A DNA stretch of 64,000 nucleotides from positions 7,436 to 71,435 of the forward strand of contig JAFUCJ010000005.1 of assembly GCA_017459705.1 (NCBI GenBank). The letters run 5' to 3'. The position numbers and the translations under genes are program-made. The DNA comes from Candidatus Saccharimonadota bacterium. Its GTDB lineage: Bacteria > Patescibacteriota > Saccharimonadia > Saccharimonadales > Saccharimonadaceae. Position 1 is the first letter of the stretch; the number at the start of each line of letters is the position of its first letter. A model generated the notes under the pieces. That model did not search any database. It had not been told where the DNA came from and saw only the letters and a list, made by a program, of their open reading frames with translations. Shown in pieces: positions 1-64,000 of the stretch.

Positions 1-234
1 GTCAAAGAAATGTGCAGCAAATCTCGCGTCTCCAATATTAAGACCGCTCGCCAAATCGCTATGTATATATTATCCAAAGAACTCTCTATGAGTACCACCA
101 AAATCGCCGCCGAAGTCGGTGTCAAAGACCATACTACCGTTATGCACGGCATCAACAAAATCGGTTCCGACCTCAAAACCAACTTCACCCTCCGCGACCA
201 ACTCGCCGAGATTAAGGAGTCCATCTATGACTAA
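1..234 (+). CDS. dnaA: Chromosomal replication initiator DnaA, C-terminal DNA-binding domain (5'-partial, gene starts before the window)
   Basis: Reading frame is open from nt 1. The translation ...ARQIAMYILSKELSMSTTKIAAEVGVKDHTTVMHGINKI... has the DnaA domain IV helix-turn-helix pattern. It is followed by the classical dnaN-recF synteny. Confidence 0.85.
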   Translation, partial: VKEMCSKSRVSNIKTARQIAMYILSKELSMSTTKIAAEVGVKDHTTVMHGINKIGSDLKTNFTLRDQLAEIKESIYD

Positions 235-509
235 CTATTTAACATATCCTCAACTTGTGGAAAACTTGTGCATAACTGCGTGTAAATCCTTGCGAATTAT
301 TCGCGAAAATCTCTGTGTATTTCTCCACCCATTCACGACCACATGTGGATTTCCGCACTTTCGCACACACTTTTCCTCACTTTCCCACTTACTTTTACAC
401 AGCCGATTTACCCCTACACATTATCAATCTTTTCCACTTTTCCACCCTCCCTACTATTACTACTACAAATATATTTTAATAATAATTAAATAATTAGAAA
501 GGACTATTT
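235..509. promoter_or_regulatory. Candidate oriC in the dnaA-dnaN spacer
   Basis: DnaA-box-like 9-mers: TGTGGAAAA 256-264, TGTGGATTT 344-352, TTTTCCACT 430-438 and TTTTCCACC 438-446. Each differs by 1-2 nt from TTATCCACA or its complement. A nearly pure A/T stretch follows at ~461-500, just before the dnaN RBS. Confidence 0.5.
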
Positions 510-1610
510 ATGGAAATTGAAGTTTCACAAGACAAATTAAGCAAAGCTCTGAATAATGTTAGTCGTATCGCCGTTGGACGTGTTACTTTACCAGTATTAA
601 ATAACGTCTTAATACGAGTTGATAATGGCAAAGTTTCTCTCGTTACCACCAATCTGGACATGGCAGTAGTAGATTATTTACCAGTATCCAGTAGCAAGGA
701 TGGCGTTACGACCGTCCCAGCCAAACTTTTCGCTGAATTTGTCAGTAATTTACCGAAAGGCGAAGTCATCAAAATCACTTCTGATGGCCCCAAAGTCACC
801 GTATCCGCAGGCAAATATCAGTCGTCGCTCAATGGTTCCCCAGCAGACGATTTTCCGGAACTCCCAGAACTGGACGAAACCAAGGCGGTCATTTTCAAAA
901 TAGGTATCGACGAGTTCAAACAAGGTATCTCTCAGGTTGCCATCGCTTCCAGTAACGATCTCACTCGGCCGGCACTTACTGGGATCTACTTCAATACTTA
1001 TGATAATATCCTCGCCATCGCCGCCACCGATGGATATCGTCTCGCCGAAAAGAAACTCGTCAAGAATGTTCAGAGTGAGATAAGTGTCATTGTCCCCACT
1101 AGCTCCCTGCAAGAAGTTCTTCGCTCCATTGGCGACGACATGGATGAAGTCGAGATTTCCTTTAATGATGACCTTGTCCGTTTTCGTCTGGGGGAAGTTG
1201 AAATTATCTCAAAACTCATCGATGCTAGCTTCCCTGATTATCGTCGCCTCATCCCTAAGGATAACAATATCCATATTTCACTTCGTCGCGACGAGCTTAT
1301 TCGTGTCACTAAATTAGCTGCACTCTTTGCTCGTTCTGTGTCCGGTTCTATCATTTGTGAGGCCAAAGCGCCTAATACATTTTCCGTCAAATCTGTCGCC
1401 AGTGAACTCGGAGAAAACGATTCTTCCATTGAAACAGAAGTCACCGAAGACACCAAGATCAACCTTAATTCTCGTTTTCTCATTGATGCCCTTAATTCCC
1501 TGGACGACAAAGAAGTCATCATTAGTCTCGCTAGTCGTATTGGTCCCGCAGTGCTTCAAAATAAAACAAATGACGACTACACTCATATCATCATGCCACT
1601 CAGCTCATAA
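510..1610 (+). CDS. dnaN: DNA polymerase III beta sliding clamp
   Basis: 366 aa, lying directly after dnaA. Clamp-like motifs are present (LTRPALTGIYF, ATDGYRLAEK, C-terminal IIMPL). RBS GAAAGGA lies upstream. Confidence 0.95.
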   Translation: MEIEVSQDKLSKALNNVSRIAVGRVTLPVLNNVLIRVDNGKVSLVTTNLDMAVVDYLPVSSSKDGVTTVPAKLFAEFVSNLPKGEVIKITSDGPKVTVSAGKYQSSLNGSPADDFPELPELDETKAVIFKIGIDEFKQGISQVAIASSNDLTRPALTGIYFNTYDNILAIAATDGYRLAEKKLVKNVQSEISVIVPTSSLQEVLRSIGDDMDEVEISFNDDLVRFRLGEVEIISKLIDASFPDYRRLIPKDNNIHISLRRDELIRVTKLAALFARSVSGSIICEAKAPNTFSVKSVASELGENDSSIETEVTEDTKINLNSRFLIDALNSLDDKEVIISLASRIGPAVLQNKTNDDYTHIIMPLSS

Positions 1611-1615
1611 TTACT

Positions 1616-2617
1616 ATGCTTATTAAAGATATCAGCCTCACTAATTTTCGTAACCACTCGCAGTATCATCTTGACTGCAAGCCAGATACCACGCTTATTT
1701 TAGGCGAGAATGGTTGCGGTAAAACTTCCGTTCTTGAAGCTATTTATATTTTGACGCGTGGCAAGAGTTTTCGTGCTACCGATTCAGACATCATCAAGCG
1801 TGGTGAACCTTTTTATCGCATAGCCATGAGTTATGACACCGGCGAACAAATCTCCGCTGCCTATGACGGCACCACGAAAACTTTTAAGACCGTCGACAAA
1901 ACTTCCAAGCGTCTCCCCTCTAAGAACAAATATCCAGTCATCCTATTTGAGCCACACGACCTAAACCTTGTCGGTGGACCTCCTTCTCGTCGACGTGATT
2001 ATTTTGACCGGATTTTTAGTGATATTAGCGAGGATTATGCTACTAGCCTTAGTAAATACAACAAAGCCCTTCGTCAACGCAATGAGCTTCTTAAATCTGA
2101 ACGGCTCTCTCCTACCGATTTGTTTGCTTGGAATCTTCTCCTTGCCGACCTCGGTACTACATTATCAAAATATCGTGATGTCTATACGGCACTCATCAAT
2201 CAAACCATTAATGTTGTCTATCATTCAATCGCCGACAACAATGATAGTGTCCACCTTGCATACTCTACCCCTGTTCCGCATATCACCAAAGAACAATATC
2301 TAAAATCCCTCGAATCCAGTTTTGAAAAAGACCGCATCCTCGGCTACACATCTTTCGGCGTTCAACGCGATACTATCGATTTTATATTCAATGACAACCT
2401 TGCGGGCGGCTCCGCCTCTCGTGGTGAAACTCGCTCGATTATTCTCGCACTTAAATTTGTCGAATCGAACATTATCACAGATAAATTAAACAAAAAACCC
2501 ATCATCCTTCTCGACGACGTTTTTTCCGAACTTGACGAATCTCGTCGCAAATGTCTTGTGAATAACTTCAAAAACAACCAAGTCATTATCACTAGCGTCG
2601 AGGACTTTACTTACTAG
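1616..2617 (+). CDS. recF: DNA replication/repair protein RecF
   Basis: 333 aa. N-terminal LTNFRNH...GENGCGKTSVLEAIY P-loop, SGGE-like GGSASRGETRS and Walker B PIILLDDVFSELD. dnaA-dnaN-recF gene order. Confidence 0.9.
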   Translation: MLIKDISLTNFRNHSQYHLDCKPDTTLILGENGCGKTSVLEAIYILTRGKSFRATDSDIIKRGEPFYRIAMSYDTGEQISAAYDGTTKTFKTVDKTSKRLPSKNKYPVILFEPHDLNLVGGPPSRRRDYFDRIFSDISEDYATSLSKYNKALRQRNELLKSERLSPTDLFAWNLLLADLGTTLSKYRDVYTALINQTINVVYHSIADNNDSVHLAYSTPVPHITKEQYLKSLESSFEKDRILGYTSFGVQRDTIDFIFNDNLAGGSASRGETRSIILALKFVESNIITDKLNKKPIILLDDVFSELDESRRKCLVNNFKNNQVIITSVEDFTY

Positions 2618-4772
2618 CAATCTTATAGTAATCATTGAGGAATGCTACGACTGGGTTTTCTTCCCCCTCGAAGAACTTCATGTTATTATACGCTGTCGGA
2701 TCACCGTCATACATCCTTAACGCTTCCGCAGCGCGTGCTAGTGACACATATCTCTGTGCATACTTATATTGTTCCCAATCCGGATTGTTCGCGGAGTTGA
2801 CGTACGCCGCCCCGGATGCTATTCTTTTGTCTGCATCAGAAGTTCCTAGGTATAGTTCAATCATTGATATTATGTCTGACACAAAAGGTATTGAACTGCC
2901 ATCTTTTATAGCACTTAGTATTCCGCCGTCGGTCACCCCATCAGGAGTCTTACGCTCATTGTTGTATTTAATAAAGTCCGCCAATGTTGAATCGTTTTTT
3001 ATTCTCCGTACCCCATTTTCGAGTGTGGTATTCTCCTCGACAAACTTTATAAAGTTTGAGTCACCGAATGGGTTATTTAGCGTGGTAGTGTCAAAAGTCA
3101 TCACCGACGAGCACCCAGCTGTCCCTACTGCACCGATATTGCCGAGCGTCTCACAATTGCCAAAACTCGTCAGATACCCATCCTCTTGATCATCCGCACT
3201 TGCGACGCCAATAAATCCGCTCATCGCGACTTTTGCCAAAGACTTTAGCATTCCCATTATGCCAGTATTTTTACTGGACAACACGGCTAGTTTGTAAACT
3301 ATGGACCCCAGGAACGTGTTACGCGAAGTTATATCAAACGGACTGCGGTTTTTCCTGTCCACCTCCGCATCTAATGCCAAGATTGTTTCTGTAGCTCGTG
3401 CGTAGTTGATAGCCGCCGTAGCGTCACCAGTAGTTGCTCCGCTTGCCCTCGCCAAAGCCTTGCCGACATTTACCGCTCCCTCGACTAGCAATTCGCCAGC
3501 GGCCACCCCTTTGATATTACTAAATCCATTTTCCACCATGGAACCATTGATGGTTGGAATCACCGTTTTAAGGGTATCCTGCGAAGCTGCCTCATTGCCA
3601 CTCACGTAGCGCCCCACTGTCCCCCGAATTCTGGAAGATGTTGATGTGACGGTTCCCCCAAGGGTTTCAGAAGGGGCGGTTGTCCCCAACTGATTCTCGA
3701 CAGTTCTCAGTACCCTATCCGACGCATAATCAGACACCGCGGCTTTATCAACTTTTTCACCTGACAGTATTGCATACAAGCTCGGTGACTCCACCATGCT
3801 TCCCTCAACTGTACGGACTTCGCCGGTCGTAGTGTCAACCACTGTGCTTACCTCCGGCTCGTATAAATAATTCATCGCCTCATTTATTTTAGAATCATTC
3901 CCTTCCCCAGCCTTCATCTTACTAATGTTTTCCATGAAAGCCAAAAAGAATATCGACGACTTCTGCTCTTTCGCCATAATATCCGATTTGTTTAGCGTGT
4001 CTGCGGCATTCAAGGTTGCCTCGGTTGCACTACCTGCCACATTTTTACTAGTCACCCCAGTCACGAATTCCGCCGCCTCACTCGACTTTATATTATCCCC
4101 AATCGCTTCGTAGACTTCTTCGCTACCATCTTCGGTGGTCCGCGTAGTCAGAGTTACATTATTTACGCTCACATTGCTACCCTCGCCAGTCAGTTTGCTC
4201 ATTACCTCGTCAAAATCCGAATCATCGCTATAATTATTCCGTTCTGTCCCGAGATTGCGGATAATCTTGCGCGCCGCATCGTCGTACCAGTATGCGGCTC
4301 GCGAATAAGTTGCATTGTTGAAAGCATCATATAATTCCGCATTACTCTTAACTGCCGCCACAAAATCTTTCGCATTTATGACTTGCCCACGAAAAAGTAA
4401 TGCGTATTCCCCATTTTCACCTTCCGCTAAATCCACGCCGCTGTTTTTCAGTCGTGTTATTGTGTTTTCTGGTATATCATGACTATAAAGTGCCTGTTGA
4501 AAAACCAACAACTTGCTTTCCACCGCATCCGCATATTGTACATCCGTCTCCTCGATTAGCCTCTCCGAGAAAGCAACCGGCACCAAGTTACCTGTCAAGA
4601 AAAACACCAATATCACACCAAGTATCAACGTGATGAACCCTCCCGCCGTAAGTGCACCAATTTTCTTCCCTCGCTTTTTAGCGAAATCCTTACCTACCAC
4701 ACGCGAAACAATCTGGTTTTCACCAGAAATCACTGATTTCTCATTGGAGCGTAAGACCTCTTCCGCTGACAT
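2607..4772 (-). CDS. Large N-terminally membrane-anchored extracellular protein, function unknown
   Basis: The long ORF is trimmed to the ATG at 4772 (MSAEEVLRS...), because the upstream part would overlap the divergent gene and its promoter. One TM helix (IGALTAGGFITLILGVILVFFL) is followed by ~680 aa of Ser/Thr/Asn/Gly-rich sequence. An extended -10 box lies 6 nt upstream. Confidence 0.6.
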   Translation of the reverse strand: MSAEEVLRSNEKSVISGENQIVSRVVGKDFAKKRGKKIGALTAGGFITLILGVILVFFLTGNLVPVAFSERLIEETDVQYADAVESKLLVFQQALYSHDIPENTITRLKNSGVDLAEGENGEYALLFRGQVINAKDFVAAVKSNAELYDAFNNATYSRAAYWYDDAARKIIRNLGTERNNYSDDSDFDEVMSKLTGEGSNVSVNNVTLTTRTTEDGSEEVYEAIGDNIKSSEAAEFVTGVTSKNVAGSATEATLNAADTLNKSDIMAKEQKSSIFFLAFMENISKMKAGEGNDSKINEAMNYLYEPEVSTVVDTTTGEVRTVEGSMVESPSLYAILSGEKVDKAAVSDYASDRVLRTVENQLGTTAPSETLGGTVTSTSSRIRGTVGRYVSGNEAASQDTLKTVIPTINGSMVENGFSNIKGVAAGELLVEGAVNVGKALARASGATTGDATAAINYARATETILALDAEVDRKNRSPFDITSRNTFLGSIVYKLAVLSSKNTGIMGMLKSLAKVAMSGFIGVASADDQEDGYLTSFGNCETLGNIGAVGTAGCSSVMTFDTTTLNNPFGDSNFIKFVEENTTLENGVRRIKNDSTLADFIKYNNERKTPDGVTDGGILSAIKDGSSIPFVSDIISMIELYLGTSDADKRIASGAAYVNSANNPDWEQYKYAQRYVSLARAAEALRMYDGDPTAYNNMKFFEGEENPVVAFLNDYYKIASK

Positions 4773-4778
4773 ATATAA

Positions 4779-4802
4779 ATTATAACATATTTCTGGTATA
4801 AT
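4779..4802. promoter_or_regulatory. Back-to-back extended -10 promoters in a 37-bp divergent spacer (both genes apparently leaderless)
   Basis: Minus strand: TGTTATAAT (hexamer at plus coordinates 4779-4784) lies 6 nt before the ATG at 4772. Plus strand: TGGTATAAT (hexamer 4797-4802) lies 7 nt before the ATG at 4810. No Shine-Dalgarno sequence on either side. Confidence 0.55.
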
Positions 4803-4809
4803 ATAAACT

Positions 4810-5967
4810 ATGATTAAGGTAGAAAAAATAATCCCAGGTGGACAATCTCTCGCCACTGCTGATGACGGCAAAAAGATTTTTTTCTGGAATGCGCTTCCCG
4901 GCGAGGAAGTCACCGATTTTTTAGTCACCAAAAACAAATCACACTACACCGAAGCCATCGCTACTGAAGTATCTCTCCATTCTCCATACCGTATATCTCC
5001 CTATGATGAATGCTTCCTCTCTACTTCACCATGGCAAATCATGGATTATGATTACGAATTATCCGAAAAACAATCTCTCGTCGTGGAAATGTTTCGCGAA
5101 CACGGTATTGAACTCCCCAGACCATCAATCTTTACCGATGGCAACCCATACTTTTATCGCAACAAAATGGAATATTCCCTCTATTGGGATAACGACGAAA
5201 ACCGTATCTCGCTTGCCTTCCATGCGCGCGGTTCTCACCGTAAAATCCCGGTTAAAAAATCCAGCATCGAACGCCCCGAGATTTTTGATACTGCTTGTCG
5301 CATCGTTGATGACCTCAATAGGCGTGGCGAGCAGGCGCGTAAATACCAATCACTCTTGCTTCGGTGCAATCAAGACGGCGAGGTTTCGGGTGGACTTTAT
5401 GAAAATGGCAAACCTCACCCTACTTTTTTACAGTTAACCGACACTATCCTGGGCCACACTTACTCATATTCACCCAATGGCTTCTTCCAAATCAATCTTC
5501 CAGTTTACGAAATGGCTCTTGAAGAAATGAAAAAGCATATTAACACCAGTAAAGTTCTAGACCTCTACTCTGGCGTCGGCACTATCGGTCTCTCCATCGC
5601 TCGTGACCACGAGCTTACTTTGGTGGAGGTAGATAAATATGCTTTTGATGAGGCGACTAAAAATATTGCCACTCTGAATGTCGGTAATATTCTCGGTATC
5701 CTATCACGTTCAGAGGATGTACTAGATCATATTGAAAGTAATCAAACCGTCATCCTCGATCCGCCTCGTGCTGGTTGTGATTCCAAGTTGATCGATAAAC
5801 TTCTCGCAGTCACCCCACCCACTATCATATATTTGTCTTGTAATCCCGCCACCCAGGCTCGCGACGTTAAAATGCTCTTAGACAAATATCACATTTCTAC
5901 CGCTATGACCTATAATTTCTTCCCACGAACACCTCATATCGAAAACTTAATTGTGTTATCATTATAG
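4810..5967 (+). CDS. SAM-dependent RNA (uracil-5)-methyltransferase, TrmA/RlmD (RumA) family
   Basis: 385 aa. Motifs LDLYSGVGTIGL (SAM binding), ILDPPRAGC and the catalytic YLSCNPATQARD are typical of the RumA/TrmA family. Confidence 0.85.
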   Translation: MIKVEKIIPGGQSLATADDGKKIFFWNALPGEEVTDFLVTKNKSHYTEAIATEVSLHSPYRISPYDECFLSTSPWQIMDYDYELSEKQSLVVEMFREHGIELPRPSIFTDGNPYFYRNKMEYSLYWDNDENRISLAFHARGSHRKIPVKKSSIERPEIFDTACRIVDDLNRRGEQARKYQSLLLRCNQDGEVSGGLYENGKPHPTFLQLTDTILGHTYSYSPNGFFQINLPVYEMALEEMKKHINTSKVLDLYSGVGTIGLSIARDHELTLVEVDKYAFDEATKNIATLNVGNILGILSRSEDVLDHIESNQTVILDPPRAGCDSKLIDKLLAVTPPTIIYLSCNPATQARDVKMLLDKYHISTAMTYNFFPRTPHIENLIVLSL

Positions 5968-5968
5968 T

Positions 5969-6628
5969 ATGAGTAGGCGCACCATTTTTATTATCAACAA
6001 TCTCTTCATCTTTATTACCACCGTTATTGCGACGGCAGTTGCTATGACCTACGGTTCACGAGGTACTCGTATTGACGGTACAGTTACTGAACATTGGCAG
6101 CAAATCGTTACTTTTACCGTCCTCAGCAATATTTTTCTCGCCATTGTAGCACTCGTTACCGCTATTCTCGCCATTCGGAAATCTTCTCTCTCCACTACCG
6201 CTGTATCTTGGTATCTTGTTGCCACCACTGCTACTAGCGTGACTTGTCTTACTGTTCTCTTCTTTCTCGCTCCAGCGCGCGCCATGCGTGGGCAAAACTA
6301 TTTTGATATGATTCTAGAACCAATGTTCTTCTTGCATTTCTTCAACCCAATTCTTGCGGCCATCACCTACATCTTCCTCACTGGCGACCGCCCTGTCGCG
6401 CGGCGAGCTCGTTTCCTCGCCACGTTGCCAGTAATCGTTTACGCGATACCATATATATTATTCGTTGTAATTATGCAAATCTGGCCAGACTTTTACGGTG
6501 TCACATTTGGCGGGCGATATTATCTCACTCCCCTCGTATTTGTAGCTTTCTGGCTTTTAGCATTTGGTTCTGCCTCGTTGCTTAATTTCTGTCGCACTCG
6601 CCAAATAAAATCTTCATTTTCATCCTAA
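5969..6628 (+). CDS. Integral membrane protein (about 6 TM, possibly Pr6Pr/AIG1-like)
   Basis: ATG at 5969, two nt after the upstream stop. Six hydrophobic segments. No catalytic motif recognised. Confidence 0.55.
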   Translation: MSRRTIFIINNLFIFITTVIATAVAMTYGSRGTRIDGTVTEHWQQIVTFTVLSNIFLAIVALVTAILAIRKSSLSTTAVSWYLVATTATSVTCLTVLFFLAPARAMRGQNYFDMILEPMFFLHFFNPILAAITYIFLTGDRPVARRARFLATLPVIVYAIPYILFVVIMQIWPDFYGVTFGGRYYLTPLVFVAFWLLAFGSASLLNFCRTRQIKSSFSS

Positions 6629-6652
6629 AATATGCTACAATAGTTCCAAGAC

Positions 6653-6742
6653 GGAAGTGTGTCCGAGTGGTTTAAGGAGCACGCTTGGAAAGCGTGTAAA
6701 GTCGCAAGGCTTTCACAGGTTCGAATCCTGCCACTTCCGCCA
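6653..6742 (+). tRNA. tRNA-Ser (anticodon GGA), CCA encoded
   Basis: Cloverleaf readable: acceptor GGAAGTG/CACTTCC, anticodon stem CACGC/GCGTG with loop TTGGAAA, long variable arm, T-arm CAGGTTCGAATCCTG, 3' GCCA. Confidence 0.9.
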
Positions 6743-6804
6743 AAATAGTCAAAGTTAAGCTTGCTTAACTTTGGGTAATTTGAAGGAATGGCCTAGGATA
6801 TCCT

Positions 6805-6824
6805 ATCCTGCCACTTCCGCCAAA
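6805..6824 (+). repeat. 20-bp direct duplicate of the tRNA-Ser(GGA) 3' end
   Basis: ATCCTGCCACTTCCGCCAAA occurs at 6725-6744 (inside the tRNA) and again at 6805-6824. The 60-bp spacer contains a perfect 11-bp-stem palindrome (6750-6773). Confidence 0.8.
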
Positions 6825-6836
6825 TTGGGTGCACAC

Positions 6837-7601
6837 ATGAACGAGGAAATAATAGAACTAAAAGGACTCACTAAGCGCTATGGTTATGGAGATACTGAAT
6901 CTTTCGCATTGAAAGATTTCAACCTAACCATCAGGCGCGGTGAGTTCATTATGATTATGGGGCCGTCCGGCTGTGGCAAGACGACTTTACTTAACATTAT
7001 TGGCCTACTCGATCGCGCCACTGATGGCGAATATACTCTAAATGGCGAGAACGTCGCCTCGATTAGTACTACTCGCCGCGCCAAGATTCGCGCCAAGAAA
7101 ATTGGCTTCGTATTTCAGAACTTCAACCTCATTGATAACTTGTCAATTTTAGAGAACGTTGCCCTGCCGCTGGTGTACATCAACCGTCCGCGAACAGTCC
7201 GACTCCAAAACGCCTCTGATGCCCTTGCACGCTTTCATCTCCAAGAAAAAGAATACTATCACCCCAGTCAGCTTTCTGGCGGCCAGCAGCAACGCGCCGC
7301 TATTGCTCGCGCTATTGTGAGTGACCCGGAGATTATCCTAGCCGATGAACCTACCGGCAATCTCGACTCCCGCGCGTCCAATGTTGTTATGGAAGAGCTA
7401 AAATCTATCCATGAGGAGGGTAATACTATCATTATGGTTACCCACAACCCCGCCCTTACTACTTATGCTACTCGCGTTATCAATATGCTAGATGGACAAA
7501 TTGATACCGACATTAAAACAGTCGCCGACCACAATCTTCCACAACCTATCGAGAAACGCAACAAAAAACGTAAACGTAGCCGCCGTAGGAGGAATAATTA
7601 A
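6837..7601 (+). CDS. ABC transporter ATP-binding protein (MacB/LolD-type)
   Basis: Walker [10 protein letters not shown], signature [14 protein letters not shown], Walker [12 protein letters not shown], and a basic C-terminal tail. Start set to the ATG at 6837 ([11 protein letters not shown]). Confidence 0.9.
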
Positions 7602-8830
7602 TGTCTACTCTCATTCGTACTCACATTAGACTTGCGCGCGCATCCATTCATGCCAACCGCACGCGCTCATTTCTTACCTGTCTTGGCATCGCCATTGGTA
7701 TTGCGAGTATTATTCTGATTTTGAGTCTCACGGGCAGTATTTCTCGGCTGATTAGTGATGAGCTGTCTAGTGCCGGCGCCGACCTTATCGTGGTTCGTCC
7801 GTCCATTTCCAAGGATACCGTTACTTCCGTAGTGGAGGAGTTGACCTCTTCTAATCTCTATCAGAAATCCAATCTCGCGATTTCGGATGTCGACCGCATC
7901 GCTCAAATACCCCAAGTTACCGCCGTTGCTCCCATCGCCCTTTCGGTAAATACTATCACCGACGAAGACAATACAGTTGCGAGCGCCACCGTCCTTGGTA
8001 CTACACCGGATTTTATTGATATTGAACCACTTGCCCTTCGTTATGGTACTTTCCTTTCCGACAACAATAAGAGCAATTCCGTTGTCGTCGGGCATATGTT
8101 GTCGCTTCTTTTGTTCAACACCTCTAACCCCGTTGGCCGCACGCTTACTTTTCATGGGCAACGTTTTATTGTAGTTGGCGTCCTCGAAGAAATCACCGAT
8201 ACCATCAATTTTAACAATATCGACTACAATAATACCCTAGTCATGGATCTTGGTGTCTTGTCGGAACTTCTCGGCGCGCCGCAAATTCAGCAGATCAATG
8301 TTCGCGTCACGAGTACTAGTGCCCTAAGCGAAGTTGCTTCAGGTATTACTGATTCCCTCCACCAGAATCACGCCGGCGACACTAATTTTGCCGTAGCCTA
8401 CGGCAATGATCTTACACACCCAGCAAGCAATCTTCTGAACATTATTTCTGGCATGCTCGCCATTGTCGCTGGTATTTCTCTCGTTGTGGGCGGCATTGGC
8501 ATTATGAATATCATGCTTGTATCGGTCGCCGAACGTACCCATGAGATAGGCATCAGAAAGGCTGTCGGAGCGTCTAGTCGCAATATTCTCATGCAATTTA
8601 TGTTTGAGTCGGTCATTCTTTCTCTCCTTGGTGGAGTCCTCGGCATTATCCTTGGCTATCTGTTTGCCTTTCTTGTCTCGGTCATTACACCTTTCACTCC
8701 GTATATTAGCTGGGAGATTATCGCGATCACTCTACTCACCTCTCTTGTTGTCGGTATTGTCTTCGGTACTTATCCTGCCCTGAAAGCTGCCTCGAAAGAC
8801 CCTATCGAATCTCTTAAACACTACCGCTAA
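7601..8830 (+). CDS. ABC transporter permease, MacB/FtsX family
   Basis: 409 aa. N-terminal TM, large periplasmic-type domain and a C-terminal FtsX-like 3-TM bundle (ERTHEIGIRKAVGAS motif). TAATG overlap with the ATPase gene. Confidence 0.9.
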   Translation: MSTLIRTHIRLARASIHANRTRSFLTCLGIAIGIASIILILSLTGSISRLISDELSSAGADLIVVRPSISKDTVTSVVEELTSSNLYQKSNLAISDVDRIAQIPQVTAVAPIALSVNTITDEDNTVASATVLGTTPDFIDIEPLALRYGTFLSDNNKSNSVVVGHMLSLLLFNTSNPVGRTLTFHGQRFIVVGVLEEITDTINFNNIDYNNTLVMDLGVLSELLGAPQIQQINVRVTSTSALSEVASGITDSLHQNHAGDTNFAVAYGNDLTHPASNLLNIISGMLAIVAGISLVVGGIGIMNIMLVSVAERTHEIGIRKAVGASSRNILMQFMFESVILSLLGGVLGIILGYLFAFLVSVITPFTPYISWEIIAITLLTSLVVGIVFGTYPALKAASKDPIESLKHYR

Positions 8831-8831
8831 T

Positions 8832-10109
8832 ATGAAAAAACTTCTTGAAAAACTCCCATTCTACAATCATGCCGTTCTTCCCTATCATTTTGCTCAAAGT
8901 ATAATCGCCACCGCAAAATATCGCCACCCGACCAAGCATCTCCGTGTGATTGGCGTTACTGGTACTAATGGTAAGACCACCACCTGTTTTATGATTTGGC
9001 ACATGCTTCGCGCCGCCGGATACAAGACTGGACTCATGACCACCGTCGCTCACGGTGTTGACAAGTTGGAGCCAGAATTAGGACACATGACTACTGTTGA
9101 TGCGATTACTCTGAACCGCCGCATCCGCTCCATCGCTGATTCTGGTGCCGAGTTTCTCGTTCTCGAAGTTACCTCTCACGCCCTTGCCGAGTACCGTACC
9201 TGGGGTATTTCCTTTGAGATAGCCGTCTTTACTAACCTCACGCATGACCATCTTGACTACCATAAGACTATCGATAATTATCGCCGGGCGAAAGGCAAAC
9301 TATTCAAAAAAGCCGCATTCAGTATCCTAAACGCTGACGATAATTCCTCAGAGTATTACCGTACTCTCGCGCACGATTATACCACATATGGTATAAAATC
9401 TGGCGACAACCGTGCAAAATCCATAAAACTCAACGTTTCCGGTGTGAGATATTCATACCATGATATAATTTCTGACACCGATTTCAAGATTTCTACTCAG
9501 ATTCCCGGCGAATTTAATGTTTATAATTCCCTCGCCGCCGCCATCGTAGGGAGCAAACTTGGTCTAACGAGGCAGCAAATCGAGGACGGCATCGCTTCCC
9601 TTTCTAGTGTCGAAGGGCGCATGAATCTTGTCGACGAAGGGCAGCCTTTTACAGTCATCGTGGACTACGCCCATGCTCCCGACGCCCTCGAAAAAGTTTA
9701 TGATAGTGTCAAGGGTCACAAGGGGCAGATTATCTCTGTTCATGGTGGCGCCGGACGTCGCGACCCCTCTACTCGCCCCATTCGTGGTCGCATCCTAGCC
9801 CACTATTCCGACATCGTCATCATTACGGAGGACGACTCCCGCGATGAAGACCCCGAGCTAATCGCCGCTGGCTTCATCGAGGGGGCCGAGAAAGAAGGCA
9901 AAACTCTCGGCAAGGACCTCTTTAAGGAATTGAATCGCGAAAAGGCAATCCGACTCGCCCTGTCAAAAGCCAAGCCTGGCGATCTGGTTCTTCTCCTCGG
10001 CAAAGGTCACGAGAAAACCATTCTCCGTGCTGACGGTGCTCATGATTTTGAAGATATCAAAGTCGCCGCTCGTTTGCTTCGTGACTTAGGCTACCACAAA
10101 TCCGCATAG
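8832..10109 (+). CDS. Mur ligase family protein, MurE-like (short N-terminus)
   Basis: P-loop GVTGTNGKTTT, TNLTHDHLDYH, DYAHAPDALEKV and GGAGRRD match the central and C-terminal Mur ligase domains. At 425 aa it is shorter than typical MurE. Confidence 0.8.
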   Translation: MKKLLEKLPFYNHAVLPYHFAQSIIATAKYRHPTKHLRVIGVTGTNGKTTTCFMIWHMLRAAGYKTGLMTTVAHGVDKLEPELGHMTTVDAITLNRRIRSIADSGAEFLVLEVTSHALAEYRTWGISFEIAVFTNLTHDHLDYHKTIDNYRRAKGKLFKKAAFSILNADDNSSEYYRTLAHDYTTYGIKSGDNRAKSIKLNVSGVRYSYHDIISDTDFKISTQIPGEFNVYNSLAAAIVGSKLGLTRQQIEDGIASLSSVEGRMNLVDEGQPFTVIVDYAHAPDALEKVYDSVKGHKGQIISVHGGAGRRDPSTRPIRGRILAHYSDIVIITEDDSRDEDPELIAAGFIEGAEKEGKTLGKDLFKELNREKAIRLALSKAKPGDLVLLLGKGHEKTILRADGAHDFEDIKVAARLLRDLGYHKSA

Positions 10110-10363
10110 CCAGACTAAGTACGTATTATATATTATGATATATTTACAACAAAAATCAAGACCTGCGTTCGTAAAAACATTATGCTAAACTAAAAATGTA
10201 TACATTTGACAAAAGCGTAACCAACAGATTATTTCTGTTCTAGTTAGACTGAAACAGCCCTATGCAGGTATTTTGTATTTTACCTTTACTAGACTTTCTA
10301 CGAAAAAATCCAAATACTAGGTAGGGGGTTGATTTTATCTTGCAGATATGCTAAGGTGAATGT

Positions 10364-10575
10364 GTGGGGCTGCAATTTAATAGCTAGAGTGGCAAGAAGA
10401 AAGGAGGTTTGGGATGCTTGAAATAAACCTACTCTTTGGTTTGCTCAAGATAAAAATTACTTTCGCACGCAAGCGAAAGTAATAAAATAAACCTAATTTA
10501 ATTCTACCACCCATGAGCCAAAATTACAAGACCCTTTTCGGGTATCTTGTCACCCATTAGGGTCAGCAGCCCCAC
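10364..10575 (+). ncRNA. Candidate structured transcript enclosing a small ORF (class unknown)
   Basis: GTGGGGCTGC (10364-10373) is the exact reverse complement of GCAGCCCCAC (10566-10575). A second stem pairs GTGGCAAG with CTTGTCAC, and there are internal hairpins (CTTTCGC/GCGAAAG, CTTGA..AAACC/GGTTT..TCAAG). A weak promoter-like TTGATT-17-TAAGGT lies just upstream. Confidence 0.3.
10414..10482 (+). CDS. Candidate 22-aa hydrophobic/basic peptide (MLEINLLFGLLKIKITFARKRK)
   Basis: Perfect SD AAGGAGG (10401-10407) lies 6 nt before the ATG. The ORF sits inside the folded region above. It is too short for the supplied ORF track. Confidence 0.3.
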   Translation: MLEINLLFGLLKIKITFARKRK

Positions 10576-10582
10576 CCAGTAG

Positions 10583-11332
10583 CTACTCTTCCGGCTCCCA
10601 GTTCGCTAACCCCTCAATCATATATTGTGAATCGACCCCTAGTGCTTTCGCAATAGTTACCGCGCACGCCATATACGATACGGCAGTTTCGCCTGGGATG
10701 AACGTCGCCACGTTCATCAGCTCGGACTGCACTGAGAGAGTCGCCTCAGTGCCCTTGGGATATAGTTTCGAGTTTAGTATCCGTACATCTTTCCCTGTCT
10801 GCCCATAGTCTAGCGTCTGACGCGTTCCCTTGAAATCCGCAAACTTGTCGTAATTTGTGTCGTCGTGGTTAAGCACTACAAACTCCGGCTTCATGTCAAA
10901 CAGCGTCTTTTCGGAATCCAAGAATTCGTCGGCGGTCATGTCTTTGAGCGATGATGTGACGAAATTCGTCATCGCCGCCACATGCACTGGCAGACCATAG
11001 AATATATTATCACGCAGTACGCCTGCTGGCACCGTCACAATCACGACATTTGCCCCTGCTTTCCATGCGTCAGACAAGAACTTATGTAGCATCCCCAACT
11101 TAAAAGGTTGATCGGATGCCAGCACGGCTACTTGCTCGCCAGATGCTTTCAATATTTCGTGTATATAGTGCGCCACCGTAGTCTTCCCTGTCGCGCCCGT
11201 AATTGCCACGAGCTTCATGTCTTTCGTCGGGTTCCCATAATAGGCTTTCAGCACTCCGGCCTTAATTTTTTGCGCTTTTCTCTTCAGCCCACCGTTTTTG
11301 TTTCCAGACCTTGACTTCTCACGCATACTCAT
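10583..11332 (-). CDS. Mur ligase-like protein, truncated and probably catalytically degenerate
   Basis: 249 aa. The P-loop AITGATGKTTV is retained, but the DHLD-type motif is replaced (AAMTNFVTSSLKD) and there is no C-terminal domain. Lys-rich N-terminus. Extended -10 TGTGATATAAT lies 6 nt before the ATG. Confidence 0.65.
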   Translation of the reverse strand: MSMREKSRSGNKNGGLKRKAQKIKAGVLKAYYGNPTKDMKLVAITGATGKTTVAHYIHEILKASGEQVAVLASDQPFKLGMLHKFLSDAWKAGANVVIVTVPAGVLRDNIFYGLPVHVAAMTNFVTSSLKDMTADEFLDSEKTLFDMKPEFVVLNHDDTNYDKFADFKGTRQTLDYGQTGKDVRILNSKLYPKGTEATLSVQSELMNVATFIPGETAVSYMACAVTIAKALGVDSQYMIEGLANWEPEE

Positions 11333-11389
11333 ATCTCTATTATATCACAAATCACCTCAATCTTACTAGTTCCTTAGGGCGAACTTTTG

Positions 11390-12472
11390 TCATTCTAGTA
11401 ACTTACACACCAGCGATACGATTAAGTGCTTCTCTTTTGGCTCACTTTCGGCGATAAGTAGCGCTATCGCAGTGAGTGCCCGGTCAGAAATCTTCGTCTC
11501 CCCCGCCTTAGTCAGATGGCAATCGTTTAGCGTTAAAAAGAAAATAAACAGTAGTGAGCCAATTCGTTTATTTCCGTCATAGAACGGATGGTCCTTGATG
11601 ATAAAATACAGCAAGTTCGCCGCTTTTTCCTGTACCGACGGATACAAATCCTTTCCGTCAAAACTCTGAAATATCGCGGCCAGACTCCCGTCAAACCCAC
11701 CACCGCGTTTCTTGCCAAACAAATCAGACCCGCGCACGCTACGTTTTAACTGAGCAACCGCCTGGTCGCACATTTCCGCCGTGAGTTCTTTCACCGACCG
11801 CGTCTTATTCAGAAAACGCAGATTAATCTTGCCGTCATCATATTCGGCCAAAGTCTTAAAGCTTCCCGCGTATCTCGAAATCACTTCCAGTACCCCATTC
11901 GCCTCGCCGGCGTCCAGTTCGCTCCGCGCCGTTAGTCGCCGCACTATGCCCATCATGTCCTCTACGTCGTGCAACTTCTTTATCTCTCGTCGCGCCGCAA
12001 GCTCCGCTACGCGCCGCTCGTTTACCACGACGCCAGTCGTGAGATACTTGCGAAGCACACTCGTCGCCCACACCCGAAACTGCGTCGCCTTCTTCGAATT
12101 CACCCGATATCCCACCGAGATAATCGCATCAAGATTATACACCCGTACCTTACGCTTTATCATACGGCCACCTTCGTTCTGAACTTGCAGTACTTCTTTA
12201 CAAGTCCGTTGCTGGACTATCAAATCTTCATCAGCAACTCCCCCAACTTGTTCCATTTTGGAACAAGTTCCATCCATACTGAGTTCCCCACTCTTGTATA
12301 TATTACCTAAGTGCTTCACGATTGCCGGACGTTGAACCCCGAAAATTTGTGCAATTTGTTCTGGCGTCGCCCAGACCGTCTCCCCGTCTGTATCTACATC
12401 AAAAACCACCTCGCCGGTTATTCCTCGGTATATCTCAATCTTCTTCTCTGTCGAGTTTGGGTCGCTCTCCAT
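11390..12472 (-). CDS. RhuM-like N-terminal domain fused to a Doc-type Fic domain
   Basis: The N-terminus (WATPEQIAQIFGVQRPAIVKHLGNIYKSGEL) is RhuM-like. The C-terminus carries HPFYDGNKRIG, matching the Doc motif HxFx(D/N)(A/G)NKR. Start set to the ATG at 12472 with an AAAGGAG RBS. Confidence 0.8.
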   Translation of the reverse strand: MESDPNSTEKKIEIYRGITGEVVFDVDTDGETVWATPEQIAQIFGVQRPAIVKHLGNIYKSGELSMDGTCSKMEQVGGVADEDLIVQQRTCKEVLQVQNEGGRMIKRKVRVYNLDAIISVGYRVNSKKATQFRVWATSVLRKYLTTGVVVNERRVAELAARREIKKLHDVEDMMGIVRRLTARSELDAGEANGVLEVISRYAGSFKTLAEYDDGKINLRFLNKTRSVKELTAEMCDQAVAQLKRSVRGSDLFGKKRGGGFDGSLAAIFQSFDGKDLYPSVQEKAANLLYFIIKDHPFYDGNKRIGSLLFIFFLTLNDCHLTKAGETKISDRALTAIALLIAESEPKEKHLIVSLVCKLLE

Positions 12473-12517
12473 CGCTTCTCCTTTCCCCAATTATATCATA
12501 TATGTTATAATAATCTC

Positions 12518-13249
12518 ATGAAACTAGATTTTATCCCAGTCAAGACTCGCATTGTTCACGCCCCGCAGGACGACATTACCGATATTATCGACGGCCTAGA
12601 CATACAGGACGGCGATATTGTCTTTATCACTTCTAAAATCATGGGGCTTCACGAAGGCCGCACCGCCAAAATCACCGACACCACGAAAGAAGCGCTCATT
12701 GAAAAAGAGGCCGATCGCTATCTTCCATACGTCAACGCTACTGGCGACTTCCATGTCAACCTCACCGTCACCCAGAATATCCTTATTCCCGCCGCCGGCA
12801 TCGACGAGTCAAACGCTGACGGTTACTATGTCATGTGGCCGCGCGATCCTGACGCCTCTTGCCGACGTATTCGCGACCATCTCATGAGCAGGCACCATAT
12901 CAAAAATCTCGGCATTATCGCTACCGATTCCCACACAACCCCGCTCCGTTGGGGCGTTACTGGTATTACTATTGGCTTAGCCGGTGTTGAGCCACTGAGG
13001 GATATTCGCGGCGAGCCGGACCTTTTCGGCCGCCCCATGCACATCACCAAGGTCGATCTTGTCGATCCGCTTACTAGTATGGCAGTTCTCCTCATGGGTG
13101 AAAGCAACGAGTGTACCCCGATCGTCATTCTTCGCGGTTACGACGGCATCCCATTTAGTGATACGGCCTCCATGCATGATTTCAAAATCAATCCTGCCAT
13201 TGATTTATATTCCCCTCTCATTGATGTTCTCCCTCAGACCACCCGATAG
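12518..13249 (+). CDS. CofE-like (F420-0:gamma-glutamyl ligase family) protein
   Basis: Start set to MKLDFIPVKTRIVH. Family-like segments are GDIVFITSKIMGLHEGR and IPAAGIDESNADGYYVMWP. TGTTATAAT lies 6 nt before the ATG. Confidence 0.7.
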   Translation: MKLDFIPVKTRIVHAPQDDITDIIDGLDIQDGDIVFITSKIMGLHEGRTAKITDTTKEALIEKEADRYLPYVNATGDFHVNLTVTQNILIPAAGIDESNADGYYVMWPRDPDASCRRIRDHLMSRHHIKNLGIIATDSHTTPLRWGVTGITIGLAGVEPLRDIRGEPDLFGRPMHITKVDLVDPLTSMAVLLMGESNECTPIVILRGYDGIPFSDTASMHDFKINPAIDLYSPLIDVLPQTTR

Positions 13250-13294
13250 TCTTGCGTCCACCGCATCAGCCACCAGCCCCACCATGCTAGTCGC

Positions 13295-13999
13295 CTATTT
13301 CACCAAAACTTTTCGCGGATTCTCTACTAGTACGTCGTGTAGCTCTGCTTCGCTATAATATTTCCGCATCCTTTTAAGTCCCTCATTCCATAACTCGCCA
13401 TGGCACCTATGCGCATCGCTCCCCATAGCAAAAATCCTCTTATCCCGCGCCAATTTCTCAACAGTTTTCTTTGCTCGCTTGCCATAGTGCCCGGCAAAAC
13501 TTCCTAGATTGCATTGCAATAGTACTCCCATATCGACCAAATCATCAACGATTCCATAATCTTTCTGCACGCTCGCATACCGTTCTGGGTGTGCCAAAAT
13601 CACTTGATGTCCCGCCTGAATCAGCGCCAGCAAAATATCTTCCCAATTCGGAAAATCTCCGTCCATTGGTAGCTCCACGAGCAGATGTTTGCTCCCCGCC
13701 ATTGGCGAAATCTCTCCTGCGGCAAGCAGCTTCAGAATCTCTCCGTTAATGTAGATTTCGTTTCCGAGGTAAATATTCACTCTCACGCCAGCGGCAGCGA
13801 GAGCCTTGCGGAGCTCGCGAATTAATTTCAGATTTTGCTTTCTAGGTGAAGTATAAATCGTTTCCTCGATATAATGCGGCGTCGCCACAATGTCGTTCAC
13901 TCCTGCCGCCGCCAGCTCTCGCACTACTTCCACTCCGTCCGCCAGAGTTTTTGCTCCGTCGTCTATTCCTGGTAAAATATGCGAGTGTAAGTCAATCAT
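13295..13999 (-). CDS. cpsB: Tyrosine-protein phosphatase, PHP-type (CpsB/YwqE family)
   Basis: The N-terminus MIDLHSHILPGIDDGA and conserved His/Asp positions are typical of CpsB. It lies next to the BY-kinase. Confidence 0.9.
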   Translation of the reverse strand: MIDLHSHILPGIDDGAKTLADGVEVVRELAAAGVNDIVATPHYIEETIYTSPRKQNLKLIRELRKALAAAGVRVNIYLGNEIYINGEILKLLAAGEISPMAGSKHLLVELPMDGDFPNWEDILLALIQAGHQVILAHPERYASVQKDYGIVDDLVDMGVLLQCNLGSFAGHYGKRAKKTVEKLARDKRIFAMGSDAHRCHGELWNEGLKRMRKYYSEAELHDVLVENPRKVLVK

Positions 14000-15360
14000 T
14001 ATTTCTCAGATTCGCTGTAATAGTAATAGTTGTAGTATTTTGATGAATTGCGGCTTACCATATTGAACACGATACCAGCAACCTTCGCATCAACTTTCAT
14101 GAGGGCATCTTTCGTCGCCATCAAATCGTTCTTCGCGGTATTAGCATCCTTCGTCACGATTAGAGTCTCATCCATCATGCTCGATAGGATTACCGAGTCG
14201 GCTAGTCCGCCTACTGGCGCCCCATCGAAAATCACAATATCGTACTTGTTGCGCAATTCTTTCACCAGCCGCCTATTTTTCTTCGACGCGAGAAGCTCGC
14301 TCGGGTTGGGTGGGTATGTTCCGCAAGTAATCACCTGCAAGTTGGCAATATTTGTATTGCGCACATATTCGTCAAGATATGCTAGGTCATCAGTCAGCAA
14401 ATTCGATAGACCGCTCGTGTTTGGGATGCGGAATAGTTTGTGGATGCGTCCTTTCCGGAGATCGCAGTCCACGAGTAGCACCCGCTTGTCGGCCTGTGCA
14501 AACGATACAGCGAGGTTCGACGACACGAAGCTTTTACCCTCACCCGCATTGGTACTGGTCACGAGAATTGTTTTCAAGTTTTTATCCACCGCGGTAAATT
14601 GGAGATTCGTTCTCAGGCTCTTAATGTTTTCGCTCACGATTGCCTTCGGGAATCTCTCGACTACCAATTCGTCGCCATCACGTTTCAATTTGGCGTCATT
14701 TTTCGAGATTCGCCCCGCCACCGGCAAACCGAAAATCTTTTCCACGTTGTCACCATGTTTCACGGTGTCGTCTAGATAGAATCTTAGGAACGCAAAACCG
14801 GCCACCGCCACTACTGCAATCACCCCCGCAAGTATAATATCGCGCGTCAAAGTATTGTTGGATGGCGCTTGTGGCGTCTCAGCGATACTTAGCTGACTCA
14901 CGTTGTCGAGCTTGTAAATCTTCGACACCTCTTTTGCGAAGACTTTCGCAATCTCGTTGGCAATCTTGGCTGACGTTTCAGCATCCAAATCCTTCACCGT
15001 CACGTTCAAAATCGACGTATCCGATACCGGGCTGACCGACACATTCTTGCCGAGTTCCTTTACAGATTCATCGAGTTTTAGATTATCCACTACTTGCCCT
15101 AGCACCAACTCACTTTTAGCAATCTCGCTATAAGTTGTCGTGAGTTTCTGGCTTGCATTTACGTCGTTCAACGTTGACGCCGCACTGCTATTATTTTCTG
15201 ATTGCGCGATGACAATCATCGTTTTTGCTTGATAAATTGGCTTTTTGATGGTTATATCATAAACCGCAATTCCCCCCACCGCCAGTATTATAGCGATAAT
15301 AAATAGAGCGATATATCGCTTCAAGTAGATAAAAAACTCTTTGATGTTGATTTCTTCCAT
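13999..15360 (-). CDS. Polysaccharide co-polymerase (Wzz) fused to a bacterial tyrosine autokinase
   Basis: Two TM segments flank a Wzz-like domain. Walker A TSTNAGEGKSFV, Walker A'/B VLLVDCDLRKG and IVIFDGAP. C-terminal Tyr cluster SSKYYNYYYYSE. Confidence 0.9.
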   Translation of the reverse strand: MEEINIKEFFIYLKRYIALFIIAIILAVGGIAVYDITIKKPIYQAKTMIVIAQSENNSSAASTLNDVNASQKLTTTYSEIAKSELVLGQVVDNLKLDESVKELGKNVSVSPVSDTSILNVTVKDLDAETSAKIANEIAKVFAKEVSKIYKLDNVSQLSIAETPQAPSNNTLTRDIILAGVIAVVAVAGFAFLRFYLDDTVKHGDNVEKIFGLPVAGRISKNDAKLKRDGDELVVERFPKAIVSENIKSLRTNLQFTAVDKNLKTILVTSTNAGEGKSFVSSNLAVSFAQADKRVLLVDCDLRKGRIHKLFRIPNTSGLSNLLTDDLAYLDEYVRNTNIANLQVITCGTYPPNPSELLASKKNRRLVKELRNKYDIVIFDGAPVGGLADSVILSSMMDETLIVTKDANTAKNDLMATKDALMKVDAKVAGIVFNMVSRNSSKYYNYYYYSESEK

Positions 15361-15393
15361 ATAAACCCTTCATTCCATTATACCATAAAATGC

Positions 15394-16539
15394 TTAGAAA
15401 GTAAATAGGTATTCTCTAATTTTGTCTTTTATGCTAGCAAGCGACTCCTCGTTAGCAATCATCACATATCGTGGGTCATCTGGCCCCATAGTATAGGTTG
15501 GTAGTAACGTCCCCTCGCCATCCAACGCGATTGATTCTATTTGCCATTTTGTCCCCTCCGCGAGCTGCCATTTGAGAAAATTCGTGATTTCATCCCGTGT
15601 GAAGCTCGTTTCGAAAGAGTCCGCCGCGATTTCCAAAATCGTCGGCAGTCTTAGTAGGTATTCTGACGAACTTGTCAACTTCTCTATGATACTGGTCAAA
15701 ATCTCCTGCTGGTTCGCCCCTCGGTGCAAGTCTCCCGTGCCGTAGGACTTGCGTTCCCGCGCGAATCTTAGCGCACATACACCGTCCACCACTTGTGTAC
15801 CCACCGAATAATAACATACACCCCCAGGCTTTGCCTTATTCTCCGCATTAAGTCGCATCGCTATATCGGAATATATCTCAATCCCGCCCAGTTGGTCCAC
15901 CACTCGAACCACCGTATCGAAGCTCACTTTCACCGTATAATCTATTGTAATATTCAGAAAATCTTCAAGTGTTGTCTTGCTCATTTCGATACCGTAGCGT
16001 CCCGCGTGGGTCAATTTATCGCGCAGTCCCGTCGTCCCATGTAGTTGCACATAAGTATCGCGCGGTATCGACGCTAGCAGAATCTTGTCCGTTTGCGGGT
16101 TCACCACTACGACGATATTCACGTCTGATAGTGCATCTGGGTTATCGATTCCTTCTCTTGAATCGCTCCCGGATATATATACAATAAATGGCGTCGTGGT
16201 GACGTCGAGTGCTTCCCCTGTGGTCTCCGTCACCGCCGGCGTCGTCACGCCATCAAGAAAGGTGTTAAATGCTGCCGTATAACGTAACCCCACCCCACTA
16301 ATTGTGATTGTGATGATTGTTGTCATTAGACAAATCACGCGCGTCACGACTGGAAACGCCCGCTTCCTCATGATTATTATGCCGTCAATCACTACAACTA
16401 GCAAAACTAGACCGCCCGCTAGCCAAAGCATCCATTGAGGGACGATCTGCATCCGCGCCGCCGCTACGATTGCCATACTGCCCACGACCGTCAGCGCCAG
16501 TGCTAGCACCCCACCGACGATTCGTTCTATTCGTGTCAT
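15394..16539 (-). CDS. LytR-CpsA-Psr (LCP) family phosphotransferase
   Basis: N-terminal TM segments followed by an LCP core (NIVVVVNPQTDKILLASIPRDTYV..., RFARERKSYGTGDLHRGANQQ). Confidence 0.9.
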   Translation of the reverse strand: MTRIERIVGGVLALALTVVGSMAIVAAARMQIVPQWMLWLAGGLVLLVVVIDGIIIMRKRAFPVVTRVICLMTTIITITISGVGLRYTAAFNTFLDGVTTPAVTETTGEALDVTTTPFIVYISGSDSREGIDNPDALSDVNIVVVVNPQTDKILLASIPRDTYVQLHGTTGLRDKLTHAGRYGIEMSKTTLEDFLNITIDYTVKVSFDTVVRVVDQLGGIEIYSDIAMRLNAENKAKPGGVCYYSVGTQVVDGVCALRFARERKSYGTGDLHRGANQQEILTSIIEKLTSSSEYLLRLPTILEIAADSFETSFTRDEITNFLKWQLAEGTKWQIESIALDGEGTLLPTYTMGPDDPRYVMIANEESLASIKDKIREYLFTF

Positions 16540-16549
16540 CCGTACTTCC

Positions 16550-16669
16550 CTAATCTCGTGTAAACAAATCCCTCGTGTAGACTTTGTTTCTTACGTCACC
16601 TAGTTCCTCAGTACAACGATTCGCCAGCGACAGCCCTACATAACCAGTCCCCGCAATTGCAATCTTCAT
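16550..16669 (-). pseudogene. Remnant of a UDP-glucose/nucleotide-sugar 6-dehydrogenase gene (first ~16 codons only)
   Basis: Translation is MKIAIAGTGYVGLSLA followed by unrelated residues and a stop after 39 codons. The start matches the Rossmann N-terminus of Ugd-type dehydrogenases. It keeps its own promoter and RBS. Confidence 0.6.
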
Positions 16670-16702
16670 TTTTCACAAACTCCGTTCTTATCACTTGTAC
16701 TT

Positions 16703-16731
16703 ATTTTACATCATTATTGACGTTATGTCAA
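16703..16731 (-). promoter_or_regulatory. Sigma70-type promoter TTGACA-17-TAAAAT upstream of the ugd remnant and LCP operon
   Basis: On the minus strand, TTGACA is at plus coordinates 16726-16731 with a 17-nt spacer and TAAAAT at 16703-16708. A GGAG-type RBS precedes the ATG at 16669. Confidence 0.6.
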
Positions 16732-16863
16732 CTTTCGTGCGATAAAACTATTCGTCCACACGGTTAGACGTATTTTTGTCAATATACGCTTAACCGTAGT
16801 ATTGTAGCGCAATATTCCAGCCGGAGTGAGATAATTCAGAACTTAACAAACGTAGCTTAGTAA

Positions 16864-18255
16864 TTATATGCCCACCCAGCCCTTCACTAACCACACTAAT
16901 AGCATTACTGCTAGATAAATTAAACAATACAATAGCATTTCACCAAAATACTGCTTATATGTCCTACCGAATAATTTCGTGTACACAAATTTAGGATAGC
17001 TATACAACCATAAAGCCAAACTGCTTACAAAAGTACCGATGAAAACGCCAGGAAGGCCGATCCACTGCACCAATAATACCGAAACCACAATGTTCAGTAG
17101 AGACTCTACTACTGGCACAAATCTATCCTCATGATAGATTCCAGCTGCCTCTTTGAATACCGCAAAACTCTCTCGCATCATTCTTTGAAAATGTACCATC
17201 AAAAGCGTAATTAATGTAAAACCAGACAACACATATTCACTGCCATACCAAAGTTTCACAAATAGATCAGCAAACAGTATAATGCCGGCAGAAGATATTA
17301 AGACCACGGCAAAATTTACGTTTCTTACCTTGCTAAAAACTTTAAAGTTCTTATCAGTATTTTTGTCTACGAGCATATTTCCCACCGTAGGCGTCAAAGC
17401 CTTAATAGTTTGCGTAAATACAGTCTCGACCGCCGAAAAGATCATATGATAGTTTGAATACAAGCCAACCGTAGATACGTTAATAAAAGCTGAGATAATA
17501 ATGTTATCGGTGCTAAAAATAACAAACGACGAGACCTTATGTATAAATATTGCTCGCATTTTTTTGAAGATATCTTTTTCAATCAGCTTATCGAGCCTCT
17601 TTATATCCTTATCTCGCAAGATTGGATGTCTCGTCTCGGCAATCTTATATAAACAGAAATTTTTTGCAAGCTGCGAAATAATTCCAATTACCAAATAGAT
17701 ATAATAATTATTAGTAAGTAACAGTAAAAGAATTTGGACTAGAACAGTTATTACATTGGTAACAGTTTGGATTCTAGTAATAATATGCCCCTGCTCCGTA
17801 GCGTATAGAATACTTTGCCGATATGACATCACATACGAAGCAATCGTACTCGCCAAGATCAAATTATATGCAATATACATGTTCACGCCAGGTACCGGTT
17901 CGCGCACAATAAAATGTAAGAACGGTAATAACATTACGCCAATACCAGCCGTAATCAGGGCAATTATATAATAAGCTTTCCTATAGAACCTTAATAGTGA
18001 CTTAATTACGTCAATTTTATTAGTTTTAATTGGCTCATATAGATTAAAAATGATAGCACTACTAATTCCTAATTCCACAATACTCAGCGCAGAAATAATA
18101 TTAGTAAGTACGCCATTAAGGCCTAGATATTCCACACCGAGACTATCAATGAATACTTTTTGGAGCACGAACTTCGTCAAAATGCTTGTCACGTTTCCGA
18201 TAAACGCACTTACTGAATTTTTTGCCGGAGCAGTTTTTCTGAACTTCTTGAACAT
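16864..18255 (-). CDS. Polysaccharide flippase (Wzx, MOP superfamily)
   Basis: 463 aa with ~12-14 TM segments. The sequence style is typical of oligosaccharide flippases, and the gene lies within the glycosyltransferase operon. Confidence 0.8.
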   Translation of the reverse strand: MFKKFRKTAPAKNSVSAFIGNVTSILTKFVLQKVFIDSLGVEYLGLNGVLTNIISALSIVELGISSAIIFNLYEPIKTNKIDVIKSLLRFYRKAYYIIALITAGIGVMLLPFLHFIVREPVPGVNMYIAYNLILASTIASYVMSYRQSILYATEQGHIITRIQTVTNVITVLVQILLLLLTNNYYIYLVIGIISQLAKNFCLYKIAETRHPILRDKDIKRLDKLIEKDIFKKMRAIFIHKVSSFVIFSTDNIIISAFINVSTVGLYSNYHMIFSAVETVFTQTIKALTPTVGNMLVDKNTDKNFKVFSKVRNVNFAVVLISSAGIILFADLFVKLWYGSEYVLSGFTLITLLMVHFQRMMRESFAVFKEAAGIYHEDRFVPVVESLLNIVVSVLLVQWIGLPGVFIGTFVSSLALWLYSYPKFVYTKLFGRTYKQYFGEMLLYCLIYLAVMLLVWLVKGWVGI

Positions 18256-18256
18256 G

Positions 18257-19291
18257 CTATTCCCCCCTCTTTATTATTTTGTGTAAAAATCGATATCGAC
18301 AGAAATTCTTCCAAACTACATTGCTATCCTTTTTTCCTATAGCTTTTACTGGTAGCCCGTTCTTTAATTTCTCCAAAACACCCATCTTTGCTACATAACA
18401 ATTTAATTTCTTTTCATCATCCTCCGATAAGCCTAATTGAGCAATGCAATCTTTAAAATCCGCTTCAAAATCTTCCTTTTTGTAGTCATCAATCAACGCC
18501 AAACGCTTCATCACCTCCCAGACCGCCTTCAACTGTTCATAAATCGCTATCTGCTTTGTTTCGTTATCAGAAACATTCTCGCTAACAAACCTCAACATTT
18601 CACATGTTACAAAAAGCCTATCTTTTATGTTTTGGGTAACACGCCATCGCTCTCTACTACGCGTTAAAGATTTGTTATTCATTCTATAATAATAAAACGA
18701 ATCATCAATCGCCAACATTTTGTCTAGGTCTTTGCAGGCTTCAACATTAATTAATAAATCTTCACCCAAACTCAAATCGTAATTAAACGATGGATTACCA
18801 TCCAATAATTCTCTTTTGTATATCTTTCCCCACAAACTATTTAGCTTATATCCAGTTACTAGTAGTGAGATAATTTCATCGTGTTCAATGATATTGTTGT
18901 CTTCAACGTTGGCAATTGGCATGACTATTCCACCGTCAGGATAATATTCTGCATTGAACCTAATGACGTCAACATCATATTTCTCCATTTTTTCTACAAG
19001 CGTCTTAATGGCACCGGATTTCAAAAAGTCGTCAGCATCAACAAACATTATGTAGTCGCCATTAGATTTTTGAAGTCCTAACTTTCTGGCTGCGTTTACG
19101 CCTAGGTGCTTCACGCTATGCACTTTTACGCAATCGGCATTCTTGGCAATATCAACAGATTTATCCGTCGAGCCATCATCCACAACGATAACCTCCTTCT
19201 CGGGGTAGTCTTGAGAAAGAACTGATTCTATACATCGTCCTATGTATTCTTCGCCATTGTAATTCGGAATTATTATGCTAACCTTCTTCAT
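18257..19291 (-). CDS. Glycosyltransferase family 2
   Basis: N-terminus VSIIIPNYNGEEYIGRCIESVLSQDY...IVVDDGSTD, with the DxD motif VDADD. Confidence 0.9.
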   Translation of the reverse strand: MKKVSIIIPNYNGEEYIGRCIESVLSQDYPEKEVIVVDDGSTDKSVDIAKNADCVKVHSVKHLGVNAARKLGLQKSNGDYIMFVDADDFLKSGAIKTLVEKMEKYDVDVIRFNAEYYPDGGIVMPIANVEDNNIIEHDEIISLLVTGYKLNSLWGKIYKRELLDGNPSFNYDLSLGEDLLINVEACKDLDKMLAIDDSFYYYRMNNKSLTRSRERWRVTQNIKDRLFVTCEMLRFVSENVSDNETKQIAIYEQLKAVWEVMKRLALIDDYKKEDFEADFKDCIAQLGLSEDDEKKLNCYVAKMGVLEKLKNGLPVKAIGKKDSNVVWKNFCRYRFLHKIIKRGE

Positions 19292-20585
19292 TGCTTACCC
19301 CCAGTTGCTGCCATTTTTCTTTCTCTTTGCTTTCAATATCATACGCAAGCTCTACAACGAAGATCAAAGGAAGCAATACGTAATATGCAGCGCCTTTGTA
19401 TTCAAACATCAGAAAAACAGTAAAAGCTTGAATCATTAGTACTTTACTTATTCGTCTAAGCCCCATAATTTCATACACTGTTAGCCCATAAGACAATATA
19501 AAACCTATCAACCCCCAAAATAGAATATTTCTCAAAAATCCAACGTCGGTATTCATGTAGTATAATCCATCATTTGTATACCGTCCATCGCCGTACATGA
19601 CCGTGTCTTCCGTAATATCAACCTGCCACATCTTTTGTAACTTATTAAAAGAACTGTCCCCCACATCACCAGTCGTTATTAAATTCGTAAACGGCGAACT
19701 CATCCACTCATACCAATCGCTCATTTCTGGAACTGTCTTTAATATGGCGCCACCTAAAGCCAGCAATATGACTAATGTAACCGTTGCAAATACTATATGT
19801 TTTATCCTATTTCTATTCCAATGTATAAAAGCGGCCGAACACGTGACTAAGGTTGCTACTAGGCCAACTCTACCATAAAACATATTCCCCAAAAAGCATA
19901 TCGTAAAAGCGGGCACGAACCATTTTGCACTTATTGCCGGCGAGCGTGTCCCGTATCTTAGATACATCAAAAACATAGCACTGAAAGTGCAACACAATGT
20001 TTCATGAAAACCCGCAAATCCCTGCCACCCAATACGAAACATATAACGGCTGGCATCCAAAGCACTCAAACTATCGAAAAAAGTTCCCTTGCTTGATATA
20101 GTAAACCACACGTCTTGCCATCCGGGCACAATAACTAAGAGAATCGTGCTTATCACGTATATCACGTGAGTTAAAGCAAAATAGAGCATAAAGTAATTCA
20201 TAACGTGCTCTCCTCCGTGTCTTTTAATCACCAAGCACAGTAATGCTACGTATGTTATGCCGCGCTTAAAGTAAAAAGCCAATGGCGTAAAATACGAAAA
20301 ATCCATCGTTTCATATAGTTGCGGGATCACAATAGACATTGCGATTAATAGCAACATAGCAATTACAGACATCCATTGCCTTGGTTTAAATTTTGTTAAA
20401 ATCTTTATATTCAAAATAATATAAAATAACGGAATCCCTATAGTTATTATATCCATTATTACGCCAGGTATTTTTAAGCTCGGAGTATATATAAAGAAAC
20501 AAAAAGCAATCAATGTTGCAAAACTTATTTTTGAAATCGATGGGTTATTAGAAGAGGCTATTATTTTCTGGAACATTTTTTTCAT
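19278..20585 (-). CDS. O-antigen/EPS polymerase-like membrane protein (Wzy-like)
   Basis: 435 aa, >10 TM segments with a large loop. It sits between the GT and flippase genes and overlaps both neighbours. Confidence 0.65.
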   Translation of the reverse strand: MKKMFQKIIASSNNPSISKISFATLIAFCFFIYTPSLKIPGVIMDIITIGIPLFYIILNIKILTKFKPRQWMSVIAMLLLIAMSIVIPQLYETMDFSYFTPLAFYFKRGITYVALLCLVIKRHGGEHVMNYFMLYFALTHVIYVISTILLVIVPGWQDVWFTISSKGTFFDSLSALDASRYMFRIGWQGFAGFHETLCCTFSAMFLMYLRYGTRSPAISAKWFVPAFTICFLGNMFYGRVGLVATLVTCSAAFIHWNRNRIKHIVFATVTLVILLALGGAILKTVPEMSDWYEWMSSPFTNLITTGDVGDSSFNKLQKMWQVDITEDTVMYGDGRYTNDGLYYMNTDVGFLRNILFWGLIGFILSYGLTVYEIMGLRRISKVLMIQAFTVFLMFEYKGAAYYVLLPLIFVVELAYDIESKEKEKWQQLGVSNEEG

Positions 20586-22873
20586 TTACCACCCCTCTCG
20601 TAGATCTTTTCCAACCTTTCGACTATTCGGTTTATAGAATAATCTTGTATTCTTAATGCTGGGACGACTCTTGACTTTTTAGCCTTATAAATATCATCTC
20701 GCCACTTTTTTGAATCTTCTGTTATATCTTCAAAAACAAAGTTCCGATTTATCTTAGTATTTGGCGAAATTGTCGAACTTGCGACAACTGGCAATCCATT
20801 TGCTTGAGCCTCGATCAAAGCCATGCTTAACCCTTCATACAACGAAGGAAACACAAATATGTCAAACATATTATATAAATAACAGACATCATTTCTATTA
20901 CCTAGGAATAAGACTCTTTCCGCAACACCTAATTCTCTCGCCACCTTTTTTAAATGCCCATTAAGATCCCCATCGCCAACGATAACCATCTTGTATTTAC
21001 TACTATCTAGTTCTTTAAGTATCCTCAATAAATGTTCTTGATTCTTTTCTTTCGAAAGTCGGCCAACGTGCCCTATTATTATGTCGTCATCAGAATATCC
21101 AAACTTCTTTCTATACTTCAATCTAATTTCCTCATCAAACAAATATTGATCAATCTCCACACCATTATATATTACTTCAAAATTATATCCCCTAAACAAG
21201 TTTTCTCCGGCTTCTTTTTCGCAAGCAATCAAATTCGTAGCATTTCTTTGCATCATGTTCGCCAAAAACTTATGATACATTTTTCTTCCAAATCTATCCG
21301 GGCAAGTCGTATGAGAGTGCGAAATTCGCACCCTGGCGGCATTTTTATTTGCTGCTTTCATCACTAAGGCATTTTCAAAAGCGACATTACCATGTACTAT
21401 ATCCGGCTTCTCCATCTTCATTATCTTGTTTAAATCCATATACCGTTTTATTGGGTTTCTCGTAGTCGGAATACGCAAGATCCTACACCCAAGTTTGATT
21501 ATCTCATCCTCATAATCGAACTTAAAATCCTTAAATGTAAGAAACACTATTTCATATTTCTGTTTGTTAGCAAGTATTCTAACTACATTCATTAAAAAGG
21601 TCTCTATGCCACCATAGTTCATCTTATTAGATACATACATTATTTTTTTCTTTTTTTGTGTTTCCGGAATGTGGTTGTTATTATTCGCAATTGCATTGTA
21701 GAGTCTTTCACAATTCCTAGCATCATGAAGGGTAAAAAAAATCTTCGCGCGCATACCATAGTCAACAGTTTTAGTAGCATTTATTAACTTTTTGATCGAT
21801 CGCAATATATCATCCATATTGTCAACAACTGGCCCAAAACCATCTTTTTTATAATCAAAGTATCCCTCTTGATGCTGCCGCGCACGATACTCCTTTAAAT
21901 CAAATTGGTAATAGATCACTGGTTTATTCAGAAATGCAAAATCAAACGCCACACTAGAATAATCTGTAACCATTAAATTACATTTGCTAAAGAACCTTTG
22001 AATATTATCGTCTGGCGATAGTATTTTGATATTCCTACTCGGTGAATTGAAAAACTTCAAGAACGAGCGCATATTTATATGAGGATAAAAATAAACTCTT
22101 ATATTATTTTCTTCAATATACTTTATAAAATCTTGATTTTTCAAAAACCCAGACCAACTCTTATAATAATCTGTACTTAAAAAATTTCTATTTTTAAACA
22201 TCTTGTTTTTATCTCCACCCAACCAATTTCTCCAAGTCGGCATAATAAGTATCGACTTTTGTTTTTGCTTCCTGCTAGCATCTTTTAAACTATCCCACCT
22301 AGGGAATCCGGTAAGTAGTAAACTATCCTTTTTATAGCCAAATTTTCCCAAAATATAATCATATTCCCGCTTTGCACCGCAAACAAAATATTTGAAACGA
22401 GTCTGATTATAGTAAATCCATTTTGAGTCATCCTTTGTAATTCCATGCTGCAGGAAGACGCGGTCCTTGTATAATCCGAGCTTCACATGTAAGATATACC
22501 AAAAAATCGGGGCAGGATTTCCAGATTTTTGACTGCTAATATTTAAGTTTGCAGACATATAAAATAGCCAGTGCTTCAAACCGCCCCATTTTATCACATT
22601 CCCTAATTTAGCCACCTTGTCATAGCCGGCAGAATCAAACGTCATCGCATAAAAACAATAATCCGACGGATGTTTTTCCCTCACATATTTATAGAAATAA
22701 TATCCATTATCACGCGCTTCTCCTTCTTCAGCAATTAGCCATAGATTGCGTTTTCTAAGTTTATTAACAACCCGGAATGCAGAAGATGGTACTAATAGCA
22801 ACAGAAAAACAAACGGCGCCAGCAAATCTCTCATTTTAAACTGTTTAATCGCATTAATAATCCGCCCCATCAC
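20582..22873 (-). CDS. Fusion: CDP-glycerol glycerophosphotransferase (TagB/TagF family) + GT4 glycosyltransferase
   Basis: The N-terminal half has ILIMPTWRNW and VTDYSSVAFDFAFLNKPVIYY (TagF family). The C-terminal half starts IMYVSNKMNYGGIETF and has FVFPSLYEGLSMALIEAQANGLPVV (GT4). Confidence 0.85.
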   Translation of the reverse strand: MMGRIINAIKQFKMRDLLAPFVFLLLLVPSSAFRVVNKLRKRNLWLIAEEGEARDNGYYFYKYVREKHPSDYCFYAMTFDSAGYDKVAKLGNVIKWGGLKHWLFYMSANLNISSQKSGNPAPIFWYILHVKLGLYKDRVFLQHGITKDDSKWIYYNQTRFKYFVCGAKREYDYILGKFGYKKDSLLLTGFPRWDSLKDASRKQKQKSILIMPTWRNWLGGDKNKMFKNRNFLSTDYYKSWSGFLKNQDFIKYIEENNIRVYFYPHINMRSFLKFFNSPSRNIKILSPDDNIQRFFSKCNLMVTDYSSVAFDFAFLNKPVIYYQFDLKEYRARQHQEGYFDYKKDGFGPVVDNMDDILRSIKKLINATKTVDYGMRAKIFFTLHDARNCERLYNAIANNNNHIPETQKKKKIMYVSNKMNYGGIETFLMNVVRILANKQKYEIVFLTFKDFKFDYEDEIIKLGCRILRIPTTRNPIKRYMDLNKIMKMEKPDIVHGNVAFENALVMKAANKNAARVRISHSHTTCPDRFGRKMYHKFLANMMQRNATNLIACEKEAGENLFRGYNFEVIYNGVEIDQYLFDEEIRLKYRKKFGYSDDDIIIGHVGRLSKEKNQEHLLRILKELDSSKYKMVIVGDGDLNGHLKKVARELGVAERVLFLGNRNDVCYLYNMFDIFVFPSLYEGLSMALIEAQANGLPVVASSTISPNTKINRNFVFEDITEDSKKWRDDIYKAKKSRVVPALRIQDYSINRIVERLEKIYERGGK

Positions 22874-23655
22874 ACCCTCCTCCTCACAGCGTTCACTGCA
22901 TATCCTGCAAAATTCACCGCACTAGCAAGCGCGTTAAGGCTTTCTTGTTTACGATACAATCTCCAAATGCGCAAAATCGCCACCACCTTATTTGCCGACA
23001 AAGTCCCATTGCTACGTCTATAGATCGCAAGCGGTTCATCAAGTCCATACGCACACTCGATTTTCTTCAATATCTTCCACCAAGTTGCCGTATCCTCACT
23101 TGCTATATTTGGCATTTCTATATCAACTTTACTTAGCTTTTTCATATCAAACATTACTGCAATAGTTGATATCGTCGTATTCCTTAGCGCCTGCTTGTAC
23201 GTAATCGTCGCCGGCACATGTACGACCTTCCCATTCGGTCGACCTTCCGCATCCGCAAACTCATACCCAGTAAACGAAAACTCGCAATCCTTCTCCTGCA
23301 TGAACTTGACCTGTCGCTCCAGCTTCTCTGGCAACCATAAATCATCCGCATCAAGAAATGCCAAATAATCACCCCGCGCCTCTTTCGTGCCGGTATTTCT
23401 GGCAATTGCGGCACCCTGATTTTTGTTCAAGCAAACTAATTTTACCTGCTCAGAAGCATGCTTACTGATAACGCCCACCGTATCATCAGCAGAACAGTCG
23501 TCAACAATAATCAGCTCCCAGTTATGATAGGTCTGGCCTTGTACCGAGCCTATCGTCTGCGCAATATATTTTGCAGAATTATGCGTTGGTATCACAATGC
23601 TCACTAATGGCGATCGTTGCTCCTGCGACTTCTTTTTCATCTCTTCTTCCAACAA
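22870..23655 (-). CDS. Glycosyltransferase family 2
   Basis: VSIVIPTHNSAKYIAQTIGSVQGQTYHNWELIIVDDCSADDT, with DxD motif LDADD. Confidence 0.9.
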   Translation of the reverse strand: MLEEEMKKKSQEQRSPLVSIVIPTHNSAKYIAQTIGSVQGQTYHNWELIIVDDCSADDTVGVISKHASEQVKLVCLNKNQGAAIARNTGTKEARGDYLAFLDADDLWLPEKLERQVKFMQEKDCEFSFTGYEFADAEGRPNGKVVHVPATITYKQALRNTTISTIAVMFDMKKLSKVDIEMPNIASEDTATWWKILKKIECAYGLDEPLAIYRRSNGTLSANKVVAILRIWRLYRKQESLNALASAVNFAGYAVNAVRRRV

Positions 23656-23771
23656 AAACTTCCTAATACTCCAATTATATCACACTTCCCACTCTTCGTC
23701 AAGTGCGCGTAATAGTCCGGCGCCCTTGCGGTAAAGGGGATGTTAGTGAGTTATCTGCTGAAACGATCCTG

Positions 23772-24347
23772 TCAGAGTTCAATTAAGCTGACAATTCGTC
23801 CGTTATCGTATTCGGCGAGGGCGTTTTGATATTTCCTGAATTCAGGAGTTTCGCGCTTTACGGCGGTATCTACTAATGGTAAGTCAAAACGCATTAGAAG
23901 TTCGGACAAAATAGCACGGATGGTGCGGCCATTGAAATCTTGGAACGGATGAACATGCAAGAATTCACCCTCGGCATAGGCTAAGGTTTCAATCTGTAAA
24001 TCTAGGGTGACAGATTTGTCTAGCCGAGCTTGCATATTGGCGACATACTCGTGCATTTTAATTGGTATCTCGTATGGTTCGGGCGGGAGCCAGTTGCCAA
24101 CCTGAACTGGCACATTGCGCCACTTACCTGCAATTCCGGGTATAATATCACCGATAATGCGAAAATGGAAGTTTTTGATTAAATCTTCATCAAAAGAATG
24201 GTTTATGAACTTGCAATCCGTAATGTCATCCAGTAACTGCAACAATTTCGGAGCAATTAAATCTGAAAGTTCGGCATAAGTAAGTTTGCCTTTGGTGGTA
24301 TCAAAAGTACGGGTAGTACTTTCTAGCGAGCGTTCTTCTGTAGCCAT
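23772..24347 (-). CDS. Fic domain protein (class I FicT-like toxin candidate)
   Basis: 191 aa with Fic motif HVHPFQDFNGRTIR. This matches the canonical HxFx(D/E)GNGRxxR except for G to F at position 6. Confidence 0.8.
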   Translation of the reverse strand: MATEERSLESTTRTFDTTKGKLTYAELSDLIAPKLLQLLDDITDCKFINHSFDEDLIKNFHFRIIGDIIPGIAGKWRNVPVQVGNWLPPEPYEIPIKMHEYVANMQARLDKSVTLDLQIETLAYAEGEFLHVHPFQDFNGRTIRAILSELLMRFDLPLVDTAVKRETPEFRKYQNALAEYDNGRIVSLIEL

Positions 24348-24493
24348 AAGTCGGAAACTGGCTCTCCCTCCATCGCCATCGAACTTGCGACCTGCTTAAC
24401 ATTTAGAGTGCGCAAAACTGAACGACGCTCTGACTTAGGCAGACTGCGCCATTTTTCTATATTTGCATACATTCTTTTTTCTTTGGTTGTCAT
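24323..24493 (-). CDS. Candidate VbhA-like antitoxin (56 aa)
   Basis: Unlisted ORF MTTKEKRMYANIEKWRSLPKSERRSVLRTLNVKQVASSMAMEGEPVSDLWLQKNAR. It contains SMAMEG, matching the inhibitory (S/T)xxxE(G/N) motif. It overlaps the Fic start by 25 nt. TGGTAAAAT lies 6 nt before its ATG. Confidence 0.55.
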   Translation of the reverse strand: MTTKEKRMYANIEKWRSLPKSERRSVLRTLNVKQVASSMAMEGEPVSDLWLQKNAR

Positions 24494-24549
24494 AAGTGTA
24501 TTTTACCATTTTTGAGCTAAAAAAACAACAGGGCGCGTAAAAGCCCCCC

Positions 24550-25260
24550 CTACACCCCCTCATTCCTCCGCGCCAAGTCGTTCAAATCATTATGCACCGC
24601 CGCCTTCCCTGCATCCGCCCCACTCTGCGCCAGCACCATCTTTACGGTCAGTAGTACTACTTTTATATCCTGCCTCAGCGAATAATTCCTCACATATTCC
24701 AGATCATAATCAATTTTCTGAAAAATCGTTAGCCCATTCCGCCCCTTCGCCTGCGCCAGCCCGGTAATCCCCGGTAGTACCTTCACGCGTCCGCGCTCCC
24801 GCTCGTTCATCCTCTCATAATACTCTGGTATCCACGGCCGCGGCCCGATAAACGCCATCTGCCCGAGCGCCACATTGATCAGCTGCGGCAGCTCATCAAT
24901 CGACGTCCGCCGTAGCACCCCGCCTACACGCGTGTATTTATCCGCACACGAATTATCTCGTATATCATTGTCTGCCGTCATGCTCCGGAACTTCATAATT
25001 TCAAACTCGCGCCCATTCTTTCCAGTCCGTTTTTGTCTGAAAAACACCGGCCCCGGGCTATCAATCTTGATAATTGCTGCAACTACCAAAAACAATGGTG
25101 ACAGCAAAATCAAGAACACGCTCGCTAGCGCAAAATCCAATCCCCGCTTGAACGCGCCATATATGGCGACCCTGATTGAATGTAGTCTTTCGTACCACAA
25201 GCCGTACGAAAGTGTTAATGACCCCTGATACGAGGAGTCTGCCTCGATTTTCTTTGGCAT
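24550..25260 (-). CDS. Undecaprenyl-phosphate sugar phosphotransferase (bacterial sugar transferase, WbaP/EpsL-like)
   Basis: 236 aa. One TM segment then PGPVFFRQKRTGKNGREFEIMKFRSM...RPWIPEY...GITGLAQ, typical of the priming transferase family. Confidence 0.9.
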   Translation of the reverse strand: MPKKIEADSSYQGSLTLSYGLWYERLHSIRVAIYGAFKRGLDFALASVFLILLSPLFLVVAAIIKIDSPGPVFFRQKRTGKNGREFEIMKFRSMTADNDIRDNSCADKYTRVGGVLRRTSIDELPQLINVALGQMAFIGPRPWIPEYYERMNERERGRVKVLPGITGLAQAKGRNGLTIFQKIDYDLEYVRNYSLRQDIKVVLLTVKMVLAQSGADAGKAAVHNDLNDLARRNEGV

Positions 25261-25337
25261 CTAATCTCTCCCTGATGCCCACCATAAATACCTACACTCT
25301 ATCCTACCATACCACCGCCGATTAGTCAAGCATAAAC

Positions 25338-25427
25338 ATCATCCCTCCGCCGTCAGCCATCCCCCCGCCGTCATCCCCCGCCGTCAACTCTCATCCCCCG
25401 CCATCAACTCCCACCGCCCGCCACCCC
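25338..25427. repeat. Imperfect tandem C-rich repeats (CATCCCCCGCCGTCA-like; G-rich on the minus strand)
   Basis: 4-5 degenerate ~16-18-nt units in the spacer upstream of the sugar transferase. The minus strand carries many GGG-GGGGGG runs. Confidence 0.7.
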
Positions 25428-25505
25428 AACTATCATAACTACCAACTATCGCCAAAACCGACTAAGTGTGATACAATATATCATATACATTTTTGAAAGG
25501 GTGTT

Positions 25506-26483
25506 ATGAACAATACGCAAATCTATAAAAAGACTATTAAGTTCTCTCTCTGGCGTTTGCTGTGGGACTTCCTCGCCATAGTGGCGTTCGTTGGTTTCTC
25601 GGCTGCCGGTTTCGTCGTGGCCAATCAATCTTCCGGTAATGGGCTTATCGGCCTAGCCATTGGCGCCGTGCTCGGCGGTATTTCAGCCTATCTGATTCTC
25701 CACTTCCTAGCCTACACCTATACTGCCGGTCAGATCGCCATGATGACCGAGGGTGTCACCACTGGCAAACTCCCAGACAACCCAGTCGCCGCTGGTCGCA
25801 AAATCGTCAAGGAACGCTTTGCTACCGTCGCCGCCTACTATGCTGTTACTGGCATTATCAAGGGTATCTTCTCTCAAATCGGCCAAGGCATCACTGCTGT
25901 CGGCAAGGCTGTTGGTGGCGATACTGGTGGTGCTGTCGGTGGCACAATTTCTAGCGCTATCCAGACCGTCGTCGCTTATCTCTGCGATTGCTGTCTTGGC
26001 TGGGTCTTTTATCGCAAGGACGAGAAGGCTACTCGCGCCACTCTCGAAGGTGCCGTCATCTTCTTCAAACATGGCAAAACTCTCGCCAAGAACCTCGGCC
26101 GCGTATTCGGTATGGGTGCCCTCTCGCTTCTTATCATCGGAGGTATCTTTGCGGGCATTACTTATCTCATATTGCAAGCCATGCCTGATGTCATGGGTAG
26201 CCTGAGCGCCGAAGTTGCCGAAGCTATCGCCCGCAACGGCAATAGTGTCCCCGAGCTCGTCTCGAATCCTACTACGTTCACCGTCATCTGCTCTCTGATT
26301 AGCGGCGTCATCATCTGGTCGACGATTCACTCAACCTTTGTTCGTCCGTTCATCCTCGTCGGCGTTCTTCGCAATTTCATGAAGTCCGGTATCGAAAATA
26401 TTCCAAAAGAATCCGAATTCGCCGAACTTGACAAGAAATCCGCCAAGTTCAAGAAACTCCATTCCGAAGTCGCCGCCGAATAA
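25506..26483 (+). CDS. Multi-pass membrane protein, function unknown
   Basis: 325 aa with several Gly/Ala-rich TM segments. RBS AAAGGG. No motif recognised. Confidence 0.6.
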   Translation: MNNTQIYKKTIKFSLWRLLWDFLAIVAFVGFSAAGFVVANQSSGNGLIGLAIGAVLGGISAYLILHFLAYTYTAGQIAMMTEGVTTGKLPDNPVAAGRKIVKERFATVAAYYAVTGIIKGIFSQIGQGITAVGKAVGGDTGGAVGGTISSAIQTVVAYLCDCCLGWVFYRKDEKATRATLEGAVIFFKHGKTLAKNLGRVFGMGALSLLIIGGIFAGITYLILQAMPDVMGSLSAEVAEAIARNGNSVPELVSNPTTFTVICSLISGVIIWSTIHSTFVRPFILVGVLRNFMKSGIENIPKESEFAELDKKSAKFKKLHSEVAAE

Positions 26484-26484
26484 T

Positions 26485-26703
26485 ATGCCTGTCCACCAAG
26501 TTACCGTCAAACCAGGCTCTTCGCAGGAGAAAATCATAGAGCTCGCTCCTGGCGAGCTCGTGGTCTATCTTCGCGCCAAACCTCACGATGGCGAGGCCAA
26601 CGAAGCTCTCGTGAAGCTCCTCTCCAAACATTTCGGCGTTCCGAAGACCACCATCAGGATCATTCACGGCGGTAAATCGCGCGTCAAGACTATTGAGTTC
26701 TAA
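26485..26703 (+). CDS. DUF167 (YggU) family protein
   Basis: Start set to MPVHQVTVKPGSSQ. The pattern ...YLRAKPHDGEANEALVKLLSKHFGVPKTTIRIIHGGKSRVK fits YggU-like proteins. Confidence 0.8.
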   Translation: MPVHQVTVKPGSSQEKIIELAPGELVVYLRAKPHDGEANEALVKLLSKHFGVPKTTIRIIHGGKSRVKTIEF

Positions 26704-27290
26704 ACACTACTCCCAGCAACTTCGCAGGTGTAGATTCCCTTCTCCATGTCGCGGTTGATTTGTTTCCTGTATCTATCTTCCTCAGAAAATACACAACCAC
26801 AGTATTTTTGCATATACATTCCGAGCTCTCGGGCTTTCGCTTGCCCTTCACGGAACCCCACGCGAAAATCTCGGTACACAAATTCCACGCCCGACATCGC
26901 CGCCAGCTCCTCGCACACCATTTTCAGCTCATCATGCTTCTGATATGGCGATACCAGTAGCGTTGTCGTGAAAGCGTCGTAGCCGTTTTTCGCCGCATAA
27001 CGCACCGTCTCAGTGAGCCGCTTGCGGTAGCAATAATTCACGCATCTATTCGGGATGTCATTTGCCACGTTACGGCAAAATTCGTCTAGTCCGTAATCCT
27101 CATCAAAAATCGCCTTCACGGAAATTGCCGCACAATAATCTTTCAAGCAATCTCGTCGCGCCTTATATTCCTGATACGGATGAATGTTCGGGTTGTACCA
27201 AAAAACCGTCGGCCTAGTTCCCTCTCCGCGGAGCGCGTCAATACAATACACCGAACACGGCGCACAACACGTGTGCATCAATAGCTTCAT
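26700..27290 (-). CDS. queH: Epoxyqueuosine reductase QueH (DUF208)
   Basis: N-terminus MKLLMHTCCAPCSVY with conserved Cys pattern. Length 196 aa. Confidence 0.9.
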   Translation of the reverse strand: MKLLMHTCCAPCSVYCIDALRGEGTRPTVFWYNPNIHPYQEYKARRDCLKDYCAAISVKAIFDEDYGLDEFCRNVANDIPNRCVNYCYRKRLTETVRYAAKNGYDAFTTTLLVSPYQKHDELKMVCEELAAMSGVEFVYRDFRVGFREGQAKARELGMYMQKYCGCVFSEEDRYRKQINRDMEKGIYTCEVAGSSV

Positions 27291-27292
27291 CC

Positions 27293-27586
27293 CTATATTA
27301 TACCATCAAAATACTTCTTCGCGATTGCTAAAATACTGGCGATAAATGACGCAGTCAAAACTACAATTCCGCCCGTTGAAATAGATAGCGCAGGCCCGAC
27401 ATTGGGATTATAAACGCCAGTATCCGGAGTGGACACTACGACCCGTTCATTTTCAGACTCGCTCCACGCAACCTCTCCCACCGTAGCATCCACGGCATAG
27501 CTCGTGGCACCCACGCTATTAACGTTCTCGCCTAGAACCAGACATATGATACCAAATAATATACAAAACAGCCTTTTCTTTTTCAT
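27293..27586 (-). CDS. Small secreted protein with a C-terminal membrane anchor
   Basis: Signal peptide MKKKRLFCILFGIICLVLG. A C-terminal TPDTG segment is followed by a hydrophobic helix and KKYF. Confidence 0.5.
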   Translation of the reverse strand: MKKKRLFCILFGIICLVLGENVNSVGATSYAVDATVGEVAWSESENERVVVSTPDTGVYNPNVGPALSISTGGIVVLTASFIASILAIAKKYFDGII

Positions 27587-27594
27587 GGCACTCC

Positions 27595-28086
27595 TTATTT
27601 CACCAAAACGCTCATCGCAATCTCTGAGCCTATGATTTCTTCTTTGCCCTGTTCATTATAAAAATAAACAACGTATTTTCCCTTATACTTACCATACGGG
27701 ATTTTGCGACCGAGACTATATCTCAATTCCTGTATTTTATATCCAGGATGCACTATTCCGCTTCTCCCAATGATTACCTCTTCGCCGTCGATATTGGCAA
27801 CGAGCTCCAAGGCAAGGCTCTTTCTGGATGTTGATGGATTGGTGAAATTGAGCACAATCTTTTCTTCATCATGAAGAAGTGTGACGTATCCAGCATATCT
27901 CAGCGATACATCCGCTCCGCCCTTCGCCTCGTTTGTTTCCGGTTCAACTTTGACTATCACAAAATCGGGATCACTATCGTTATTCAGATGTTTTATGATA
28001 AGCCCCCCTATGACCATTATCGCCACGAGAGCAACAACGGTCACAATTACCAAGGGATATTTCTTTTTCTTCTCAATACGTAGCAT
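27595..28086 (-). CDS. N-terminally anchored extracytoplasmic protein, unknown function
   Basis: 163 aa. A single TM helix (PLVIVTVVALVAIMVIGGLII) is followed by a beta-rich domain. Tightly packed with its neighbours. Confidence 0.5.
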   Translation of the reverse strand: MLRIEKKKKYPLVIVTVVALVAIMVIGGLIIKHLNNDSDPDFVIVKVEPETNEAKGGADVSLRYAGYVTLLHDEEKIVLNFTNPSTSRKSLALELVANIDGEEVIIGRSGIVHPGYKIQELRYSLGRKIPYGKYKGKYVVYFYNEQGKEEIIGSEIAMSVLVK

Positions 28087-28087
28087 T

Positions 28088-28858
28088 TTATTCCATGTCA
28101 GGTTCGATGTTAATAGTCACCCTGCCTATACTATCATGAGTGGCTATATCGACATTGGATAAATCCGTTTCAGCTTTTGTTCGCAACATTAAATGCGCGT
28201 AATGCATGCCATCAACACCTGCGCGCGCACTATCCAATGTCGGGATAACGCCATCGCCATAAGATTCTCCAAAGTAATAATACAAATCATTCCCGACTTC
28301 CAAATAATTATCTTTCGAAATGTTCATATGGGCAAGGGAGCTTCCATCTGTAAAGCTACCACCAGCCACAAACTCACCAGTAACCCAGTCATATTTCTGT
28401 GTAGGCGTAAAGCTCGCAAGCACTTTTACTTTGCCATTTGTGGAATTATCTTTTACAGATACCCAACTCCCCGGATTTTCTTTGACATGCACGATGGTGC
28501 CATCGGCAGGCTCATCTTCTATTACGGTGGTACAATTTGCGTCGGAATATATTCCTCCCGTTTCAAATTGTTTGCCAGTACTGTTATCGTCATGCTTGTA
28601 GATAACGCCATCGCAAGTTCGAGAAGATTCAAATCTGTACCTGTTGAGATCTTTTGCGTACTTCCAGTCAAAAGTCATACTGCCCCAATTAAGGTCCACC
28701 GAATAAACCGTTTCATCAATTTCTCCTACATAAGCGTCACGTGTGCCTGTGAAATACCCAGTATCGGGATCTCCGCCGAACGTCGCAGCGAACGCTCCAA
28801 AAGTCGGCATACTTGCCATGCTTAGGCAGGCGAGCCCACAAATAATAGTTTTTTTCAT
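28088..28858 (-). CDS. Secreted protein, unknown function
   Basis: Signal peptide MKKTIICGLACLSMASMPTFGAFA. RBS GAAAGGAGAAAC. First gene of a 3-gene operon. Confidence 0.55.
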   Translation of the reverse strand: MKKTIICGLACLSMASMPTFGAFAATFGGDPDTGYFTGTRDAYVGEIDETVYSVDLNWGSMTFDWKYAKDLNRYRFESSRTCDGVIYKHDDNSTGKQFETGGIYSDANCTTVIEDEPADGTIVHVKENPGSWVSVKDNSTNGKVKVLASFTPTQKYDWVTGEFVAGGSFTDGSSLAHMNISKDNYLEVGNDLYYYFGESYGDGVIPTLDSARAGVDGMHYAHLMLRTKAETDLSNVDIATHDSIGRVTINIEPDME

Positions 28859-28918
28859 GTTTCTCCTTTCTGAGAATTGTTATGTTTGTCTTAGAAGTAT
28901 GACCTTCTAATAACCTCA

Positions 28919-28941
28919 ATTATATATATATATATTGTCAA
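28919..28941 (-). promoter_or_regulatory. TTGACA-(TA)n-TATAAT promoter-like element with an 11-nt spacer made of TA repeats
   Basis: The minus strand reads TTGACA (plus 28936-28941), then ATATATATATA, then TATAAT (plus 28919-24). The (TA)7 run is 28921-28934. It lies ~55 nt upstream of the ATG at 28858. Confidence 0.5.
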
Positions 28942-28975
28942 GCATGTTATGTTGAAACTAAAAAAAAAGCATTGA

Positions 28976-29008
28976 GCAAATTTGAAGCAAATTTGAAGCA
29001 AATTTGAA
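28976..29008 (+). repeat. Three tandem 11-bp repeats GCAAATTTGAA overlapping the -35 of the downstream promoter
   Basis: Exact copies at 28976-28986, 28987-28997 and 28998-29008. The last supplies TTGAAT (29004-29009). Confidence 0.85.
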
Positions 29009-29032
29009 TAAAACATTCTTTTGTGCTACAAT
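29004..29032 (+). promoter_or_regulatory. Promoter TTGAAT-17-TACAAT (TGC-extended), 7 nt before the ATG at 29040
   Basis: -35 at 29004-29009, 17-nt spacer, TGCTACAAT with hexamer 29027-29032. No SD, so a leaderless start is likely. Confidence 0.55.
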
Positions 29033-29039
29033 ATCATGT

Positions 29040-30545
29040 ATGGAAGATGGACTTTCGAATCAAAAAATAGCACAAATCATTTTTAACTTCTCTAAAATGG
29101 ATAGCGAGCTAGAACACGTTGAGTTTAAAGTAAATCAGGCCGACTCAGAAATGATCGCAAAGAATATCTCTGCCATTACAAACTCAATGACCCGTCGCAA
29201 TTCTCCAAGAGGCTATATGGTTTGGGGGATCGATAATGCCAGCCATGAATTTGTTGGGACAAGCTTTAAGCCATATTCGGCGAAAGTTAGAAATAAAACC
29301 AAAGATAAGGAAAGTAATGAAGAGCTACTGGTGTGGTTATCTAAATATGTTAAGCCGTCTCCGAAGTTAGATGTTAGAGAGCTCGAAATAAACGGGAAGA
29401 GGGTCGTTGTTTTTATAATTACGTCAAATCCGTTGGAGCTCTCAAAGTTTCGAGGCAACGCTTTTATCCGCATCGGCGCTAATACTAGGCCACTTAATGA
29501 ATATCCATCCATCGAAAAAGAAGTCTGGTGCGAAATCCTCTCCAGGGAATTCGAGACAATTTCAGCAAAATCAAATTTATCAAAGGATGAAGTCGTTTCA
29601 CTGCTTGATTTTGATACTTTTTATACCATGCGACAAAATAGAGTGCACGTAGAACGTAGTCTTTTATTTACGGAGGCAATAAAATGTGGCATGATTAGGG
29701 ATAACCAAGATACGACCTACGATATAACCAATCTTGGTGCACTGTTATACGCCAAGAAATTAGATGACTTCTCGCAACTTTCTTCTAAAACTATGCGAAT
29801 TGTCCTATATCGAGGAAACTCGAAGCTCAACTTGATAAACGAAGAACGAAGCATAGGTGGGTATGTTGTTGAATTTAATCGTATTCATAACTATATTATG
29901 AACAAAGTTATTTCCGAGGATGTAATTGGTGAAGATGGGATACGGAGAGAAAAATATCTGTACCCGACGCTCACTGTACGCGAGTTACTCGCCAATACAA
30001 TCGTCCATCAGGACCTCTCCACAAACGTCATGCATCCCATGATAGAAATTTATTCAGATCGGATAGAATTCATCAATCCTGGCGCACCGCTAGTCCCAGA
30101 AGACAGATTTTTGGATTACCCGCCTCAGACCAGAAACCAAAGAATGGCCGAGGAATTTTATAGGGTAGGACTTTGTGAAATACAGGGATCCGGCTGGGAT
30201 AAGGTTGCTATCGAAGCAAGCGAGTTGAGCTTCCCCGCACCAAAGCCAGAAGTTACTCAGGATACGACCAGAATAATCCTGATGCAAGAAAAAACGCTCG
30301 CTAATATGACGAACGAAGAGCGTATGTGGTCACTTTATACGTTCGCATGCTTGCTGTGGGTCAAAAAGCAATTTCTTACGAACACCCTTGTAAGACAGCT
30401 TTTTCATATTCCAGACAATAATCTCTCTATGGCTTCTACTCTATTATCGCAAGCCGTAAAATCTGGACTGATTGTCGTTTTTGACGAACAGGCTGGCACG
30501 CGTAGCCGTAAATACATGCCGAAATACGTAAACGATGCATTCTAG
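29040..30545 (+). CDS. AlbA_2 (Schlafen-like) DNA-binding domain + HATPase_c_4-type ATPase-like domain protein, putative regulator
   Basis: N-terminus ELEHVEFKVNQ... (AlbA_2-like). The central TVRELLANTIVHQDL...IEFINPG pattern matches the family often annotated as a putative transcriptional regulator or RecG-like ATP-binding protein. Start set to MEDGLSNQ. Confidence 0.7.
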   Translation: MEDGLSNQKIAQIIFNFSKMDSELEHVEFKVNQADSEMIAKNISAITNSMTRRNSPRGYMVWGIDNASHEFVGTSFKPYSAKVRNKTKDKESNEELLVWLSKYVKPSPKLDVRELEINGKRVVVFIITSNPLELSKFRGNAFIRIGANTRPLNEYPSIEKEVWCEILSREFETISAKSNLSKDEVVSLLDFDTFYTMRQNRVHVERSLLFTEAIKCGMIRDNQDTTYDITNLGALLYAKKLDDFSQLSSKTMRIVLYRGNSKLNLINEERSIGGYVVEFNRIHNYIMNKVISEDVIGEDGIRREKYLYPTLTVRELLANTIVHQDLSTNVMHPMIEIYSDRIEFINPGAPLVPEDRFLDYPPQTRNQRMAEEFYRVGLCEIQGSGWDKVAIEASELSFPAPKPEVTQDTTRIILMQEKTLANMTNEERMWSLYTFACLLWVKKQFLTNTLVRQLFHIPDNNLSMASTLLSQAVKSGLIVVFDEQAGTRSRKYMPKYVNDAF

Positions 30546-30553
30546 CATTTTGC

Positions 30554-30689
30554 AATTTGCTTTGTGGTTGCTTCAAAAACATAAACGGAATTGGGAATTA
30601 ACAGAGGTAATTTGCTTTGTGGTTGCTTCAAAAACATAAACGGAATTGGGAATTAACAGAGGTAATTTGCTTTGTGGTTGCTTCAAAAC
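30554..30689 (+). repeat. 55-bp tandem repeat, 2.5 copies
   Basis: The unit AATTTGCTTTGTGGTTGCTTCAAAAACATAAACGGAATTGGGAATTAACAGAGGT occurs at 30554-30608 and 30609-30663, with a partial copy at 30664-30689. Each unit contains TTGCTTCAAA, the reverse complement of the upstream TTTGAAGCAA motif. Confidence 0.9.
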
Positions 30690-30759
30690 TACAAAGTATA
30701 GAAAACAATTTGATGGTACTTAAAACAACGATCTATGGAGAAAAACGCCGCACCAAAAT

Positions 30760-32649
30760 CTACCTACCACCCAAAATCCATTGAATCACTTGCCTTTTAA
30801 TTTCAAAATATTCATCTTTTTCAAATTGCATGTTGGCGATGCAGTATCTCTTATTAGTAATATGCGAGCAAAACATACATTCATGGAGCGAATTCGCATC
30901 TTGGATAAAAAACGAATTTGAGATTTTTCCAGAGCAAATCACATTGTATGAATTTGTACAATTCGCCGAGTCATCCACCCTGAGACAATAAGCACAGGCC
31001 CCGGACCGTTGTGATGCTACTGTATATTCCGAAGCGTGGCAAGAATCACAAAATGCGATGTTTTTGCAACGATTACAATTTGCACTGCGCCAGACTTTTT
31101 CACTTTCGTATACCGTGTCACTCTGTGCCACGTCCACCGAATTGAAATTTCTCTCAGTCGTCGTAAAGTTTGTTTCCCGCCAAATTTCAATTATGTCGTC
31201 TATGGATTCAACTTTTCGTTTCGGCAACATCCACGTTTCACGCTCGCTTTCATTTCTTTGCGTAATATACCTCGTAGAGTTCATGCTTTCCGCCCACGTT
31301 TCTTCACCGCTAATTGAATCATAAACCATCACTGCCGGCATCAACATTCCGCATCGCGACAACCTCGCCACTACATGACGATCCGGCAAAATTGCCAGCA
31401 ATCGCGCCTTTTCTCTCTGCGACGTATTGCCATCCTGAAATGTCGTCAACTTCGCGTCTGCAAATTCCGTCTGTTCCCCGCTACACAATTCTATATCCAA
31501 ATAATCCACCAGATGCTCCGCGTCATCATAATTCAGCCGAAAACAGAAATAATTCGCCACATTGGCATAGATTGCAGTTTTTAGTTCGTTGGAAATCTGT
31601 GTGTAATATTGTCCAGCTAGCACTACGGAAATATTATATTTTCGCGCTTCCGCCAAAAATCTCGTTAGCACTGGGTTTTCAACCACCGCAACTTCATCTA
31701 CTACGAGTATAATGTGCTCACTCAGTCTGCGTTGCATGCCCAGTGCAAAAAGTTGGTTCATAATGAGGCCAGCCAGGGTTTTTACCGCGCGCTCGCCATG
31801 CTTTGCGATATTTAGTGACACCAGAGTTACTTTATTCGTTACAATTTCGTATTCTAGCCGCCGACTATTTTGTCGGTAAATCGCCGGTGTCAGTTGTAGT
31901 TCATCTATCAGCGTCACCATGAGTGCAAAAGTCGCATCATGATATCGGGTTCTCAGTTCGTTGTAGTCCTGCCCAAAAAATTCTTGCAAACTTTCTGGCA
32001 GATATTTCTCCACACTCGCGAGCGTGATATTTTTGTATTGCGTATCAGTGAGCATTCTTCTGAGATTCTGTAAACTCAGCTCGCCTTTTTCTATCAGCGC
32101 ATATAAACAAGCCCGCGCCAAACGCTCCGCCATAGGATTCCAGCTCGTCGCAAGGGATTTCAATAGTCCTAGCATCATCTCTACGCTGTTTACGATATTT
32201 TCGCCATTCACAACGAACAGATCAAGTCCCCGGTCGCTATTTGTGTAGTCGAAAACTTTTACCTTGTCGCACCCGCCAATCTCATCTCTGAGCGCATCGT
32301 GCGGGTCTATCACGAGAAAATGATATTTGTCACCATAGTTTTCCATTGTTTCGCAGATAAAACTCGCTAAAAATTTGCTTTTCCCCGCCCCACTTGCTCC
32401 AAATACCGCTGTATGTTTATAAAAATCAATATCTTTTAATACAAGATAATGTTTTTCGTTGAAATACGGAAATTGCCTTAATTCCAAAATTGCTCCATTA
32501 GTTTCCGACGAGAACAACGACAAAGTTTTGGCCACGTTCAGATACTTCGGCGGCTTGGCCAGCACAAAAGCCTTCCGAAAGTCCAGATTTAGTATATCCG
32601 GCGTCGCGCCATGCAATCTCAGAATCTTTACGGAGCCGTTTTTCTCCAT
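30760..32649 (-). CDS. P-loop ATPase of the HerA/FtsK/VirD4-like (DUF87-type) class with a Cys-rich C-terminal domain
   Basis: Walker A FGASGAGKSKF and Walker B HIILVVDEVAV. The last ~125 aa carry many CxxC-like pairs and end ...KRYCIANMQFEKDEYFEIK. Confidence 0.7.
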   Translation of the reverse strand: MEKNGSVKILRLHGATPDILNLDFRKAFVLAKPPKYLNVAKTLSLFSSETNGAILELRQFPYFNEKHYLVLKDIDFYKHTAVFGASGAGKSKFLASFICETMENYGDKYHFLVIDPHDALRDEIGGCDKVKVFDYTNSDRGLDLFVVNGENIVNSVEMMLGLLKSLATSWNPMAERLARACLYALIEKGELSLQNLRRMLTDTQYKNITLASVEKYLPESLQEFFGQDYNELRTRYHDATFALMVTLIDELQLTPAIYRQNSRRLEYEIVTNKVTLVSLNIAKHGERAVKTLAGLIMNQLFALGMQRRLSEHIILVVDEVAVVENPVLTRFLAEARKYNISVVLAGQYYTQISNELKTAIYANVANYFCFRLNYDDAEHLVDYLDIELCSGEQTEFADAKLTTFQDGNTSQREKARLLAILPDRHVVARLSRCGMLMPAVMVYDSISGEETWAESMNSTRYITQRNESERETWMLPKRKVESIDDIIEIWRETNFTTTERNFNSVDVAQSDTVYESEKVWRSANCNRCKNIAFCDSCHASEYTVASQRSGACAYCLRVDDSANCTNSYNVICSGKISNSFFIQDANSLHECMFCSHITNKRYCIANMQFEKDEYFEIKRQVIQWILGGR

Positions 32650-32821
32650 GGCGGCATAGTAATTCCCGCCGTGACTTCACGAAAATCCGTGCCAATATCC
32701 CATCAAAGCTAATTATAATCTCTGTCCGCTCGCCTTGATGATGCAGTCGAGCCAGTCTATCCAAAAAATCCCGCCAAGCATTTGCACTTACCACCTTTCG
32801 TGCCAAAAACACCTCATACAT
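32498..32821 (-). CDS. Upstream ORF, possibly the frameshifted N-terminal segment of the ATPase gene
   Basis: MYEVFLARKVV...ERTEIIISFDGILARIFVKS... then a tail that is just the ATPase N-terminus read out of frame (150-nt overlap, ATPase frame is +1). TGATATGAT lies 6 nt before its ATG. Confidence 0.4.
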   Translation of the reverse strand: MYEVFLARKVVSANAWRDFLDRLARLHHQGERTEIIISFDGILARIFVKSRRELLCRHGEKRLRKDSEIAWRDAGYTKSGLSEGFCAGQAAEVSERGQNFVVVLVGN

Positions 32822-32899
32822 AAAACAATCATATCATATTGCAATAACCTTGGGAACCCATATAAAAACAAACGTTCGTCCTCAGCGATTCCCCCAGAA

Positions 32900-32924
32900 A
32901 CAAAATAAGAGAGCTAACTCTCTT
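32900..32924 (-). terminator. Hairpin plus U-tract downstream of tRNA-Ser(CGA) and its duplicated 3' end
   Basis: AAGAGAG-CTAA-CTCTCTT (32907-32924), followed on the minus strand by ATTTTG. Confidence 0.5.
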
Positions 32925-32934
32925 CTTTCATTCT

Positions 32935-32955
32935 TGGCGGAAGCGAGAGGATTCG
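32935..32955 (-). repeat. 21-bp direct duplicate of the tRNA-Ser(CGA) 3' end
   Basis: TGGCGGAAGCGAGAGGATTCG occurs at 33010-33030 (tRNA 3' end, plus-strand notation) and again at 32935-32955. The 54-bp spacer contains small hairpins. Confidence 0.8.
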
Positions 32956-33009
32956 CATTGAGCGAAGCGATATACGAGTCTCGCTTTTTGATGCGTTGCG
33001 TAAGCAACG

Positions 33010-33099
33010 TGGCGGAAGCGAGAGGATTCGAACCTCCGAGACGGTCACCCGCCCACACGATTTCGAGTCGTGCGCCTTCAACCACTCGGCCACGCTTCC
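33010..33099 (-). tRNA. tRNA-Ser (anticodon CGA), CCA encoded
   Basis: The reverse complement reads GGAAGCGTGGCCGAGTGGTTGAAGGCGCACGACTCGAAATCGTGTGGGCGGGTGACCGTCTCGGAGGTTCGAATCCTCTCGCTTCCGCCA. Anticodon loop CTCGAAA, long variable arm. Confidence 0.9.
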
Positions 33100-33274
33100 A
33101 CTTATCATTCTATCACAAAATCTCATAAAAATCCACACAAATCTTAAAAATATGTTATAATAGTACTGTCACTACAAAAGTGATGCTCATTTAATTTCTA
33201 GGTGGATGTTCGTTAACTAAACATCCACATTTGTACCGCACGACCCTAAAGGTCCGCCGGTGCATCGAAAGTGT

Positions 33275-33351
33275 GTGCCCGTAGCTCAGCTGGATAGAGC
33301 GTTTGCTTGCGGAGCAAAAGGTCGTAGGTTCGAATCCTGTCGGGCATACCA
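33275..33351 (+). tRNA. tRNA-Arg (anticodon GCG as read), CCA encoded
   Basis: GTGCCCGTAGCTCAGCTGGATAGAGCGTTTGCTTGCGGAGCAAAAGGTCGTAGGTTCGAATCCTGTCGGGCATACCA. Anticodon stem TTTGC/GCAAA with loop TTGCGGA. Confidence 0.85.
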
Positions 33352-33444
33352 AATAAAAGAAGACCCACCAGGGCCTTATTTTATTTCGCCAAATCACCAC
33401 CTAGCCTTATTTTTATTTTCCGTTAAATATGATAAAATAATATC

Positions 33445-33927
33445 ATGAATTGGGATACAATCACTAATATCATTCTTATTGCTGCTATTGCCGTTCTCGG
33501 TGTTTTTGGCTTGCTCGGCATCTATCAATGGGCCACGCGCAAAAGATTCACCAAAATCGACCGCAACCTCCGCTTCGCCATCATCCCTACCGCCCTCATG
33601 GTGATCACTTATTTCGTTTTTGATCATTTTCTCATTTGGAACACCCGCCCGAACGGCACCGGCGAGCCGTCTTTCCCTTCTAGCCATACGATGCTCGTCG
33701 CCACCGTTTTTGCCCTCGCCGCCATCAACCTGCCGAAGTACATCAGGAGCAAACCTCTCCTCATTATCCTCGACTGTCTTATGTTCATCCTTGTCGCCTT
33801 GACTGCCGTCGGCCGCGTCCTCGCGAACCAGCATTGGGCCTCCGACGTCGTTGGCGCCTTCATCTTCTCCGCCATCTTTATCGCCATATATTATATAACT
33901 CTCAGAAAGGAGCCCACCCATGCCTAG
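33445..33927 (+). CDS. PAP2 family phosphatase (membrane)
   Basis: PAP2 motifs PSSHT and GRVLANQHWASDVVGA, with 4-5 TM segments. TGATAAAAT lies 6 nt before the ATG. Confidence 0.85.
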   Translation: MNWDTITNIILIAAIAVLGVFGLLGIYQWATRKRFTKIDRNLRFAIIPTALMVITYFVFDHFLIWNTRPNGTGEPSFPSSHTMLVATVFALAAINLPKYIRSKPLLIILDCLMFILVALTAVGRVLANQHWASDVVGAFIFSAIFIAIYYITLRKEPTHA

Positions 33928-34297
33928 TATTTTTACTAAAATCGTAAACGGCGAGATCCCCGCCTACAAAATCTACGAGGATGACACAGTCCTCGCCTTC
34001 CTCGATATTCATCCCGAGACAAAGGGCCACACGCTCGTCATCCCTAAAAAAGAAGTCGACAAAATCTACGACCTGGACGACGCCACCTACGATTCCCTCA
34101 TGCACGTCGCCAAAAAACTCGCCGTCCATATGGAACAAAAGCTCGGTCACCGCACTCTCTGGAAAATCATCGGCACTGACGTTCCTCACGCCCATATCCA
34201 TCTCATGCCCCAGGATGACAACTGGCAATACGGCAAAACTCTCGAACTCACCCCCGAGGAGTTTGAGGAAATTCGCTCAAAACTTGAATATAAATAA
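33920..34297 (+). CDS. HIT family (histidine triad) protein
   Basis: 125 aa, IFTKIVNGEIPAYKIYEDD... with histidine triad HAHIHLMP. Confidence 0.9.
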   Translation: MPSIFTKIVNGEIPAYKIYEDDTVLAFLDIHPETKGHTLVIPKKEVDKIYDLDDATYDSLMHVAKKLAVHMEQKLGHRTLWKIIGTDVPHAHIHLMPQDDNWQYGKTLELTPEEFEEIRSKLEYK

Positions 34298-34315
34298 TAT
34301 CACAAAGAGGACAAT

Positions 34316-37246
34316 ATGAAATTTGCATCGAGCTACGAACCGAGTCAGTTTGAACCAGATATTTACGCCGCCTGGGAGACGAGCGGTGCCTTCAAACCCA
34401 CCACACCCACAGTTCCCATTGATAACAATGACGACGGCATCGACGATCGATTTGAGACTGATGTGATACTAGCCGATTCGAGCGCATTTGCGACAACGGG
34501 AGCAAGCGACGAAGCGAGCCCCGTAACGACGGGCGCGAGCGAGGAGGCGCGAGAATCGGCTAGTATCACATCCAGGGACACCTATTCGATCGTTATGCCA
34601 CCACCCAATGCCAACGGCAATCTCCATATCGGCCACGGCCTTACTGTCGCCCTAGAAGATTCCCTTACTCGTTTCTATCGCTTGAATGGTAAATCCTCTT
34701 GGTACATTCCCGGCGCCGACCATGCCGGCTTTGAAACTTGGGTCGTCTACGAACGCACCCTAGAAAAAGACGGTCATACCCGTTTTGAATTCGACCGCGA
34801 CACTCTCTATGCGCGCGTCTGGGATTTCGTTGCCATGCAGCGTGGCAACATGGAGTTGCAACTCCGTGCTCTCGGCGCTTCTTGCTCCTGGGGTGACCTC
34901 ACCTTTACCCTGGACGAAAACGTCATCGATCGCGTTTACACCACTTTCGAAAAAATGTGGAACGACGGCCTTATCTATCGCGGCGAAAAACTCGTTAATT
35001 TCTGCCCCAAGCACCAAACCGCCTTCGCCGACATCGAAGTCGAGCATAAAGACGAAAAAGGCACCCTCTGGGAGATTGAGTATCCACTGATGAAAAATGA
35101 CGATGCGGACATTTTGCGAGCATTTGCAACAACGGAAGCAAACAACGAAGCTAGCCCCGTAACGACGGGTGTGAGCGAGGAGGCGAGCGAAATGCCTGTA
35201 TCGTCATGTATTATCGTAAGCACCACTCGCCCCGAAACCCTTTTCGGTGACATGGCTATCGCCGTCAACCCAGCCGATGACCGCTACAAACCTCTGATTG
35301 GTAAGCATGTCCACCTACCTCTCACCGACAGGACGATTCCTATTATCGCCGACGAACACGCCGACCCCGAGTATGGCACCGGCGCCGTCAAGATTACCCC
35401 TGCCCACGATTTCGATGATTTTGAAGTCGGCACCAGGCACGATTTAGATCGCCTCCAAGTCATAAGTGAGGACGGCCATATGATCAACGTTCCTGATAAA
35501 TACATAAGCCTCACCCCCACCGAATGTCGCAAACAAGTTCTAAAAGACCTCGAATCCGCAGGTCTGCTCCGCGGCGAACAAAAAATCACTCACAGCGTCG
35601 CTCATTGCTACAAGTGCGGCACCGTTCTCGAGCCAACCCTGAAAGAACAGTGGTTTGTCGACGTTAAGCGCCTGGCGAGTGATGCTATTAGGCACCTAGA
35701 ACAGGGCGAAATCACTTTCTACCCCGAAAACAAACAACGTGTCCTTATCAATTATCTCGAAAACTTAAAAGATTGGAACATTTCTCGTCAAATCCCTTGG
35801 GGTATTGCGATTCCTATGTTCAGAAAGGTTACAGAGGAAGCCACCGACGAGCCCGAATGGATTTTTGACCGCCGCACCAATCTCAAAACCATCGAGAAAT
35901 CCGGCGTTACCTACGTCCGCGACGAAGACACCTTTGATACTTGGTTCTCCTCTTCCCATTGGCCAATCGTCTGCACCGACTGGTCTGAGGACAATCCCAC
36001 TCCTTACTACCCACTCAATGTCATGGAAACCGGCGCCGACATCCTTTTTGCTTGGGTCGCCCGGATGATTATGATGGGGCTTTACGTTACCGGCGAAGTT
36101 CCATTCAAGGAAGTCTATCTCCATGGCCTTGTCCTCGACGCCCACGGCCAGAAAATGAGCAAATCCAAAGGTAACGTCATCAATCCGATGGACATGGTGG
36201 CAAGATATGGCTCAGATGCTTTCCGCCTAGGTATTCTCCGCGGTCGCTCGGCTGGCATGAACCAAGCATTTAGCGAAAACTCCGTTGTCTCTGGCCGCAA
36301 CCTCTGTAACAAACTCTGGAACATCTCTCGTCTCATTCAATCTGTGGTTGACGAAGACGAGGAAACAGAGCCACGAGGCGCATTTGCGACAACGGGAGCA
36401 AACGACGAAGCAAGCCCCGTAACGACGGGCGCGAGCGAGGAGGCGACGAGGGGCTCCGTTTCCTCATCTTATACGACCAACAACCAGGGCGAAGACTGGA
36501 TTTGCCGCGAGATTAACCAGTGTCTAGCAGACGTCGCGTCCGGCATGCACTCCTACCGCTTCTCTGAGGCCGTCGAGACCTTATACCAGACCATCTGGGA
36601 CAAATACGCCGATTGGTTCCTCGAATCCCAAAAAATCTACCGTAACGTCCCGCTTCTCAAAACCACGTTGGAGCACCTTCTGATTGCTCTCCATCCCTTT
36701 GCTCCCTTTGTCACCGAGGCTATCTGGCAAAACCTCAGTTGGACTTCCGGTATGATAATTAACGCCAAATGGCCCGGAGAGCTCATATACGACCCGATAA
36801 GCGCAACCGAATTCGAAAGCCTTATCTCAGTCGTCTCCGAAGTCAGGACCACCTTGCAGGCCCTACCAGGCACCAATAACGCCAAAAAATACGCACTACT
36901 ATTCGATAACGATAGTCTTGTTGAGGATAACCTGCTCCTTATCAAGGCTCTTACTAAGGTCCCCGCTGTCACCGCTTTAAACGGCGCCCCACGCGGCCTC
37001 CGCCTTGCCCTAGCCAACCACGAGCTTTACCTCGACGTCCCCGAGAAGGTCGTCAAGGACTACAAGGACGCCTTGACCGACAAAATCCTAGCCGTTGGTC
37101 GCGAGCTGGACGGTCTGAATGCCCGTATGCTAAATCCAAATTATGTCGATAAGGCCCCTGCCCACCTCGTCAAGGAAACCCAGGACGCCATCAAGGAAAA
37201 ATCCGACCTCATCTCCCGCCTGAAAACCCAACTTGAACTCATCTAG
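34316..37246 (+). CDS. valS: Valine--tRNA ligase, with three in-frame repeat insertions
   Basis: Class I motifs PPPNANGNLHIGH and KMSKSKGN, TTRPETLFGDMAIAVNP, and a C-terminal coiled coil. 976 aa. Confidence 0.95.
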   Translation: MKFASSYEPSQFEPDIYAAWETSGAFKPTTPTVPIDNNDDGIDDRFETDVILADSSAFATTGASDEASPVTTGASEEARESASITSRDTYSIVMPPPNANGNLHIGHGLTVALEDSLTRFYRLNGKSSWYIPGADHAGFETWVVYERTLEKDGHTRFEFDRDTLYARVWDFVAMQRGNMELQLRALGASCSWGDLTFTLDENVIDRVYTTFEKMWNDGLIYRGEKLVNFCPKHQTAFADIEVEHKDEKGTLWEIEYPLMKNDDADILRAFATTEANNEASPVTTGVSEEASEMPVSSCIIVSTTRPETLFGDMAIAVNPADDRYKPLIGKHVHLPLTDRTIPIIADEHADPEYGTGAVKITPAHDFDDFEVGTRHDLDRLQVISEDGHMINVPDKYISLTPTECRKQVLKDLESAGLLRGEQKITHSVAHCYKCGTVLEPTLKEQWFVDVKRLASDAIRHLEQGEITFYPENKQRVLINYLENLKDWNISRQIPWGIAIPMFRKVTEEATDEPEWIFDRRTNLKTIEKSGVTYVRDEDTFDTWFSSSHWPIVCTDWSEDNPTPYYPLNVMETGADILFAWVARMIMMGLYVTGEVPFKEVYLHGLVLDAHGQKMSKSKGNVINPMDMVARYGSDAFRLGILRGRSAGMNQAFSENSVVSGRNLCNKLWNISRLIQSVVDEDEETEPRGAFATTGANDEASPVTTGASEEATRGSVSSSYTTNNQGEDWICREINQCLADVASGMHSYRFSEAVETLYQTIWDKYADWFLESQKIYRNVPLLKTTLEHLLIALHPFAPFVTEAIWQNLSWTSGMIINAKWPGELIYDPISATEFESLISVVSEVRTTLQALPGTNNAKKYALLFDNDSLVEDNLLLIKALTKVPAVTALNGAPRGLRLALANHELYLDVPEKVVKDYKDALTDKILAVGRELDGLNARMLNPNYVDKAPAHLVKETQDAIKEKSDLISRLKTQLELI
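34461..34571 (+). mobile_element. Family-A in-frame hairpin element, copy 1 (111 nt)
   Basis: Arm ATGTGATACTAGCCGATTC...GAATCGGCTAGTATCACAT is perfectly complementary over 19 nt. The 66-nt core (34484-34549) encodes AFATTGASDEASPVTTGASEEA. Confidence 0.75.
35097..35207 (+). mobile_element. Family-A in-frame hairpin element, copy 2 (111 nt)
   Basis: Arms ATGACGATGCGGACATTT / AAATGCCTGTATCGTCAT are imperfectly complementary. The core (35120-35185) encodes AFATTEANNEASPVTTGVSEEA. Confidence 0.7.
36354..36470 (+). mobile_element. Family-A in-frame hairpin element, copy 3 (117 nt)
   Basis: Arms AAGACGAGGAAACAGAGCC / GGCTCCGTTTCCTCATCTT. The core (36380-36445) encodes AFATTGANDEASPVTTGASEEA. Confidence 0.7.
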
Positions 37247-37264
37247 GGCGTTAATCCAGCATGC

Positions 37265-37293
37265 AAAGCCCCCGGCATTCGCCGGGGGCTTTT
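37265..37293 (+). terminator. Intrinsic terminator after valS
   Basis: GCCCCCGGC-ATTC-GCCGGGGGC followed by TTTT. A-rich on the 5' side, so possibly bidirectional. Confidence 0.8.
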
Positions 37294-37304
37294 CCATGAT
37301 TCCC

Positions 37305-37514
37305 TTATTTTTTATTAAACCGATTCAGATCAAACATCGGCGTTCCCTTTTCTGCATCGATAATTCCCTGCGCCTTGCGCAGGAGTTTTACTAGACCTTT
37401 TTCACTTGACGCCGACCCGACGTGCACCGTCCGCACTACATGGTTCCCTTCCTTGTAGCATACCTGCACCCCAGTCGCCCCCGACGTCGTTTTGAACTTC
37501 CGTATATAAGCCAT
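37305..37514 (-). pseudogene. Probable N-terminal fragment of a transposase (69 codons)
   Basis: MAYIRKFKTTSGATGVQVCYKEGNHVVRTVHVGSASSEKGLVKLLRKAQ... resembles, from memory, the conserved N-terminus of an actinobacterial IS family. No catalytic domain follows. Confidence 0.4.
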
Positions 37515-37663
37515 ATAGCAATTATACCACGCGGCGATTAGAATCTGCCCTATCGGGGGCGACGATTTTCCACCGCTTCCCCACCGACTTGTCCACAACC
37601 AGCTTGTGGTAAAAATAACCATAACACCTTCTGGCTAGCACCCGCGTCTGCTAGCAACCGCAC

Positions 37664-37692
37664 TTGACAAACGAAACCGCCTGCGCTAAAAT
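37664..37692 (+). promoter_or_regulatory. Consensus promoter TTGACA-17-TAAAAT followed by a ~190-nt structured leader
   Basis: TTGACA 37664-37669, TAAAAT 37687-37692. Downstream hairpins are CAATCGC/GCGATTG, GAGATCC/GGATCT and CCAGCAG/CTGTTGG. Confidence 0.6.
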
Positions 37693-37889
37693 TGAACTAA
37701 CAATCGCCCACCTCACACAGCGATTGGGAGATCCCGCAAGGATCTGTTTGATGAACCGCCAGCAGACAACGCTGTTGGCAACCGAAATCAAGTCGACCCG
37801 GACAGCAAAACGCTTCACGGAAAATATGGCTATGTACTAAAAAACATAAGCAGTCAAATTTTTGCATGTCGGGCGGGGCAGGAAAACAG

Positions 37890-38969
37890 ATGAAAATACC
37901 AATTACGCAGACGAAAAAATGGCAAAAATTACAGCAGGATTTAGGCAATAAAACTTTTTTTGAGAAAAAATCAGACTTCGAGTATTTAGCCATCGAGAAG
38001 CACACCCCAGTAGGGAATTACCTTTTTCTTCCTTATGGACCAGTGGCGAAAAGTGACCAAGGATTTCTAGATGCGATTAATTCGCTGATTGATTTAGCGA
38101 GGAATCATCGCTGCATTTTTATCCGCCTCGAACCGCAAGACGCCGCTTATCGCGCCCTCCTTCCTATGAACAGCAAAAAAGTCAAAGATGTCGAACCGGC
38201 AGAGACCTGGGTACTAGATTTGCCAGATATTTCCACCGCGGACCCGCTGGATGATCAATCCATAAAAGCCCTCCTCCCGTCACGCCTACTTCGCTATTAC
38301 AAGAACATGGCAAAGCAGGGAATCACCATCGAAAAATCCCACGACCCAGCCGATATTCACTACCTTGTCGAGCTCCAATCTGCCCTCGCCGCCGAGAAAG
38401 GCATCACGACTTTCACCGCGGACTACTTAAAAACCGAGCTCGAGCAAGACTTCGCAACCCTCTACCTATTGTTGCAGCATATGTCGCCCGCAATGCTTGC
38501 ATCGACGGGTGACGCCGCTTGGGGGACCCCCACGCCAGCGCGCGTGGGGGAAAATGCGGCGACAGGACCCGTCGAGTGTAGCGACGACAGGACCCGTCAG
38601 GATGCTCCCTCGGCGGCAGGACCCGTCGAGACTGACGTTGATCATGTCCTTGCCGCCGGCCTCGTTTTTGACGACGCCACCACCCGTTACAATCTTCAAG
38701 GCGCCCAATCCGAAACCGGCAGGAAACTGCACGCCACCGGCATCCTTACCATCGAGCTCATCCTCGACGCCGTACAGAACGGTCAAAAAACCTTCGATTT
38801 CTGGGGTATTGCTCCCGAGGGGGCGCCAGCTACGCACCCCTGGGCTGGCTTCACCGCCTTTAAGAAAACTTTCGCTGGCCGCGAGGTCAAATACGCCGGC
38901 ACTTACGATTTACCCACCGACCCTTTGAGATATCGCCTTTATCAGTTCCTTCGCAGATTCCGCCATTAG
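37890..38969 (+). CDS. FemAB family peptidoglycan aminoacyltransferase (FemX-like), with a GC-rich in-frame insertion
   Basis: Start set to MKIPITQTKKWQKLQQ...YLFLPYGP (typical FemX-like N-terminus). The C-terminus FDFWGIAP...FKKTFAG is family-like. Confidence 0.8.
   Translation: MKIPITQTKKWQKLQQDLGNKTFFEKKSDFEYLAIEKHTPVGNYLFLPYGPVAKSDQGFLDAINSLIDLARNHRCIFIRLEPQDAAYRALLPMNSKKVKDVEPAETWVLDLPDISTADPLDDQSIKALLPSRLLRYYKNMAKQGITIEKSHDPADIHYLVELQSALAAEKGITTFTADYLKTELEQDFATLYLLLQHMSPAMLASTGDAAWGTPTPARVGENAATGPVECSDDRTRQDAPSAAGPVETDVDHVLAAGLVFDDATTRYNLQGAQSETGRKLHATGILTIELILDAVQNGQKTFDFWGIAPEGAPATHPWAGFTAFKKTFAGREVKYAGTYDLPTDPLRYRLYQFLRRFRH
38503..38631 (+). mobile_element. Family-B in-frame GC-rich hairpin element (one full unit plus two extra right-arm copies)
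   Basis: TCGACGGGTGACGCCGC...GGGGGACCCCC...GCGGCGACAGGACCCGTCG (38503-38575), followed by GACGACAGGACCCGTCA and GGCGGCAGGACCCGTCG. Confidence 0.65.
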
Positions 38970-39123
38970 TGATGCCCGCTATGTTTATCACCGCCGGATA
39001 TTACCACAATTACATCCTCGCAAGAAAAAGGCCCGTCCAAATGGACGAGCCAATTTTAATGGTTTAGTTGTAGTCTATACCGCCAAGACGACGCTTCACC
39101 GCAAGTCATAGCCTGGGCGACGC

Positions 39124-40407
39124 TTAGATATAGGCCATCGTCTGAGCGACGCTAATAGCCTCTGCCTTGTCGCAGAAGAAATGGATGCCTTCTCCCTCGC
39201 CGCCAGCACAGTAGTCGAAGCACTGGTCGAGCAGCTTGCTACCACAGGTGCAAATCGGGAAGCCGGGTTCGCGCAGTACGCCGTGGTTGCCTCCACCGAA
39301 CCCCCGGTAGACGTGCGCCACTCGCGCTTCATTCGTCCGGCACATTCCGCCGTTTGCCTTGCCGCGTACTTCCGCCGTTTCCGGAATCTCCACCGTGAGA
39401 ATCGTCCCGTAAAGGCACGGGATGTACCCCACATTCGGCGCCACCGCTTCGTATACCGGACCGAAAGTCCGCCCCTTGCTAGCATACATTGCCGCCTTGC
39501 GAACTTCCGCGTTTCTGTCGTGCAGGGCTTTCAGAATATAGCTGTCCGCGATTCCGCTCCGACCCCTCGACGCATACATCGCTGCAGTGCGCAGAGTGGC
39601 CTCACCAGAATCGCACCACATCTTGATCAGCGAATCCGGTGAATTCGTCATCGCTACCCAGCGCGCCGCCGTCAGTCTTACGATCCGGGACTCATTATAA
39701 AGCCCATAATGCACCGCCCAGGACCCCGCACCGGTCTGCACCGTAATCTTGATCACGGCGCTTTTCAGATGCTCATCTCCGTCCTCCCAGAGGCGTTTCA
39801 GAATCTTTTCCGGCATCTTGTGCCGCACGCAAATACTGATTGCGGCTTCTTCCACCATAGGACTCGGATCATTCAACGCCCTCTCGAACCGCGTCCAATC
39901 GCGCAGGAACCAACCCTTCCGTCGGCGCGCGTTGATACGCGCTTCCAAGGCGAAAATCCCCGCCGTCCTTTCCTCGGCCGCCGCCGATGCAAGCAACGCC
40001 CTGATCTCGCGGTGCGGAATCTCATCGCACATCGACACCAGCGTCTGAATTGCCTGCCAATCTTCAAGCCCACAAAGCGACCGCCGAAAGGCCGTCAATG
40101 AGATTTTGCGCTTGCTGACCACTTCGATAACCTTCGCTCGAATCCGCGGTTCCGCACCGAAGAGCGCCGTGATTACGAGTCCGATCTCGGCCTTCTCAAC
40201 TCCATCGACCATCACCGCCGCGAGCACATATGCCCAGTCCGCCGAGAAACGCCATTTCGTATTGAGGTGGTGCGGCACCAGCTCGGGCGAACAATGTGTC
40301 GCCGCCACGAACCGCGTCTCATCCTTCTGGATAAAATCAATCCCCCTCTCGATCTCCGGCAGCGTCAATCCGCCTCCACAGTAGTCACAATAGATGTTGC
40401 CAGTCAT
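39124..40407 (-). CDS. HEAT-like repeat protein with Cys-containing termini, unknown function
   Basis: 427 aa with repeated ...EVRKAAMYASKGR / LRTAAMYASRGR motifs. The C-terminus carries ...CRTNEARVAHVY...GIHFFCDKAEAISVAQ. G+C is visibly high, with many shadow ORFs. Confidence 0.55.
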   Translation of the reverse strand: MTGNIYCDYCGGGLTLPEIERGIDFIQKDETRFVAATHCSPELVPHHLNTKWRFSADWAYVLAAVMVDGVEKAEIGLVITALFGAEPRIRAKVIEVVSKRKISLTAFRRSLCGLEDWQAIQTLVSMCDEIPHREIRALLASAAAEERTAGIFALEARINARRRKGWFLRDWTRFERALNDPSPMVEEAAISICVRHKMPEKILKRLWEDGDEHLKSAVIKITVQTGAGSWAVHYGLYNESRIVRLTAARWVAMTNSPDSLIKMWCDSGEATLRTAAMYASRGRSGIADSYILKALHDRNAEVRKAAMYASKGRTFGPVYEAVAPNVGYIPCLYGTILTVEIPETAEVRGKANGGMCRTNEARVAHVYRGFGGGNHGVLREPGFPICTCGSKLLDQCFDYCAGGEGEGIHFFCDKAEAISVAQTMAYI

Positions 40408-40589
40408 AGGATAACCCCCTAAACCATAATAGAAAATTACGAGGCCGCAATGCGACCTAGCCTAACCATTATACCCTATTTGTTTAGCATAGTCAAGTTC
40501 ATAGCCGGGCCGACGCACAAAGCTCACCCTAATCTGTGGCTCACACCGGTTGCCACGGCAATTGCCGCCAAGGGGTCAGGTTAAAGGTC

Positions 40590-40618
40590 TTGACATTTTA
40601 TCCCGCTTGTGCTATACT
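40590..40618 (+). promoter_or_regulatory. Consensus promoter TTGACA-17-TATACT (TGC-extended), 7 nt before the ATG at 40626
   Basis: TTGACA 40590-40595, TATACT 40613-40618, no SD. Confidence 0.6.
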
Positions 40619-40625
40619 GGGGTCA

Positions 40626-41303
40626 ATGACAACCAAAACAAACACCAAATCAAAATCCACCAAAACCAACTCTAAATCGCCCGCGCCTACTCGTGGCAAG
40701 TCCACCACATCCACGCCCTGCGTGCCATGTATCGCCGCAGTCTGTATCGGCGTGGTCGGCGCCGCACTTGGTGCTTGCGCTGTTGGCGCCCTTACACTCA
40801 CTAATATCGGCAAATTCCACGCCCTCACCGAGACCCCGACTTTGGCCCGCGCTCAGGCCGTCTGTGCCGAATACAACGGCGCCGATTACTATGCCAGCGC
40901 CGAATACTGGCTTGCCGGCTATGGGGTAGATTCCGAGCAATCCTCCCGCCCCGAGGACTACGACGTACTCCTGTCCTATACCTGCGGCTACAACGGCAAT
41001 CCGCACACTACCGGCATCGAGTTTAGCGAACTTTACCTCGACGACGGCGAACATTACCTCGCCCACGCCAAATCCAATCTCGCCACCATTCTTGAAAGCT
41101 CCTCGTCCTCCAACGCCCCCATCGTCCTCGAAAATTCCTCTACCTACCTCAAATACTACCAAGCTTTCCCAGATGAGCAAAACGTCTACTATGTTGCTAC
41201 CAATGGAGACGTTGCGGTCAGTCTTTACGCCCCCTCTACCGACATCGCCGAGAAAGTCCTCGTGAGCCTCGGCTTCCCAAATCGCTCCCGTGCGTCAGAA
41301 TAA
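40626..41303 (+). CDS. Membrane-anchored protein with a Lys/Thr/Ser-rich N-terminus, unknown function
   Basis: Start set to MTTKTNTKSKSTKTNSK. One TM helix (IAAVCIGVVGAALGACAVGAL). A terminator follows at 41332-41354. Confidence 0.55.
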   Translation: MTTKTNTKSKSTKTNSKSPAPTRGKSTTSTPCVPCIAAVCIGVVGAALGACAVGALTLTNIGKFHALTETPTLARAQAVCAEYNGADYYASAEYWLAGYGVDSEQSSRPEDYDVLLSYTCGYNGNPHTTGIEFSELYLDDGEHYLAHAKSNLATILESSSSSNAPIVLENSSTYLKYYQAFPDEQNVYYVATNGDVAVSLYAPSTDIAEKVLVSLGFPNRSRASE

Positions 41304-41380
41304 TCCGATAAATACAGATTGTCCCTCTCTGAACCCCAGCTCGTCTGGGGTTTTCTCTGCCGAAGTGTTATAATATTCCT

Positions 41381-43483
41381 ATGAAACACTCCATCGCTAA
41401 GATTATCTTCAAAAACACTTTCACTCTCTTCAATCTCGTCAACGTCATCCTTGCCGTCATGGTCCTTATCGTTGGTTCTCCGAAAAACGCCCTTTTTCTC
41501 GGCGTCGCTATCGCGAACACCCTGATTAGCATTATCAACGAAGTCCGTGCCAAGAAAATCGTCGATAAATTAAAACTCCTTTCCGAGAAACAACCCACCA
41601 TCTTGAAAAATGGCCAACCTACCGAAGTTCCCCTAGATGAGGTTTCAAAAGGCGACATTCTTATCCTCAAATTGGGCGACCAGATTCCTCTCGACGCCCG
41701 TCTGAAACAGGGAACTATCGAAGTAAACGAGTCATTCGTTACTGGCGAGCAAGACAACATCGAAAAACACCCAGGCGATCGCCTCATCTCCGGTTCATTC
41801 GTTGTTGCTGGCTCCGCCGAAGCTCTCGTCGAAAGCACTACCGCCGACAGCTTCATCAGCAAACTCCAATCCGAGGCTTCCGCCATCAAGACTGCCGACA
41901 GCAAGCTCTTTCGCCTCATGAACAATATCGTCAAGTATATCAGTTACGCTCTCATCCCGATTGGCGCCCTACTTTTGTGGAGCCGCTTCCGGACCGAGCC
42001 CGACGGCACTACCGCAGTCACCAGCACCGTAGCCGCTCTGATCAACATGATTCCAGAGGGACTCATTCTCCTCACCTCGTCCGTCCTAGCCCTCGCCACT
42101 GTTCGTCTTAGCCGCAAGAAAGTCCTCGTCCAGGACCTCTACGCCACCGAAACTCTCGCGCGCGTCGATTGCTTCTGTCTGGACAAAACCGGCACCCTTA
42201 CGACCGGCAAAATGACCGTCCACGACTACAAATCCCGCGATGAATCCTTCTACAAGGCCATCAAGTCAATTCTAAGCACCACCGAGGCCGACAACGCCAC
42301 CACTAGCGCCTTGAAAAAATCTCTTGCGCTAGACCCCAAATTTCAAGCCACAAGCGAATTTACTAAAATCACCGAAGTCATTCCGTTTTCCTCTGACCGC
42401 AAATATTCTGGCATCCGCGTTGGTGATACTAAATATCTCCTTGGCGCTATCGATTTTCTCACCAGCGATAAAAAAATCATCAATAAAATCAAATCCGAAT
42501 CCAGTGGCTACCGCACTCTGGTAGTCATGCGCGACGGAACTGATTTGCTTGGCGTCATTCACCTGACCGACGAAATACGCTCCACTGCCCACGACATCAT
42601 TAAGTACTTCTACGATAATAATATCGACATCAAAATCATCTCCGGCGACGATTTGGGCGCTGTCACCGAGATCGCTAATCGGGTCGGGGTCAAAGATTTA
42701 CATGGCGTCAATCTCTCTGAACTCAAATCCAAAAACTACACCAAATTAGTTAAAGATTACGGCATCTTTACTCGCGTCACGCCGTCTGAGAAAAAACAGC
42801 TCGTCGCTGCCCTCAGAAAAGAAGGTCGCACTGTTGCTATGACTGGCGATGGGGTTAACGATATTCTCGCCATGAAAGAAGCCGACGTGTCTATCGCTAT
42901 CGGTGAAGGTGCTGATGCTGCCCGCCGCGCCGCCAAGTTCGTTTTGCTGGACTCCGGCTACGAAGCTGTCCCTGCCATCATCGACGAGGGTCGCCAGTCC
43001 ATCAACAACCTTGAACGCTCCACGACGCTTTTCCTAGCCAAGACCGTCTATGCTTCTATCCTCGCCGTTCTTTTCGTAGTGCTACCCCTCAGCTACCCAT
43101 ACAGCCCAATCGAAATGTCGCTCCTCAACTTCCTCTGCATTGGCGCCCCCGGCGTTATCCTCGCCTTGGAGAAAAACACCGCTCGCCCCAAAGACAAATT
43201 CAAATACAACATTACTCACTATTCCATCCCCATAGGCATCACCGTCTCTATCGCCATGCTCGTTCTGTCCATCGTCGCACGTTTTGCAAATCTAGAACAT
43301 TCATACTTAATTACGCTCTCGTATTTTATTACTTTCGTCATCGACGTCGTTCTCGTATATCTCATCTCTCGCCCTCTCAACAAACTCCGCTTCGCCCTCC
43401 TCGCCGGCATTATCATTATTGCCCTCGCCGCCCTCTTTATCCCATTCTCGCGGACTTTCTTCGAGTTTGCCCTTCCGTTCTAA
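41381..43483 (+). CDS. Cation-transporting P-type ATPase (HAD-IC family)
   Basis: Phosphorylation motif CLDKTGTLT, TGDGVNDILAMKEADV, and TM bundles at both ends. TGTTATAAT lies 6 nt before the ATG. Confidence 0.9.
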   Translation: MKHSIAKIIFKNTFTLFNLVNVILAVMVLIVGSPKNALFLGVAIANTLISIINEVRAKKIVDKLKLLSEKQPTILKNGQPTEVPLDEVSKGDILILKLGDQIPLDARLKQGTIEVNESFVTGEQDNIEKHPGDRLISGSFVVAGSAEALVESTTADSFISKLQSEASAIKTADSKLFRLMNNIVKYISYALIPIGALLLWSRFRTEPDGTTAVTSTVAALINMIPEGLILLTSSVLALATVRLSRKKVLVQDLYATETLARVDCFCLDKTGTLTTGKMTVHDYKSRDESFYKAIKSILSTTEADNATTSALKKSLALDPKFQATSEFTKITEVIPFSSDRKYSGIRVGDTKYLLGAIDFLTSDKKIINKIKSESSGYRTLVVMRDGTDLLGVIHLTDEIRSTAHDIIKYFYDNNIDIKIISGDDLGAVTEIANRVGVKDLHGVNLSELKSKNYTKLVKDYGIFTRVTPSEKKQLVAALRKEGRTVAMTGDGVNDILAMKEADVSIAIGEGADAARRAAKFVLLDSGYEAVPAIIDEGRQSINNLERSTTLFLAKTVYASILAVLFVVLPLSYPYSPIEMSLLNFLCIGAPGVILALEKNTARPKDKFKYNITHYSIPIGITVSIAMLVLSIVARFANLEHSYLITLSYFITFVIDVVLVYLISRPLNKLRFALLAGIIIIALAALFIPFSRTFFEFALPF

Positions 43484-43558
43484 TACCAGCGCCGCGACGA
43501 CGATATACTTCATCAAAGCAAGCCGCCACAATTTTTCAGCCCTCCATTATGCTTATCA

Positions 43559-43588
43559 TTGACAAATAATCAATAAAAATGTTATAAT
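43559..43588 (+). promoter_or_regulatory. Consensus promoter TTGACA-18-TATAAT upstream of the AdSS-like gene
   Basis: TTGACA 43559-43564, TGTTATAAT with hexamer 43583-43588, ~75-nt leader. Confidence 0.6.
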
Positions 43589-43662
43589 TAAATTAAGTGC
43601 TCTATGATTCGCCACAAGAATCCTCGTGAGCATTGTATTTTACGTGTTAGGAGTGATGCGCT

Positions 43663-44733
43663 ATCAACAAGATTTATATTGTGACCGATCTCGGTCCTGG
43701 CAACAGTGGCAAGGGAAGCATCGTTCATGCCCTGAACCACCGCGTGAAACCCGACATCATCATGAAACGTGGCGGCGCCCAGGGTTCCCACACTGTTTAT
43801 TTGCGGGGCGGTAGAGTTTTTAACTTTACCCAATGGGGCTGCGGTACTTTTGAGGGGACTCACACCTACCTTACGCCCCAAATGGTCATCTCGCCCGTAG
43901 AACTTGCCAGCGAGGCTGCTGTCCTGAAAGATTATGGCGTTTTGGCACCATACGAGTTACTCACATGCGACGCTGGATGTCTGGTTGTCACCAGTTATCA
44001 CCGACTCGCTTCGGAGATCGAGGAGTATCTGCTCTGTGGCCGTCCATGCGGCGTTGCCGGTTCTGGCGTTGGTCGGGCCTATCGCATGCAGACCACCCAT
44101 CCCGAGCTCTGCATTTACGCCAAGGATCTTCGCTCGCGCGATCGAGTGAAACAACTTCTGACGGCGCAGGCCGACTATTACCGTGAGCGTTATCGTAATG
44201 TCGGTGCTGGGTCAGTACTTCCCGGCGATATTGGACTCTTGCGCAGTGCGCGCGATTTTCTCTACAGTGACAGATATCTCGACTCGCTCGTCGAACAATT
44301 TGTCAACGTCGGTGGCAAATTGCGTCTTTGCAGTCTCAAATCTGTACTCGCCAAGCACCAGACCGCCATCCTGGAATGTTCGTACGGCGTCTTGACCGAT
44401 TCCGTAACTGGCCTCAGCCCCTCTGATCTGGCTATTCGCACCCTGCCCATCATTTCAGTCCAGATGCTAGAAGAAACCGGCTTCACGGGCGATATTGCCC
44501 ATCTGGCGGTCCATCGTGCTAGCGAACTTAACCGCACCCGTATCAATCACGCCCTGAGTAGCTGCAGTGATATCGAGTGGCACGGCCTTTGCCTCACCCA
44601 TCTCGACCAGATCGGCAGCGTAGTCGGCGCCTACGAGCGTGCCAAATCCATCGCGGAACGATATTTCCATATGCCACTCGCAGTCGTCTCTTTCGGTCCC
44701 GCCCTTCGTGACAAGATTTTTACTCTGTTCTAA
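43663..44733 (+). CDS. Short, divergent adenylosuccinate synthetase (PurA) superfamily protein; start codon uncertain (ATC 43663 or GTG 43681)
   Basis: (I)NKIYIVTDLGPGNSGKGSIV...KRGGAQGSHTV...GVAGSGVGRAY parallels the PurA motifs GDEGKGK, GGxNAGHT and TTGRGIGPAY. SD AGGAG (43649-43653) lies 9 nt before the in-frame ATC. About 350-356 aa. Confidence 0.55.
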   Translation: MNKIYIVTDLGPGNSGKGSIVHALNHRVKPDIIMKRGGAQGSHTVYLRGGRVFNFTQWGCGTFEGTHTYLTPQMVISPVELASEAAVLKDYGVLAPYELLTCDAGCLVVTSYHRLASEIEEYLLCGRPCGVAGSGVGRAYRMQTTHPELCIYAKDLRSRDRVKQLLTAQADYYRERYRNVGAGSVLPGDIGLLRSARDFLYSDRYLDSLVEQFVNVGGKLRLCSLKSVLAKHQTAILECSYGVLTDSVTGLSPSDLAIRTLPIISVQMLEETGFTGDIAHLAVHRASELNRTRINHALSSCSDIEWHGLCLTHLDQIGSVVGAYERAKSIAERYFHMPLAVVSFGPALRDKIFTLF

Positions 44734-44764
44734 CAGCCATCTTCCTCCTAATTCTCGCACCTTT

Positions 44765-44789
44765 AAGCCCCCTGATGAAGGGGGCTTTT
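44765..44789 (+). terminator. Intrinsic terminator
   Basis: GCCCCC-TGATGAA-GGGGGC followed by TTTT. Confidence 0.75.
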
Positions 44790-44894
44790 CCATGCGCGGT
44801 GTTAGCTCGCTTGCGTCACCACTGTTTTCGTGCTATAATCATCAAAGGTAGGTCAAAGGGTGGTACACCTAAGTATTTTAGAGGAGGAATCAAT

Positions 44895-46001
44895 ATGCAT
44901 AATGCATGGGAAGCACCGAGAGGCTCGCGTGCTAGTCTCGACTACGGCATCCTGCCCGCCAAAATGATCAAGGCCTGGGCGACTGATCAAGCAAATCTTT
45001 CCGATTGTTATCAGACCGGCCGCGTTACCGCCGTCTCTGCCGACGAGATGGGGCGCGCCCGCAAAAGCGAAATGATGCACCGCGTCGAGGAAGCATTGAC
45101 GACTCGTAGCAGTTTCTCGTCGGACGAAATCAAATACCGTCTCGGCGAGGTCGAGGAGCACCTCGAAGACCCCGGCCTGCTCCGCAACTTCGAATATTTC
45201 GACGTGCCGAGCAGTGACTTCATGTTGCAGTTTTACTTCGCTGTCTGGGATCGCCGTATCGCCGAGGTTATGGGCTATTTGCACAACTACGGCAAAGATT
45301 TGCACGGCATTTCCCGCAAAGTCCCCCAGAATGACGTCTGGTACCAAATGTCTTTCTTCGAGGGGATGAATATCAACGAGCGTAAGAAATCCCGCGACAT
45401 TGTCGAATTTGTCCGTACGCACCACATCGAGCGCGCCACCTCTTTCGGTGGCGGCAACATTCCCGAACGGTTGCATGGTCTGCCGGTCAGTATGCCACTC
45501 ACGGTTTTCGACGACGGCCCGGTCAGTCCCCTGGAAGAGCTTTTCCCGGATCCCGCCTATCGGCATATGGTCAATTATATTCACGAACCGCTGAGTCAGG
45601 CACCGTTCCACAGGGAACTCCTGGGTAGTCAGCAATTAGTCTGGATGTACGGCGTGAGCATGTACTTGGACGAAGCTAATCAGCATCAGATGACCGGCGC
45701 AATTCTTTGTGGTGCCGCTCTGTTGAAACTTGGCGGCTACATGAAGTACGACTATTTGCTCTGGAATGAATCCATCCGTCGTGTCATCAAGACCCAGAAC
45801 TGGCCCTACGACCCGAATCATCCGATGGTGATTTTCGATTCTGTCGACGCCGCTATCAAGCAGGGGCGCGCCACCGTTGCCGCCGTCAATCAGCAGCTCA
45901 GTGGCAGATCCCACATGGAGATTCTTGATCCGCAAATCACCATTGTCGAGCCGTGGGGCTGCACCAGCGTCCGCTTCACTCTGCGTAAATATCTCGGCTA
46001 A
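44895..46001 (+). CDS. Hypothetical protein with a possibly class I methyltransferase-like fold
   Basis: Start set to MHNAWEAPRGS, with strong RBS AGAGGAGG 7 nt upstream. Weak MTase-like pattern (ATSFGGGNIPE, LTVFDDGP, LKLGGYMKYDY). Confidence 0.5.
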   Translation: MHNAWEAPRGSRASLDYGILPAKMIKAWATDQANLSDCYQTGRVTAVSADEMGRARKSEMMHRVEEALTTRSSFSSDEIKYRLGEVEEHLEDPGLLRNFEYFDVPSSDFMLQFYFAVWDRRIAEVMGYLHNYGKDLHGISRKVPQNDVWYQMSFFEGMNINERKKSRDIVEFVRTHHIERATSFGGGNIPERLHGLPVSMPLTVFDDGPVSPLEELFPDPAYRHMVNYIHEPLSQAPFHRELLGSQQLVWMYGVSMYLDEANQHQMTGAILCGAALLKLGGYMKYDYLLWNESIRRVIKTQNWPYDPNHPMVIFDSVDAAIKQGRATVAAVNQQLSGRSHMEILDPQITIVEPWGCTSVRFTLRKYLG

Positions 46002-46062
46002 ACCTCCACATTTTTACCCCGGACATCACGCCCGGGGTATTTCATGTCCACAATGCTTACGC

Positions 46063-47424
46063 TTACAACAAATGTTTCTTGATTCTATGGTCGCCTGGCT
46101 TAATTACCACCGGTACTATCTGCATGATTATCTCGATTGGCACCAAATCACGATTTTCCATGCTAATCCGACCGCTGGGCCGTCCGAGCAATACTTGTCC
46201 CACGATTCGCCCCTTACTGTCACGAAGCTCCGCTACTGCCGCGATTTCTAGCTTTTTTAGTGCTGCCGCGAGTTCGGCGTCGGGTTCTAGCCAAATCCCA
46301 CCACTGCTCTTTTTCAGCGACGATATTTTACGGACCACATCCTCCGAAATCCGCACCTTTTTTGAACCGTATACCTCATCTCCCATCACTATTCCCACAT
46401 ATTGAAAATGCAAATGATCCGACAAGAACGAAGCTAGTTCCGTCAGATTCACGTCATATCCTACCAGCCCTGTCATCTTTTTGACGATATACGACACATC
46501 TACTTCGTCCATCGACGATAGCGACCCAATGAACGTGCTTAGTTCATTGAGTGCAGGGAAGAGCAGCAGTACCGCCATTATCATTAGTATATTTAATACA
46601 ATGACCTGCACCGACGGCGACGGTACCTTAAATAATGCCGAGAAAATGATAAAGAATATCACGAGGTATGTCGTCGCAGCAAGCGACATTACGATTATAT
46701 GCGAAAACCCTTTTAGCCATGGACTAGACAAATCCAGCAATCTATACCGCAAGATTGCGTAGTAATGAAAAATCCACGCGATTGACATCGCTAGTATACC
46801 TACCCAGATTGTATCGTACTTGCCAAAATACGGTAGAATAAAATCAAACACTAACGCTAGCACCCCAGTAATAGTAAAGCCTATCAGTACCATGATGTTA
46901 GCCTTCTTTACGCGCGCCAATTTCGCCGAGTGGGCCGCCCACCATAGCCCCACCATGTATAGTCCTACCGCCACGAAATGATACACACCATATAATATAT
47001 AGAACGCATCTTGCTTGACATGGACGATATTACCAGTCGCCTCACTTAGATTATAACTACTATACAGCAGCTCCGGCTTCGATAGTACCAGTACCACAAA
47101 TACAGCACAGATTACTCCCAGTATCCCCATGCCAATCTTCCCGGGCAGGTATTTGTGACAGGTGTACGCCATCAGTCCCCAGCACATTATCGGCGCCGAA
47201 ACGTAAATAGTCGCAATAAAACCTTTCGCCACCTCCGGAGTCGTATCTACCGGTAGGGAAAGAAACACCCCAATACCTACCGCCCACGCGAGCGCCGCCA
47301 TAGTCGTAAAGAAAAACAAGAATGCCTGCACTCGGTCGCCTTTATGCGCCCCAGAAATCACCGCAATCCCCGACAACGCCGTCAATATCGCAACGATAAT
47401 TAAGAGTAATGTGATTAACTGCAC
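46063..47424 (-). CDS. Membrane protein with an N-terminal 7-8 TM bundle and a cytoplasmic C-terminal domain (sensor-like)
   Basis: GTG start with AAGGAGG RBS. 453 aa. TM-rich for the first ~290 aa. Confidence 0.55.
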   Translation of the reverse strand: MQLITLLLIIVAILTALSGIAVISGAHKGDRVQAFLFFFTTMAALAWAVGIGVFLSLPVDTTPEVAKGFIATIYVSAPIMCWGLMAYTCHKYLPGKIGMGILGVICAVFVVLVLSKPELLYSSYNLSEATGNIVHVKQDAFYILYGVYHFVAVGLYMVGLWWAAHSAKLARVKKANIMVLIGFTITGVLALVFDFILPYFGKYDTIWVGILAMSIAWIFHYYAILRYRLLDLSSPWLKGFSHIIVMSLAATTYLVIFFIIFSALFKVPSPSVQVIVLNILMIMAVLLLFPALNELSTFIGSLSSMDEVDVSYIVKKMTGLVGYDVNLTELASFLSDHLHFQYVGIVMGDEVYGSKKVRISEDVVRKISSLKKSSGGIWLEPDAELAAALKKLEIAAVAELRDSKGRIVGQVLLGRPSGRISMENRDLVPIEIIMQIVPVVIKPGDHRIKKHLL

Positions 47425-47489
47425 AGGTCACCTCCTTGATAATTATAGTATAGCATAGGTATTATCCGTTTTCAACTCCCATTTCATCC

Positions 47490-48449
47490 CTAGAAATTTG
47501 AAAAATACTGCGACCAGTGTGTCTTATATTTTGATGTCGGGTCAAAGTAGAACCCCACCGCCAATTTGGTGAAGTTTGGGTTCAAGATATTTTCACGGTG
47601 TTTCTCCGAGTTCATCCAGGCTGCCACTGTCGTCTCCGGTGATACAGCCGAATTTCCTACTACTAAATTTTCGCCCTCTACATATACTGCCGCTTCTGAC
47701 GGCTCTACGCATGCCGTACTCCACGATGAGCCATCCGGCCGCGTATGGGAATATAACGTCACCAATTCCTCCGCGCGTATCTCCGCCGCCTCAGTGCATG
47801 TATCGCCCCAGCTCAGTTTGTCCAGTCCATTTCGCACCCGCTCCTGATTTACTAGCGACAAGATTTCGTACTCCCACTTGATTTTTGGTATTTCCGCCAC
47901 GACCACCTCGATTGAATCACGTCGCGCCCCATCATAAGTACCCGCCGTAATCACCGTGCGTCCCGTTCCTACGATAACCGGAAACCTGCATGTGTCGTCC
48001 GAATATCCGAGCCACGTTCTTGCCCCCGAGAAAAACCCCGATATCACCTCTGTATTGCTCGTCTGCCAGTACATATCCCCCAGCCCCGACAGCTCTCCAC
48101 CTACGCAAATATCGAAATTCGCCGACTCGTATATCGTAATTGTGTCCTCCGCCCACAATTCGCCATCCGGTACTGGCGCCGAATCAACACCTGCCGCCGT
48201 CCGTACGGACGTTATGTAATCTTTCTGTGCCTCGGTTAGTGCTACTTCGTCGTTGCTTTCGGCGTCAATTAGCGTCGGCTCTTCGACCGCTCCGCCATTG
48301 TCGTCGCTCCGCTCGCCAACTACACGAAAATCCACCCCTCCATTCAGCATGATTGCTCCCGCTATCAGCACCCCCGCAATCAAAATCGCCGCCGCATTCA
48401 GCGATAGAAGCACCTTTATCTTCGTCTGTCTTAAACTCGCGGCCGCCAT
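47490..48449 (-). CDS. CAP/SCP (PR-1-like, YkwD-type) domain secreted protein
   Basis: N-terminal TM/signal segment. C-terminal CAP pattern LVNQERVRNGLDKLSW...HTRPDGS...AWMNSEKHRENILNPNFTKLAVG. Confidence 0.8.
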   Translation of the reverse strand: MAAASLRQTKIKVLLSLNAAAILIAGVLIAGAIMLNGGVDFRVVGERSDDNGGAVEEPTLIDAESNDEVALTEAQKDYITSVRTAAGVDSAPVPDGELWAEDTITIYESANFDICVGGELSGLGDMYWQTSNTEVISGFFSGARTWLGYSDDTCRFPVIVGTGRTVITAGTYDGARRDSIEVVVAEIPKIKWEYEILSLVNQERVRNGLDKLSWGDTCTEAAEIRAEELVTLYSHTRPDGSSWSTACVEPSEAAVYVEGENLVVGNSAVSPETTVAAWMNSEKHRENILNPNFTKLAVGFYFDPTSKYKTHWSQYFSNF

Positions 48450-48508
48450 CTAACTGCTATTTACCTCCAACAATACTACAATTATAGCACAAATACTATC
48501 CGCCGCAC

Positions 48509-48535
48509 AAAAATCCCCCGACCATGGGTCGGGGG
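48509..48535 (-). terminator. Intrinsic terminator for the 48543-49067 gene
   Basis: The minus strand reads CCCCCGACC-CAT-GGTCGGGGG followed by ATTTTT. Confidence 0.7.
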
Positions 48536-48542
48536 AGTGCGT

Positions 48543-49067
48543 TTATTCTACTTTCATCATCTCCTTAATGGAAGCATCGAGCTCCCGGACTTTCTCCTTG
48601 ACATCGTCCAGAGATCCCTCCTCGTTGGTGTATTTCAACACCTCAATCAACGTTTCCTTCGTCTGCTCCACGAGGCGATACCCCTCGATAGTCACTTTCG
48701 GCGCGTACGCCAACAAGAGCTCCTCGCCCCCCAGGACGTAATCACTGATTAACTGCTTCATGCCGTGCATGCAGAGCGCCCTCTCGGCATCTTGGAGCAG
48801 TTTTCTGATCTCGCCAAATTTAGTAATGTGACTTATCCGGAATAATTCCTCGACGCCCACCTGTGCCGTCCTCAATTCGTCAACCTGTCCCAGTAGTCCG
48901 ATTAACGTCACCTGCACGCTGAGCGAGCGATTTCTCGCCCGTAAGTTATCCAAATAGGTATACACACCCTCTGGCGTGTCCAGGTCGACTTCTTGCTCCG
49001 TTTTGCTGGGCACCGGCCGACTTTTCCTCTTGGTCGACACTCTGGCCAGTATCCTTTTCAGAATCAT
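48543..49067 (-). CDS. Hypothetical protein (helical, basic N-terminus)
   Basis: 174-aa ORF with RBS AAGGGGGA. No motif recognised. Confidence 0.5.
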   Translation of the reverse strand: MILKRILARVSTKRKSRPVPSKTEQEVDLDTPEGVYTYLDNLRARNRSLSVQVTLIGLLGQVDELRTAQVGVEELFRISHITKFGEIRKLLQDAERALCMHGMKQLISDYVLGGEELLLAYAPKVTIEGYRLVEQTKETLIEVLKYTNEEGSLDDVKEKVRELDASIKEMMKVE

Positions 49068-49201
49068 CTTTTATCCCCCTTTTAGAATAAACTTTCAAGG
49101 TACAATTTTTGGGTACAAAACCCACTCTTAGCTATATTCTAGCACATTTTAGTATAATAGTCAAGAATAAATGTTATGATAGTCTATGCTATAATGTAGT
49201 T

Positions 49202-49720
49202 ATGATATTTATATTCGGTCCGGCAGGTTCCGGCAAATCCACCCAAACCAAACTCCTAGCAGATGCTCTCGGTCGAGAGTGGCGCTCTGTTGGTGAACTC
49301 TGCCGTGAGCAGTTTGCAGATTACACTCGTGACGGCAGTATGGTGCCAGAAGCCGAACTCGCGGCGGCTATCAAGCAGGAAATTGATGCAGTTCGTGCCA
49401 CTGGTAAGGACCTCGTTTTTGACGGTCAACCATGGAGTAGCGCAGGCGCCGAAATCATGCTTCGCACCGGCATATTTGACAATGTCGAATCCATCGTTCT
49501 CCTCGATGTTCCACGGGACGAACTCCTTTCTCGTCTCGCCGTTCGTGGCCGCGCTGACGACCGCCCCGAAGTTTGGGAGAAAAAGATTGACATGTATGAC
49601 TCCCGCATAGCCGATTTTCTCGCGCCCCTCCGCGCCGCCGGCATCCCCATCATCTCCGTCTCCGGTCTCGGCACCCCCACCGAAGTCTCCGCCCGTCTCC
49701 TCGCTACATTGGGCTTATGA
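49202..49720 (+). CDS. Adenylate kinase family / nucleoside monophosphate kinase (short, lid-less)
   Basis: Start set to MIFIFGPAGSGKSTQTKLLA (P-loop). TGCTATAAT lies 6 nt before the ATG. Confidence 0.75.
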   Translation: MIFIFGPAGSGKSTQTKLLADALGREWRSVGELCREQFADYTRDGSMVPEAELAAAIKQEIDAVRATGKDLVFDGQPWSSAGAEIMLRTGIFDNVESIVLLDVPRDELLSRLAVRGRADDRPEVWEKKIDMYDSRIADFLAPLRAAGIPIISVSGLGTPTEVSARLLATLGL

Positions 49721-49730
49721 CGCGACGCAA

Positions 49731-49759
49731 AATCGCCCCCGACCTTGGTCGGGGGCTTT
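49731..49759. terminator. Bidirectional hairpin between convergent adk-like and tsaD
   Basis: GCCCCCGAC-CTTG-GTCGGGGGC flanked by AAAA and TTT. Confidence 0.7.
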
Positions 49760-49777
49760 CAACTATCTAACTACGAG

Positions 49778-50836
49778 CTACGAAATCGCCACCCGCGGAT
49801 AAATGTTGAGCGTATACGGATTTGTCGGTTTTACGCCCGACATTATCTCATAGTAACACGCCGCCGCTACCATCGCCCCATTGTCGCCCGACAGGGAGGG
49901 GGCAGGGAAATACGCTTCTGGCAAAGCCTCGCGTAGTGCCTTGTTCGCGCTCACTCCTCCGGCCACCACCACCGACTGTACGTCCGGATACTCACATAGT
50001 GCCGCGGAAACTTTTTCACACAAAATCTCCACTGCCGTTTTCTGAAAAGATGCTGCAAAGTCCGCCACCTGTTGCGGTGTGAGAAGTTCCGCCAACTTAT
50101 GCGACGGATACGAAATCGGCACCCCCACCTCTTTTTGTACTGCGCGTAGCACCGCCGTTTTGAGTCCCGAAAACGAAAAGTCGAGCCCCGCCACTTTCGG
50201 GTGCGGTAAGCGATATTTGCGTGGGTCGCCAGGAAATTCGCCACCCGCCGCCTTCGCAATCGCCGGCCCTCCCGGATATGGCAACCCCAGAATCTTCGCT
50301 ACCTTATCAAAACACTCTCCCACCGCATCATCATGCGTTGTCCCAACAATCTGAAAACTATTATGCCCCGGCATATATAATATCTGCGTATGTCCACCGC
50401 TCACTACGAGCGCCAGCAAAGGGAACTGCGGCGTGTGGCAATCGGAAACACTATTTTGACTGCCATCATGGCAGAGCCAATTCGCGTACACATGTGATTT
50501 CAAATGGTGCACTGCGTATAGCGGTTTATCATGCAAAATCGCCAAAGTCCGCGCAGTCAAAGTTCCAATTAGTAGTGATCCCAGTAGTCCCGGCGCATGC
50601 GTCACCGCGATTGCATCAATTTCCGCCCACCCCACACCAGCATCAGCGAGCGCTTTGTCAATTACGGGAAGTACTACTTCGAGATGGCTCCTTGCCGCCA
50701 CCTCAGGAATCACGCCCCCATACTCGGCAAAAATATCAATCTGGGAAACTACCACGTTTGATAAAATCTCCTGACCATCTCGCACTACCGCGGCGGCAGT
50801 CTCATCGCAGCTTGTCTCAATCCCGAGTATTAACAT
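49778..50836 (-). CDS. tsaD: tRNA N6-adenosine threonylcarbamoyltransferase
   Basis: MLILGIETSCDETAAAVV..., VSGGHTQ, GGVSAN. 352 aa. TGTGATATAAT lies 6 nt before the ATG. Confidence 0.95.
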   Translation of the reverse strand: MLILGIETSCDETAAAVVRDGQEILSNVVVSQIDIFAEYGGVIPEVAARSHLEVVLPVIDKALADAGVGWAEIDAIAVTHAPGLLGSLLIGTLTARTLAILHDKPLYAVHHLKSHVYANWLCHDGSQNSVSDCHTPQFPLLALVVSGGHTQILYMPGHNSFQIVGTTHDDAVGECFDKVAKILGLPYPGGPAIAKAAGGEFPGDPRKYRLPHPKVAGLDFSFSGLKTAVLRAVQKEVGVPISYPSHKLAELLTPQQVADFAASFQKTAVEILCEKVSAALCEYPDVQSVVVAGGVSANKALREALPEAYFPAPSLSGDNGAMVAAACYYEIMSGVKPTNPYTLNIYPRVAIS

Positions 50837-50921
50837 ATCTATATTATATCACACCACGCATATTTTTCACAGCCAACCACGACTGCCCACACAGATTTGC
50901 CGCATCTTCGCCAGGCGATTT

Positions 50922-51356
50922 CTACTCGTGGTGATACGCTGATCCCTTTACAATCTCCGATGCTCTATATATCTGCTCCGCAACAATCAACCTCGCAATC
51001 ATATGTGGGAACACTAGTCTCGAAAACCCCCATACGAAATCCGCCTTTTCTCGTACTTCCGCATCAAAACCATACGCGCCGCCAATCAAGATTACCACCT
51101 CACGACCACCCACTAGCGCACCGGACAGCATTTCGGAATATTCACCCGATGATATATTTTTGCCGCGCTCATCACAACAAATTACAAAGTGTCGCCCTTT
51201 CTCAAATGGCCATTCAGCGAGCCGTCGTGACAACTTTTCCTCATCAACAAACTCCCATGTTATATTCCACGGCTTCCTCAGCCGTTTTTCGTACTCGGCA
51301 CAGGCTTCCTTGCACCACGCTGCATGTTTCTTGCCGCCAGCTATTATTCGTATCAT
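50922..51356 (-). CDS. rlmH: 23S rRNA (pseudouridine1915-N3)-methyltransferase RlmH (SPOUT)
   Basis: 144 aa, IIAGGKK...ILIGGAYGF...SRLVFPHMIARLIVAEQIYRA pattern. Confidence 0.9.
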   Translation of the reverse strand: MIRIIAGGKKHAAWCKEACAEYEKRLRKPWNITWEFVDEEKLSRRLAEWPFEKGRHFVICCDERGKNISSGEYSEMLSGALVGGREVVILIGGAYGFDAEVREKADFVWGFSRLVFPHMIARLIVAEQIYRASEIVKGSAYHHE

Positions 51357-51395
51357 GATATATTTATTATATCATATTGACGCCCCTTTCGCACC

Positions 51396-51420
51396 GGCAC
51401 CCCACTCGGGGTGCCTTTTT
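51396..51420 (+). terminator. Plus-strand hairpin plus T5 with no upstream plus-strand gene
   Basis: GGCACCCC-ACTC-GGGGTGCC followed by TTTTT. Confidence 0.5.
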
Positions 51421-51508
51421 ACGCTGCCGTATTTTTTTAGATTTTTTCATTTAATGCTTGTGTTTAAAAACAAAGTGGTTTATAATTATATAAACACACG
51501 GAGGTAAA

Positions 51509-52363
51509 ATGTCTCAGGGCAACAGTCCAGAGAAAAGTCATGCAAAATCTACATCTGAGCACGTCGCCGATAAAGGTGACGTCACAGAAAAAGTAGTTTG
51601 TGCTGCGAAAACGATAAAAGTCGAAATGTACGACGAAGTGTACTATCCAATAGTCACCATGATGGACGCGGTCAAGACGGCAGAAGCTATTAAAATCGTC
51701 GATACCACCAAAACCGCCGAAGTCGTCGAAGCTACCAAAACCCCCGAAACCATCAAAACTGTCGAAATCGCCGAACCAACCACCCCGAGAATTACCTCAA
51801 TCATCAGTACTCCAAAGAAAGCAGTACACCGAAAACGCGGCATCAAAGTCTTCTTCTCGAAGATCACGACCATAACGGTTGTGGTAGTAGCGGTGGTCGC
51901 CGTGGCTCTCGTGGGGCTGAGATTATTTGGCTTCCGAACTTTTACTGTAATGTCCGGCTCCATGGAGCCTAATTATCCAGTTGGGGCATTGATTTATGTC
52001 AAGCCGGTAGACTATCAAAATTTGAAAGCAGGTGACGTGATTTCCTATGTTGCAAACGATGACAAAACCGTAGTCACACACCGTATCGCCAAAATCGAAA
52101 TCGACGAGGCTGATCCTAGCGTGTGGCGTTTCCAGACCAAAGGCGATGCTAACGCCGTGGCCGACTCGAAACTAGTACATTACAAAAATGTACTAGGCAC
52201 ACCCATTGTTACTATTCCGTATATTGGCTATATCGCACGCGGTATTCAACAGCCGCCAGGGATATATATCGCACTAGTGGTGGGTACTCTCCTGCTAGCG
52301 TGGACGTTTTTACCAAGAACCCTTGGCGAAAGGAGGAGATTACAACAAAAGAGTGTGGCATAG
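51509..52363 (+). CDS. Signal peptidase I, SipW (archaeal/ER) type, with a ~130-aa N-terminal extension
   Basis: Catalytic region TVMSGSMEPNYPVGALIYVKP...VTHRI...FQTKGDAN. The N-terminal part has KTAE/KTPE repeats. RBS GGAGG. Confidence 0.85.
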   Translation: MSQGNSPEKSHAKSTSEHVADKGDVTEKVVCAAKTIKVEMYDEVYYPIVTMMDAVKTAEAIKIVDTTKTAEVVEATKTPETIKTVEIAEPTTPRITSIISTPKKAVHRKRGIKVFFSKITTITVVVVAVVAVALVGLRLFGFRTFTVMSGSMEPNYPVGALIYVKPVDYQNLKAGDVISYVANDDKTVVTHRIAKIEIDEADPSVWRFQTKGDANAVADSKLVHYKNVLGTPIVTIPYIGYIARGIQQPPGIYIALVVGTLLLAWTFLPRTLGERRRLQQKSVA

Positions 52364-52405
52364 TGGATAAAATAACAATATTAATAATACAAAGAAAGGA
52401 GGCAA

Positions 52406-53140
52406 ATGTATCACAAGATTAGAATCACAGTGGCGTCGCTGGCTGTCATGTCTATTTGCTTGATAAGCTCGGCCGGAACATTGTCGTACTTTACAGATTC
52501 CGATAGCAAATCTAACGACTTCGTCGTCGGTAATGCTTCGACAAATCTCATCATCTACAACGATCAGGCTGGCGGTAGCGATCATGTCTTTAACGCTAGC
52601 GACTACAAGTTGGTCGATGGCTATGCGGTTCGCGATTGCGAAACGGCCGACTCACCTTGCACTGCGGTCGATAACATCCCGTTCTATCCGCAAGCTGAGA
52701 ACAACGGCAACATCCCAGTTTACCAGAGATTCCGTGTAGTGGTTCCAATCGTACTGAGAGATGTGCTCAGTCTCGCACTACCTTGTGATTTGCCCGACGT
52801 AGACGATACTGGGAAAAGCACCTGTGAAAACGACAATTATAGTATAACCTATAATCAGTCCGTGTCGGTGGACGACACGCCAACCTACGCTGAATATTAT
52901 ATCGTAGGTAAGGCGGCACTAGGCATGGGGCGCACAACTGCCGCGTGGCCGGTAACAGCAATCGAGATTGGCAATCTCTCCACTGTGGCTAATTTAGCAG
53001 AAAACATGACATGTGAAAGTGGAGACGAAAACACAAACAATTGTTCGTTGGGCATCAAGACCTATTCCGACGTAATTCAGACCACCGGGTTTAGCGATGC
53101 AAATTCCGCCTTTACGGGATTTGCCGAAACATATAATTAA
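52406..53140 (+). CDS. TasA/camelysin-like protein with a SipW-dependent-type signal peptide
   Basis: N-terminus ...LISSAGTLSYFTDSDSKSNDFVVGN (the (A/S)YFTD signature of SipW substrates). Confidence 0.75.
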   Translation: MYHKIRITVASLAVMSICLISSAGTLSYFTDSDSKSNDFVVGNASTNLIIYNDQAGGSDHVFNASDYKLVDGYAVRDCETADSPCTAVDNIPFYPQAENNGNIPVYQRFRVVVPIVLRDVLSLALPCDLPDVDDTGKSTCENDNYSITYNQSVSVDDTPTYAEYYIVGKAALGMGRTTAAWPVTAIEIGNLSTVANLAENMTCESGDENTNNCSLGIKTYSDVIQTTGFSDANSAFTGFAETYN

Positions 53141-53176
53141 TTTCGTTTAACATTAAATAATAATAAAGGAGAAAAA

Positions 53177-54151
53177 ATGAAACTAAATCGAAAAGTTGTA
53201 CTATCAACCGCAGTCGTCCTCGGAGCTTCGGCTTTGGTGGCAGGCGGAACGATCGCGTACTTCACGGATCATGAATCCAAAACAAATAACTTTACGGCAG
53301 GCGATGTCGAAATCGAGATGTATGAATCGCAACTTCATCGTGAAAACTCTGGACGGGCCGCAACCTTCGCTGCTTTAGCGTCGGATCCTTACTACTGTGA
53401 TTACAATACGAACCCTACGACCTACTTCGGCAACGCTAGCCTGATTTCTGGGTCCTACAACAACGCTCGCTACTGTACGCCAGGTATGGCACAAAATACC
53501 TATAGTGACAACGAAAATGATATCTCTGCCATCAAGAACGGCCACACGGCGCCGAACCGCTATTGGGGCTTTACTGACCAAGTGATCAAAAGTGACGCCG
53601 CGACCTACGCAACTAACTACCTAGCTAATGCAGCAGCCGACATCGTCCCGGGTGAATGGATCCGTAAGTTTACCTACGTTGAGAATACCAGTACTACTGA
53701 ACCAGCCTATGTCCTCATCCGCTACAAAGTCCCAGCTAATGTAGCAGACTATGTCACCTTGAAGGTCCCTGGCACTCCGTACGAAGAGGATACCAACACT
53801 ACGCTCGATGGTGTCCAGCCATACTTCACCGCAGTAACAGCCTCCACCGATGCGACCAGCGGCAACACGACCTACACCGCCTACGCCTTGACCGCCAATG
53901 GTATTGATGACTACGCCGGTTACACCGAGGGTGACTACAAAGTTTATGCCGCCGTCACGACTCAGCCGCTCAACGCTGGCGAAATGAGCTTCTGGAGTCC
54001 AATCAACACGGTCAAAATCAATAACGATGCCACCGAGGCGCAAATCACGGCACTTGGTCTTACCGATAACACCTTCGGCATTATCGTCGAAGCCGATGCC
54101 ATTCAGGCCAAGACCTTCAATAACGCTATCGAGGCCATCAACAACCTCTAA
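53177..54151 (+). CDS. TasA/camelysin-like protein with a SipW-dependent-type signal peptide
   Basis: N-terminus ...ASALVAGGTIAYFTDHESKTNNFTAGDVEI. RBS AAGGAG. Confidence 0.8.
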   Translation: MKLNRKVVLSTAVVLGASALVAGGTIAYFTDHESKTNNFTAGDVEIEMYESQLHRENSGRAATFAALASDPYYCDYNTNPTTYFGNASLISGSYNNARYCTPGMAQNTYSDNENDISAIKNGHTAPNRYWGFTDQVIKSDAATYATNYLANAAADIVPGEWIRKFTYVENTSTTEPAYVLIRYKVPANVADYVTLKVPGTPYEEDTNTTLDGVQPYFTAVTASTDATSGNTTYTAYALTANGIDDYAGYTEGDYKVYAAVTTQPLNAGEMSFWSPINTVKINNDATEAQITALGLTDNTFGIIVEADAIQAKTFNNAIEAINNL

Positions 54152-54223
54152 ACATAAACACTACGGAGCTGGTACCCATGGTGCCAGCTCCACCATATCA
54201 GCAGGGAAAGGAGAGCCAACAAA

Positions 54224-54901
54224 ATGAGTAAGCGCCAAATAATCAGTCTTGCTATCACTAGTGGCATTGTCGCTAGCAGTTTTGTTGTCTGTCCTGTCTT
54301 TGCTGAGGAAACAGTGGATATCGAAATTGTCGAGGTGGTAGATGATGGCAATGGTAATTTCAGTCCATGGCAGGACATCACAGGGGCCATGCCGGGAGAA
54401 ACTTATAGTGCGATACCACGGGTGAGAAATGACGGCACAGTGCCGACCGAAGTGTCAATGTGTCTCTCGGAATCAGTAGTTTATGCTTCTGGCGAAACGC
54501 ACGTCTTGACGACCAACGCCTTTGAGATTGAAATTGACCCGAACTGGACGCTAGACCATGAAGCAAATCAGCCAGGCATAACCTTGGGAGATTGTTATAA
54601 ATATAATTCGGCTATCAACGCCGGCAACGTGAGCGAACCACTGTTTCGCGAAGTTAAATTAAACGCTTCGCTCGGCAACGAGTACGAAAGCGCCACTTTC
54701 ACCTTGCACCTAGACGCCAGGGGCATCAGTAGTGAGGCTATACCGGTACCAGATTCCGGTGCCGAGGATACTGGCGCCCCGGACACCGGCAGAAACACCT
54801 CGTCCTATCTCGAAATCGTCAGCCCGGTATTCTATACCGCTGGTATTTTAGCTTTTCTCGCGGCATTATCTTTCTTATGTCGCCGCCTCCTCCGCAAGTA
54901 G
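54224..54901 (+). CDS. Surface protein with a Sec signal peptide and a C-terminal anchor (sorting-signal-like)
   Basis: Signal peptide ending VFAEE. Camelysin-like core (GAMPGETYSAIPRVRNDGTVP). C-terminus EDTGAPDTG...hydrophobic helix...CRRLLRK. Confidence 0.6.
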   Translation: MSKRQIISLAITSGIVASSFVVCPVFAEETVDIEIVEVVDDGNGNFSPWQDITGAMPGETYSAIPRVRNDGTVPTEVSMCLSESVVYASGETHVLTTNAFEIEIDPNWTLDHEANQPGITLGDCYKYNSAINAGNVSEPLFREVKLNASLGNEYESATFTLHLDARGISSEAIPVPDSGAEDTGAPDTGRNTSSYLEIVSPVFYTAGILAFLAALSFLCRRLLRK

Positions 54902-55179
54902 TCTAAATCCTCAACCAAAAAACGCCCGTTGGTGGAGATAATCGGGTCTGACCGGACATCCGTCAACGACTAGAGGATTTCAACCCAGGAAGCTAAAATC
55001 TAAGCTCCCAGTAAGTTAATTATATTACAAAAATGCCGTTTTGTCCGTTTTTCCGTTTGCTAATTATATTAAGGGTGTCATGTGGGGGATAATTATTTTA
55101 ATTATGCCAGATACTAAAGCGCATGGTTTTGCAATAATCTAATATTGACTTTCTGCATATCGTATGATAAGATTAGAGT

Positions 55180-55287
55180 ACCGGAGCGAAAGCTCCAACG
55201 TCGGGGATACCACTTCGGTGCTATCTTCATGAGGACCCGCCAGAAATGGCGGGTGGCTCGATTCCAGAGGACTTTGTCCTCTTTCTT
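55180..55287 (+). ncRNA. Candidate ~110-nt small RNA (class unknown)
   Basis: Promoter TTGACT (55145-50), 17 nt, TGATAAGAT (hexamer 55168-73). Then hairpins GGAGC-GAAA-GCTCC, CAC-TTCG-GTG and ACCCGCC-AGAAAT-GGCGGGT. Terminator AGAGGAC-TTT-GTCCTCT followed by TTCTT (55266-55287). Confidence 0.35.
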
Positions 55288-55293
55288 ATTGAC

Positions 55294-55941
55294 CTAATCC
55301 TCTAGCCGCTCTCGGGGAGGCTGAGAGACATAGTCTCTGATGTTATTGATGTTTGATAGTTTATAATTGTCGCGATTAAGCTCACGGCTGAGGTGTTTTA
55401 ATCTGACAGATAAACAATTATTTGTTTCTGTCATTGGTGTAGCTAGGACAGTTACGCAAGAATCTGGGCTAAGTCGAAGGGCGGCTTTGATTGCTTCGGC
55501 GTAATCTCCGTCACAAGAAAGAATCACAACGTTTATTGGCTCCTTGGCTCTTGCGGCGCACTCTAGCAAATCAGAAGTTAGATAAACGTCGACATTCGAT
55601 TTTAGTTTTATGCTTTCTGAAAGCACTTTTACTTTATTCGGGAATTTACAGTTTTTGCACTCGAAAGTTTCGTATCTTGGTGGCTCAACATACCCTTTTC
55701 GGGTGAGTGAACAAATCTTGTATCCTATCTTTTCGCTTAAGAAACGGAAGTGCTTCAGTTTCTTTTTGTCACTAGAAGATACACCCTCATAGTAACGAAC
55801 CTCTTGAACATTTGGGTATTTTTCCTTTAGATAGCTGTAAAGCTTGATAAAATTGAGGTTGAAGCCACAGCTCCAAAGACAGGCATGACGAATATTACTG
55901 ACGTCAATGTAAATATAGGTCTTGGCTTCTAATAAACTCAT
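55294..55941 (-). CDS. NYN (LabA/DUF88-like) domain protein with an inserted CxxC zinc-ribbon-like segment
   Basis: IYIDVSNIRH..., NVDVYLTSDLL, VVILSCDGDYAEAI (NYN/PIN-like acidic residues), plus FECKNCKFPNK. Confidence 0.75.
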   Translation of the reverse strand: MSLLEAKTYIYIDVSNIRHACLWSCGFNLNFIKLYSYLKEKYPNVQEVRYYEGVSSSDKKKLKHFRFLSEKIGYKICSLTRKGYVEPPRYETFECKNCKFPNKVKVLSESIKLKSNVDVYLTSDLLECAARAKEPINVVILSCDGDYAEAIKAALRLSPDSCVTVLATPMTETNNCLSVRLKHLSRELNRDNYKLSNINNIRDYVSQPPRERLED

Positions 55942-56030
55942 ATTACTTAGATTATATCAATTTTGAGTAAGGGACTTACTAATGCCTTACAGGGGGGGGA
56001 ATTGGGGCTAAAAACGATTTATACAGCGTT

Positions 56031-56105
56031 TGGCTGGACCGGCAGGATTCGAACCTGCGAATGCTGGGACCAAAACCCAGTGCCTTACCGCTTGGCGACG
56101 GTCCA
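56031..56105 (-). tRNA. tRNA-Gln (anticodon UUG), CCA encoded
   Basis: The reverse complement reads TGGACCGTCGCCAAGCGGTAAGGCACTGGGTTTTGGTCCCAGCATTCGCAGGTTCGAATCCTGCCGGTCCAGCCA. U1-A72 pair, anticodon loop TTTTGGT. Confidence 0.9.
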
Positions 56106-56186
56106 ATACCATCCCCATTTTACCACACACCCACCGTAAAAACAACCCCCCACCTGCTCGCGCACTTATTTCTCGCGGGTAGGGGG

Positions 56187-56216
56187 TTGACTTTTGTCTT
56201 GCGCTGTGCCTATAAT
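56187..56216 (+). promoter_or_regulatory. Promoter TTGACT-18-TATAAT driving a structured ~270-nt transcript
   Basis: TTGACT 56187-56192, TATAAT 56211-56216. Confidence 0.6.
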
Positions 56217-56349
56217 GCACCAGGTTGGCCTGCGAGTTTAGTGGACTTGGCATATCACAAATGCACCAGCGACCGAAGTGTGGCATTTGCGAGAGGGTGG
56301 AGGTTCATTAAACGGTATCCTAGACATCCAGAACCTCAGAAAGGAAAAT

Positions 56350-56442
56350 CATGTTGAAGATTACTCTTCTCACGATTACTCTCGGTAGGAGTAGTAAACG
56401 CGAGAAAAAAGAGACCCCCAGCACAGAAATTATTCTGAGCTA
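56350..56442 (+). CDS. Candidate 30-aa hydrophobic/charged peptide (MLKITLLTITLGRSSKREKKETPSTEIILS)
   Basis: SD AAGGA lies 5 nt before the ATG. The ORF sits in a structured RNA that ends at the hairpin GACATAATTT-CTAGGA-AAATTATGTC (56462-56487). Confidence 0.3.
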
Positions 56443-56604
56443 GGGGACGCTCTAACCAACCGACATAATTTCTAGGAAAATTATGTCCTTATGTCTATTC
56501 TACCGCAAATTGCGAAAGTTGTAAACCCCACCAACGATACCGCGCAAATTGCGGTAGACAGCATAAGATTCCTCAATAACCACAGAATATGATATAATAT
56601 ATAC

Positions 56605-59600
56605 ATGAAATACAGAGCCGGAGAGCGCCTTAGGGCCATAGAGTACGAGAAGTCACTCACTGAGTGGTGGAAAAAGAACAAAACTTTTGAGAAATCTATC
56701 GAGAATCGTCCGATTGATAAATCTTACGTCTTCTATGATGGCCCCCCGTTCATTACCGGTATGCCGCACCACGGCACACTTCTCAGCTCTATTGTAAAAG
56801 ACGCCGTCCCACGTTACTGGACCATGCAAGGCTGCCGCGTTGAGCGTCGTTGGGGCTGGGATTGCCACGGTCTCCCCGCCGAGAACTTCGTCGAGAAGCA
56901 GCTCGGCATTACTGACCGTCGCGACATTGGCACCAAATGGTCCCTCGAAGATTACATCATCAAGGCTCGCGAATCCATGGTCGCGAACTCCGAACTCTGG
57001 CGCGCCACCATCGACCGCGTCGGCCGTTGGGTGGATTTCGACAACTGCTACCGCACCATGAACAAGGATTTTATGGAGTCCGTCTGGTGGGCCTTCAAGA
57101 AATTATACGAAGCAGGGAAGATCTACGAGGGTCGCAAAGTCCTGATGTACGACACGAAATTTGCCACCCCGGTCAGCAAAGCCGAAGTCACTATGGACAA
57201 CGATGCCTACCAAACCGTCACCGACCCATCCGCCTACGTCAAATTCAAACGCCAGGATGCCGACGAGTATTTCTTGGCCTGGACCACTACCCCCTGGACT
57301 CTCATGGCCAACCGCGCTTTGGCTGTGAGTCCCGACATGGACTACGTCAAAGTCAAAGTTGGCGACGAGATCTACATTGTGGCAAAATCCCGCCTCGAAG
57401 CAGTTTTTGGCGACGCGGAGTATACCTTATTATCCGGGCGGGTGACGGCTGCGGAGGGGGACCCCCGCCGAGCCTGCGAGGTGGGGGAGGACAGCAGCCG
57501 GCAGGACCCGCCCTATATATTAAAGGGTAGCGACCTCGCCGGCCTCAAATACAAATCTATCGACGGCACTATTTGCCAGGTTTTCACCGCTGATTTTGTA
57601 GGCAATGAAGAGGGTACCGGCATCGTCCATATCGCCCCCGCCTACGGCGAAGACGACTACGATCTGTATCTGAAACATGCCGCAACGGACGACAAAACCA
57701 TGTCCGGGCAGGTGACGGCTGCGGAGGGGGAGGGCGTCACTCGGCAGGACCCGCCCCGTATTTCGTTTGTCGACACTCTCGACGAGAACGGCTATTATCT
57801 ACCAGAGTACGCCGCCAAGCTCCATGCCCTCGGCGTCCGCGACACCGACGAACACGGCATCCAGATTTGGGCCGCCAACAAGTTTATCGCGAAATGCCTT
57901 GAAGAACAGAGAATCATTTACAAAATCGAATACATCCAGCACGAATATCCATTTAATCCACGTTCCAAGGAACGCATTATGTACCGCGCTTTCCCAAGCT
58001 GGTTCTTTGACATAGAGGGGCAAAAACCTCTCATGCTAGCCGAGAACGAAAACATCAACTGGTTCCCAGCCTACTTGAAGCACGGCCGCTTCGCGAAGAA
58101 CATCGAAGCCGCCCCTGATTGGAACCTCTCCCGCGACCGTTTCTGGGCTACCGCCATGCCGGTCTGGAAAGGCGAAAAAACCGGCGCTATCAAAGTATTT
58201 GGCTCCTACGCAGAGCTTAAAGAATACTCCGGCAAAGAGCTAGATGACTACCACCGCCCATGGGTAGACGAGATAGAATTCGACGCTTATGTTGAGAATG
58301 GAAAGGTTATCTCAAAAAATGCCTTATCTGCAACTTTTGAGACCGTGTCCCGAAATCCTCACGAGGATTTCGAAGTGAGCGAGCCCCGTGACGACGGGCG
58401 CGAGCGAACGGGGTCGAAAAAGTTACAGGAAGGCATTTCCGAGTTAGACCATTTCACTCGTATCGAAAAAGTCCTCGACTGTTGGTTCGAGTCCGGCTCC
58501 ATGCCTTTCGCTCAGCTTCATTACCCATTTGAAAACAAGGACAAATTCGAGCGAAATTACCCCGCCGACTTCATCGTCGAATACGTCGGCCAAGTCCGCG
58601 CTTGGTTCTATTATGTTCATACGGTCAACACAGCCCTCGCCGAAATCGGCGCTTTTGGTGAAAAAGCAAAGCGCGGCCACAAGAACGCCTACAAAAACGT
58701 CATTACTACTGGTACCCTCGCAGGGAACGACGGCCGCAAAATGAGCAAATCTCTTGGCAACTACACCGACCCGAATGTCCTGATGGACACCTACTCGGCC
58801 GACGCCCTTCGCTTCCTCCTCCTCAGCAGCCCAGTCCTCTCTGGCGAAGATTTCGCCCTGCTCGACAAGGATGTCTCTGATGTCAACCGCAAGCTCGCTA
58901 TGCTCTGGAATGTTTACGACTTCTTCGTGACTTACGCCGAGATTGAGGGCTGGGATTCTGAGAATTCATGGCGTCCAGCTACCAAAGGTTTAGATTCACT
59001 CAAAAACCCGCTCGATGTCTGGATTATCTCGCGCTTGCATCAGACCAAGGCCAAAATCATTAACGGCATGTCCGAATACAATATCCCCAAAGCGCTAGAA
59101 GACGTCCTGCCGTTTATAGATGATCTCAGCAACTGGTTTGTTCGCCGCTCGCGCCGCCGCTTCAGCAAAAACGACGATCAAGAAGACAAAAACGAGGCTT
59201 TCTGGACTCTTTATACCGTTCTTGTAAAAACTGCTCAAGTTCTCGCTCCGTTTACCCCATTTCTTTCGGAGGAACTTTACCAAAAAATGACCGGCTCTAG
59301 CGAGTCAGTCCACCTTCTAGATTATCCTCAGGCAACCGAAGTAGATAGCGAGGTTCTGGAGAACATGACTCGCACTCGCACCATCATTACCGATGCACTC
59401 GCTCTCCGTATGCACAAGTCCGACACCGAGGCCCAGATTAAAGTCCGTCAACCCCTAAGTAGGCTCACCTACCTAGGCGACAAACTCGACGATTTCTACG
59501 AGCGGATCATTGCCGACGAAGTCAACGTGAAACAGGTCGAAAACGGCGATTCGCTCACACTCGACAAAACTATCACCCCCGAACTAGCCAAAGAGGGCTA

Positions 59601-59826
59601 CGCTCGCGATCTTGTTCGCGCAATTCAATCTGCTCGCAAGAATGCCAAACTTATGATGGACGACCGCATTAAGCTGTCCCTCTCGGTTGCTCTCCCCGAA
59701 GGCTACGAAGATTACGTCCTCACCGAATCCCAGGCCGACTCGTTCGAGCTTGGCGCCAACTACGCCCACGACGAAATCGCCAAAGTAAACGGCGAAAACC
59801 TCACTATCTCACTGGAAAAATCGTAA
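56605..59826 (+). CDS. ileS: Isoleucine--tRNA ligase, with three in-frame GC-rich insertions
   Basis: Class I motifs PPFITGMPHHGT and KMSKSLGN. 1073 aa. TGATATAAT (hexamer 56593-98) lies 6 nt before the ATG, with no SD. Confidence 0.95.
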   Translation: MKYRAGERLRAIEYEKSLTEWWKKNKTFEKSIENRPIDKSYVFYDGPPFITGMPHHGTLLSSIVKDAVPRYWTMQGCRVERRWGWDCHGLPAENFVEKQLGITDRRDIGTKWSLEDYIIKARESMVANSELWRATIDRVGRWVDFDNCYRTMNKDFMESVWWAFKKLYEAGKIYEGRKVLMYDTKFATPVSKAEVTMDNDAYQTVTDPSAYVKFKRQDADEYFLAWTTTPWTLMANRALAVSPDMDYVKVKVGDEIYIVAKSRLEAVFGDAEYTLLSGRVTAAEGDPRRACEVGEDSSRQDPPYILKGSDLAGLKYKSIDGTICQVFTADFVGNEEGTGIVHIAPAYGEDDYDLYLKHAATDDKTMSGQVTAAEGEGVTRQDPPRISFVDTLDENGYYLPEYAAKLHALGVRDTDEHGIQIWAANKFIAKCLEEQRIIYKIEYIQHEYPFNPRSKERIMYRAFPSWFFDIEGQKPLMLAENENINWFPAYLKHGRFAKNIEAAPDWNLSRDRFWATAMPVWKGEKTGAIKVFGSYAELKEYSGKELDDYHRPWVDEIEFDAYVENGKVISKNALSATFETVSRNPHEDFEVSEPRDDGRERTGSKKLQEGISELDHFTRIEKVLDCWFESGSMPFAQLHYPFENKDKFERNYPADFIVEYVGQVRAWFYYVHTVNTALAEIGAFGEKAKRGHKNAYKNVITTGTLAGNDGRKMSKSLGNYTDPNVLMDTYSADALRFLLLSSPVLSGEDFALLDKDVSDVNRKLAMLWNVYDFFVTYAEIEGWDSENSWRPATKGLDSLKNPLDVWIISRLHQTKAKIINGMSEYNIPKALEDVLPFIDDLSNWFVRRSRRRFSKNDDQEDKNEAFWTLYTVLVKTAQVLAPFTPFLSEELYQKMTGSSESVHLLDYPQATEVDSEVLENMTRTRTIITDALALRMHKSDTEAQIKVRQPLSRLTYLGDKLDDFYERIIADEVNVKQVENGDSLTLDKTITPELAKEGYARDLVRAIQSARKNAKLMMDDRIKLSLSVALPEGYEDYVLTESQADSFELGANYAHDEIAKVNGENLTISLEKS
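57433..57513 (+). mobile_element. Family-B in-frame hairpin element, long form (81 nt)
   Basis: TCCGGGCGGGTGACGGCTGC...GGGGGACCCCC...GCAGCCGGCAGGACCCGCCC with nested stems GGGCGGGT/ACCCGCCC and CGGCTGC/GCAGCCG. Encodes SGRVTAAEGDPRRACEVGEDSSRQDPP. Confidence 0.7.
57703..57756 (+). mobile_element. Family-B in-frame element, short form (54 nt)
   Basis: TCCGGGCAGGTGACGGCTGCGGAGGGGGAGGGCGTCACTCGGCAGGACCCGCCC. Encodes SGQVTAAEGEGVTRQDPP. Confidence 0.65.
58351..58419 (+). mobile_element. Family-A-related in-frame element (partial core) read in a different frame
   Basis: 10-bp hairpin CGAAATCCTC-AC-GAGGATTTCG, then CGAAGTGAGCGAGCCCCGTGACGACGGGCGCGAGCGA (about 90% identical to the right half of the valS core), then ACGGGGTCGAAA pairing back. 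Encodes ...VSEPRDDGRERTG. Confidence 0.6.
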
Positions 59827-59838
59827 TATTTGAGGATG

Positions 59839-60074
59839 GAGGCCTGGTAACCCATTTTTGGGGCATTAAATAGATTTGGGTCGTTGTAGTTTTTACAATG
59901 GCCCAGTCATGCGGGCGGAACTGCTGTATTATATAAGCAGTTCTTTTTTTCGTGTGCGTGGAATGATGTATTAATAGGAATATAGCCATTACCGGCTAGG
60001 GAGCCCGCATCTGACGGACCTTGTAAAAACCACAACTCTCCAAGTCCAGCTCCAAAAATGGGTTGCTAGGCCTC
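59839..60074. repeat. 236-bp imperfect inverted repeat (MITE-like or long RNA hairpin) enclosing the ileS terminator
   Basis: The left arm (59839-59916) and right arm (60003-60074) are complementary in blocks of 23 nt (2 mismatches) and 16 nt (1 mismatch) plus TGCGGGC/GCCCGCA. Confidence 0.7.
59918..59950 (+). terminator. Intrinsic terminator of ileS
   Basis: GAACTGC-loop-GCAGTTC followed by T7. Confidence 0.8.
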
Positions 60075-60114
60075 TGTTATTTTGACTTTTTGTGACTTTT
60101 TAGCATAAACACTA

Positions 60115-60143
60115 TTGACATTTTTGTTAATGTGTGCTATACT
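60115..60143 (+). promoter_or_regulatory. Consensus promoter TTGACA-17-TATACT (TGC-extended)
   Basis: TTGACA 60115-60120, TATACT 60138-60143. Followed by an A/C-rich leader. Confidence 0.65.
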
Positions 60144-60224
60144 CAAAATAAGTTAGAACACAAAACAAACATTCTAACAAACAAACAACAACACAAAAAC
60201 AACAAAAACACAAAAAGGAGCAAA

Positions 60225-60434
60225 ATGGCTACAACAAAAGAAATCATCAACTTTAAAACACAATTTGAAGATATTGATGAAAATGCCTGGCCAGCAAACA
60301 GAAAACAGAACAATGAGCCGCTATCCAGAGCGACCATAGAAAGGATAGAAGAGTTTCGCCTCCGGCAGTTCCGTAAACTGGGTAAAGCTGCTATCGGCAA
60401 ACTCGACATAGACAATATCAGGCTCGCAGCCTAA
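60225..60434 (+). CDS. Small hypothetical protein (69 aa)
   Basis: Start set to MATTKEIINFK with RBS AAGGAG. Confidence 0.6.
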   Translation: MATTKEIINFKTQFEDIDENAWPANRKQNNEPLSRATIERIEEFRLRQFRKLGKAAIGKLDIDNIRLAA

Positions 60435-60658
60435 ACAACCTAGAAAGAACTAAAAAGCAGTCTAAACAATAGACTAAAATAACAACTAACCATGCCATAA
60501 AATTACACCAAAACCAAAAAGAAAGTCAAAATAACATGAAAGGAATCATTTATAAGATAGACCCCCTCTACTTTAATTTAGTATATGAGGCCGCAACAAT
60601 GCTTCTATGCTTTGTCTAAAACGACCTCGCTCATATCAATACAGTTAGAAAGGCAAAG

Positions 60659-60685
60659 AACCGAACACTATGTTCGGTTTTTTGT
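60659..60685 (+). terminator. Intrinsic terminator
   Basis: AACCGAAC-ACTAT-GTTCGGTT followed by TTTT. Confidence 0.75.
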
Positions 60686-60741
60686 TATGTTGACTTCGCT
60701 AAAATCCTATGCTAAGATATTCCTAGAAAGGTCATCATATC

Positions 60742-61071
60742 ATGGAAAAACAAATACAGGCTGCGGACTATCAGCAGCTCGCGGAGTTTGTAGACGCACT
60801 GATTGCTCGCAAATTCCCGGAAAACACAGAGAATCACGCGGAGCTTCGTGAGGAGTCTATCGCGAAGTTGAGCGATCACATTAATCAGCGAATTTTTGAA
60901 CAGCTAAGCGAGGAACAAATCGTTCGCCTAGGCGACATCGCTGATGCTCACTCCGACGACCCCGCGGCATTTTCCAAGTTTTTCATGGATGCCGGCATTG
61001 ACCTAAGCCGCACCGTCAAGGATGCCATGATTGAGTTTGGTAACCAATTCCTGGGAGGCGACAATGAATAA
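60742..61071 (+). CDS. Small acidic helical hypothetical protein (109 aa)
   Basis: Promoter TTGACT-17-TAAGAT (60691-60719) and RBS GAAAGG. Overlaps the next gene by 8 nt (60742-61071 vs 61064-63166). Confidence 0.6.
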   Translation: MEKQIQAADYQQLAEFVDALIARKFPENTENHAELREESIAKLSDHINQRIFEQLSEEQIVRLGDIADAHSDDPAAFSKFFMDAGIDLSRTVKDAMIEFGNQFLGGDNE

Positions 61072-63166
61072 TTTTGAACGCCCCCACACCAACAACGATG
61101 ACCTATATACTTCTTACGAGGATGCTGTCGGCTATACCTTCGACGCTCCTGACACGCCCAGTACGCCAAATATAATTGACGAGTTAGACAATACCGCCGA
61201 GCTATCCGAGGAGGCCCGCGCGACGTACGGCGATCGTGGTGAGAAAACTCTCAAATCCACCATCGAGCGCCTGCCGAATAAGATAGGGGAAGCTATCAAT
61301 AAAATCAAAAAATCACCAGCTTTCCAGCGCGCACTCGCACTCGTCGCTACCGGCGTTGCCGTAGTTGCTCTTACTGGTTGCAACGGCGACAAGCAGGAAC
61401 CCGAGGCCTCTACCACTCCTACCGAGACCACTCAGGCCGTCGAACCAGAGGCTCCAAAATATAATCCGGAGAACCGCACCAATAAAACCGAATCCCTTAC
61501 TGGCTCCGAGTTTCTCGACGAACTCATCGACGGCAGTTTTGAGCAGTACTCCAACCCGGGCGGCCATGATCGTAGCTATGCGAAGGATCCATCCTTGGCG
61601 GCCAAGGGCATGCCAGACATCTTTTCCGCCGGGTCCGTTGCTAACGTCGGCGAAACCCTTACCATGATGATTAAAAACGGCCTTATCGCCGACCCATATA
61701 ACCCTACTCCTGAGGAATGGGGCGAAGCGTATAAATATATCGCGTTTAGCGAGAAAGAACCAGCCGCTTTTGTCGCGATTGCTACCGGTTTGCCAGGGTT
61801 CAAGGACCTCTCTTACCGTGACGCCTCGGCCAAGATTGCTGCGATGACCGACGACGAGAAAAAAGATTTCCAGGACATGCTGCATCGCATTTTCGACCGC
61901 GCCACTTTTGAAAAAGGCACCGTCAGCGGCAATGTGAAGAACTATTATATCGTCGACCAGGGCAATGGCGACAAGATTGGTGAATCCAGCGATACTTATC
62001 TCTCTGAGGAAACCAGCACTTTGATTATGCATGTCTCTGACAAGGATCTCTACGACGACGATACCTATATGGTCACCAGCGACGGCCGTGTCGTGCTTGC
62101 CTCGGAATATGCTAATCCGACCGGCACCACTACGACGATAAGCGCACTCTTGCGTTGCTTCAACAACGACGTGGTCGTCACCTACACGAATAACACCACT
62201 GGCGAATCTGACAAAGTCACCATCAACGACAACACTCCTCCATCCGATGAAATCCCGACCAGCAACATCACTGATGATGAGGGTAATTCCGGCGATCATC
62301 AAGACGACAATGGGGGTCAAGGCTATGGCGGTGGTGGCCCTGCCAGTTCAGAAGATAATGGTTACGGTGGTGGCGGCCCTGCTAATCCAGACCCAACCCC
62401 AGACAACGACGGCTATGGTGGCGGTGGCCCCGCCAATCCGGATCCGACCCCAGAGCCGACTCCGGAACCCACCCCTGAGCCAACTCCGGAGCCTACTCCC
62501 ATTCCAACTCCAACCCCAACGCCGACACCCACACCTACGCCTACACCTACCCCCACGCCAGCACCGACCAATCAGCCCAAGAACGAACGAGCCGAAAGAG
62601 AGAACGCTGGTGGCGCAGGCGTTACCGAGCAGCCTATCAACAACAACGTAACACCAGTCACACCTGTTTCGGCGGACCGCGATAACGCCGATAGGACTCG
62701 TCGCGCCGAGGAAGATCGTCGCCAACAGGAAGAAGCCGATGCCCGTCGTCGCGCCGAAGAGCAGGCTGCGGCCGAGCGCAGAGCCGCCGAAGAAGCTGCC
62801 GCCCGTCGTCGTGCCGAGGAACAGGCCGAGGCCGAGCGTCAGGCTGCCGCTCGCCGCGCCGCCGAACAAGCCGCCTCCGAAGCCGAACGCCAACGTCTCG
62901 AAGAGCAAGAACGCCAGCGTCAGGCCGCCGAAGCCGAAGCTCGTCGTCTAGCTGATGAAGCCGCCGCTCGTGCCGAAGCTGAAGCACGTGCTCGCCAAGA
63001 AGAAGCCGCTGCTGCTGAGCGGCAACGCGCTGAGGAGCAGGCCGCCCGCGAACGCGCCCAGGCCGAGGCCGATGCCGCCGCCGCGGCGGCTGCTGCCGAA
63101 GCTGCGAGCCACGTCGATGACACCGCCGGCGAACGTGCCAATATATTTAATAGTGGCGACTTCTAG
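61064..63166 (+). CDS. Probable surface lipoprotein with low-complexity regions (GYGGGGPA repeats, PT/PE repeats, Ala/Glu/Arg-rich coiled coil)
   Basis: Start set to MNNFERPH. Lipobox-like ...VVALTGCNG. (PEPT)n/(PT)n tract and a long AEE(Q/R)AAA region. Confidence 0.7.
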
Positions 63167-63195
63167 AATCAAACATTACAACAAAGGAAAAGGAA

Positions 63196-64000
63196 ATGAG
63201 CAAACTATCCACTCTACTTACCAAAACCGTTAAACCGCTATCCGCACTTGCCTTAACCGCAACCCTAATCGCCATTTTCGGCATTTCCTCGGGGCAATTT
63301 ACGAAGCAGGCTAGTGCCTGGGGTCCCGCTGATCGCCCCACTTACACCAATGCGAAGCCAGCTAGTTTTGCCACTTTCAATTCCATCACCGACAACGTGG
63401 CGGTTGGCGATGAGCGCAACTTCGTCCGTGTCCGCGAGGCCGGCACCAACAATGAATTTGTCGACGAGCTCGAGGTTGTTCCCGGCAAAGAGTACGAAGT
63501 CTATATCTACTACCACAACGACGCCGCGAGCAACACGAATTCCACCGGCTACGGGATTGCCACTGACACTCGTGTCTCCTCTGGCTACCCCACCACCATC
63601 AATCCGGGCGAACGGGGCATGGTCAGCGGCATCATCTATTGGAGTTACGTCATGCCCGGCGATGGCGACCGCCCGCGCGACGGCAAAGTCTGGGACGAGG
63701 CCTATTTCACAACCAAATCTCCCAATACGGTCCTGACTTACAAGACCGGCACCGCCACCATTCACAATGCCGGCGCCATGAACGGCTCAGTTCTCAGCAC
63801 GGCACTCTTTTCCGCAGACGGCACCTATATCGGGTTCAATAAATTAACCGGCGTGATACCGGGTTGCGCCGAGTACTCCGGATATATCACCTATACCCTG
63901 ATTGCCGAGTCCACTACCTCCGAGCTCACCAAGGAAGTTTCCGCCGACGGCGAAAATTGGAGCAACAGCGTCACTGTCAATGCCGGCGATTATGTCACTT
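63196..64000 (+). CDS. Secreted protein, 3'-partial (runs off the window)
   Basis: RBS AAAGGAAAAGGAA before the ATG at 63196. Signal peptide ...IAIFGISSGQFTKQASAWGP. The frame is open to nt 64000. Not in the ORF track because it has no stop. Confidence 0.7.
   Translation, partial: MSKLSTLLTKTVKPLSALALTATLIAIFGISSGQFTKQASAWGPADRPTYTNAKPASFATFNSITDNVAVGDERNFVRVREAGTNNEFVDELEVVPGKEYEVYIYYHNDAASNTNSTGYGIATDTRVSSGYPTTINPGERGMVSGIIYWSYVMPGDGDRPRDGKVWDEAYFTTKSPNTVLTYKTGTATIHNAGAMNGSVLSTALFSADGTYIGFNKLTGVIPGCAEYSGYITYTLIAESTTSELTKEVSADGENWSNSVTVNAGDYVT

Follow-up and report, generated by a model that had tools for sequence, protein, structure and literature searches.

The window analyzed here, a stretch of 64,000 nucleotides from a Candidatus Saccharimonadota bacterium, an ultra-small member of the Saccharibacteria (TM7), carries on its plus strand an uninterrupted open reading frame (34316–37246) that encodes a valine--tRNA ligase of 976 aa and that we refer to as valS. 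Its product shows the Pfam domains tRNA-synt_1 (4e-105), Anticodon_1 and Val_tRNA-synt_C, matches the ValRS of T. thermophilus (1GAX) with an E value of 7e-150, and is identical to a protein that already bears the name valine--tRNA ligase (Candidatus Saccharibacteria bacterium). An earlier note, made before any database search, had described three near-identical copies of a hairpin element inserted in frame in this gene, and our analysis bears this out: the frame encodes AFATTGA(S/N)(D/N)EASPVTTG(A/V)SEEA each time, two of the hairpins measure 111 nt (34461–34571 and 35097–35207, both beginning with ATG and ending with CAT) and the third approximately 117 nt, and the host positions are indeed upstream of PPPNANGNLHIGH for copy 1, upstream of STTRPET for copy 2 and downstream of NKLWN for copy 3. 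The internal duplication of the core and its CCCGT-AACG-ACGGG hairpin were likewise recovered, whereas the statement that the elements are much more GC-rich than the surrounding gene holds only in a milder form, GC content being 0.60–0.68 within them and ~0.45–0.55 around them. Both GC skew and AT skew turn strongly positive within the elements. At the nucleotide level the three copies form a 79-nt repeat (34477–34555, 35113–35191 and 36373–36451) with an identity of 84–85%, and valS contains the 17-mer AGCCCCGTAACGACGGG exactly three times, with a further one-mismatch occurrence at 58382; the chance expectation is 0.09 matches, and four were reached in none of 100 shuffles. No stem arm was seen to recur elsewhere in the window.

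Copy 1 (34456–34576, plus strand) has an S2-type head and scores 122.8 bits (E 3e-29) with the covariance model R1; its hairpin spans 34460–34572 and its head approximately 34484–34549, its arms (34460–34485 and 34547–34572) are 92% complementary, and its RNA fold reaches -64 kcal/mol (z -8.4). It encodes TDVILADSSAFATTGASDEASPVTTGASEEARESASI directly upstream of the PPPN/HIGH motif and is absent from P0003, P0013, P0062 and other orthologues. The most diverged head is that of copy 2 (35092–35212, plus strand; R1 94.9 bits, E 5e-22; inverted repeat I5), whose hairpin extends over ~35089–35215 (fold z -5.5) and whose peptide (...NDDADILRAFATTEANNEASPVTTGVSEEASEMPVSSC) is flanked by LWEIEY and IIVSTTRPET, at the entrance of the editing domain, where minimal orthologues have 'DD' only. 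Copy 3 (36352–36472, plus strand; R1 107 bits, E 4e-25; inverted repeat I2), with a hairpin of ~36354–36470 (fold z -3.8), encodes ...EETEPRGAFATTGANDEASPVTTGASEEATRGSVSS, which follows NKLWNISRLIQ and precedes the anticodon-binding helical domain. A fourth member of the family, overlooked in the earlier note, is located at 58315–58441 on the plus strand (R1 66.5 bits, E 1e-14; repeat family D2; fold z -4.2) within an ileS-like gene for a class I aminoacyl-tRNA synthetase (aaRS) of 1073 aa (56605–59826, plus strand; Pfam tRNA-synt_1 5e-110, Anticodon_1). Hairpin 2 and the closing stem of this copy are as in the valS copies, hairpin 1 differs (CCCGAAATCCTCACGAGGATTTCG), and the reading frame is the other open sense frame (..EPRDDGRER..). 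The ileS-like gene also holds two GC-rich hairpins of a separate group, 'family B'.

The unit is the whole hairpin of ~111–127 nt (~120 bases in the valS elements), which consists, from the outside inwards, of a closing stem of 20–27 bp, a tandem G.A/A.G motif (5'-YGAG/CGAR-3'), 3–4 bp and a conserved head of ~65 nt made up of two small hairpins, of which hairpin 1 varies and hairpin 2 (GAGCCCCGTRACGACGGGCGCGAGC) is invariant. The flanking stem, which had also escaped the first inspection, is copy-specific, its sequence differing between copies with complementarity kept. Covariation in the closing stem is overwhelming: among 33 S2-type copies 93.1% of cells pair, as against 33–43% when the partners are slid, compensatory cells number 213 versus 42–58 (the observed value was reached in 0 of 500 shuffles), and all 14 of the 14 pairs of the closing helix covary. 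The idea that the stems are random, spacer-like captured sequence was ruled out, as stems aligned by their heads show a weak positional consensus (GAAAT/ATTTC, TTCGAG/CGAGAA). Folding of both strands with DNA parameters gave about equal stabilities (-35.6 vs -33.3 kcal/mol), it being understood that nearest-neighbor parameters miss sheared G.A pairs, and a scan of the window against Rfam 15 at the gathering threshold returned four tRNAs only, without any match for the element.

Alignment with orthologues confirmed that the three segments are lineage-specific insertions, as had been supposed: minimal orthologues of 868 aa lack all three, and the segments fall between blocks that can be aligned with 1GAX. 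Among ValRS orthologues length varies from 868 to 1086 aa via gain and loss at four hot spots situated between the blocks alignable with the T. thermophilus enzyme, at least one of these being filled in 108 of 120 orthologues and none in the remaining 12; the site of copy 3 alone is occupied in 96 of the 120. Many head families coexist and replace one another at the same ValRS sites, and the data demonstrate repeated insertion at the four hot spots. Because the three inserts of valS coincide with the three breaks of the 1GAX alignment, at sites of naturally variable length, they may be presumed to lie in surface loops, an inference that rests on these two observations only, the AlphaFold2 model of ValRS (37 orthologues; mean pLDDT 47) being too poor for loop mapping.

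The earlier note had called for a search for further genomic copies, and this retrieved the core at more than 117 loci in at least 69 Saccharibacteria assemblies, both between genes and within many genes that are unrelated to one another. Among the matches listed, all are from Saccharibacteria except two short contigs, probably mis-binned, and the family is, within those same matches, restricted to gut/rumen Candidatus Saccharibacteria, with copies per genome probably in the tens. The covariance model found 144 matches in 732 kb and none on valS loci with at most 58% amino acid identity; a scan of viral contigs for the core gave no match, and a metagenome scan for valS relatives yielded five close loci only. 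Approximately 85% of the copies are intragenic, in both orientations and in five of the six frames, sense-oriented genic copies numbering 72–86 and intergenic ones ~17–19. Ninety-seven of 116 copies lie within ORFs of at least 150 aa, every one of them open, with frame 1 used by 28, frame 3 by 44, the antisense orientation by 25 and the stop frame by none. This large family is apparently undescribed: full-text literature searches turned up no account of them, either for Saccharibacteria or for the Candidate Phyla Radiation (CPR) at large, and such repeats go unmentioned in the principal comparative study of mammalian Saccharibacteria.

The frames in which the element is read speak to its fate in the host gene. 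None of the 116 copies shows an ORF of at least 80 codons entering the loop stop, when ~36 would be expected were the frame irrelevant; the stop-containing frame is thus never used, from which we infer, on frame statistics and without mRNA or protein data, that the elements are translated and not removed. Genic copies are confined to places where an open frame and a suitable length leave the host frame intact, and they would therefore be translated as hydrophilic insertions of ~30–42 aa at permissive host positions; the sense-frame peptides are hydrophilic and Cys-poor.

A second regularity concerns the DNA strand. G.T pairs outnumber A.C pairs on the '+' strand of the element in sense (67:39), antisense (25:10) and intergenic copies (17:2), for a total of 109:51. 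Of 134 copies, 111 carry this '+' strand on the C-rich DNA strand; among antisense copies the figure is 28 of 29 and among intergenic copies 18 of 19. Orientation tracks the C-rich DNA strand and not gene direction, yet it cannot be assigned to the leading or the lagging strand, because in some CPR genomes a single strand is C-rich along the whole chromosome (PMC7143001).

Head and stem follow markedly different evolutionary courses. In orthologous copies divergence per nucleotide amounts to 0.447 in the stem, 0.22 in the flanks and 0.114 in the head, and 118 compensated double changes stand against 40 single ones; the stem evolves approximately four times faster than the head, nearly always via compensated changes. 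The contrast recurs in 417 pairs that share at least 95% of the head sequence and have a stem identity of ~0.33–0.41 only, in two copies within one gene (97% vs 28% identity for head and stem, respectively) and in a recent pair in which five of five differences fall in the stem. That resident orthologous heads are conserved ~4-fold better than stems and 2-fold better than flanking coding DNA is unexpected for purely selfish, decaying copies and hints at constraint in situ. Homogenization of heads by gene conversion was also considered and is neither supported nor excluded: head identity within an assembly (0.77) is barely above that between assemblies (0.74), and the genome-specific head variant of CAZOPB is different all the way to the junction with the stem, with no flanking homology remaining.

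The suggestion that these are mobile palindromic insertions comparable to the Rickettsia palindromic elements (RPEs) finds support in two comparisons. Two copies on different contigs of one assembly (L072 and L081) have a block of ~124 nt in common, with identical hairpins and unrelated flanks, and the complete hairpin is therefore the mobile unit. This single clean paralogue pair (n=1) provides no evidence of a target-site duplication, there being no direct repeat and the flanks reading TA and TA in one copy and TG and CA in the other; the absence fits single-stranded DNA 'peel-and-paste' transposition, with the reservation that it is a single case. The second comparison involves two strains whose valS alleles, 97.9% identical (P0003 and P0013), differ at site 2 by an 87-nt indel that comprises the head and one arm and ends at an imperfect direct repeat within the stem (GCGAA and GCAAA), and that is better read as a slippage deletion between these repeats than as an insertion. 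The same indel had given rise to the idea of an inverted duplication of the target, one arm belonging to the host and the other being a fold-back copy, which was rejected because both arms are missing from the empty allele in other filled/empty pairs and because the whole hairpin moves in L072/L081. No insertion event was caught in the act, P0003/P0013 being the only near-isogenic polymorphism, and a near-isogenic 23-kb comparison (L206 vs L207) for insertion polymorphisms showed differences in gene-sized islands only. No transposase, HUH or RT domain was found among the ~47 ORFs of the window, and a tblastn search for TnpA/RAYT over 1.0 Mb returned nothing, although this was a weak test.

Taken together, we consider it probable, though by no means certain, that the valS segments are copies of a non-autonomous, strand-specific mobile hairpin element that is MITE-like and behaves like the RPEs. 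The element, which our data show to be capable of inserting anywhere in the genome, would act as one strand only, always the '+' strand, folded into a hairpin; most likely this is ssDNA on which a structure-specific enzyme encoded at another place works in trans, as in IS200/IS605 or REP-RAYT. The putative enzyme, for which the searches of the window and of 1.0 Mb gave no candidate, would read the head by its sequence and the stem by its shape only, a proposal that would account for near-identical heads alongside paired stems drifting at an approximately neutral rate; pairing of the stem might be maintained by selection or else by arm-to-arm templated correction, that is, template switching within the hairpin. 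The extreme contrast between head and stem nevertheless lacks a quantitative explanation on these terms. A bolder joint reading, possible but in our judgment unlikely, would see here a new class of strand-polar ssDNA elements in which the head is constrained in resident copies, stem pairing results from intrinsic arm-to-arm copying (for instance through template switching in the hairpin or snap-back resynthesis whenever the element moves, as opposed to slow compensatory selection), and new heads replace old ones in existing hairpins, this preferential replacement perhaps creating the 'hot spots' of ValRS.

Several explanations without a mobile hairpin at their center have to be weighed against these. 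Structured DNA of use to the host, in the form of a polar chromosomal signal or protein-binding site (in replication, segregation, recombination or uptake) kept by selection wherever tolerated, genes included, would agree with the strong strand polarity independent of gene direction (111/134), with a head that is invariant at the nucleotide level across frames, and with orthologous residents that keep both head (0.114) and stem pairing (118 compensated vs 40 single changes) over speciation; however, presence and absence vary freely among close relatives (12 of 120 ValRS have no element, and 87 nt were lost between 98%-identical strains), many head families swap at the same sites, and a location in essential enzymes is costly and follows no evident logic. 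KOPS and Chi, as examples of known polar signals, are 8-mers, and transposition confined to one strand, or a preferential loss of hairpins from one template strand, would account for the polarity just as well; we regard such a host function as improbable. Covariation is typical of functional RNAs, and a cis-acting structured motif in mRNAs, serving as a site for RNase III or another protein in stability or translation and spread by duplication under RNA-level selection, could further invoke the tolerance of G.U on one strand, the tandem sheared G.A pairs, the 72–86 genic copies in sense orientation and stems whose 20–27 bp correspond to the length of an RNase III substrate. Yet about one quarter of genic copies are antisense, with the same G.T>A.C bias (25:10) and the strongest association with strand asymmetry (28/29), ~15% of copies are intergenic, Rfam contains no match, and a perfect 22-bp stem in valS would open an essential mRNA to cleavage, all of which renders an RNA-level role distinctly improbable.

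The long stem joins both host junctions, and CPR bacteria are known for unusual insertions in their rRNA genes, so removal of the element as an intervening sequence, post-transcriptionally or in the course of translation (intron-like, bulge-helix-bulge-like, by ribosomal bypass or as a mini-intein), had to be entertained; it is disfavored, with very little left to recommend it, in that frame and stops would then be irrelevant, whereas the stop frame is used in 0 of 116 copies against ~36 expected and every genic copy leaves the host ORF open, no intein motifs are present in ~37 aa, and no Rfam intron or ribozyme matches. A protein-level module, in which selection would act on what the peptide does in ValRS and other proteins and the DNA repeat would merely reflect recent duplication, is suggested by the three valS copies in one frame with their near-identical 22-aa peptide and by the hydrophilic, Cys-poor nature of sense-frame peptides, but it is effectively refuted: one and the same DNA yields AFATTGA..SPVTTG in 28 copies and ..RDNGS..EPRNDGR.. 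in 44, lies antisense in 25 and also occurs between genes, every nucleotide is conserved with no synonymous-rich pattern, and the adjoining residues encoded by the stem vary freely provided that the DNA arms pair. The earlier note had itself held that synonymous-rich conservation of one peptide at the same sites, without other genomic copies, or else an assembly artefact would overturn its proposal, and neither is the case. The window does derive from a metagenome-assembled genome, and repeats can mislead assemblers into chimeras or binning errors; but the stem and flanks are unique to each copy, so that assembly is unambiguous, the same insertions recur at orthologous sites in at least 69 assemblies, which come from separate studies, were built with different assemblers and show evolutionary variation along with compensatory changes, and reading frames are open in all copies, whereby an artefact is refuted for practical purposes.

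In-frame colonization by hairpins has so far been a textbook oddity of Rickettsia. If the preferred reading, that of a mobile hairpin element, is correct, massive in-frame colonization of essential genes arose independently in the CPR, and such an independent origin points to a general outcome of genome reduction, with its lost repair or defense functions and small populations. The elements explain variation in protein length of up to 25% among close Saccharibacteria relatives, which bears on the annotation of CPR proteins, on their orthology and phylogenomics and on the prediction of their structures, and the hot spots mark class I aaRS positions that tolerate insertions of 30–90 aa. Since the arms of the translated DNA must pair, so that arms and encoded residues co-vary, the family also constitutes a very clean natural experiment. 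Strand polarity and the contrast in rate between head and stem point to single-strand, structure-specific mobilization by an enzyme that remains unidentified and might be of biotechnological interest. Should the bolder ssDNA-class reading hold, it would imply an undescribed hairpin-specific mobilization or repair machinery in Saccharibacteria and, on a large scale, a continuing supply of new peptide loops to the essential proteins of ultra-small bacteria.

With regard to known systems, the element meets the MITE criteria of a small multi-copy non-coding unit, presence/absence polymorphism and copies with unrelated flanks, but not that of conserved terminal inverted repeats of a parent IS, its termini pairing within each copy only and no parent IS having been seen. 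MITEs derived from the IS200/IS605 family (PMC10055086), known as PATEs, depend on the HUH Y1 TnpA and its 'peel-and-paste' mechanism, which entails hairpin recognition on one strand, strand bias, no target-site duplication and non-autonomous copies mobilized in trans. The likeness resides in a strand-specific hairpin and an orientation bias relative to chromosomal strand asymmetry (109:51; 111/134); the ends of that family, however, are two different subterminal hairpins flanking a body, whereas ours is one long hairpin with a conserved apical head. Moreover, no TnpA was found, by the weak test mentioned, and a conserved tetra- or pentanucleotide target is not established, the exact ends being known from one pair (L072/L081). 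REPs and REPINs (Bertels & Rainey) are short hairpin repeats, REPINs of ~100 nt, present in tens to hundreds of copies per genome and thought to be mobilized by a single-copy HUH enzyme. Elements of this kind with their RAYT transposases (PMC3733652) share with ours the short, hairpin-forming, multi-copy character, but REPs are extragenic by definition, as opposed to ~85% intragenic, and REPINs combine conserved arms (GTAG/CGTC tag) with a variable loop, the reverse of a conserved apical head on variable arms; no RAYT was found in the window ORFs or by the weak tblastn search. ERIC, Correia/NEMIS, Coxiella QMITE1 and BOX, bacterial MITEs able to fuse in frame (PMC10969869, PMC2229807), are likewise small non-autonomous repeats with inverted ends that are sometimes located in ORFs and read through, yet their terminal inverted repeats are conserved in sequence, they show target-site duplications and they are mainly intergenic, in contrast to the unconserved termini and ~85% intragenic location seen here. 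The GC-rich palindromic clusters of organelles, such as the yeast mitochondrial GC clusters in var1 and the palindromic repeats of Volvox and Lobosphaera (PMC4524435), resemble the element as GC-rich hairpins that invade coding sequence in frame in small genomes with perhaps few repair functions, but they are eukaryotic and much shorter and have no two-hairpin head.

The closest parallel is provided by the RPEs, which, as summarized in PMC10969869 (citing Ogata et al. 2000), are palindromic repeats of ~100–150 nt that sit in frame in genes of a bacterium with a reduced genome, these genes being unrelated and often essential; they are translated as an extra peptide compatible with protein function and form several families without a known cognate transposase. 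Both systems are palindromic, multi-copy, in frame in unrelated and often essential genes and translated (in our case by inference), with several families and no known transposase. They differ in that Saccharibacteria are an unrelated phylum and no sequence relationship is evident (without direct comparison with RPE consensus sequences), and in that the Saccharibacteria element uses two sense frames plus antisense, has a copy-specific covarying closing stem around a near-invariant central head, and is strongly biased in DNA-strand orientation. To our knowledge, neither the use of two frames and antisense, nor a copy-specific stem, nor a strand bias has been reported for RPEs. The element works like an RPE by way of analogy, and not as a member of the RPE family.

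The valS gene (34316-37246, + strand; ORF and Pfam) encodes a valine--tRNA ligase of 976 aa, and an identical protein, from a Candidatus Saccharibacteria bacterium, is on deposit under the name valine--tRNA ligase. Within the gene a 79-nt repeat recurs at 34477-34555, 35113-35191 and 36373-36451, its three copies being 84-85% identical, and the 17-mer AGCCCCGTAACGACGGG has exactly three perfect matches there and a further, single-mismatch one at 58382, against 0.09 matches expected by chance. The earlier note had described these repeats as three in-frame hairpin elements, and its description stands: the copies share one reading frame and are read through as AFATTGA(S/N)(D/N)EASPVTTG(A/V)SEEA, the hairpins measure 111, 111 and about 117 nt, and the ATG...CAT ends, the internal duplication with its CCCGT-AACG-ACGGG hairpin and the host positions relative to HIGH, TTRPET and NKLWN are as it had given them. 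GC content reaches 0.60-0.68 inside the elements as against roughly 0.5 in the surroundings, and because GC skew and AT skew turn strongly positive inside them, from negative or neutral, the elements are compositionally foreign to valS.

Each valS copy folds as one long hairpin (RNA-fold z-scores of -8.4, -5.5 and -3.8) whose closing stem pairs within the copy, e.g. 34460-34485 with 34547-34572 at 92%, while the closing-stem sequences are unrelated from copy to copy. The outer stem of a member of this family, here called family A, is variable; inward from it come a semi-conserved segment (GAAAT/ATTTC), an inner stem that again varies, a tandem G.A/A.G motif (TTCGAG/CGAGAA), 3-4 base pairs that covary, and a head of ~65 nt, the last made up of hairpin 1, which exists in a few subtypes, and an invariant hairpin 2, GAGCCCCGTRACGACGGGCGCGAGC. 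For 33 copies of the window's subtype, aligned on an RNAalifold structure with partners slid by 1-3 columns as controls, 93.1% of cells are paired (33-43% in the slid controls) and 213 have changed on both sides (42-58 in the controls), a value reached by none of 500 shuffles. Covariation extends to every one of the 14 closing-helix pairs; at columns 14/108, for instance, AU is found 17 times, UA 10, CG 5, GC once and a broken pair never. The covariance model built from this alignment recovers exactly four members in the window, all on the + strand, namely the three in valS and a fourth in an ileS-like gene (58315-58441), and Rfam holds no family matching the elements.

The family extends well beyond this contig. 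The conserved 25-mer of hairpin 2 matched more than 117 stretches in a collection of species-representative genomes; among the matches listed, all belong to Candidatus Saccharibacteria, many of them labelled Ca. Nanosyncoccus, except two short Firmicutes-binned contigs, and the sources are gut or rumen samples, among them ones from sheep, goat, buffalo and yak. The first 105 loci derive from 69 assemblies, and in 732 kb of these loci the model finds 144 matches, about 44 of them beyond the seeds, so that tens of copies are to be expected per ~1-Mb genome, in keeping with the mobile family that the earlier note had supposed. In relatives further removed, with 58% aa identity or less, the valS loci gave zero model matches, and the core was absent from the viral contigs searched. 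The two exceptional contigs, L011 (JAZQJE01, 'Acutalibacteraceae') and L038 (CAZRGP01, 'Faecalibacterium'), are 2.4 and 5.1 kb long, sit in Firmicutes MAGs and carry typical elements; L038 has its orthologues in Saccharibacteria (loci L014/L068). Judged by sequence alone, both look like binning errors, and the element could serve to mark mis-binned Saccharibacteria contigs.

Alignment with the 120 closest ValRS orthologues (69-81% identity), which range from 868 to 1086 aa, bears out the reading of the three segments as insertions, since every large length difference falls at one of four sites, occupied as follows: query residues 47-84 in 40/120, 260-297 in 43/120, around residue 505 in 8/120 and 685-717 in 96/120. 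One or more sites are occupied in 108 of the orthologues, usually by an extra 31-44 aa per site, and a minimal ValRS reads ...DDRFE-xxxxx-YSIVMPPPN, ...LWEIAY-DD-IIVSTTRPET and ...IVDE-GGPLG-SYTT. Against the Thermus enzyme (T. thermophilus ValRS, 1GAX) the query aligns in three blocks (87-257, 298-674 and 738-973), and the three window inserts sit exactly in the breaks between blocks, which agrees with permissive linker positions as far as sequence comparison can tell; surface exposure is not demonstrated, an AlphaFold mean pLDDT of 47 being too weak for this purpose. In relatives, the same ValRS sites are also occupied by other head families, of the SPAEHKDLARAARSVSEGHA, EPGKARSSAETPVATGVSD and GAFRSAAARDLAPSARGDGPDG types and of a ~170-nt ISKHCAGANSHF...CEPSTLRN type; there are at least four (loci L118/L119, L201/L202/L121, L203/L204 and L122 site 3, with L203 site 1). 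These share the architecture of a copy-specific stem and a conserved head, the head being two-hairpin in the first three types, and family A is thus one member of a superfamily. At site 2, the orthologues P0002 and P0003 have the outer stem GAAGGCRAA/TTTGCCTTC in common and differ in their heads, a hint of replacement or nesting inside existing hairpins.

Reading frames reveal how such insertions are tolerated. Among distinct copies, 97/116 lie within ORFs of 150 aa or more: 28 in sense frame 1 (AFATTGA..SPVTTGAS), 44 in sense frame 3 (..RDNGS..EPRNDGR..), 25 antisense and none in sense frame 2, where TAA/TGA stands in the hairpin 2 loop; roughly 17-19 copies lie between genes. Were frame of no importance, about 36 copies should have an ORF of at least 80 codons that runs into the loop stop, yet there are none. 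Since several frames and the antisense orientation are used, conservation acts at the level of DNA and not of the peptide, and the avoidance of the stop frame implies that genic copies are tolerated only where the ribosome can read through. The same statistics argue against removal by splicing, bypassing or an intein-like process; that the inserts are translated remains an inference from them, not a measurement, and host-element junction peptides such as ...ADSSAFATTGASDEASPVTTGASEEARESA... would then be expected. The peptides of both open sense frames are hydrophilic and poor in Cys, which may explain the 3:1 sense excess.

Head and stem evolve very differently. In the 417 copy pairs whose head identity is 95% or more, identity in the variable stem columns reaches only 0.33-0.41, and just 6 pairs have similar stems; valS copies 1 and 3, for example, match at 97% of head positions and 28% of stem positions. 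Twenty orthologous pairs, each from one site in different species and with flanks 78% identical, show a per-nucleotide divergence of 0.447 (stem), 0.22 (flanks) and 0.114 (head), and in a recent pair of loci, L072 and L081, 5/5 differences are stem transitions, with zero in the ~70-nt head. Taken together, the divergence figures indicate that the stem drifts at about the neutral rate yet stays paired, the head being constrained. In the stems of the 20 pairs, 118 double changes are compensated and 11 are broken, as against 40 single changes. That doubles outnumber singles suggests that pairing is either selected for very efficiently or maintained mechanistically by arm-to-arm correction, e.g. 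by template switching, a process established within quasi-palindromes in E. coli; our data do not distinguish the two.

Strand polarity bears on the form in which the hairpin matters. G.T outnumbers A.C in the closing stem on the element's own ('+') strand in sense (67:39), antisense (25:10) and intergenic (17:2) copies alike, tandem G.A pairs are present only on that strand, and it coincides with the locally C-rich DNA strand in 111/134 copies (p about 5e-15), including 28/29 antisense and 18/19 intergenic ones. A bias that holds in all contexts implies that the relevant folded form is that of one specific strand, independent of host transcription, and points to single-stranded DNA rather than host mRNA, be it at insertion or excision or via differential hairpin loss on one template strand. 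The + strand of the window is strongly C-rich, with a GC skew of about -0.2 along its length, and of -0.02 to -0.23 in every 4-kb bin, whatever the gene orientation. At the window start lie dnaN (510-1610) and recF (1616-2617), genes usually found on the leading strand beside oriC, which suggests that + is the leading strand; the matter is not decidable given CPR chromosomes that are C-rich on one strand throughout. Such enrichment along the whole chromosome is documented for some CPR genomes, and the window skew resembles the whole-chromosome strand disparity of some Microgenomates (PMC7143001).

Evidence of movement comes from L072 and L081, two contigs of one assembly (CAZOPB), which have in common a sharply bounded block of ~124 nt (GTTTAYC...head...GATAAAC) between flanks that are unrelated; the mobile unit is thus the complete hairpin, stem included. 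This one pair shows no direct-repeat target duplication, the flanks being TA|..|TA and TG|..|CA. Loss is also inferred: the valS alleles P0003 and P0013, 97.9% identical, differ solely by an 87-nt indel at site 2, whose ends fall at an imperfect direct repeat (GCGAA / GCAAA) within the stem and which leaves a 10-bp remnant hairpin in the short allele; we read it as a slippage deletion. Where P0003 has a full element, P0013 (valS site 2 of L119/L207) retains the head-less hairpin AGAAGGCAAA-TTACCCAG-TTTGCCTTCT, an example of how elements decay into short extra loops, and such decay may explain orthologues of intermediate length, e.g. P0082. A 23-kb comparison of the P0003 and P0013 strains revealed no further hairpin polymorphism. 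The possibility that one of the arms had arisen from host sequence by inverted copying was dropped, since the empty alleles of other pairs are without both arms.

The window holds further structured repeats. A second, very GC-rich in-frame family (family B; motifs GGGCGGGTGACGGCTGCGGAGGGGGA...CGGCAGGACCCGCCC, translated e.g. as ...AATGPVECSDDRTRQDAPSAAGPVETD...) has two copies in ileS (57430-57515, 57700-57760) and one or two (38500-38635) in a FemAB-family gene (ORF 37866-38969); they adopt hairpin folds with z of -2.7 to -3.3 and go undetected by the family A model. Just downstream of ileS, a long imperfect inverted repeat (59873-60046), whose 44-nt arms are 73% complementary and separated by 86 nt, may represent either a terminator region or a further hairpin element. 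Two hairpins of 105-110 nt with 17-27-nt arms (DNA fold z about -2.8 to -2.9), one spanning the start of ORF 54224-54901 (54198-54306) and one inside ORF 28088-28858 (28145-28247), are AT-richer, lack the family A head and may be unrelated or decayed elements. A 55-nt tandem repeat (AATTTGCTTTGTGGTTGCTTCAAAAACATAAACGGAATTGGGAATTAACAGAGGT; two perfect copies and a partial third, 30554-30718) is intergenic, between a Schlafen/AlbA_2-like ORF (29004-30545) and a HerA-like ORF (30760-32649). Two proteins with Fic/DOC domains, of which one also has a fused RhuM-family domain, are encoded on the - strand (11390-12490, 23772-24347) and flank a large cell-envelope polysaccharide cluster (13.3-25.3 kb) whose GC of 0.38-0.39 is below that of the rest of the window.

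These findings establish a dispersed, clade-restricted, structured and strand-polar hairpin family that uses the same protein sites repeatedly and whose genic copies are in frame and without stops. By inference, the element would be non-autonomous and would depend for its mobilisation on a structure-specific enzyme supplied in trans, which would act on the single-stranded hairpin in an IS200/IS605- or RAYT-like manner, insertions then being filtered by compatibility with translation. No transposase, HUH or RT gene was found among the window genes or, in a weak search, in 1.0 Mb of related DNA. Such elements are undescribed in Saccharibacteria or CPR in the open-access full text searched (absence there is not proof), nor are they described in the principal comparative study of Saccharibacteria from mammals. 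The contrast in rate between head and stem is unexplained, and the strand polarity is likewise noteworthy. Rickettsia palindromic elements (RPEs) are palindromic repeats of several families that lie in frame within the essential genes of a reduced genome (reviewed in PMC10969869), and the earlier note's RPE-like reading is supported, the finding being real. RPEs are functionally the closest known system; family A is nevertheless not a member, belonging to a different phylum and having no known sequence relationship. Compared with RPEs, classical MITEs and REP/REPINs, it is set apart by a copy-specific covarying stem joined to a conserved apical head, by its occurrence in several frames and both orientations, by being about 85% intragenic, and by its strong strand polarity.

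Follow-up and report, generated by a model that had tools for sequence, protein, structure and literature searches.

RPEs are palindromic repeats of ~100-150 bp which are present in many copies, lie in-frame in unrelated housekeeping genes and are translated as an extra peptide (PMC10969869). The elements analyzed in the present work resemble them in being inserted in-frame into unrelated protein-coding genes and translated through, and in both cases the bacterium has a reduced genome and is host-dependent. The bacteria here belong to the Saccharibacteria and not to Rickettsia, and, whereas an RPE by description contributes a conserved peptide from the whole repeat, in the present elements only the core is conserved, while the arms that close it are specific to each locus and probably host-derived. 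Classical MITEs are also different, because their terminal inverted repeats are conserved and match those of a parent IS, whereas here the termini differ at every locus, as the original prediction correctly held; MITEs in addition generate a direct target-site duplication, which is absent from the four filled/empty junctions examined here, where the duplication is inverted.

Members of the IS200/IS605 family and PATEs have precise ends and hairpins near those ends on one strand, lack both terminal inverted repeats and direct target duplications, and are biased in orientation relative to replication. The present elements are PATE-like in that both of their core hairpins (P2 and P3) are on the + strand, in the lack of terminal inverted repeats and of direct duplications, and in their orientation bias (60/74 sites on the C-rich strand, by GC skew); they differ from IS200/IS605 elements in that the strand which tolerates G.T mismatches is found on the C-rich strand, and perhaps also in target choice, three target sites having no obvious 5'-side tetranucleotide in common. 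REPs are described as extragenic palindromes of 20-40 nt with a conserved GTAG or CGTC head which are mobilized by RAYTs (PMC3733652). The elements differ from REPs and REPINs because 76% of the copies (among the matches listed) are inside open reading frames and because the unit is a two-hairpin core of ~70 nt, in which CGTC occurs on the reverse strand of P3 and not as a terminal head. A long stem of the kind present here, apparently formed from an inverted copy of the target, is also not known from the IS200/IS605 and REP families.

Inverted copies are known from other contexts. Template-switch mutation, or quasipalindrome correction, produces an inverted copy in one replication-linked event and generates apparent compensation without selection (10.1101/2023.04.19.537475), but such mutations are sporadic and involve no mobile core, whereas here the inverted copy abuts a specific core and arm and core form one indel. 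The coding palindromes of Nematomorpha and the hairpin elements of fungi and sponges, which occur in mitochondrial genes, are long inverted repeats located within protein-coding sequence and translated over each arm (PMC6649704). The nematomorph palindromes have conserved protein regions in each arm and share no mobile core, while here one arm is extra and a conserved core lies between the two. The P-nucleotide or hairpin-opening footprints of V(D)J and hAT-type reactions are inverted flank duplications that result from the off-centre opening of a hairpin; they are eukaryotic, only a few nt long and without a central element, in contrast to the 15-30 nt arms and central core found here. A host-derived closing stem, composed of a native arm and its inverted copy, is not known to have been described before for bacterial repeat elements.

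Copies in valS and ileS

The window, which is the whole 64-kb stretch of DNA that was analyzed, contains four copies of the element on the + strand. Three are in valS (34316-37246, + strand), an open reading frame for a valine--tRNA ligase of 976 aa with an identical match, P0001, named valine--tRNA ligase [Candidatus Saccharibacteria bacterium]; T. thermophilus ValRS (1GAX) aligns with the product in three blocks, with breaks at the three insertion sites. The coordinates and sequences originally given for these copies are all exact. In copy 1, a core of 73 nt (34480-34552), delimited by the alignment of copies as 5'-GAG to CGA-3', is flanked by the left (5') arm ATGTGATACTAGCCGATTC (34461-34479), which encodes DVILADS, and by the right (3', P3-side) arm GAATCGGCTAGTATCACAT (34553-34571); the perfect 19 bp stem reported for this pair holds, and is contained in an extended repeat of 26 nt at 92% (34460-34485 / 34547-34572). 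The hairpins of the core are P2, TTTGC-GAC AACG GGA-GCAAG, and P3, GCGAGCCCCGTAACGACGGGCGCGAGC. Copy 2 has a core at 35115-35189, which is 85% identical to that of copy 1, between arms at 35097-35114 and 35190-35207 that form a stem of 18 positions (15 Watson-Crick, 2 G.T and 1 A.C) within an extended repeat of 29 nt at 76% (35089-35117 / 35187-35215). The core of copy 3 (36373-36451) is 84% identical to that of copy 1, and its left arm (36354-36372) is the complement of the right arm (36452-36470), with 17 Watson-Crick and 2 A.C pairs in 19 positions. Copy 4 (58317-58438), in ileS (56605-59826, identified by Pfam tRNA-synt_1 and Anticodon_1), belongs to a diverged subfamily which has the same P3 as copies 1-3 but a different P2 (GAAATCCT-CACG-AGGATTTC) and arms of its own (AAATGCCTTATCTGCAACTTTTGAGACC / GGTCGAAAAAGTTACAGGAAGGCATTT), and it is read in another reading frame. 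Against an expected count of 0.09, the window has 4 occurrences of the shared core word AGCCCCGTAACGACGGG.

All four copies fold as a Y shape which is closed by the arms, with RNA fold z-scores against dinucleotide shuffles of -8.4, -5.8, -3.8 and -5.7 for copies 1-4, respectively; copy 3, whose value of -3.8 refers to the + strand, reaches -6.0 on the - strand. The flanking peptides of the valS copies were predicted to be mirror-biased, acidic on the left and Ser-rich on the right, and this bias is present in all three (DVILADS/ESASITS, NDDADIL/EMPVSS and DEDEETEP/GSVSSS); it arises because GAN codons are the complement of NTC. The further claim that the arms share no sequence between copies is essentially right, the common AxGACGAxG at the outer arm ends of copies 2 and 3 being consistent with the bias towards acidic codons.

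A modular core with locus-specific arms

The copy set was obtained with one exact-pattern scan of ruminant-gut Saccharibacteria genomes, and consists of 115 analyzable copies among the matches listed, including many orthologous copies, with a locus of 8 kb taken around each. The shared core, which is abundant in these bacteria, is a GC-rich sequence of ~70 nt (5'-GAG...CGA-3') with two hairpins on one strand (+), of which P2 varies by subfamily and P3 is conserved. NACG loops and tandem G.A motifs are found in both hairpins, and both stems covary across copies when evaluated with explicit motif tables. Family A, represented by the valS copies, is one subfamily of this much larger modular family. 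The core is mostly inside protein-coding genes, where in-frame readthrough produces a loop insertion of roughly 30-37 residues; the host proteins include ValRS, IleRS, LeuRS, Obg, MnmA and a LepA-like protein, and 87 of the 115 copies (76%, among the matches listed) fall within frames that stay open for 250 codons or more, as against 68% for random windows.

No Rfam family, ribozymes, introns and riboswitches included, was found over the elements in a search of the valS region at E <= 10, in which only the terminator downstream of valS was matched, by chance. Inspection by eye likewise led to the rejection of hammerhead, kink-turn and group II intron domain V, whose motif order does not fit, in agreement with Rfam. 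The P3 pattern had no matches in viral contigs, and the loci, about 1.1 Mb in total, yielded no longer form of the element that has these ends. A search for an autonomous version, specified as the left module without P3 within 45 nt, returned seven matches, all short copies; in six of them P3 is simply more diverged, and the seventh is an incomplete duplicate next to an intact copy. A ValRS query against metagenomes returned only five relatives at 58-74% identity, the remainder being at ~35%, and provided no usable empty sites.

Nearly every one of the 115 copies among the matches listed has its own arms of 15-30 bp. The complementarity of arms within each copy, first noticed in valS, generalizes to this set, with a median of 0.71 after the 8 conserved inner bases are trimmed, compared to 0.25 (95th percentile 0.44) for arms paired across copies. 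When non-orthologous copies with cores at least 85% identical are compared (157 pairs), the median core identity is 89% while arm identity is 0.50, which is the level of shuffled sequence; at orthologous sites the divergence of the arms is about equal to that of the flanks. In CAZOPB01, paralogous copies of an intergenic subfamily share their arms and about 35 nt more, so arms and core can sometimes be duplicated together.

The + strand of the element is on the C-rich strand in 93 of the 115 copies among the matches listed, and at 60 of 74 sites after de-replication (p = 6e-8, with GC skew as the reference). The proportion is about equal for same-orientation, opposite-orientation and intergenic copies, and the host sense strands are split 50/37; orientation thus tracks GC skew and not the direction of transcription. 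Stem mismatches are also asymmetric, with 66 G.T against 31 A.C on the element + strand in both gene orientations. These biases point to a process that acts on DNA and distinguishes between its strands. Folding of the host mRNA is ruled out as the source of this excess because the bias tracks the element strand in both orientations, and a replication-linked mutation bias is ruled out by inference, because it should cause the C-rich strand to gain A.C.

Filled and empty alleles and the native side of the stem

A comparison of filled with empty alleles had been proposed as a check on whether the arms belong to the element, and it returned the outcome named in advance as telling against a structure conserved by covariation: one arm is ordinary coding sequence without a complement. 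Three valS allele pairs were compared, at site 2 (L118 / L119, 97.9% identity over the gene, 87 nt indel), site 1 (L200 / L201, gene identity 80%, 102 nt indel) and site 3 (L204 / L205, flanks about 90% identical, 102 nt indel). In each pair the indel, whose direction as gain or loss is not fixed by phylogeny, consists of the left arm plus the core and ends exactly at ...CGA|G, while the right arm is in the empty allele. In L201 this right-arm sequence is a native loop of canonical length, ETTCPCY, and continues as far as the conserved Y of YSIVMPPPN. L118 has a Family-A copy at the copy 2 site, whose copied arm is mismatched at 3 of 23 nt, all of them transitions, in spite of a difference of only 2% between the alleles. 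L119 may therefore have arisen by deletion, or errors may be frequent in the copying. At the four filled/empty junctions, microhomology is limited to an ambiguous 2-4 nt, and all that the three target sites (GAAG^GCAAA, GTTT^GAAAC and CGGT^GAGGA) have in common is a G on the 3' side with purines after it. For more distant orthologs, at 70-83% flank identity, the loops are unalignable and length differences are ambiguous between one arm and two. The pair P0078 vs P0043/P0154, in which the empty comparator lacks both arms, was set aside as evidence on arm origin since the N-terminal loop of the comparator is divergent.

The arm that is native to the host can be recognized where it encodes conserved residues. 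In Obg, represented by L095 and six orthologs, KDLIAD is the product of the right arm and is aligned with B. subtilis TKQVIAD and T. thermophilus GELLAD, while 31 residues from the left arm and core have no counterpart in solved structures. In LeuRS (L038) the core is oriented opposite to the gene, which places the P3-side arm upstream, and it is this arm that encodes the conserved F-x-I of GAEIxFxI. In MnmA, the 14-residue alleles have lost all of an opposite-orientation copy except its P3-side arm. At 5 of 6 informative sites it is the arm beside P3 that is native, in both gene orientations; MnmA agrees more weakly, and none contradicts.

By analogy with these other sites, the P3-side arm is probably also the native one in the three valS copies of the window itself. 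In copy 2 the outer part of the right arm encodes the C-I-I of the conserved IIVSTTRPE segment, window ValRS from residue 298 onward (CIIVSTTRPET) being aligned with the native FIEIATVRPET of 1GAX. The right arm of copy 3 ends at the conserved Y of YTTNNQGEDW, in a loop that is filled by some element in nearly all of 120 ValRS orthologs among the matches listed. In copy 1 the right arm is a candidate native sequence and the left arm, which is missing from orthologs empty at that site, would be its inverted copy. The nearest empty orthologs of copy 1, at ~80% identity (protein level), lack both arms, and the length difference of 111 nt equals the core plus two arms; either the loops were once longer or both arms are able to arrive together.

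Origin of the closing arms

These observations are probably best explained by an RPE-like element which is inserted in-frame and, in doing so, duplicates the neighbouring target sequence in inverted form. Such a duplication was one of two origins suggested by the original prediction, and it is the one supported by the locus-specific arms, the left arm plus core indels, the native P3-side arm, the persistence of arms where the core is exchanged, flipped or lost (the Obg site, L014 vs L024, L206 / L207 and the ValRS site-2 loops, described below), the strand biases and the constraint to keep the frame open. The mobile unit would carry no closing arms; the 3' (P3) side arm would be the host's own sequence beside the insertion point and the 5' side arm an inverted copy of it, so that the unique stem of each copy, beginning exactly at the core ends, would be an inverted target-site duplication. 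The copy would be made at insertion or immediately after, in a single-stranded and replication-linked step, either because the nascent strand folds back or switches template or because a single-stranded core bridges both strands of a broken end, followed by a nick 15-30 nt away. After insertion the core can be lost with a palindromic footprint, replaced by another subfamily or flipped, and the arms remain complementary while the host codons diverge, perhaps through repeated re-copying or templated correction. A broader proposal, which is put forward tentatively, is that this is a new mode of DNA insertion, in which a single-stranded hairpin core may integrate in a replication-strand-specific manner while, in the same reaction, a 15-30 nt segment of the target strand next to it is flipped or copied, the stem being host-built and the surface loops of essential proteins being lengthened by cycles of gain, loss and re-gain.

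A two-step origin, in which the core inserts alone and its structure then provokes replication template switching that copies the flank, with the arms as a by-product, must be considered unlikely. Arm-less cores are almost absent from the 115 copies among the matches listed; without exception the arms start exactly at the ends of the core, they are narrowly distributed in length (mostly 15-30 nt), and the indel unit that is seen is arm and core together. The ability of template-switch mutations to make a whole hairpin in one event (10.1101/2023.04.19.537475) and the orientation bias relative to GC skew are nonetheless in its favour, as is the position of the native arm, which would be on the side copied first by the G-rich (leading) strand.

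The core might instead insert only at the apex of pre-existing palindromes, in which case the arms would be purely target sequence and the left arm plus core indels would be asymmetric deletions. Several sites are consistent with this. In L206 / L207 (flanks 97-99% identical) a 90-nt central indel leaves both outer arms in the empty allele, and in P0012/P0133 the empty allele has both arms adjacent with the indel exactly at the palindrome centre; the empty site in L119 already forms an inverted repeat, of 10 bp around a spacer of 8 nt. Cores are also exchanged on the same arms, the Obg site having three core subfamilies on homologous arms and L014 vs L024 having the core flipped between homologous arms, and the same loops are filled repeatedly in orthologs. 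The ValRS site-2 loops fall into classes of 5, 9, 11-22 (arms only) and 35-83 (filled) residues, and core loss leaves palindromic footprints which read acidic and then Ser-rich. As a complete account this reading is nevertheless quite unlikely, because minimal native loops without a palindrome exist (DDIIV in ValRS and VKDGKLLRAV in MnmA, as well as those in the structures of Obg and LeuRS), so that something must create the first palindrome, and because the three asymmetric indels are all on the same side and end exactly at the core 3' boundary, which is not expected from random deletion. Re-insertion into footprints is most likely a true second step and not the whole story. Pre-existing terminator hairpins as targets are rejected for genic sites, again on account of the minimal native loops.

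The other origin originally suggested, that the arms are owned by the element and move with it while selection on an RNA or single-stranded-DNA hairpin keeps them paired by compensatory substitutions, is contradicted by the evidence on where the arms come from and is improbable overall, but the covariation that it predicted stands. Among seven species compared at the orthologous Obg site, both sides have changed in 16 of the 26 pairs of the closing stem, and 95% of cells are paired, compared to 35-44% in slid controls; this covariation is real, but it follows the host codons. The covarying core hairpins P2 and P3, the excess of G.T over A.C mismatches on one strand, the very stable folds and the arms shared by the CAZOPB01 paralogs would also fit an element-owned hairpin. 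Such a hairpin is opposed, however, by near-identical cores with unrelated arms, by arms which diverge at orthologous sites about as much as the flanks, by the presence of one arm in core-less alleles, by the residues conserved across phyla that the native-side arm encodes, and by cores of different subfamilies on homologous arms. A role at the RNA level in host mRNA, as a regulatory hairpin or as an intron-like segment whose removal means that the peptide is never made, is very improbable in spite of the structured, covarying hairpins with NACG loops and their location in essential genes, given the open frames through the element and the 4/4 DNA-level indels that are multiples of 3 (a frame constraint that would be pointless if the RNA were removed), the quarter of genic copies that lie antisense to their host, the bias in mismatches and in orientation that tracks element strand and GC skew and not mRNA, and the lack of any match in the Rfam search.

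If the arms are made from the target, as in the preferred reading of an inverted duplication at insertion, this would be the first bacterial repeat family known with an inverted and not a direct target duplication, and would point to an unrecognized strand-transfer or template-switch chemistry, for which the defined core ends (GAG...CGA), the fixed native side and the replication-strand bias provide handles. Because arms of this kind covary without selection on arm sequence, screens for structured RNAs can be misled by them. The ultra-small genomes of Saccharibacteria (CPR) accommodate dozens of elements inserted in-frame in core proteins, among them aminoacyl-tRNA synthetases, Obg and MnmA, and repeated loop invasion together with palindromic footprints makes visible a route by which selfish DNA lengthens proteins. 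ValRS orthologs range from 868 to 1086 residues, a length variation which is inflated by the elements. The elements also cause chimeric joins in metagenome assemblies (L066 and L074).

Origin of the closing arms

The original prediction left two readings of arms which differ between copies but are complementary within each copy: either the hairpin belongs to the element and is kept by covariation, or insertion generates inverted duplications of the target. Copies were collected in one exact-match scan, which gave at least 124 copies from genome loci and the window, of which the 115 with full flanks were analysed. In nearly every copy listed the core is closed by a stem of 15-30 bp peculiar to that copy, starting directly at the core ends with a CGAG/CGAG tandem G.A motif, and the arms are perfect in 15 of the 98 copies with an arm alignment of 14-45 nt. 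Both halves of the predicted pattern hold: in non-orthologous pairs with cores at least 85% identical (median 89%) the arm identity is 0.50, the value also obtained for shuffled sequence, and complementarity is found only within a copy, with a median of 0.71 after removal of the 8 inner bases compared to 0.25 when a left arm is paired with the right arm of another copy.

Four pairs of closely related valS alleles, with and without the core, were aligned as DNA, and in all four the length of the indel is a multiple of three. At valS site 2, the filled allele L118 and the empty allele L119 belong to genes which are 97.9% identical and differ by an indel of 87 nt consisting of the left arm and the core; the filled junction reads GTAGAAG/GCGAACTGGGCGATTTGC-GAGC...GGCGA/GCAAATTACCCAGTTTGCC and the empty junction GTAGAAG/GCAAATTACCCAGTTTGCC, so that L119 also contains the right arm, there as codons for KLPSLP. 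The arms of L118 differ by three transitions although the two alleles are only 2% apart, which makes it possible that L119 arose by deletion. At site 1 (L200 and L201) the indel of 102 nt is again the left arm plus the core, and in L201 the right arm GAAACTACTTGTCCTTGTTACT encodes the native loop ETTCPCY, which has the canonical length and continues into the conserved Tyr of YSIVMPPPN. At site 3 (L204 and L205) the indel of 102 nt comprises the left arm and an S1-type core, and the right arm GAGGACACCATTTCAAATTCGCC is found in the empty allele. In these three pairs the indel stops on its right side precisely where the core does (...CGA/G). The fourth pair (L206 and L207, site 2, flanks 97-99% identical) has an indel of 90 nt made up of the core and 7 nt of each inner arm, and its empty allele, GAGAATCCAGAAGATA/TATCTTTGGATTCTC, still has the two outer arms, which form a palindrome; the ValRS protein pair P0012/P0133 displays the same pattern in another family.

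Because a single indel cannot separate gain from loss, the native arm was also identified by its overlap with host residues conserved across phyla. In alignments of the Obg protein of locus L095 with the structures from B. subtilis and T. thermophilus, residues 16-112 and 144-366 are matched, and the 31 intervening residues (VSELGPF...RERSGS), which are encoded by the left arm and the core, have no counterpart in either structure; the right arm codes for (R)KDLIAD, opposite TKQVIAD and GELLAD in the alignments, and in 7/7 orthologs it codes for the pattern x-[LI]-[LI]-A-D. The LeuRS gene of locus L038 carries its core in antisense orientation, which places the P3-side arm (the arm on the 3' side of the element + strand) on the gene-upstream side; this arm begins with the codons for F-T-I, which line up with the conserved F-P-V of GAEILFPV. 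Of the six informative sites, five have a native P3-side arm, in either gene orientation, and no site is contrary; MnmA, where the minimal loop is VKDGKLLRAV and 14-residue alleles (VEQFESNACLMRAV) retain, of an antisense S1 copy, the P3-side arm and no more, agrees more weakly. With a native P3-side arm, the 5' arm is most probably an inverted duplicate of the adjoining host sequence. The empty alleles and the arms lying on conserved residues thus favour inverted duplication of the target, and the reading in which the arms are the element's own is contradicted by empty alleles which carry one arm as plain coding sequence.

Stop-free frames of at least 250 codons run through 87 of the 115 copies listed, compared to 68% of random windows of equal length in the same loci, which indicates that the element does not avoid genes and that the surviving copies retain the reading frame. 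The hosts include ValRS, IleRS, LeuRS, Obg, MnmA and a LepA-like protein. In the best 120 ValRS orthologs and their cluster mates, protein length ranges from 868 to 1086 residues, and a few loops have been struck repeatedly by different subfamilies. The site-2 loop has 5 residues in ~69 sequences (DDIIV and similar), 9 residues in a second class, 11-22 residues with an acidic-then-Ser pattern where there are arms only, and 35-83 residues where it is filled.

Strand, replication and turnover

Arm mismatches counted on the element + strand are G.T in 73 cases and A.C in 33 (66 and 31 with the inner 6 nt trimmed, p = 5e-4), and the excess appears in both sense (35/19) and antisense (17/3) copies; relative to the host sense strand the counts are 45 and 38, with no bias. 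It seems that one particular strand of the element must fold. In 93 of the 115 copies listed, and at 60 of 74 sites after de-replication (p = 6e-8), the + strand coincides with the C-rich strand; the 60 sites comprise 25/34 sense, 12/15 antisense and 23/25 non-coding or ambiguous sites. Host sense strands split 50 to 37 between the skew strands. Within the window, the + strand carries all four copies, and the skew is negative over the whole length, also where genes switch strand. Because orientation matches the skew and not the host sense strand, it follows replication rather than transcription; together with the apparent strand-specific folding, this is a hallmark of a single-stranded DNA stage. 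The G-rich nascent strand would copy the native arm first, the core next and the duplicate arm last, an order that fits two candidate mechanisms: the nascent G-rich strand may fold back or switch template, or a single-stranded core may bridge both strands of a broken end, with a nick 15-30 nt away freeing the strand that is flipped. Template switching during replication can build a whole hairpin in one step (10.1101/2023.04.19.537475).

The proposal that the arms covary is borne out in part. At the Obg site in seven species, 95% of the cells of the 26-pair closing stem are paired, compared to 35-44% in slid controls, and 16 pairs have changed on both sides, so the arms do covary; the right arm, however, tracks the host codons. 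Three different core subfamilies occupy the same homologous arms at this site. At the LepA-like site of two species (L014 4046-4160 and L024 2648-2749) the arms are homologous and the cores have opposite orientations, L024 obeying the GC-skew rule and L014 not, which suggests an inversion of the core between its arms. Such swaps and flips on persisting arms, together with the footprints left where a core is gone, imply turnover, and they indicate that cores are lost, regained or inverted on lasting arms. Complementarity is probably renewed by re-copying or templated correction, and not only by selection on point mutations.

The element family and its relatives

An exact-match scan located the element's conserved word in at least 117 genome stretches, nearly all titled Saccharibacteria or Nanosyncoccus; the window itself is Candidatus Saccharibacteria DNA, from a genome of the ruminant-gut Nanosyncoccus type. 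Hairpin P3, GC-GA-GCCCCGT-RACG-ACGGG-C-GC-GA-GC, with an internal tandem G.A motif and a bulged C, is common to all copies listed, and subfamilies differ in the 5' hairpin P2, which is GGT-TACG-ACC in at least 36 copies, GCT-TACG-AGC in at least 8, GGC-TACG-GCC in at least 4, GGT-CACG-ACC in at least 3, and xTTYGC-GAC-AACG-GGA-GCRAx in the type found in the window. In the latter, TTCGC occurs with GCGA (21 copies) and TTTGC with GCAA (14 copies), with no mixed case among the copies listed, and diverged P3 variants have Watson-Crick pairs (CTTCG...CGAAG) in place of the tandem G.A. These paired changes show that the core is a structured nucleic acid which genuinely covaries. A search of the loci around the copies for the left module without P3 found no long autonomous form, and viral contigs scanned with the P3 pattern gave 0 matches.

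Several unusual copies were also seen. An intergenic subfamily, GGTGCGGAGCTTACGAGCGAGCATGCAGTGCGGG..., occurs at L051 7400-7900 and L061 1400-1900 (both from MAG CAZOPB01) and in L116; these paralogs have in common the arms and ~35 nt further to the left, and a larger unit can thus be duplicated whole. Chimeric copies at L066 3473-3654 and L074 197-339 have a left arm as in L013 and a right arm or core end as in L114, so that either copies have recombined with one another or the MAG was misassembled at the repeat. In P0153, a ValRS of the P0078 cluster, a 25-residue insertion at site 1 is nested in the P3 loop of an existing element (EEPHN[DGTTKREKNQLADFSEQGSSVLRSI]DGRDE), and at L054 4154-4213 a partial tandem duplication, of the left arm and the first ~30 nt of the core, lies directly upstream of an intact copy.

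In behaviour the element is nearest to the Rickettsia palindromic elements (RPE), repeats that are translated in-frame inside housekeeping genes (PMC10969869). In anatomy it is nearest to IS200/IS605-type miniature elements, having like them two hairpins on one strand and a replication bias, and lacking both terminal repeats and direct duplication. Tests of membership gave a negative result for RPE, classical MITEs and REPs alike. To our knowledge, a target-derived stem is not known in the RPE, MITE, REP or IS200/IS605-type families, and a literature search found no description of a closing stem built from the target; the chemistry by which the element inserts has a substantial chance of being new.

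Copies and other repeats in the window

The valS ORF (34316-37246) contains three in-frame copies whose central parts are 84-85% identical. Re-extraction from the window reproduced their predicted arm sequences and coordinates exactly, with a perfect 19-bp stem in copy 1, 15 Watson-Crick, 2 G.T and 1 A.C positions out of 18 in copy 2, and 17 of 19 positions paired in copy 3; a repeat finder picks up the three copies as inverted repeats I3, I6 and I2, respectively. A fourth copy, from a diverged subfamily, is found in ileS (58317-58438); it has arms of its own and a different reading frame. A 17-mer shared by the cores occurs 4 times in the window (0.09 expected), and the fold of all four copies is a Y shape that the arms close (z from -3.8 to -8.4). 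An Rfam search of the valS region (E <= 10) returned no family matching the elements. The closest empty orthologs of copy 1 are only ~80% identical and are without both arms, as is also seen in the comparison of the ValRS orthologs P0078 and P0043. If one arm is indeed native, alleles without copies 1, 2 and 3 should keep GAATCGGCTAGTATCACAT, AAATGCCTGTATCGTCAT and GGCTCCGTTTCCTCATCTT, respectively, in each case without its complement.

A second in-frame GC-rich repeat family, GGGTGACGGCTGCGGAGGGGGA...GGCAGGACCCGCCC, is present at 57433-57515 and 57703-57765 in ileS and at 38502-38629 in a FemAB-family ORF (37866-38969); two of the three copies have a hairpin fold, and none has sequence similarity to Family A. 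Long imperfect inverted repeats which do not contain the Family-A core are located just past ileS (59839-60074, arms of 26 and 44 nt) and across the start of the ORF at 54224-54901 (54195-54309, fold z = -5.1). A 55-nt tandem repeat in which a third unit, at 62%, joins two identical ones (30554-30718) sits between a Schlafen/AlbA_2-type ORF (29004-30545) and a HerA-like ATPase ORF (30760-32649), and a 711-residue ORF which has no Pfam match (61031-63166) includes, at 62729-63064, diverged 60-nt repeats with a high Glu, Ala and Arg content. The two tRNA-Ser genes have their 3' ends partially duplicated at a distance of 75-80 nt (6798-6824 and 32935-32964); these duplicates and a low-GC block at ~16000-24000 (35-41% GC) may be remnants of integrated elements.

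Follow-up and report, generated by a model that had tools for sequence, protein, structure and literature searches.

A dispersed hairpin-forming DNA repeat in coding genes of Saccharibacteria and in other bacterial phyla

Family B is a widespread, previously undescribed hairpin-forming repeat, of which one complete copy lies in a FemAB-family gene (fem) and two further copies in ileS within the window (the whole 64,000-nucleotide stretch of a Candidatus Saccharimonadota bacterium that was analysed). It is probably a dispersed, non-coding hairpin DNA repeat with selfish or mobile behaviour, akin to the Rickettsia palindromic elements (RPEs) and the REP repeats. No description of it was found in the literature on palindromic elements, MITEs and repeats in coding genes of Saccharibacteria/Patescibacteria. 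A search of the window and nine high-GC loci against Rfam, at curated and at permissive thresholds, returned only tRNAs and a TPP riboswitch, and two copies compared by BLAST with plasmid and phage collections found no counterpart there.

Six copies, the fem copy not among them, served to build a covariance model (R1). It recovered the fem copy at 51.5 bits (E = 1.4e-7 in 1.39 Mb), together with the full (86 bits) and the truncated (35.6 bits) copies in ileS, and E-values across matches ranged from 1e-7 to 1e-17. An earlier note on this DNA, whose quoted sequence is present in the window as given, had proposed from shared architecture that the fem and ileS segments are one element, and the score of the withheld copy confirms this beyond the resemblance expected of GC-rich sequence by chance. 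In the R1 search, which covered sampled regions of related genomes, 14 of the 83 sequences carried family B. An independent sample was obtained by a DNA-pattern scan of metagenomes, the matches being confirmed with a second covariance model (R2); the only match on a viral contig (L083) was not confirmed by the covariance model and was taken as chance.

The family-B unit is about 72–96 nt long, very GC-rich, and consists of three stacked helices, P1, P2 and P3 (Table 1). Core lengths range from 51 to 112 nt across copies and are not limited to multiples of three, P3 being the length-variable part. The conserved unpaired motifs of the family are GGGT-GA-C, GGAGGGGG, GGGGGA(GG)AAA and GGCAGG-ACCC. 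In order along the element, the conserved unpaired stretches are a GA after P1, the G-run before P3, GGGGGA(A/G)AA after P3, and (G/A)CAGG ahead of the 3' arm of P1. By direct reading, folds and consensus, the fem copy thus has the three helices together with GGGTGAC, the G-run, GGGGGA and GGCAGGACCC. The T of 'TCGACGGG' is position 38502, immediately before the start of the core. When folded as single-stranded DNA, the fem copy gives the same three-helix hairpin from either strand (z = –5.2 and –6.0). The GGGGGACCCCC that the earlier note had read as an apical hairpin is not the apex: covariation rules this out, since its C-run pairs with the downstream G-run in P3 and the upstream G-run is unpaired. 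Judged by eye, the junction of P1 and P2 is probably not a kink-turn, since its conserved GG-A differs from the tandem G.A consensus of that motif.

Table 1. Positions of the family-B copies, their parts and the surrounding genes, counted from the first base of the window (CM, covariance model).
Feature	Position	Strand	Basis or remark
valS, large neighbouring ORF	34316-37246		
FemAB-family peptidoglycan bridge-forming transferase, 367 aa	37866..38969	+	ORF; Pfam FemAB E = 1.7e-16
Complete family-B element with conserved CAT (5') and AG (3') flanks	38500..38576	+	CM 51.5 and 68.2 bits
Family-B covariance-model core in fem, 72 bases, GC-rich	38503-38574	+	CM
P1 5' arm CGACGGGT	38503..38510	+	Pairs with ACCCGTCG at 38567-38574; folds
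P2 5' arm CGCCGC	38513..38518	+	Pairs with GCGGCG at 38556-38561
Unpaired conserved G-run TTGGGGGA (family consensus GGAGGGGG)	38519..38526	+	Alignment consensus; unpaired in folds
P3 hairpin CCCCCACGC, loop CAGCGC, GCGTGGGGG	38527..38550	+	Fold; arms 38527-38535 and 38542-38550
Conserved junction ACAGG (family consensus GGCAGG) and P1 3' arm ACCCGTCG	38562..38574	+	Near-invariant columns GGCAGGACCCG
Second, solo right arm GCGACGA CAGGACCCGTCA	38581..38599	+	Exact CAGGACCCG at 38588; missing in L002
Third, solo right arm CGGCGG CAGGACCCGTCG AG	38611..38630 (38611-38628 without AG)	+	Exact CAGGACCCG at 38617
ileS, large neighbouring ORF	56605-59826		
Family-B copy, ileS site 1, other subfamily, RVT/RQDP frame	57436..57513	+	CM 83-86 bits
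Family-B copy, ileS site 2, P3 deleted	57706..57756	+	CM 35.6-38.9 bits

The paired architecture is supported by covariation. Stem cells pair in 93.4% of cases among 19 copies and in 94.9% among 116 distinct copies from about 100 contigs, with changes on both sides at 18/25 and 20/25 pairs, respectively. The covariation score is 0.508 for the 19 copies (shuffled, 0.151; slid-partner, 0.06–0.08) and 0.571 for the 116 copies (shuffled, 0.147, with 0/500 reaching the observed value; slid-partner, at most 0.096), these alignments having been fitted to the model so that the figures are somewhat inflated; compensatory changes are also visible by eye in the unfitted listing of copies. The outer three pairs of P1 vary across copies as CG/GC/UA, GC/AU and AU/GC, and both-side changes occur in 7/7 pairs of P2 and 9/10 pairs of P3. 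The compensatory stem changes that the earlier note had seen between two copies therefore extend to most pairs of the family. Its comparison of the fem and ileS stems holds insofar as the stems covary, but the differences are not drift at a single locus: the two copies belong to coexisting subfamilies with 57% identity. G:T pairs outnumber A:C pairs (83 versus 34, a count biased by the RNA-type model), which hints that one strand folds.

The window contains five exact matches to CAGGACCCG, every one on its + strand: fem has three (38563, 38588 and 38617) and ileS two (57502 and 57745). By a rough estimate, chance would give about 0.5 exact matches to a 9-mer when both strands of the 64 kb are counted. 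Both of the further right arms that the earlier note had pointed out in fem are present. They constitute a 54-nt indel flanked by a 14-nt direct repeat, CAGGACCCGTCGAG (38563-38576 and 38617-38630); L002, a relative with 93% identity, lacks this segment. Similar extra right arms are found at an ileS site of L206 (site 3, below) and probably also in L001 and L005. All of these look like debris of turnover at hot spots, left by slippage or repeated insertion.

The closest database relatives of the host gene in the window are labelled FemA/FemB family proteins of Candidatus Saccharibacteria. The insert is lacking from 60 of the 82 orthologous loci, which have just a short loop of 10–18 aa in its place. 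The AlphaFold (AF2) model of the protein has good overall confidence (mean pLDDT 81), and pLDDT falls below 50 at residues 210–256 alone, that is, over the insert, which lies between two beta strands; the insert is a disordered loop in this model. The loop that takes family B is also open to two further repeat families, A and C, which sometimes stand in tandem there, and in close relatives the fem and ileS loops are occupied by families A, B and C and by differing B subfamilies. Protein lengths in Saccharibacteria range from 302 to 419 aa for FemAB and from 953 to 1280 aa for IleRS.

The same DNA is read in many frames. In fem, ACG GGT GAC GCC gives T G D A (within STGDA...ATGPVE), and in ileS, CGG GTG ACG gives R V T (within GRVT...RQDPP), so the frame shift described in the earlier note is confirmed by direct reading. 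Across copies at least five of the six frames are in use, in both gene orientations; each arm is read in two frames with all four combinations occurring, and a third sense frame is found in L008 and P0038. The host genes seen, encoding the FemAB protein, IleRS, an E2 acyltransferase and a radical-SAM protein, are mutually unrelated. Every copy spanned by an ORF keeps the frame and has zero stop codons. The low-GC copies divide into 44 sense, 17 antisense and 37 that are intergenic or lie where a gene ends; the independent sample contributes, from low-GC contigs, 24 sense copies in long ORFs, 17 antisense copies and 33 that are intergenic, at gene ends or unclear. The 38 copies without a spanning ORF were screened heuristically; they lie in spacers or close to the end of a gene, and no clear case of a split gene was seen. 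The many frames and the intergenic copies indicate that the encoded peptide is a by-product.

Gain and turnover of copies were examined by comparing ileS of the window with that of L204, L206 and L205 (80–83% nucleotide identity). Site 1 carries family B in the window, L204 and L206 and is empty in L205; the L204 and L206 copies are each 78/78 identical, compared with about 80% in the flanks, although this perfect identity could instead reflect purifying selection for a function in place. At site 2 three B subfamilies are found, one with P3 deleted in the window, a second in L204, whose P1 and P2 arms match those of the fem copy of the window, and a third in L206, and L205 is again empty. Site 3 holds family A in the window and L204, family B with extra right arms in L206, and nothing in L205. 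Site 4 is empty in the window, L206 and L205, and has received in L204 a precise insertion of 78 nt that opens with the first base of P1 and closes with the last of P1'. No target-site duplication was found there, in what is the single fully clean comparison, with three relatives empty at the site.

The fem loop shows a similar pattern. It is occupied in L006 and empty in its sister L056 at 86% nucleotide identity, and the conserved ACAT and AG flanks are missing from the empty site, which identifies the 5' (A)CAT as part of the element. In a FemAB tree made with the insert removed, the sequences with family B are interspersed with empty sisters; about seven or more gains at one loop would be needed to explain this. 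Copies are also much more alike than the genes that carry them: between the window and L001 the element is identical at 69/72 positions, compared with 61% in the rest of fem and 36% at third codon positions, and in general the element is 96–100% identical where host genes are 61–83% identical. Mean copy identity is 0.67 within contigs versus 0.52 between contigs, and 14 of the 35 within-contig pairs lie above the 95th percentile of the between-contig pairs.

The first 19 copies, all from Saccharibacteria, are sense or co-oriented with local genes, which had suggested a sense-strand-only rule; this was overturned by 17 antisense intragenic copies in the metagenomes. Orientation instead follows base composition. 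The top strand, which carries the G-rich loops, coincides with the C-rich strand for 69 of the 78 low-GC copies, and counted by contig the bias is 36 versus 7 (p = 9e-6), GC skew on such short contigs being a proxy for replication direction. The bias is found in sense (37/40), antisense (9/12) and intergenic (26/29) copies. GC skew on the + strand of the window is negative whichever way the genes point, so the skew is linked to replication and not to transcription. The orientation bias points to a DNA-level, fork-associated process.

Family B is not confined to Saccharibacteria, confirmed copies being present in contigs of 55–73% GC. Eight of these contigs carry the orthologous gene for pyruvate-dehydrogenase E2, with two copies in opposite orientations, both in frame and one in each of two flexible inter-domain linkers; homologs of this E2 with 75–85% identity are labelled Solirubrobacterales (Actinomycetota). 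In mid-GC soil contigs, near-identical copies lie directly after gene ends or ahead of gene starts. Inverted pairs of copies occur in L110, L139 and L147; the gene flanked by the two inverted copies in L139 appears Nudix-like by eye.

A transposase or other partner enzyme was sought by clustering the ORFs within 2 kb of copies, which yielded only orthologous housekeeping genes (FtsA, RF1, an ABC transporter, the radical-SAM protein and E2). No RAYT gene was found near copies in 2.1 Mb of genome fragments, and tblastn over the same fragments with approximate IS608/IS200 TnpA queries returned nothing, a weak negative. The P1 arms are inverted repeats of 8 bp, and no parent insertion sequence was recognized among the genes near copies.

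New copies probably arise when the hairpin is inserted precisely and in full, with no target-site duplication, and copies are probably homogenized or re-copied within genomes. Precise insertion, homogenization and skew-bound orientation taken together suggest a single-stranded-DNA step at the replication fork, the orientation following a replication-related strand asymmetry, and a trans-acting machinery would then move the non-autonomous repeat. In the small, gene-dense genomes of Saccharibacteria, intragenic copies would persist only if they are in frame, free of stops and placed in a disordered surface loop or linker, and the encoded Gly/Pro/Ala/Asp-rich peptide would be a tolerated and presumably neutral by-product.

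Several other explanations were weighed against a selfish or mobile DNA repeat. A chance resemblance of GC-rich, low-complexity coding sequence would agree with the finding that short motifs with one mismatch allowed are no commoner than expected, but it is refuted by the covariance-model scores, the covariation controls and the near-identical L001 copy in an ortholog of only 61% identity, and can be dismissed for practical purposes. It is highly improbable that the element is a peptide module selected as a functional loop or linker: although intragenic copies are always in loops or linkers and keep the frame, the same DNA yields unrelated peptides in at least five frames, intergenic copies exist, and most orthologs lack the insert, where the AF2 model is disordered. 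Frame independence thus effectively refutes this reading and, with covariation in more than 100 copies, upholds the earlier proposal that nucleic-acid structure, and not the peptide, is under constraint. The constraint is best placed on DNA of a mobile or selfish type and not on mRNA, in view of the skew-bound orientation, the intergenic copies and the turnover. An mRNA structure that slows the ribosome for domain folding, stabilizes the transcript or binds a regulator would account for the strong covariation, the sense or co-oriented placement of the first 19 Saccharibacteria copies, the excess of G:U over A:C (with the bias of the RNA model) and the very stable RNA fold (–49.6 to –72.9 kcal/mol). 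We nevertheless consider it improbable, given that 17 of the 41 intragenic metagenome copies are antisense, that skew sets orientation in the sense and antisense classes alike, that host genes and positions are unrelated without a recurrent gene context, and that Rfam gave no match.

Conservation of the unpaired motifs across phyla exceeds what simple hairpin selfishness needs. Together with the near-identical copies, it could reflect recent horizontal spread from conserved master copies or a real function, for instance as a protein-binding DNA site, each of which is unlikely. A related proposal is that the host has domesticated the hairpin or cruciform as a site that is bound by a conserved chromosomal protein and kept for replication, recombination or chromosome organization, its location in genes being incidental. 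REP/BIME repeats, for example, are bound by gyrase and IHF. The cross-phylum motifs, the replication-strand bias, the conservation of the element far above that of host genes and the identical folding of both strands would all suit such a site, but presence or absence between sisters, the swapping of subfamilies at one site and the small fraction of searched relatives that carry copies do not, and we know of no protein that binds family B; this explanation also seems unlikely. Somewhat unlikely, and put forward as a tentative extension, is that family B represents a new cross-phylum class of hairpins that move as single-stranded DNA or are functionally constrained, with loops recognized by a putative conserved enzyme, GC-richness due to horizontal acquisition, and the 96–100% identity of copies in genes diverged by 20–40% due to ongoing transfer between lineages or to function in place. 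Under this proposal the class would range over Saccharibacteria, Actinomycetota/Solirubrobacterales and mid-GC soil bacteria, and high-GC bacteria, possibly hosts, might be donors. The element is GC-rich, and the Saccharibacteria that carry it have 45% GC.

A selfish or mobile hairpin repeat has its closest parallel in the RPEs, compared by behaviour and not by sequence. RPEs are the outstanding example of in-frame repeat insertion in a 2024 review (PMC10969869), which describes them as dispersed palindromic repeats (Ogata et al. 2000) encoding a conserved peptide. Both RPEs and family B are dispersed palindromic repeats of small-genome, host-dependent bacteria, lie in frame at fold-compatible sites of unrelated housekeeping genes (for family B including an aminoacyl-tRNA synthetase), and have no known associated transposase. 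They differ in that RPEs are about 100–150 nt long and use one conserved peptide frame, whereas family B is 72–96 nt long with a three-helix architecture and conserved loops, and is read in at least five frames and both orientations. Family B is also cross-phylum (Saccharibacteria, Solirubrobacterales and others), with orientation tied to skew and conservation above that of host genes.

REPs are single stems of 20–40 nt with a 5' GTAG, extragenic by definition, and RAYT is a Y1 HUH transposase. Family B resembles REP, BIME and REPIN elements in being hairpin-forming and dispersed, in lacking target duplication and in forming inverted pairs, and its position after gene ends or between genes in mid-GC contigs is REP-like; a single-stranded-DNA mechanism is plausible for both. 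Unlike REPs, it has 72–96 nt, three helices, G-rich loops and no GTAG, and is often intragenic. IS200/IS605 elements have different left and right subterminal hairpins, and their target is a fixed tetra- or pentanucleotide, on the 3' side of which they insert. The PATEs derived from them share with family B hairpin ends, the lack of classical terminal inverted repeats and of target-site duplication, and a replication-biased orientation, whereas in family B a single hairpin is the whole unit and no TnpA match was found. The mobile GC clusters and 'byp' elements of yeast mitochondria are likewise short GC-rich hairpins in coding regions of an AT-richer genome; they are organellar, and the byp elements are skipped by the ribosome and need not keep the frame, in contrast to the ORF-spanning copies of family B, all of which keep it and are stop-free. 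Classical (DDE) MITEs, too, are small, non-autonomous and multi-copy, and unlike them family B shows no target-site duplication at the clean site and has no parent insertion sequence found. MITEs can create in-frame fusions (PMC10969869). Family B is thus a new cross-phylum family that works like RPEs and REPs without the defining features of either.

Beside Rickettsia, this would be the second clear case of selfish palindromic DNA lying in frame in essential genes, here in members of the Candidate Phyla Radiation, whose genomes are tiny and whose intergenic space is scarce. Family-B insertions account for much of the length variation of Saccharibacteria housekeeping proteins and are a source of annotation and alignment artefacts; their copies also mark enzyme loops that tolerate insertion. 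The covariance model is a ready tool for a census of the family, which poses the questions of what mobilizes it and whether DNA flows between epibionts and high-GC bacteria.

Family B, the three-helix GC-rich hairpin repeat, is not the only repeat read in frame in these genes (see the table). The window contains a second, family A, with three copies in valS and a single partial one in ileS. Family A encodes the peptide AFATTGASDEASPVTTGASEEA and contains a CCCGT-AACG-ACGGG hairpin, the ACGGG/CCCGT motif being common to families A and B. In other genomes, family-A-like peptides occupy the fem loop (the disordered insert site of the FemAB-family gene) and ileS site 3, as family B does. The first valS copy of family A is enclosed by an inverted repeat of AT-richer, host-like sequence with 92% complementarity, giving an outer stem of 22 bp (DNA fold –35.6 kcal/mol, z = –5.9). 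This enclosing repeat is missing from the other two valS copies in the window, and could have arisen by inverted duplication of the target or else belong to a longer variant of the element.

Coordinates of repeat families and other features (L-numbers, loci or contigs of relatives or metagenomes)
Feature	Location	Context
Family A, in-frame GC-rich repeat	window 34477-34555, 35113-35191, 36373-36451	valS
Family A, partial copy	window 58378-58420	ileS
26-nt inverted repeat	window 34460-34485 and 34547-34572	around first valS family-A copy
Family C, third in-frame repeat	L012, L013, L014, L061, about 10550-10800 in each	fem loop
Repeated in-frame insert, ~50 aa	L070 5249-8182	valS ortholog
Paired family-B copies	L147 2016-2366, L107 2647-3024, L148 2280-2642, L176 690-1052, L203 7013-7399, L196 4732-5034	E2 acyltransferase genes
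Two inverted family-B copies around a spacer	L110 10105-10661	contig of 72% GC
Family-B copies in very short spacers	L114 10432, L168 5653, L184 8141, L008 12365	low-GC contigs
Low-GC island	window 16800-23000	– strand, spanning four or five large ORFs
Tandem repeat, 55-nt unit	window 30554-30718	intergenic
Degenerate coding repeats, 60 nt and 37 nt	window 62687-63064	within ORF 61031-63163

The FemAB loop that houses these families also carries family C, which encodes the peptide GFRSAAARGLAPVTRGDGLTGRDPRE; at some of these fem loci families C and A stand in tandem, resulting in loops of up to 92 aa. A further insert, with the peptide ...ISKH(V/L)RG(S/A)DSHF(D/N)NGHGRESDTEISGRVRLNRCENDDREPSTLRN..., is present as two near-identical copies within one valS gene, in L070, and a related segment was found in P0130, one of the compared IleRS sequences.

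Family B itself also occurs in pairs. In the Solirubrobacterales E2 acyltransferase, both inter-domain linkers hold an in-frame copy, the two being oppositely oriented and spaced ~165–200 nt apart. In L110, the spacer between the inverted copies (~370 nt) itself consists of long palindromes nested together, no ORF being obvious in it, and the entire block looks like a single large composite inverted repeat. In several low-GC contigs, family-B copies lie in spacers separating co-directional genes, where the upstream ORF has its stop codon within the first bases of the element. In L008, a TAG opens the arm of P1 (the outermost helix), yet the copy is plainly intergenic.

With regard to the window as a whole (1-64000), the + strand shows negative GC skew nearly throughout, whichever strand carries the genes, and therefore the window lies inside one replichore. 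The coding capacity of the two strands is near-equal (10072 versus 8832 codons), indicating little gene-strand bias. The low-GC island (GC 0.35–0.37, versus ~0.47 in the rest of the window) may have been acquired horizontally. The 55-nt tandem repeat consists of two identical copies and a third at 62%. The 60-nt and 37-nt repeats appear to encode an Ala/Glu/Arg-rich stretch of a 711-aa product, for which no match was found in Pfam.

The seemingly empty ileS site 1 of L205 (about 4840-4880) reads AATCCAACGGGTGAATTG. It contains ACGGGTGA, the beginning of the family-B left arm, and in the compared sequence P0128 an element starts exactly at this motif. Its presence at the L205 site could reflect either an excision footprint or a preferred target.
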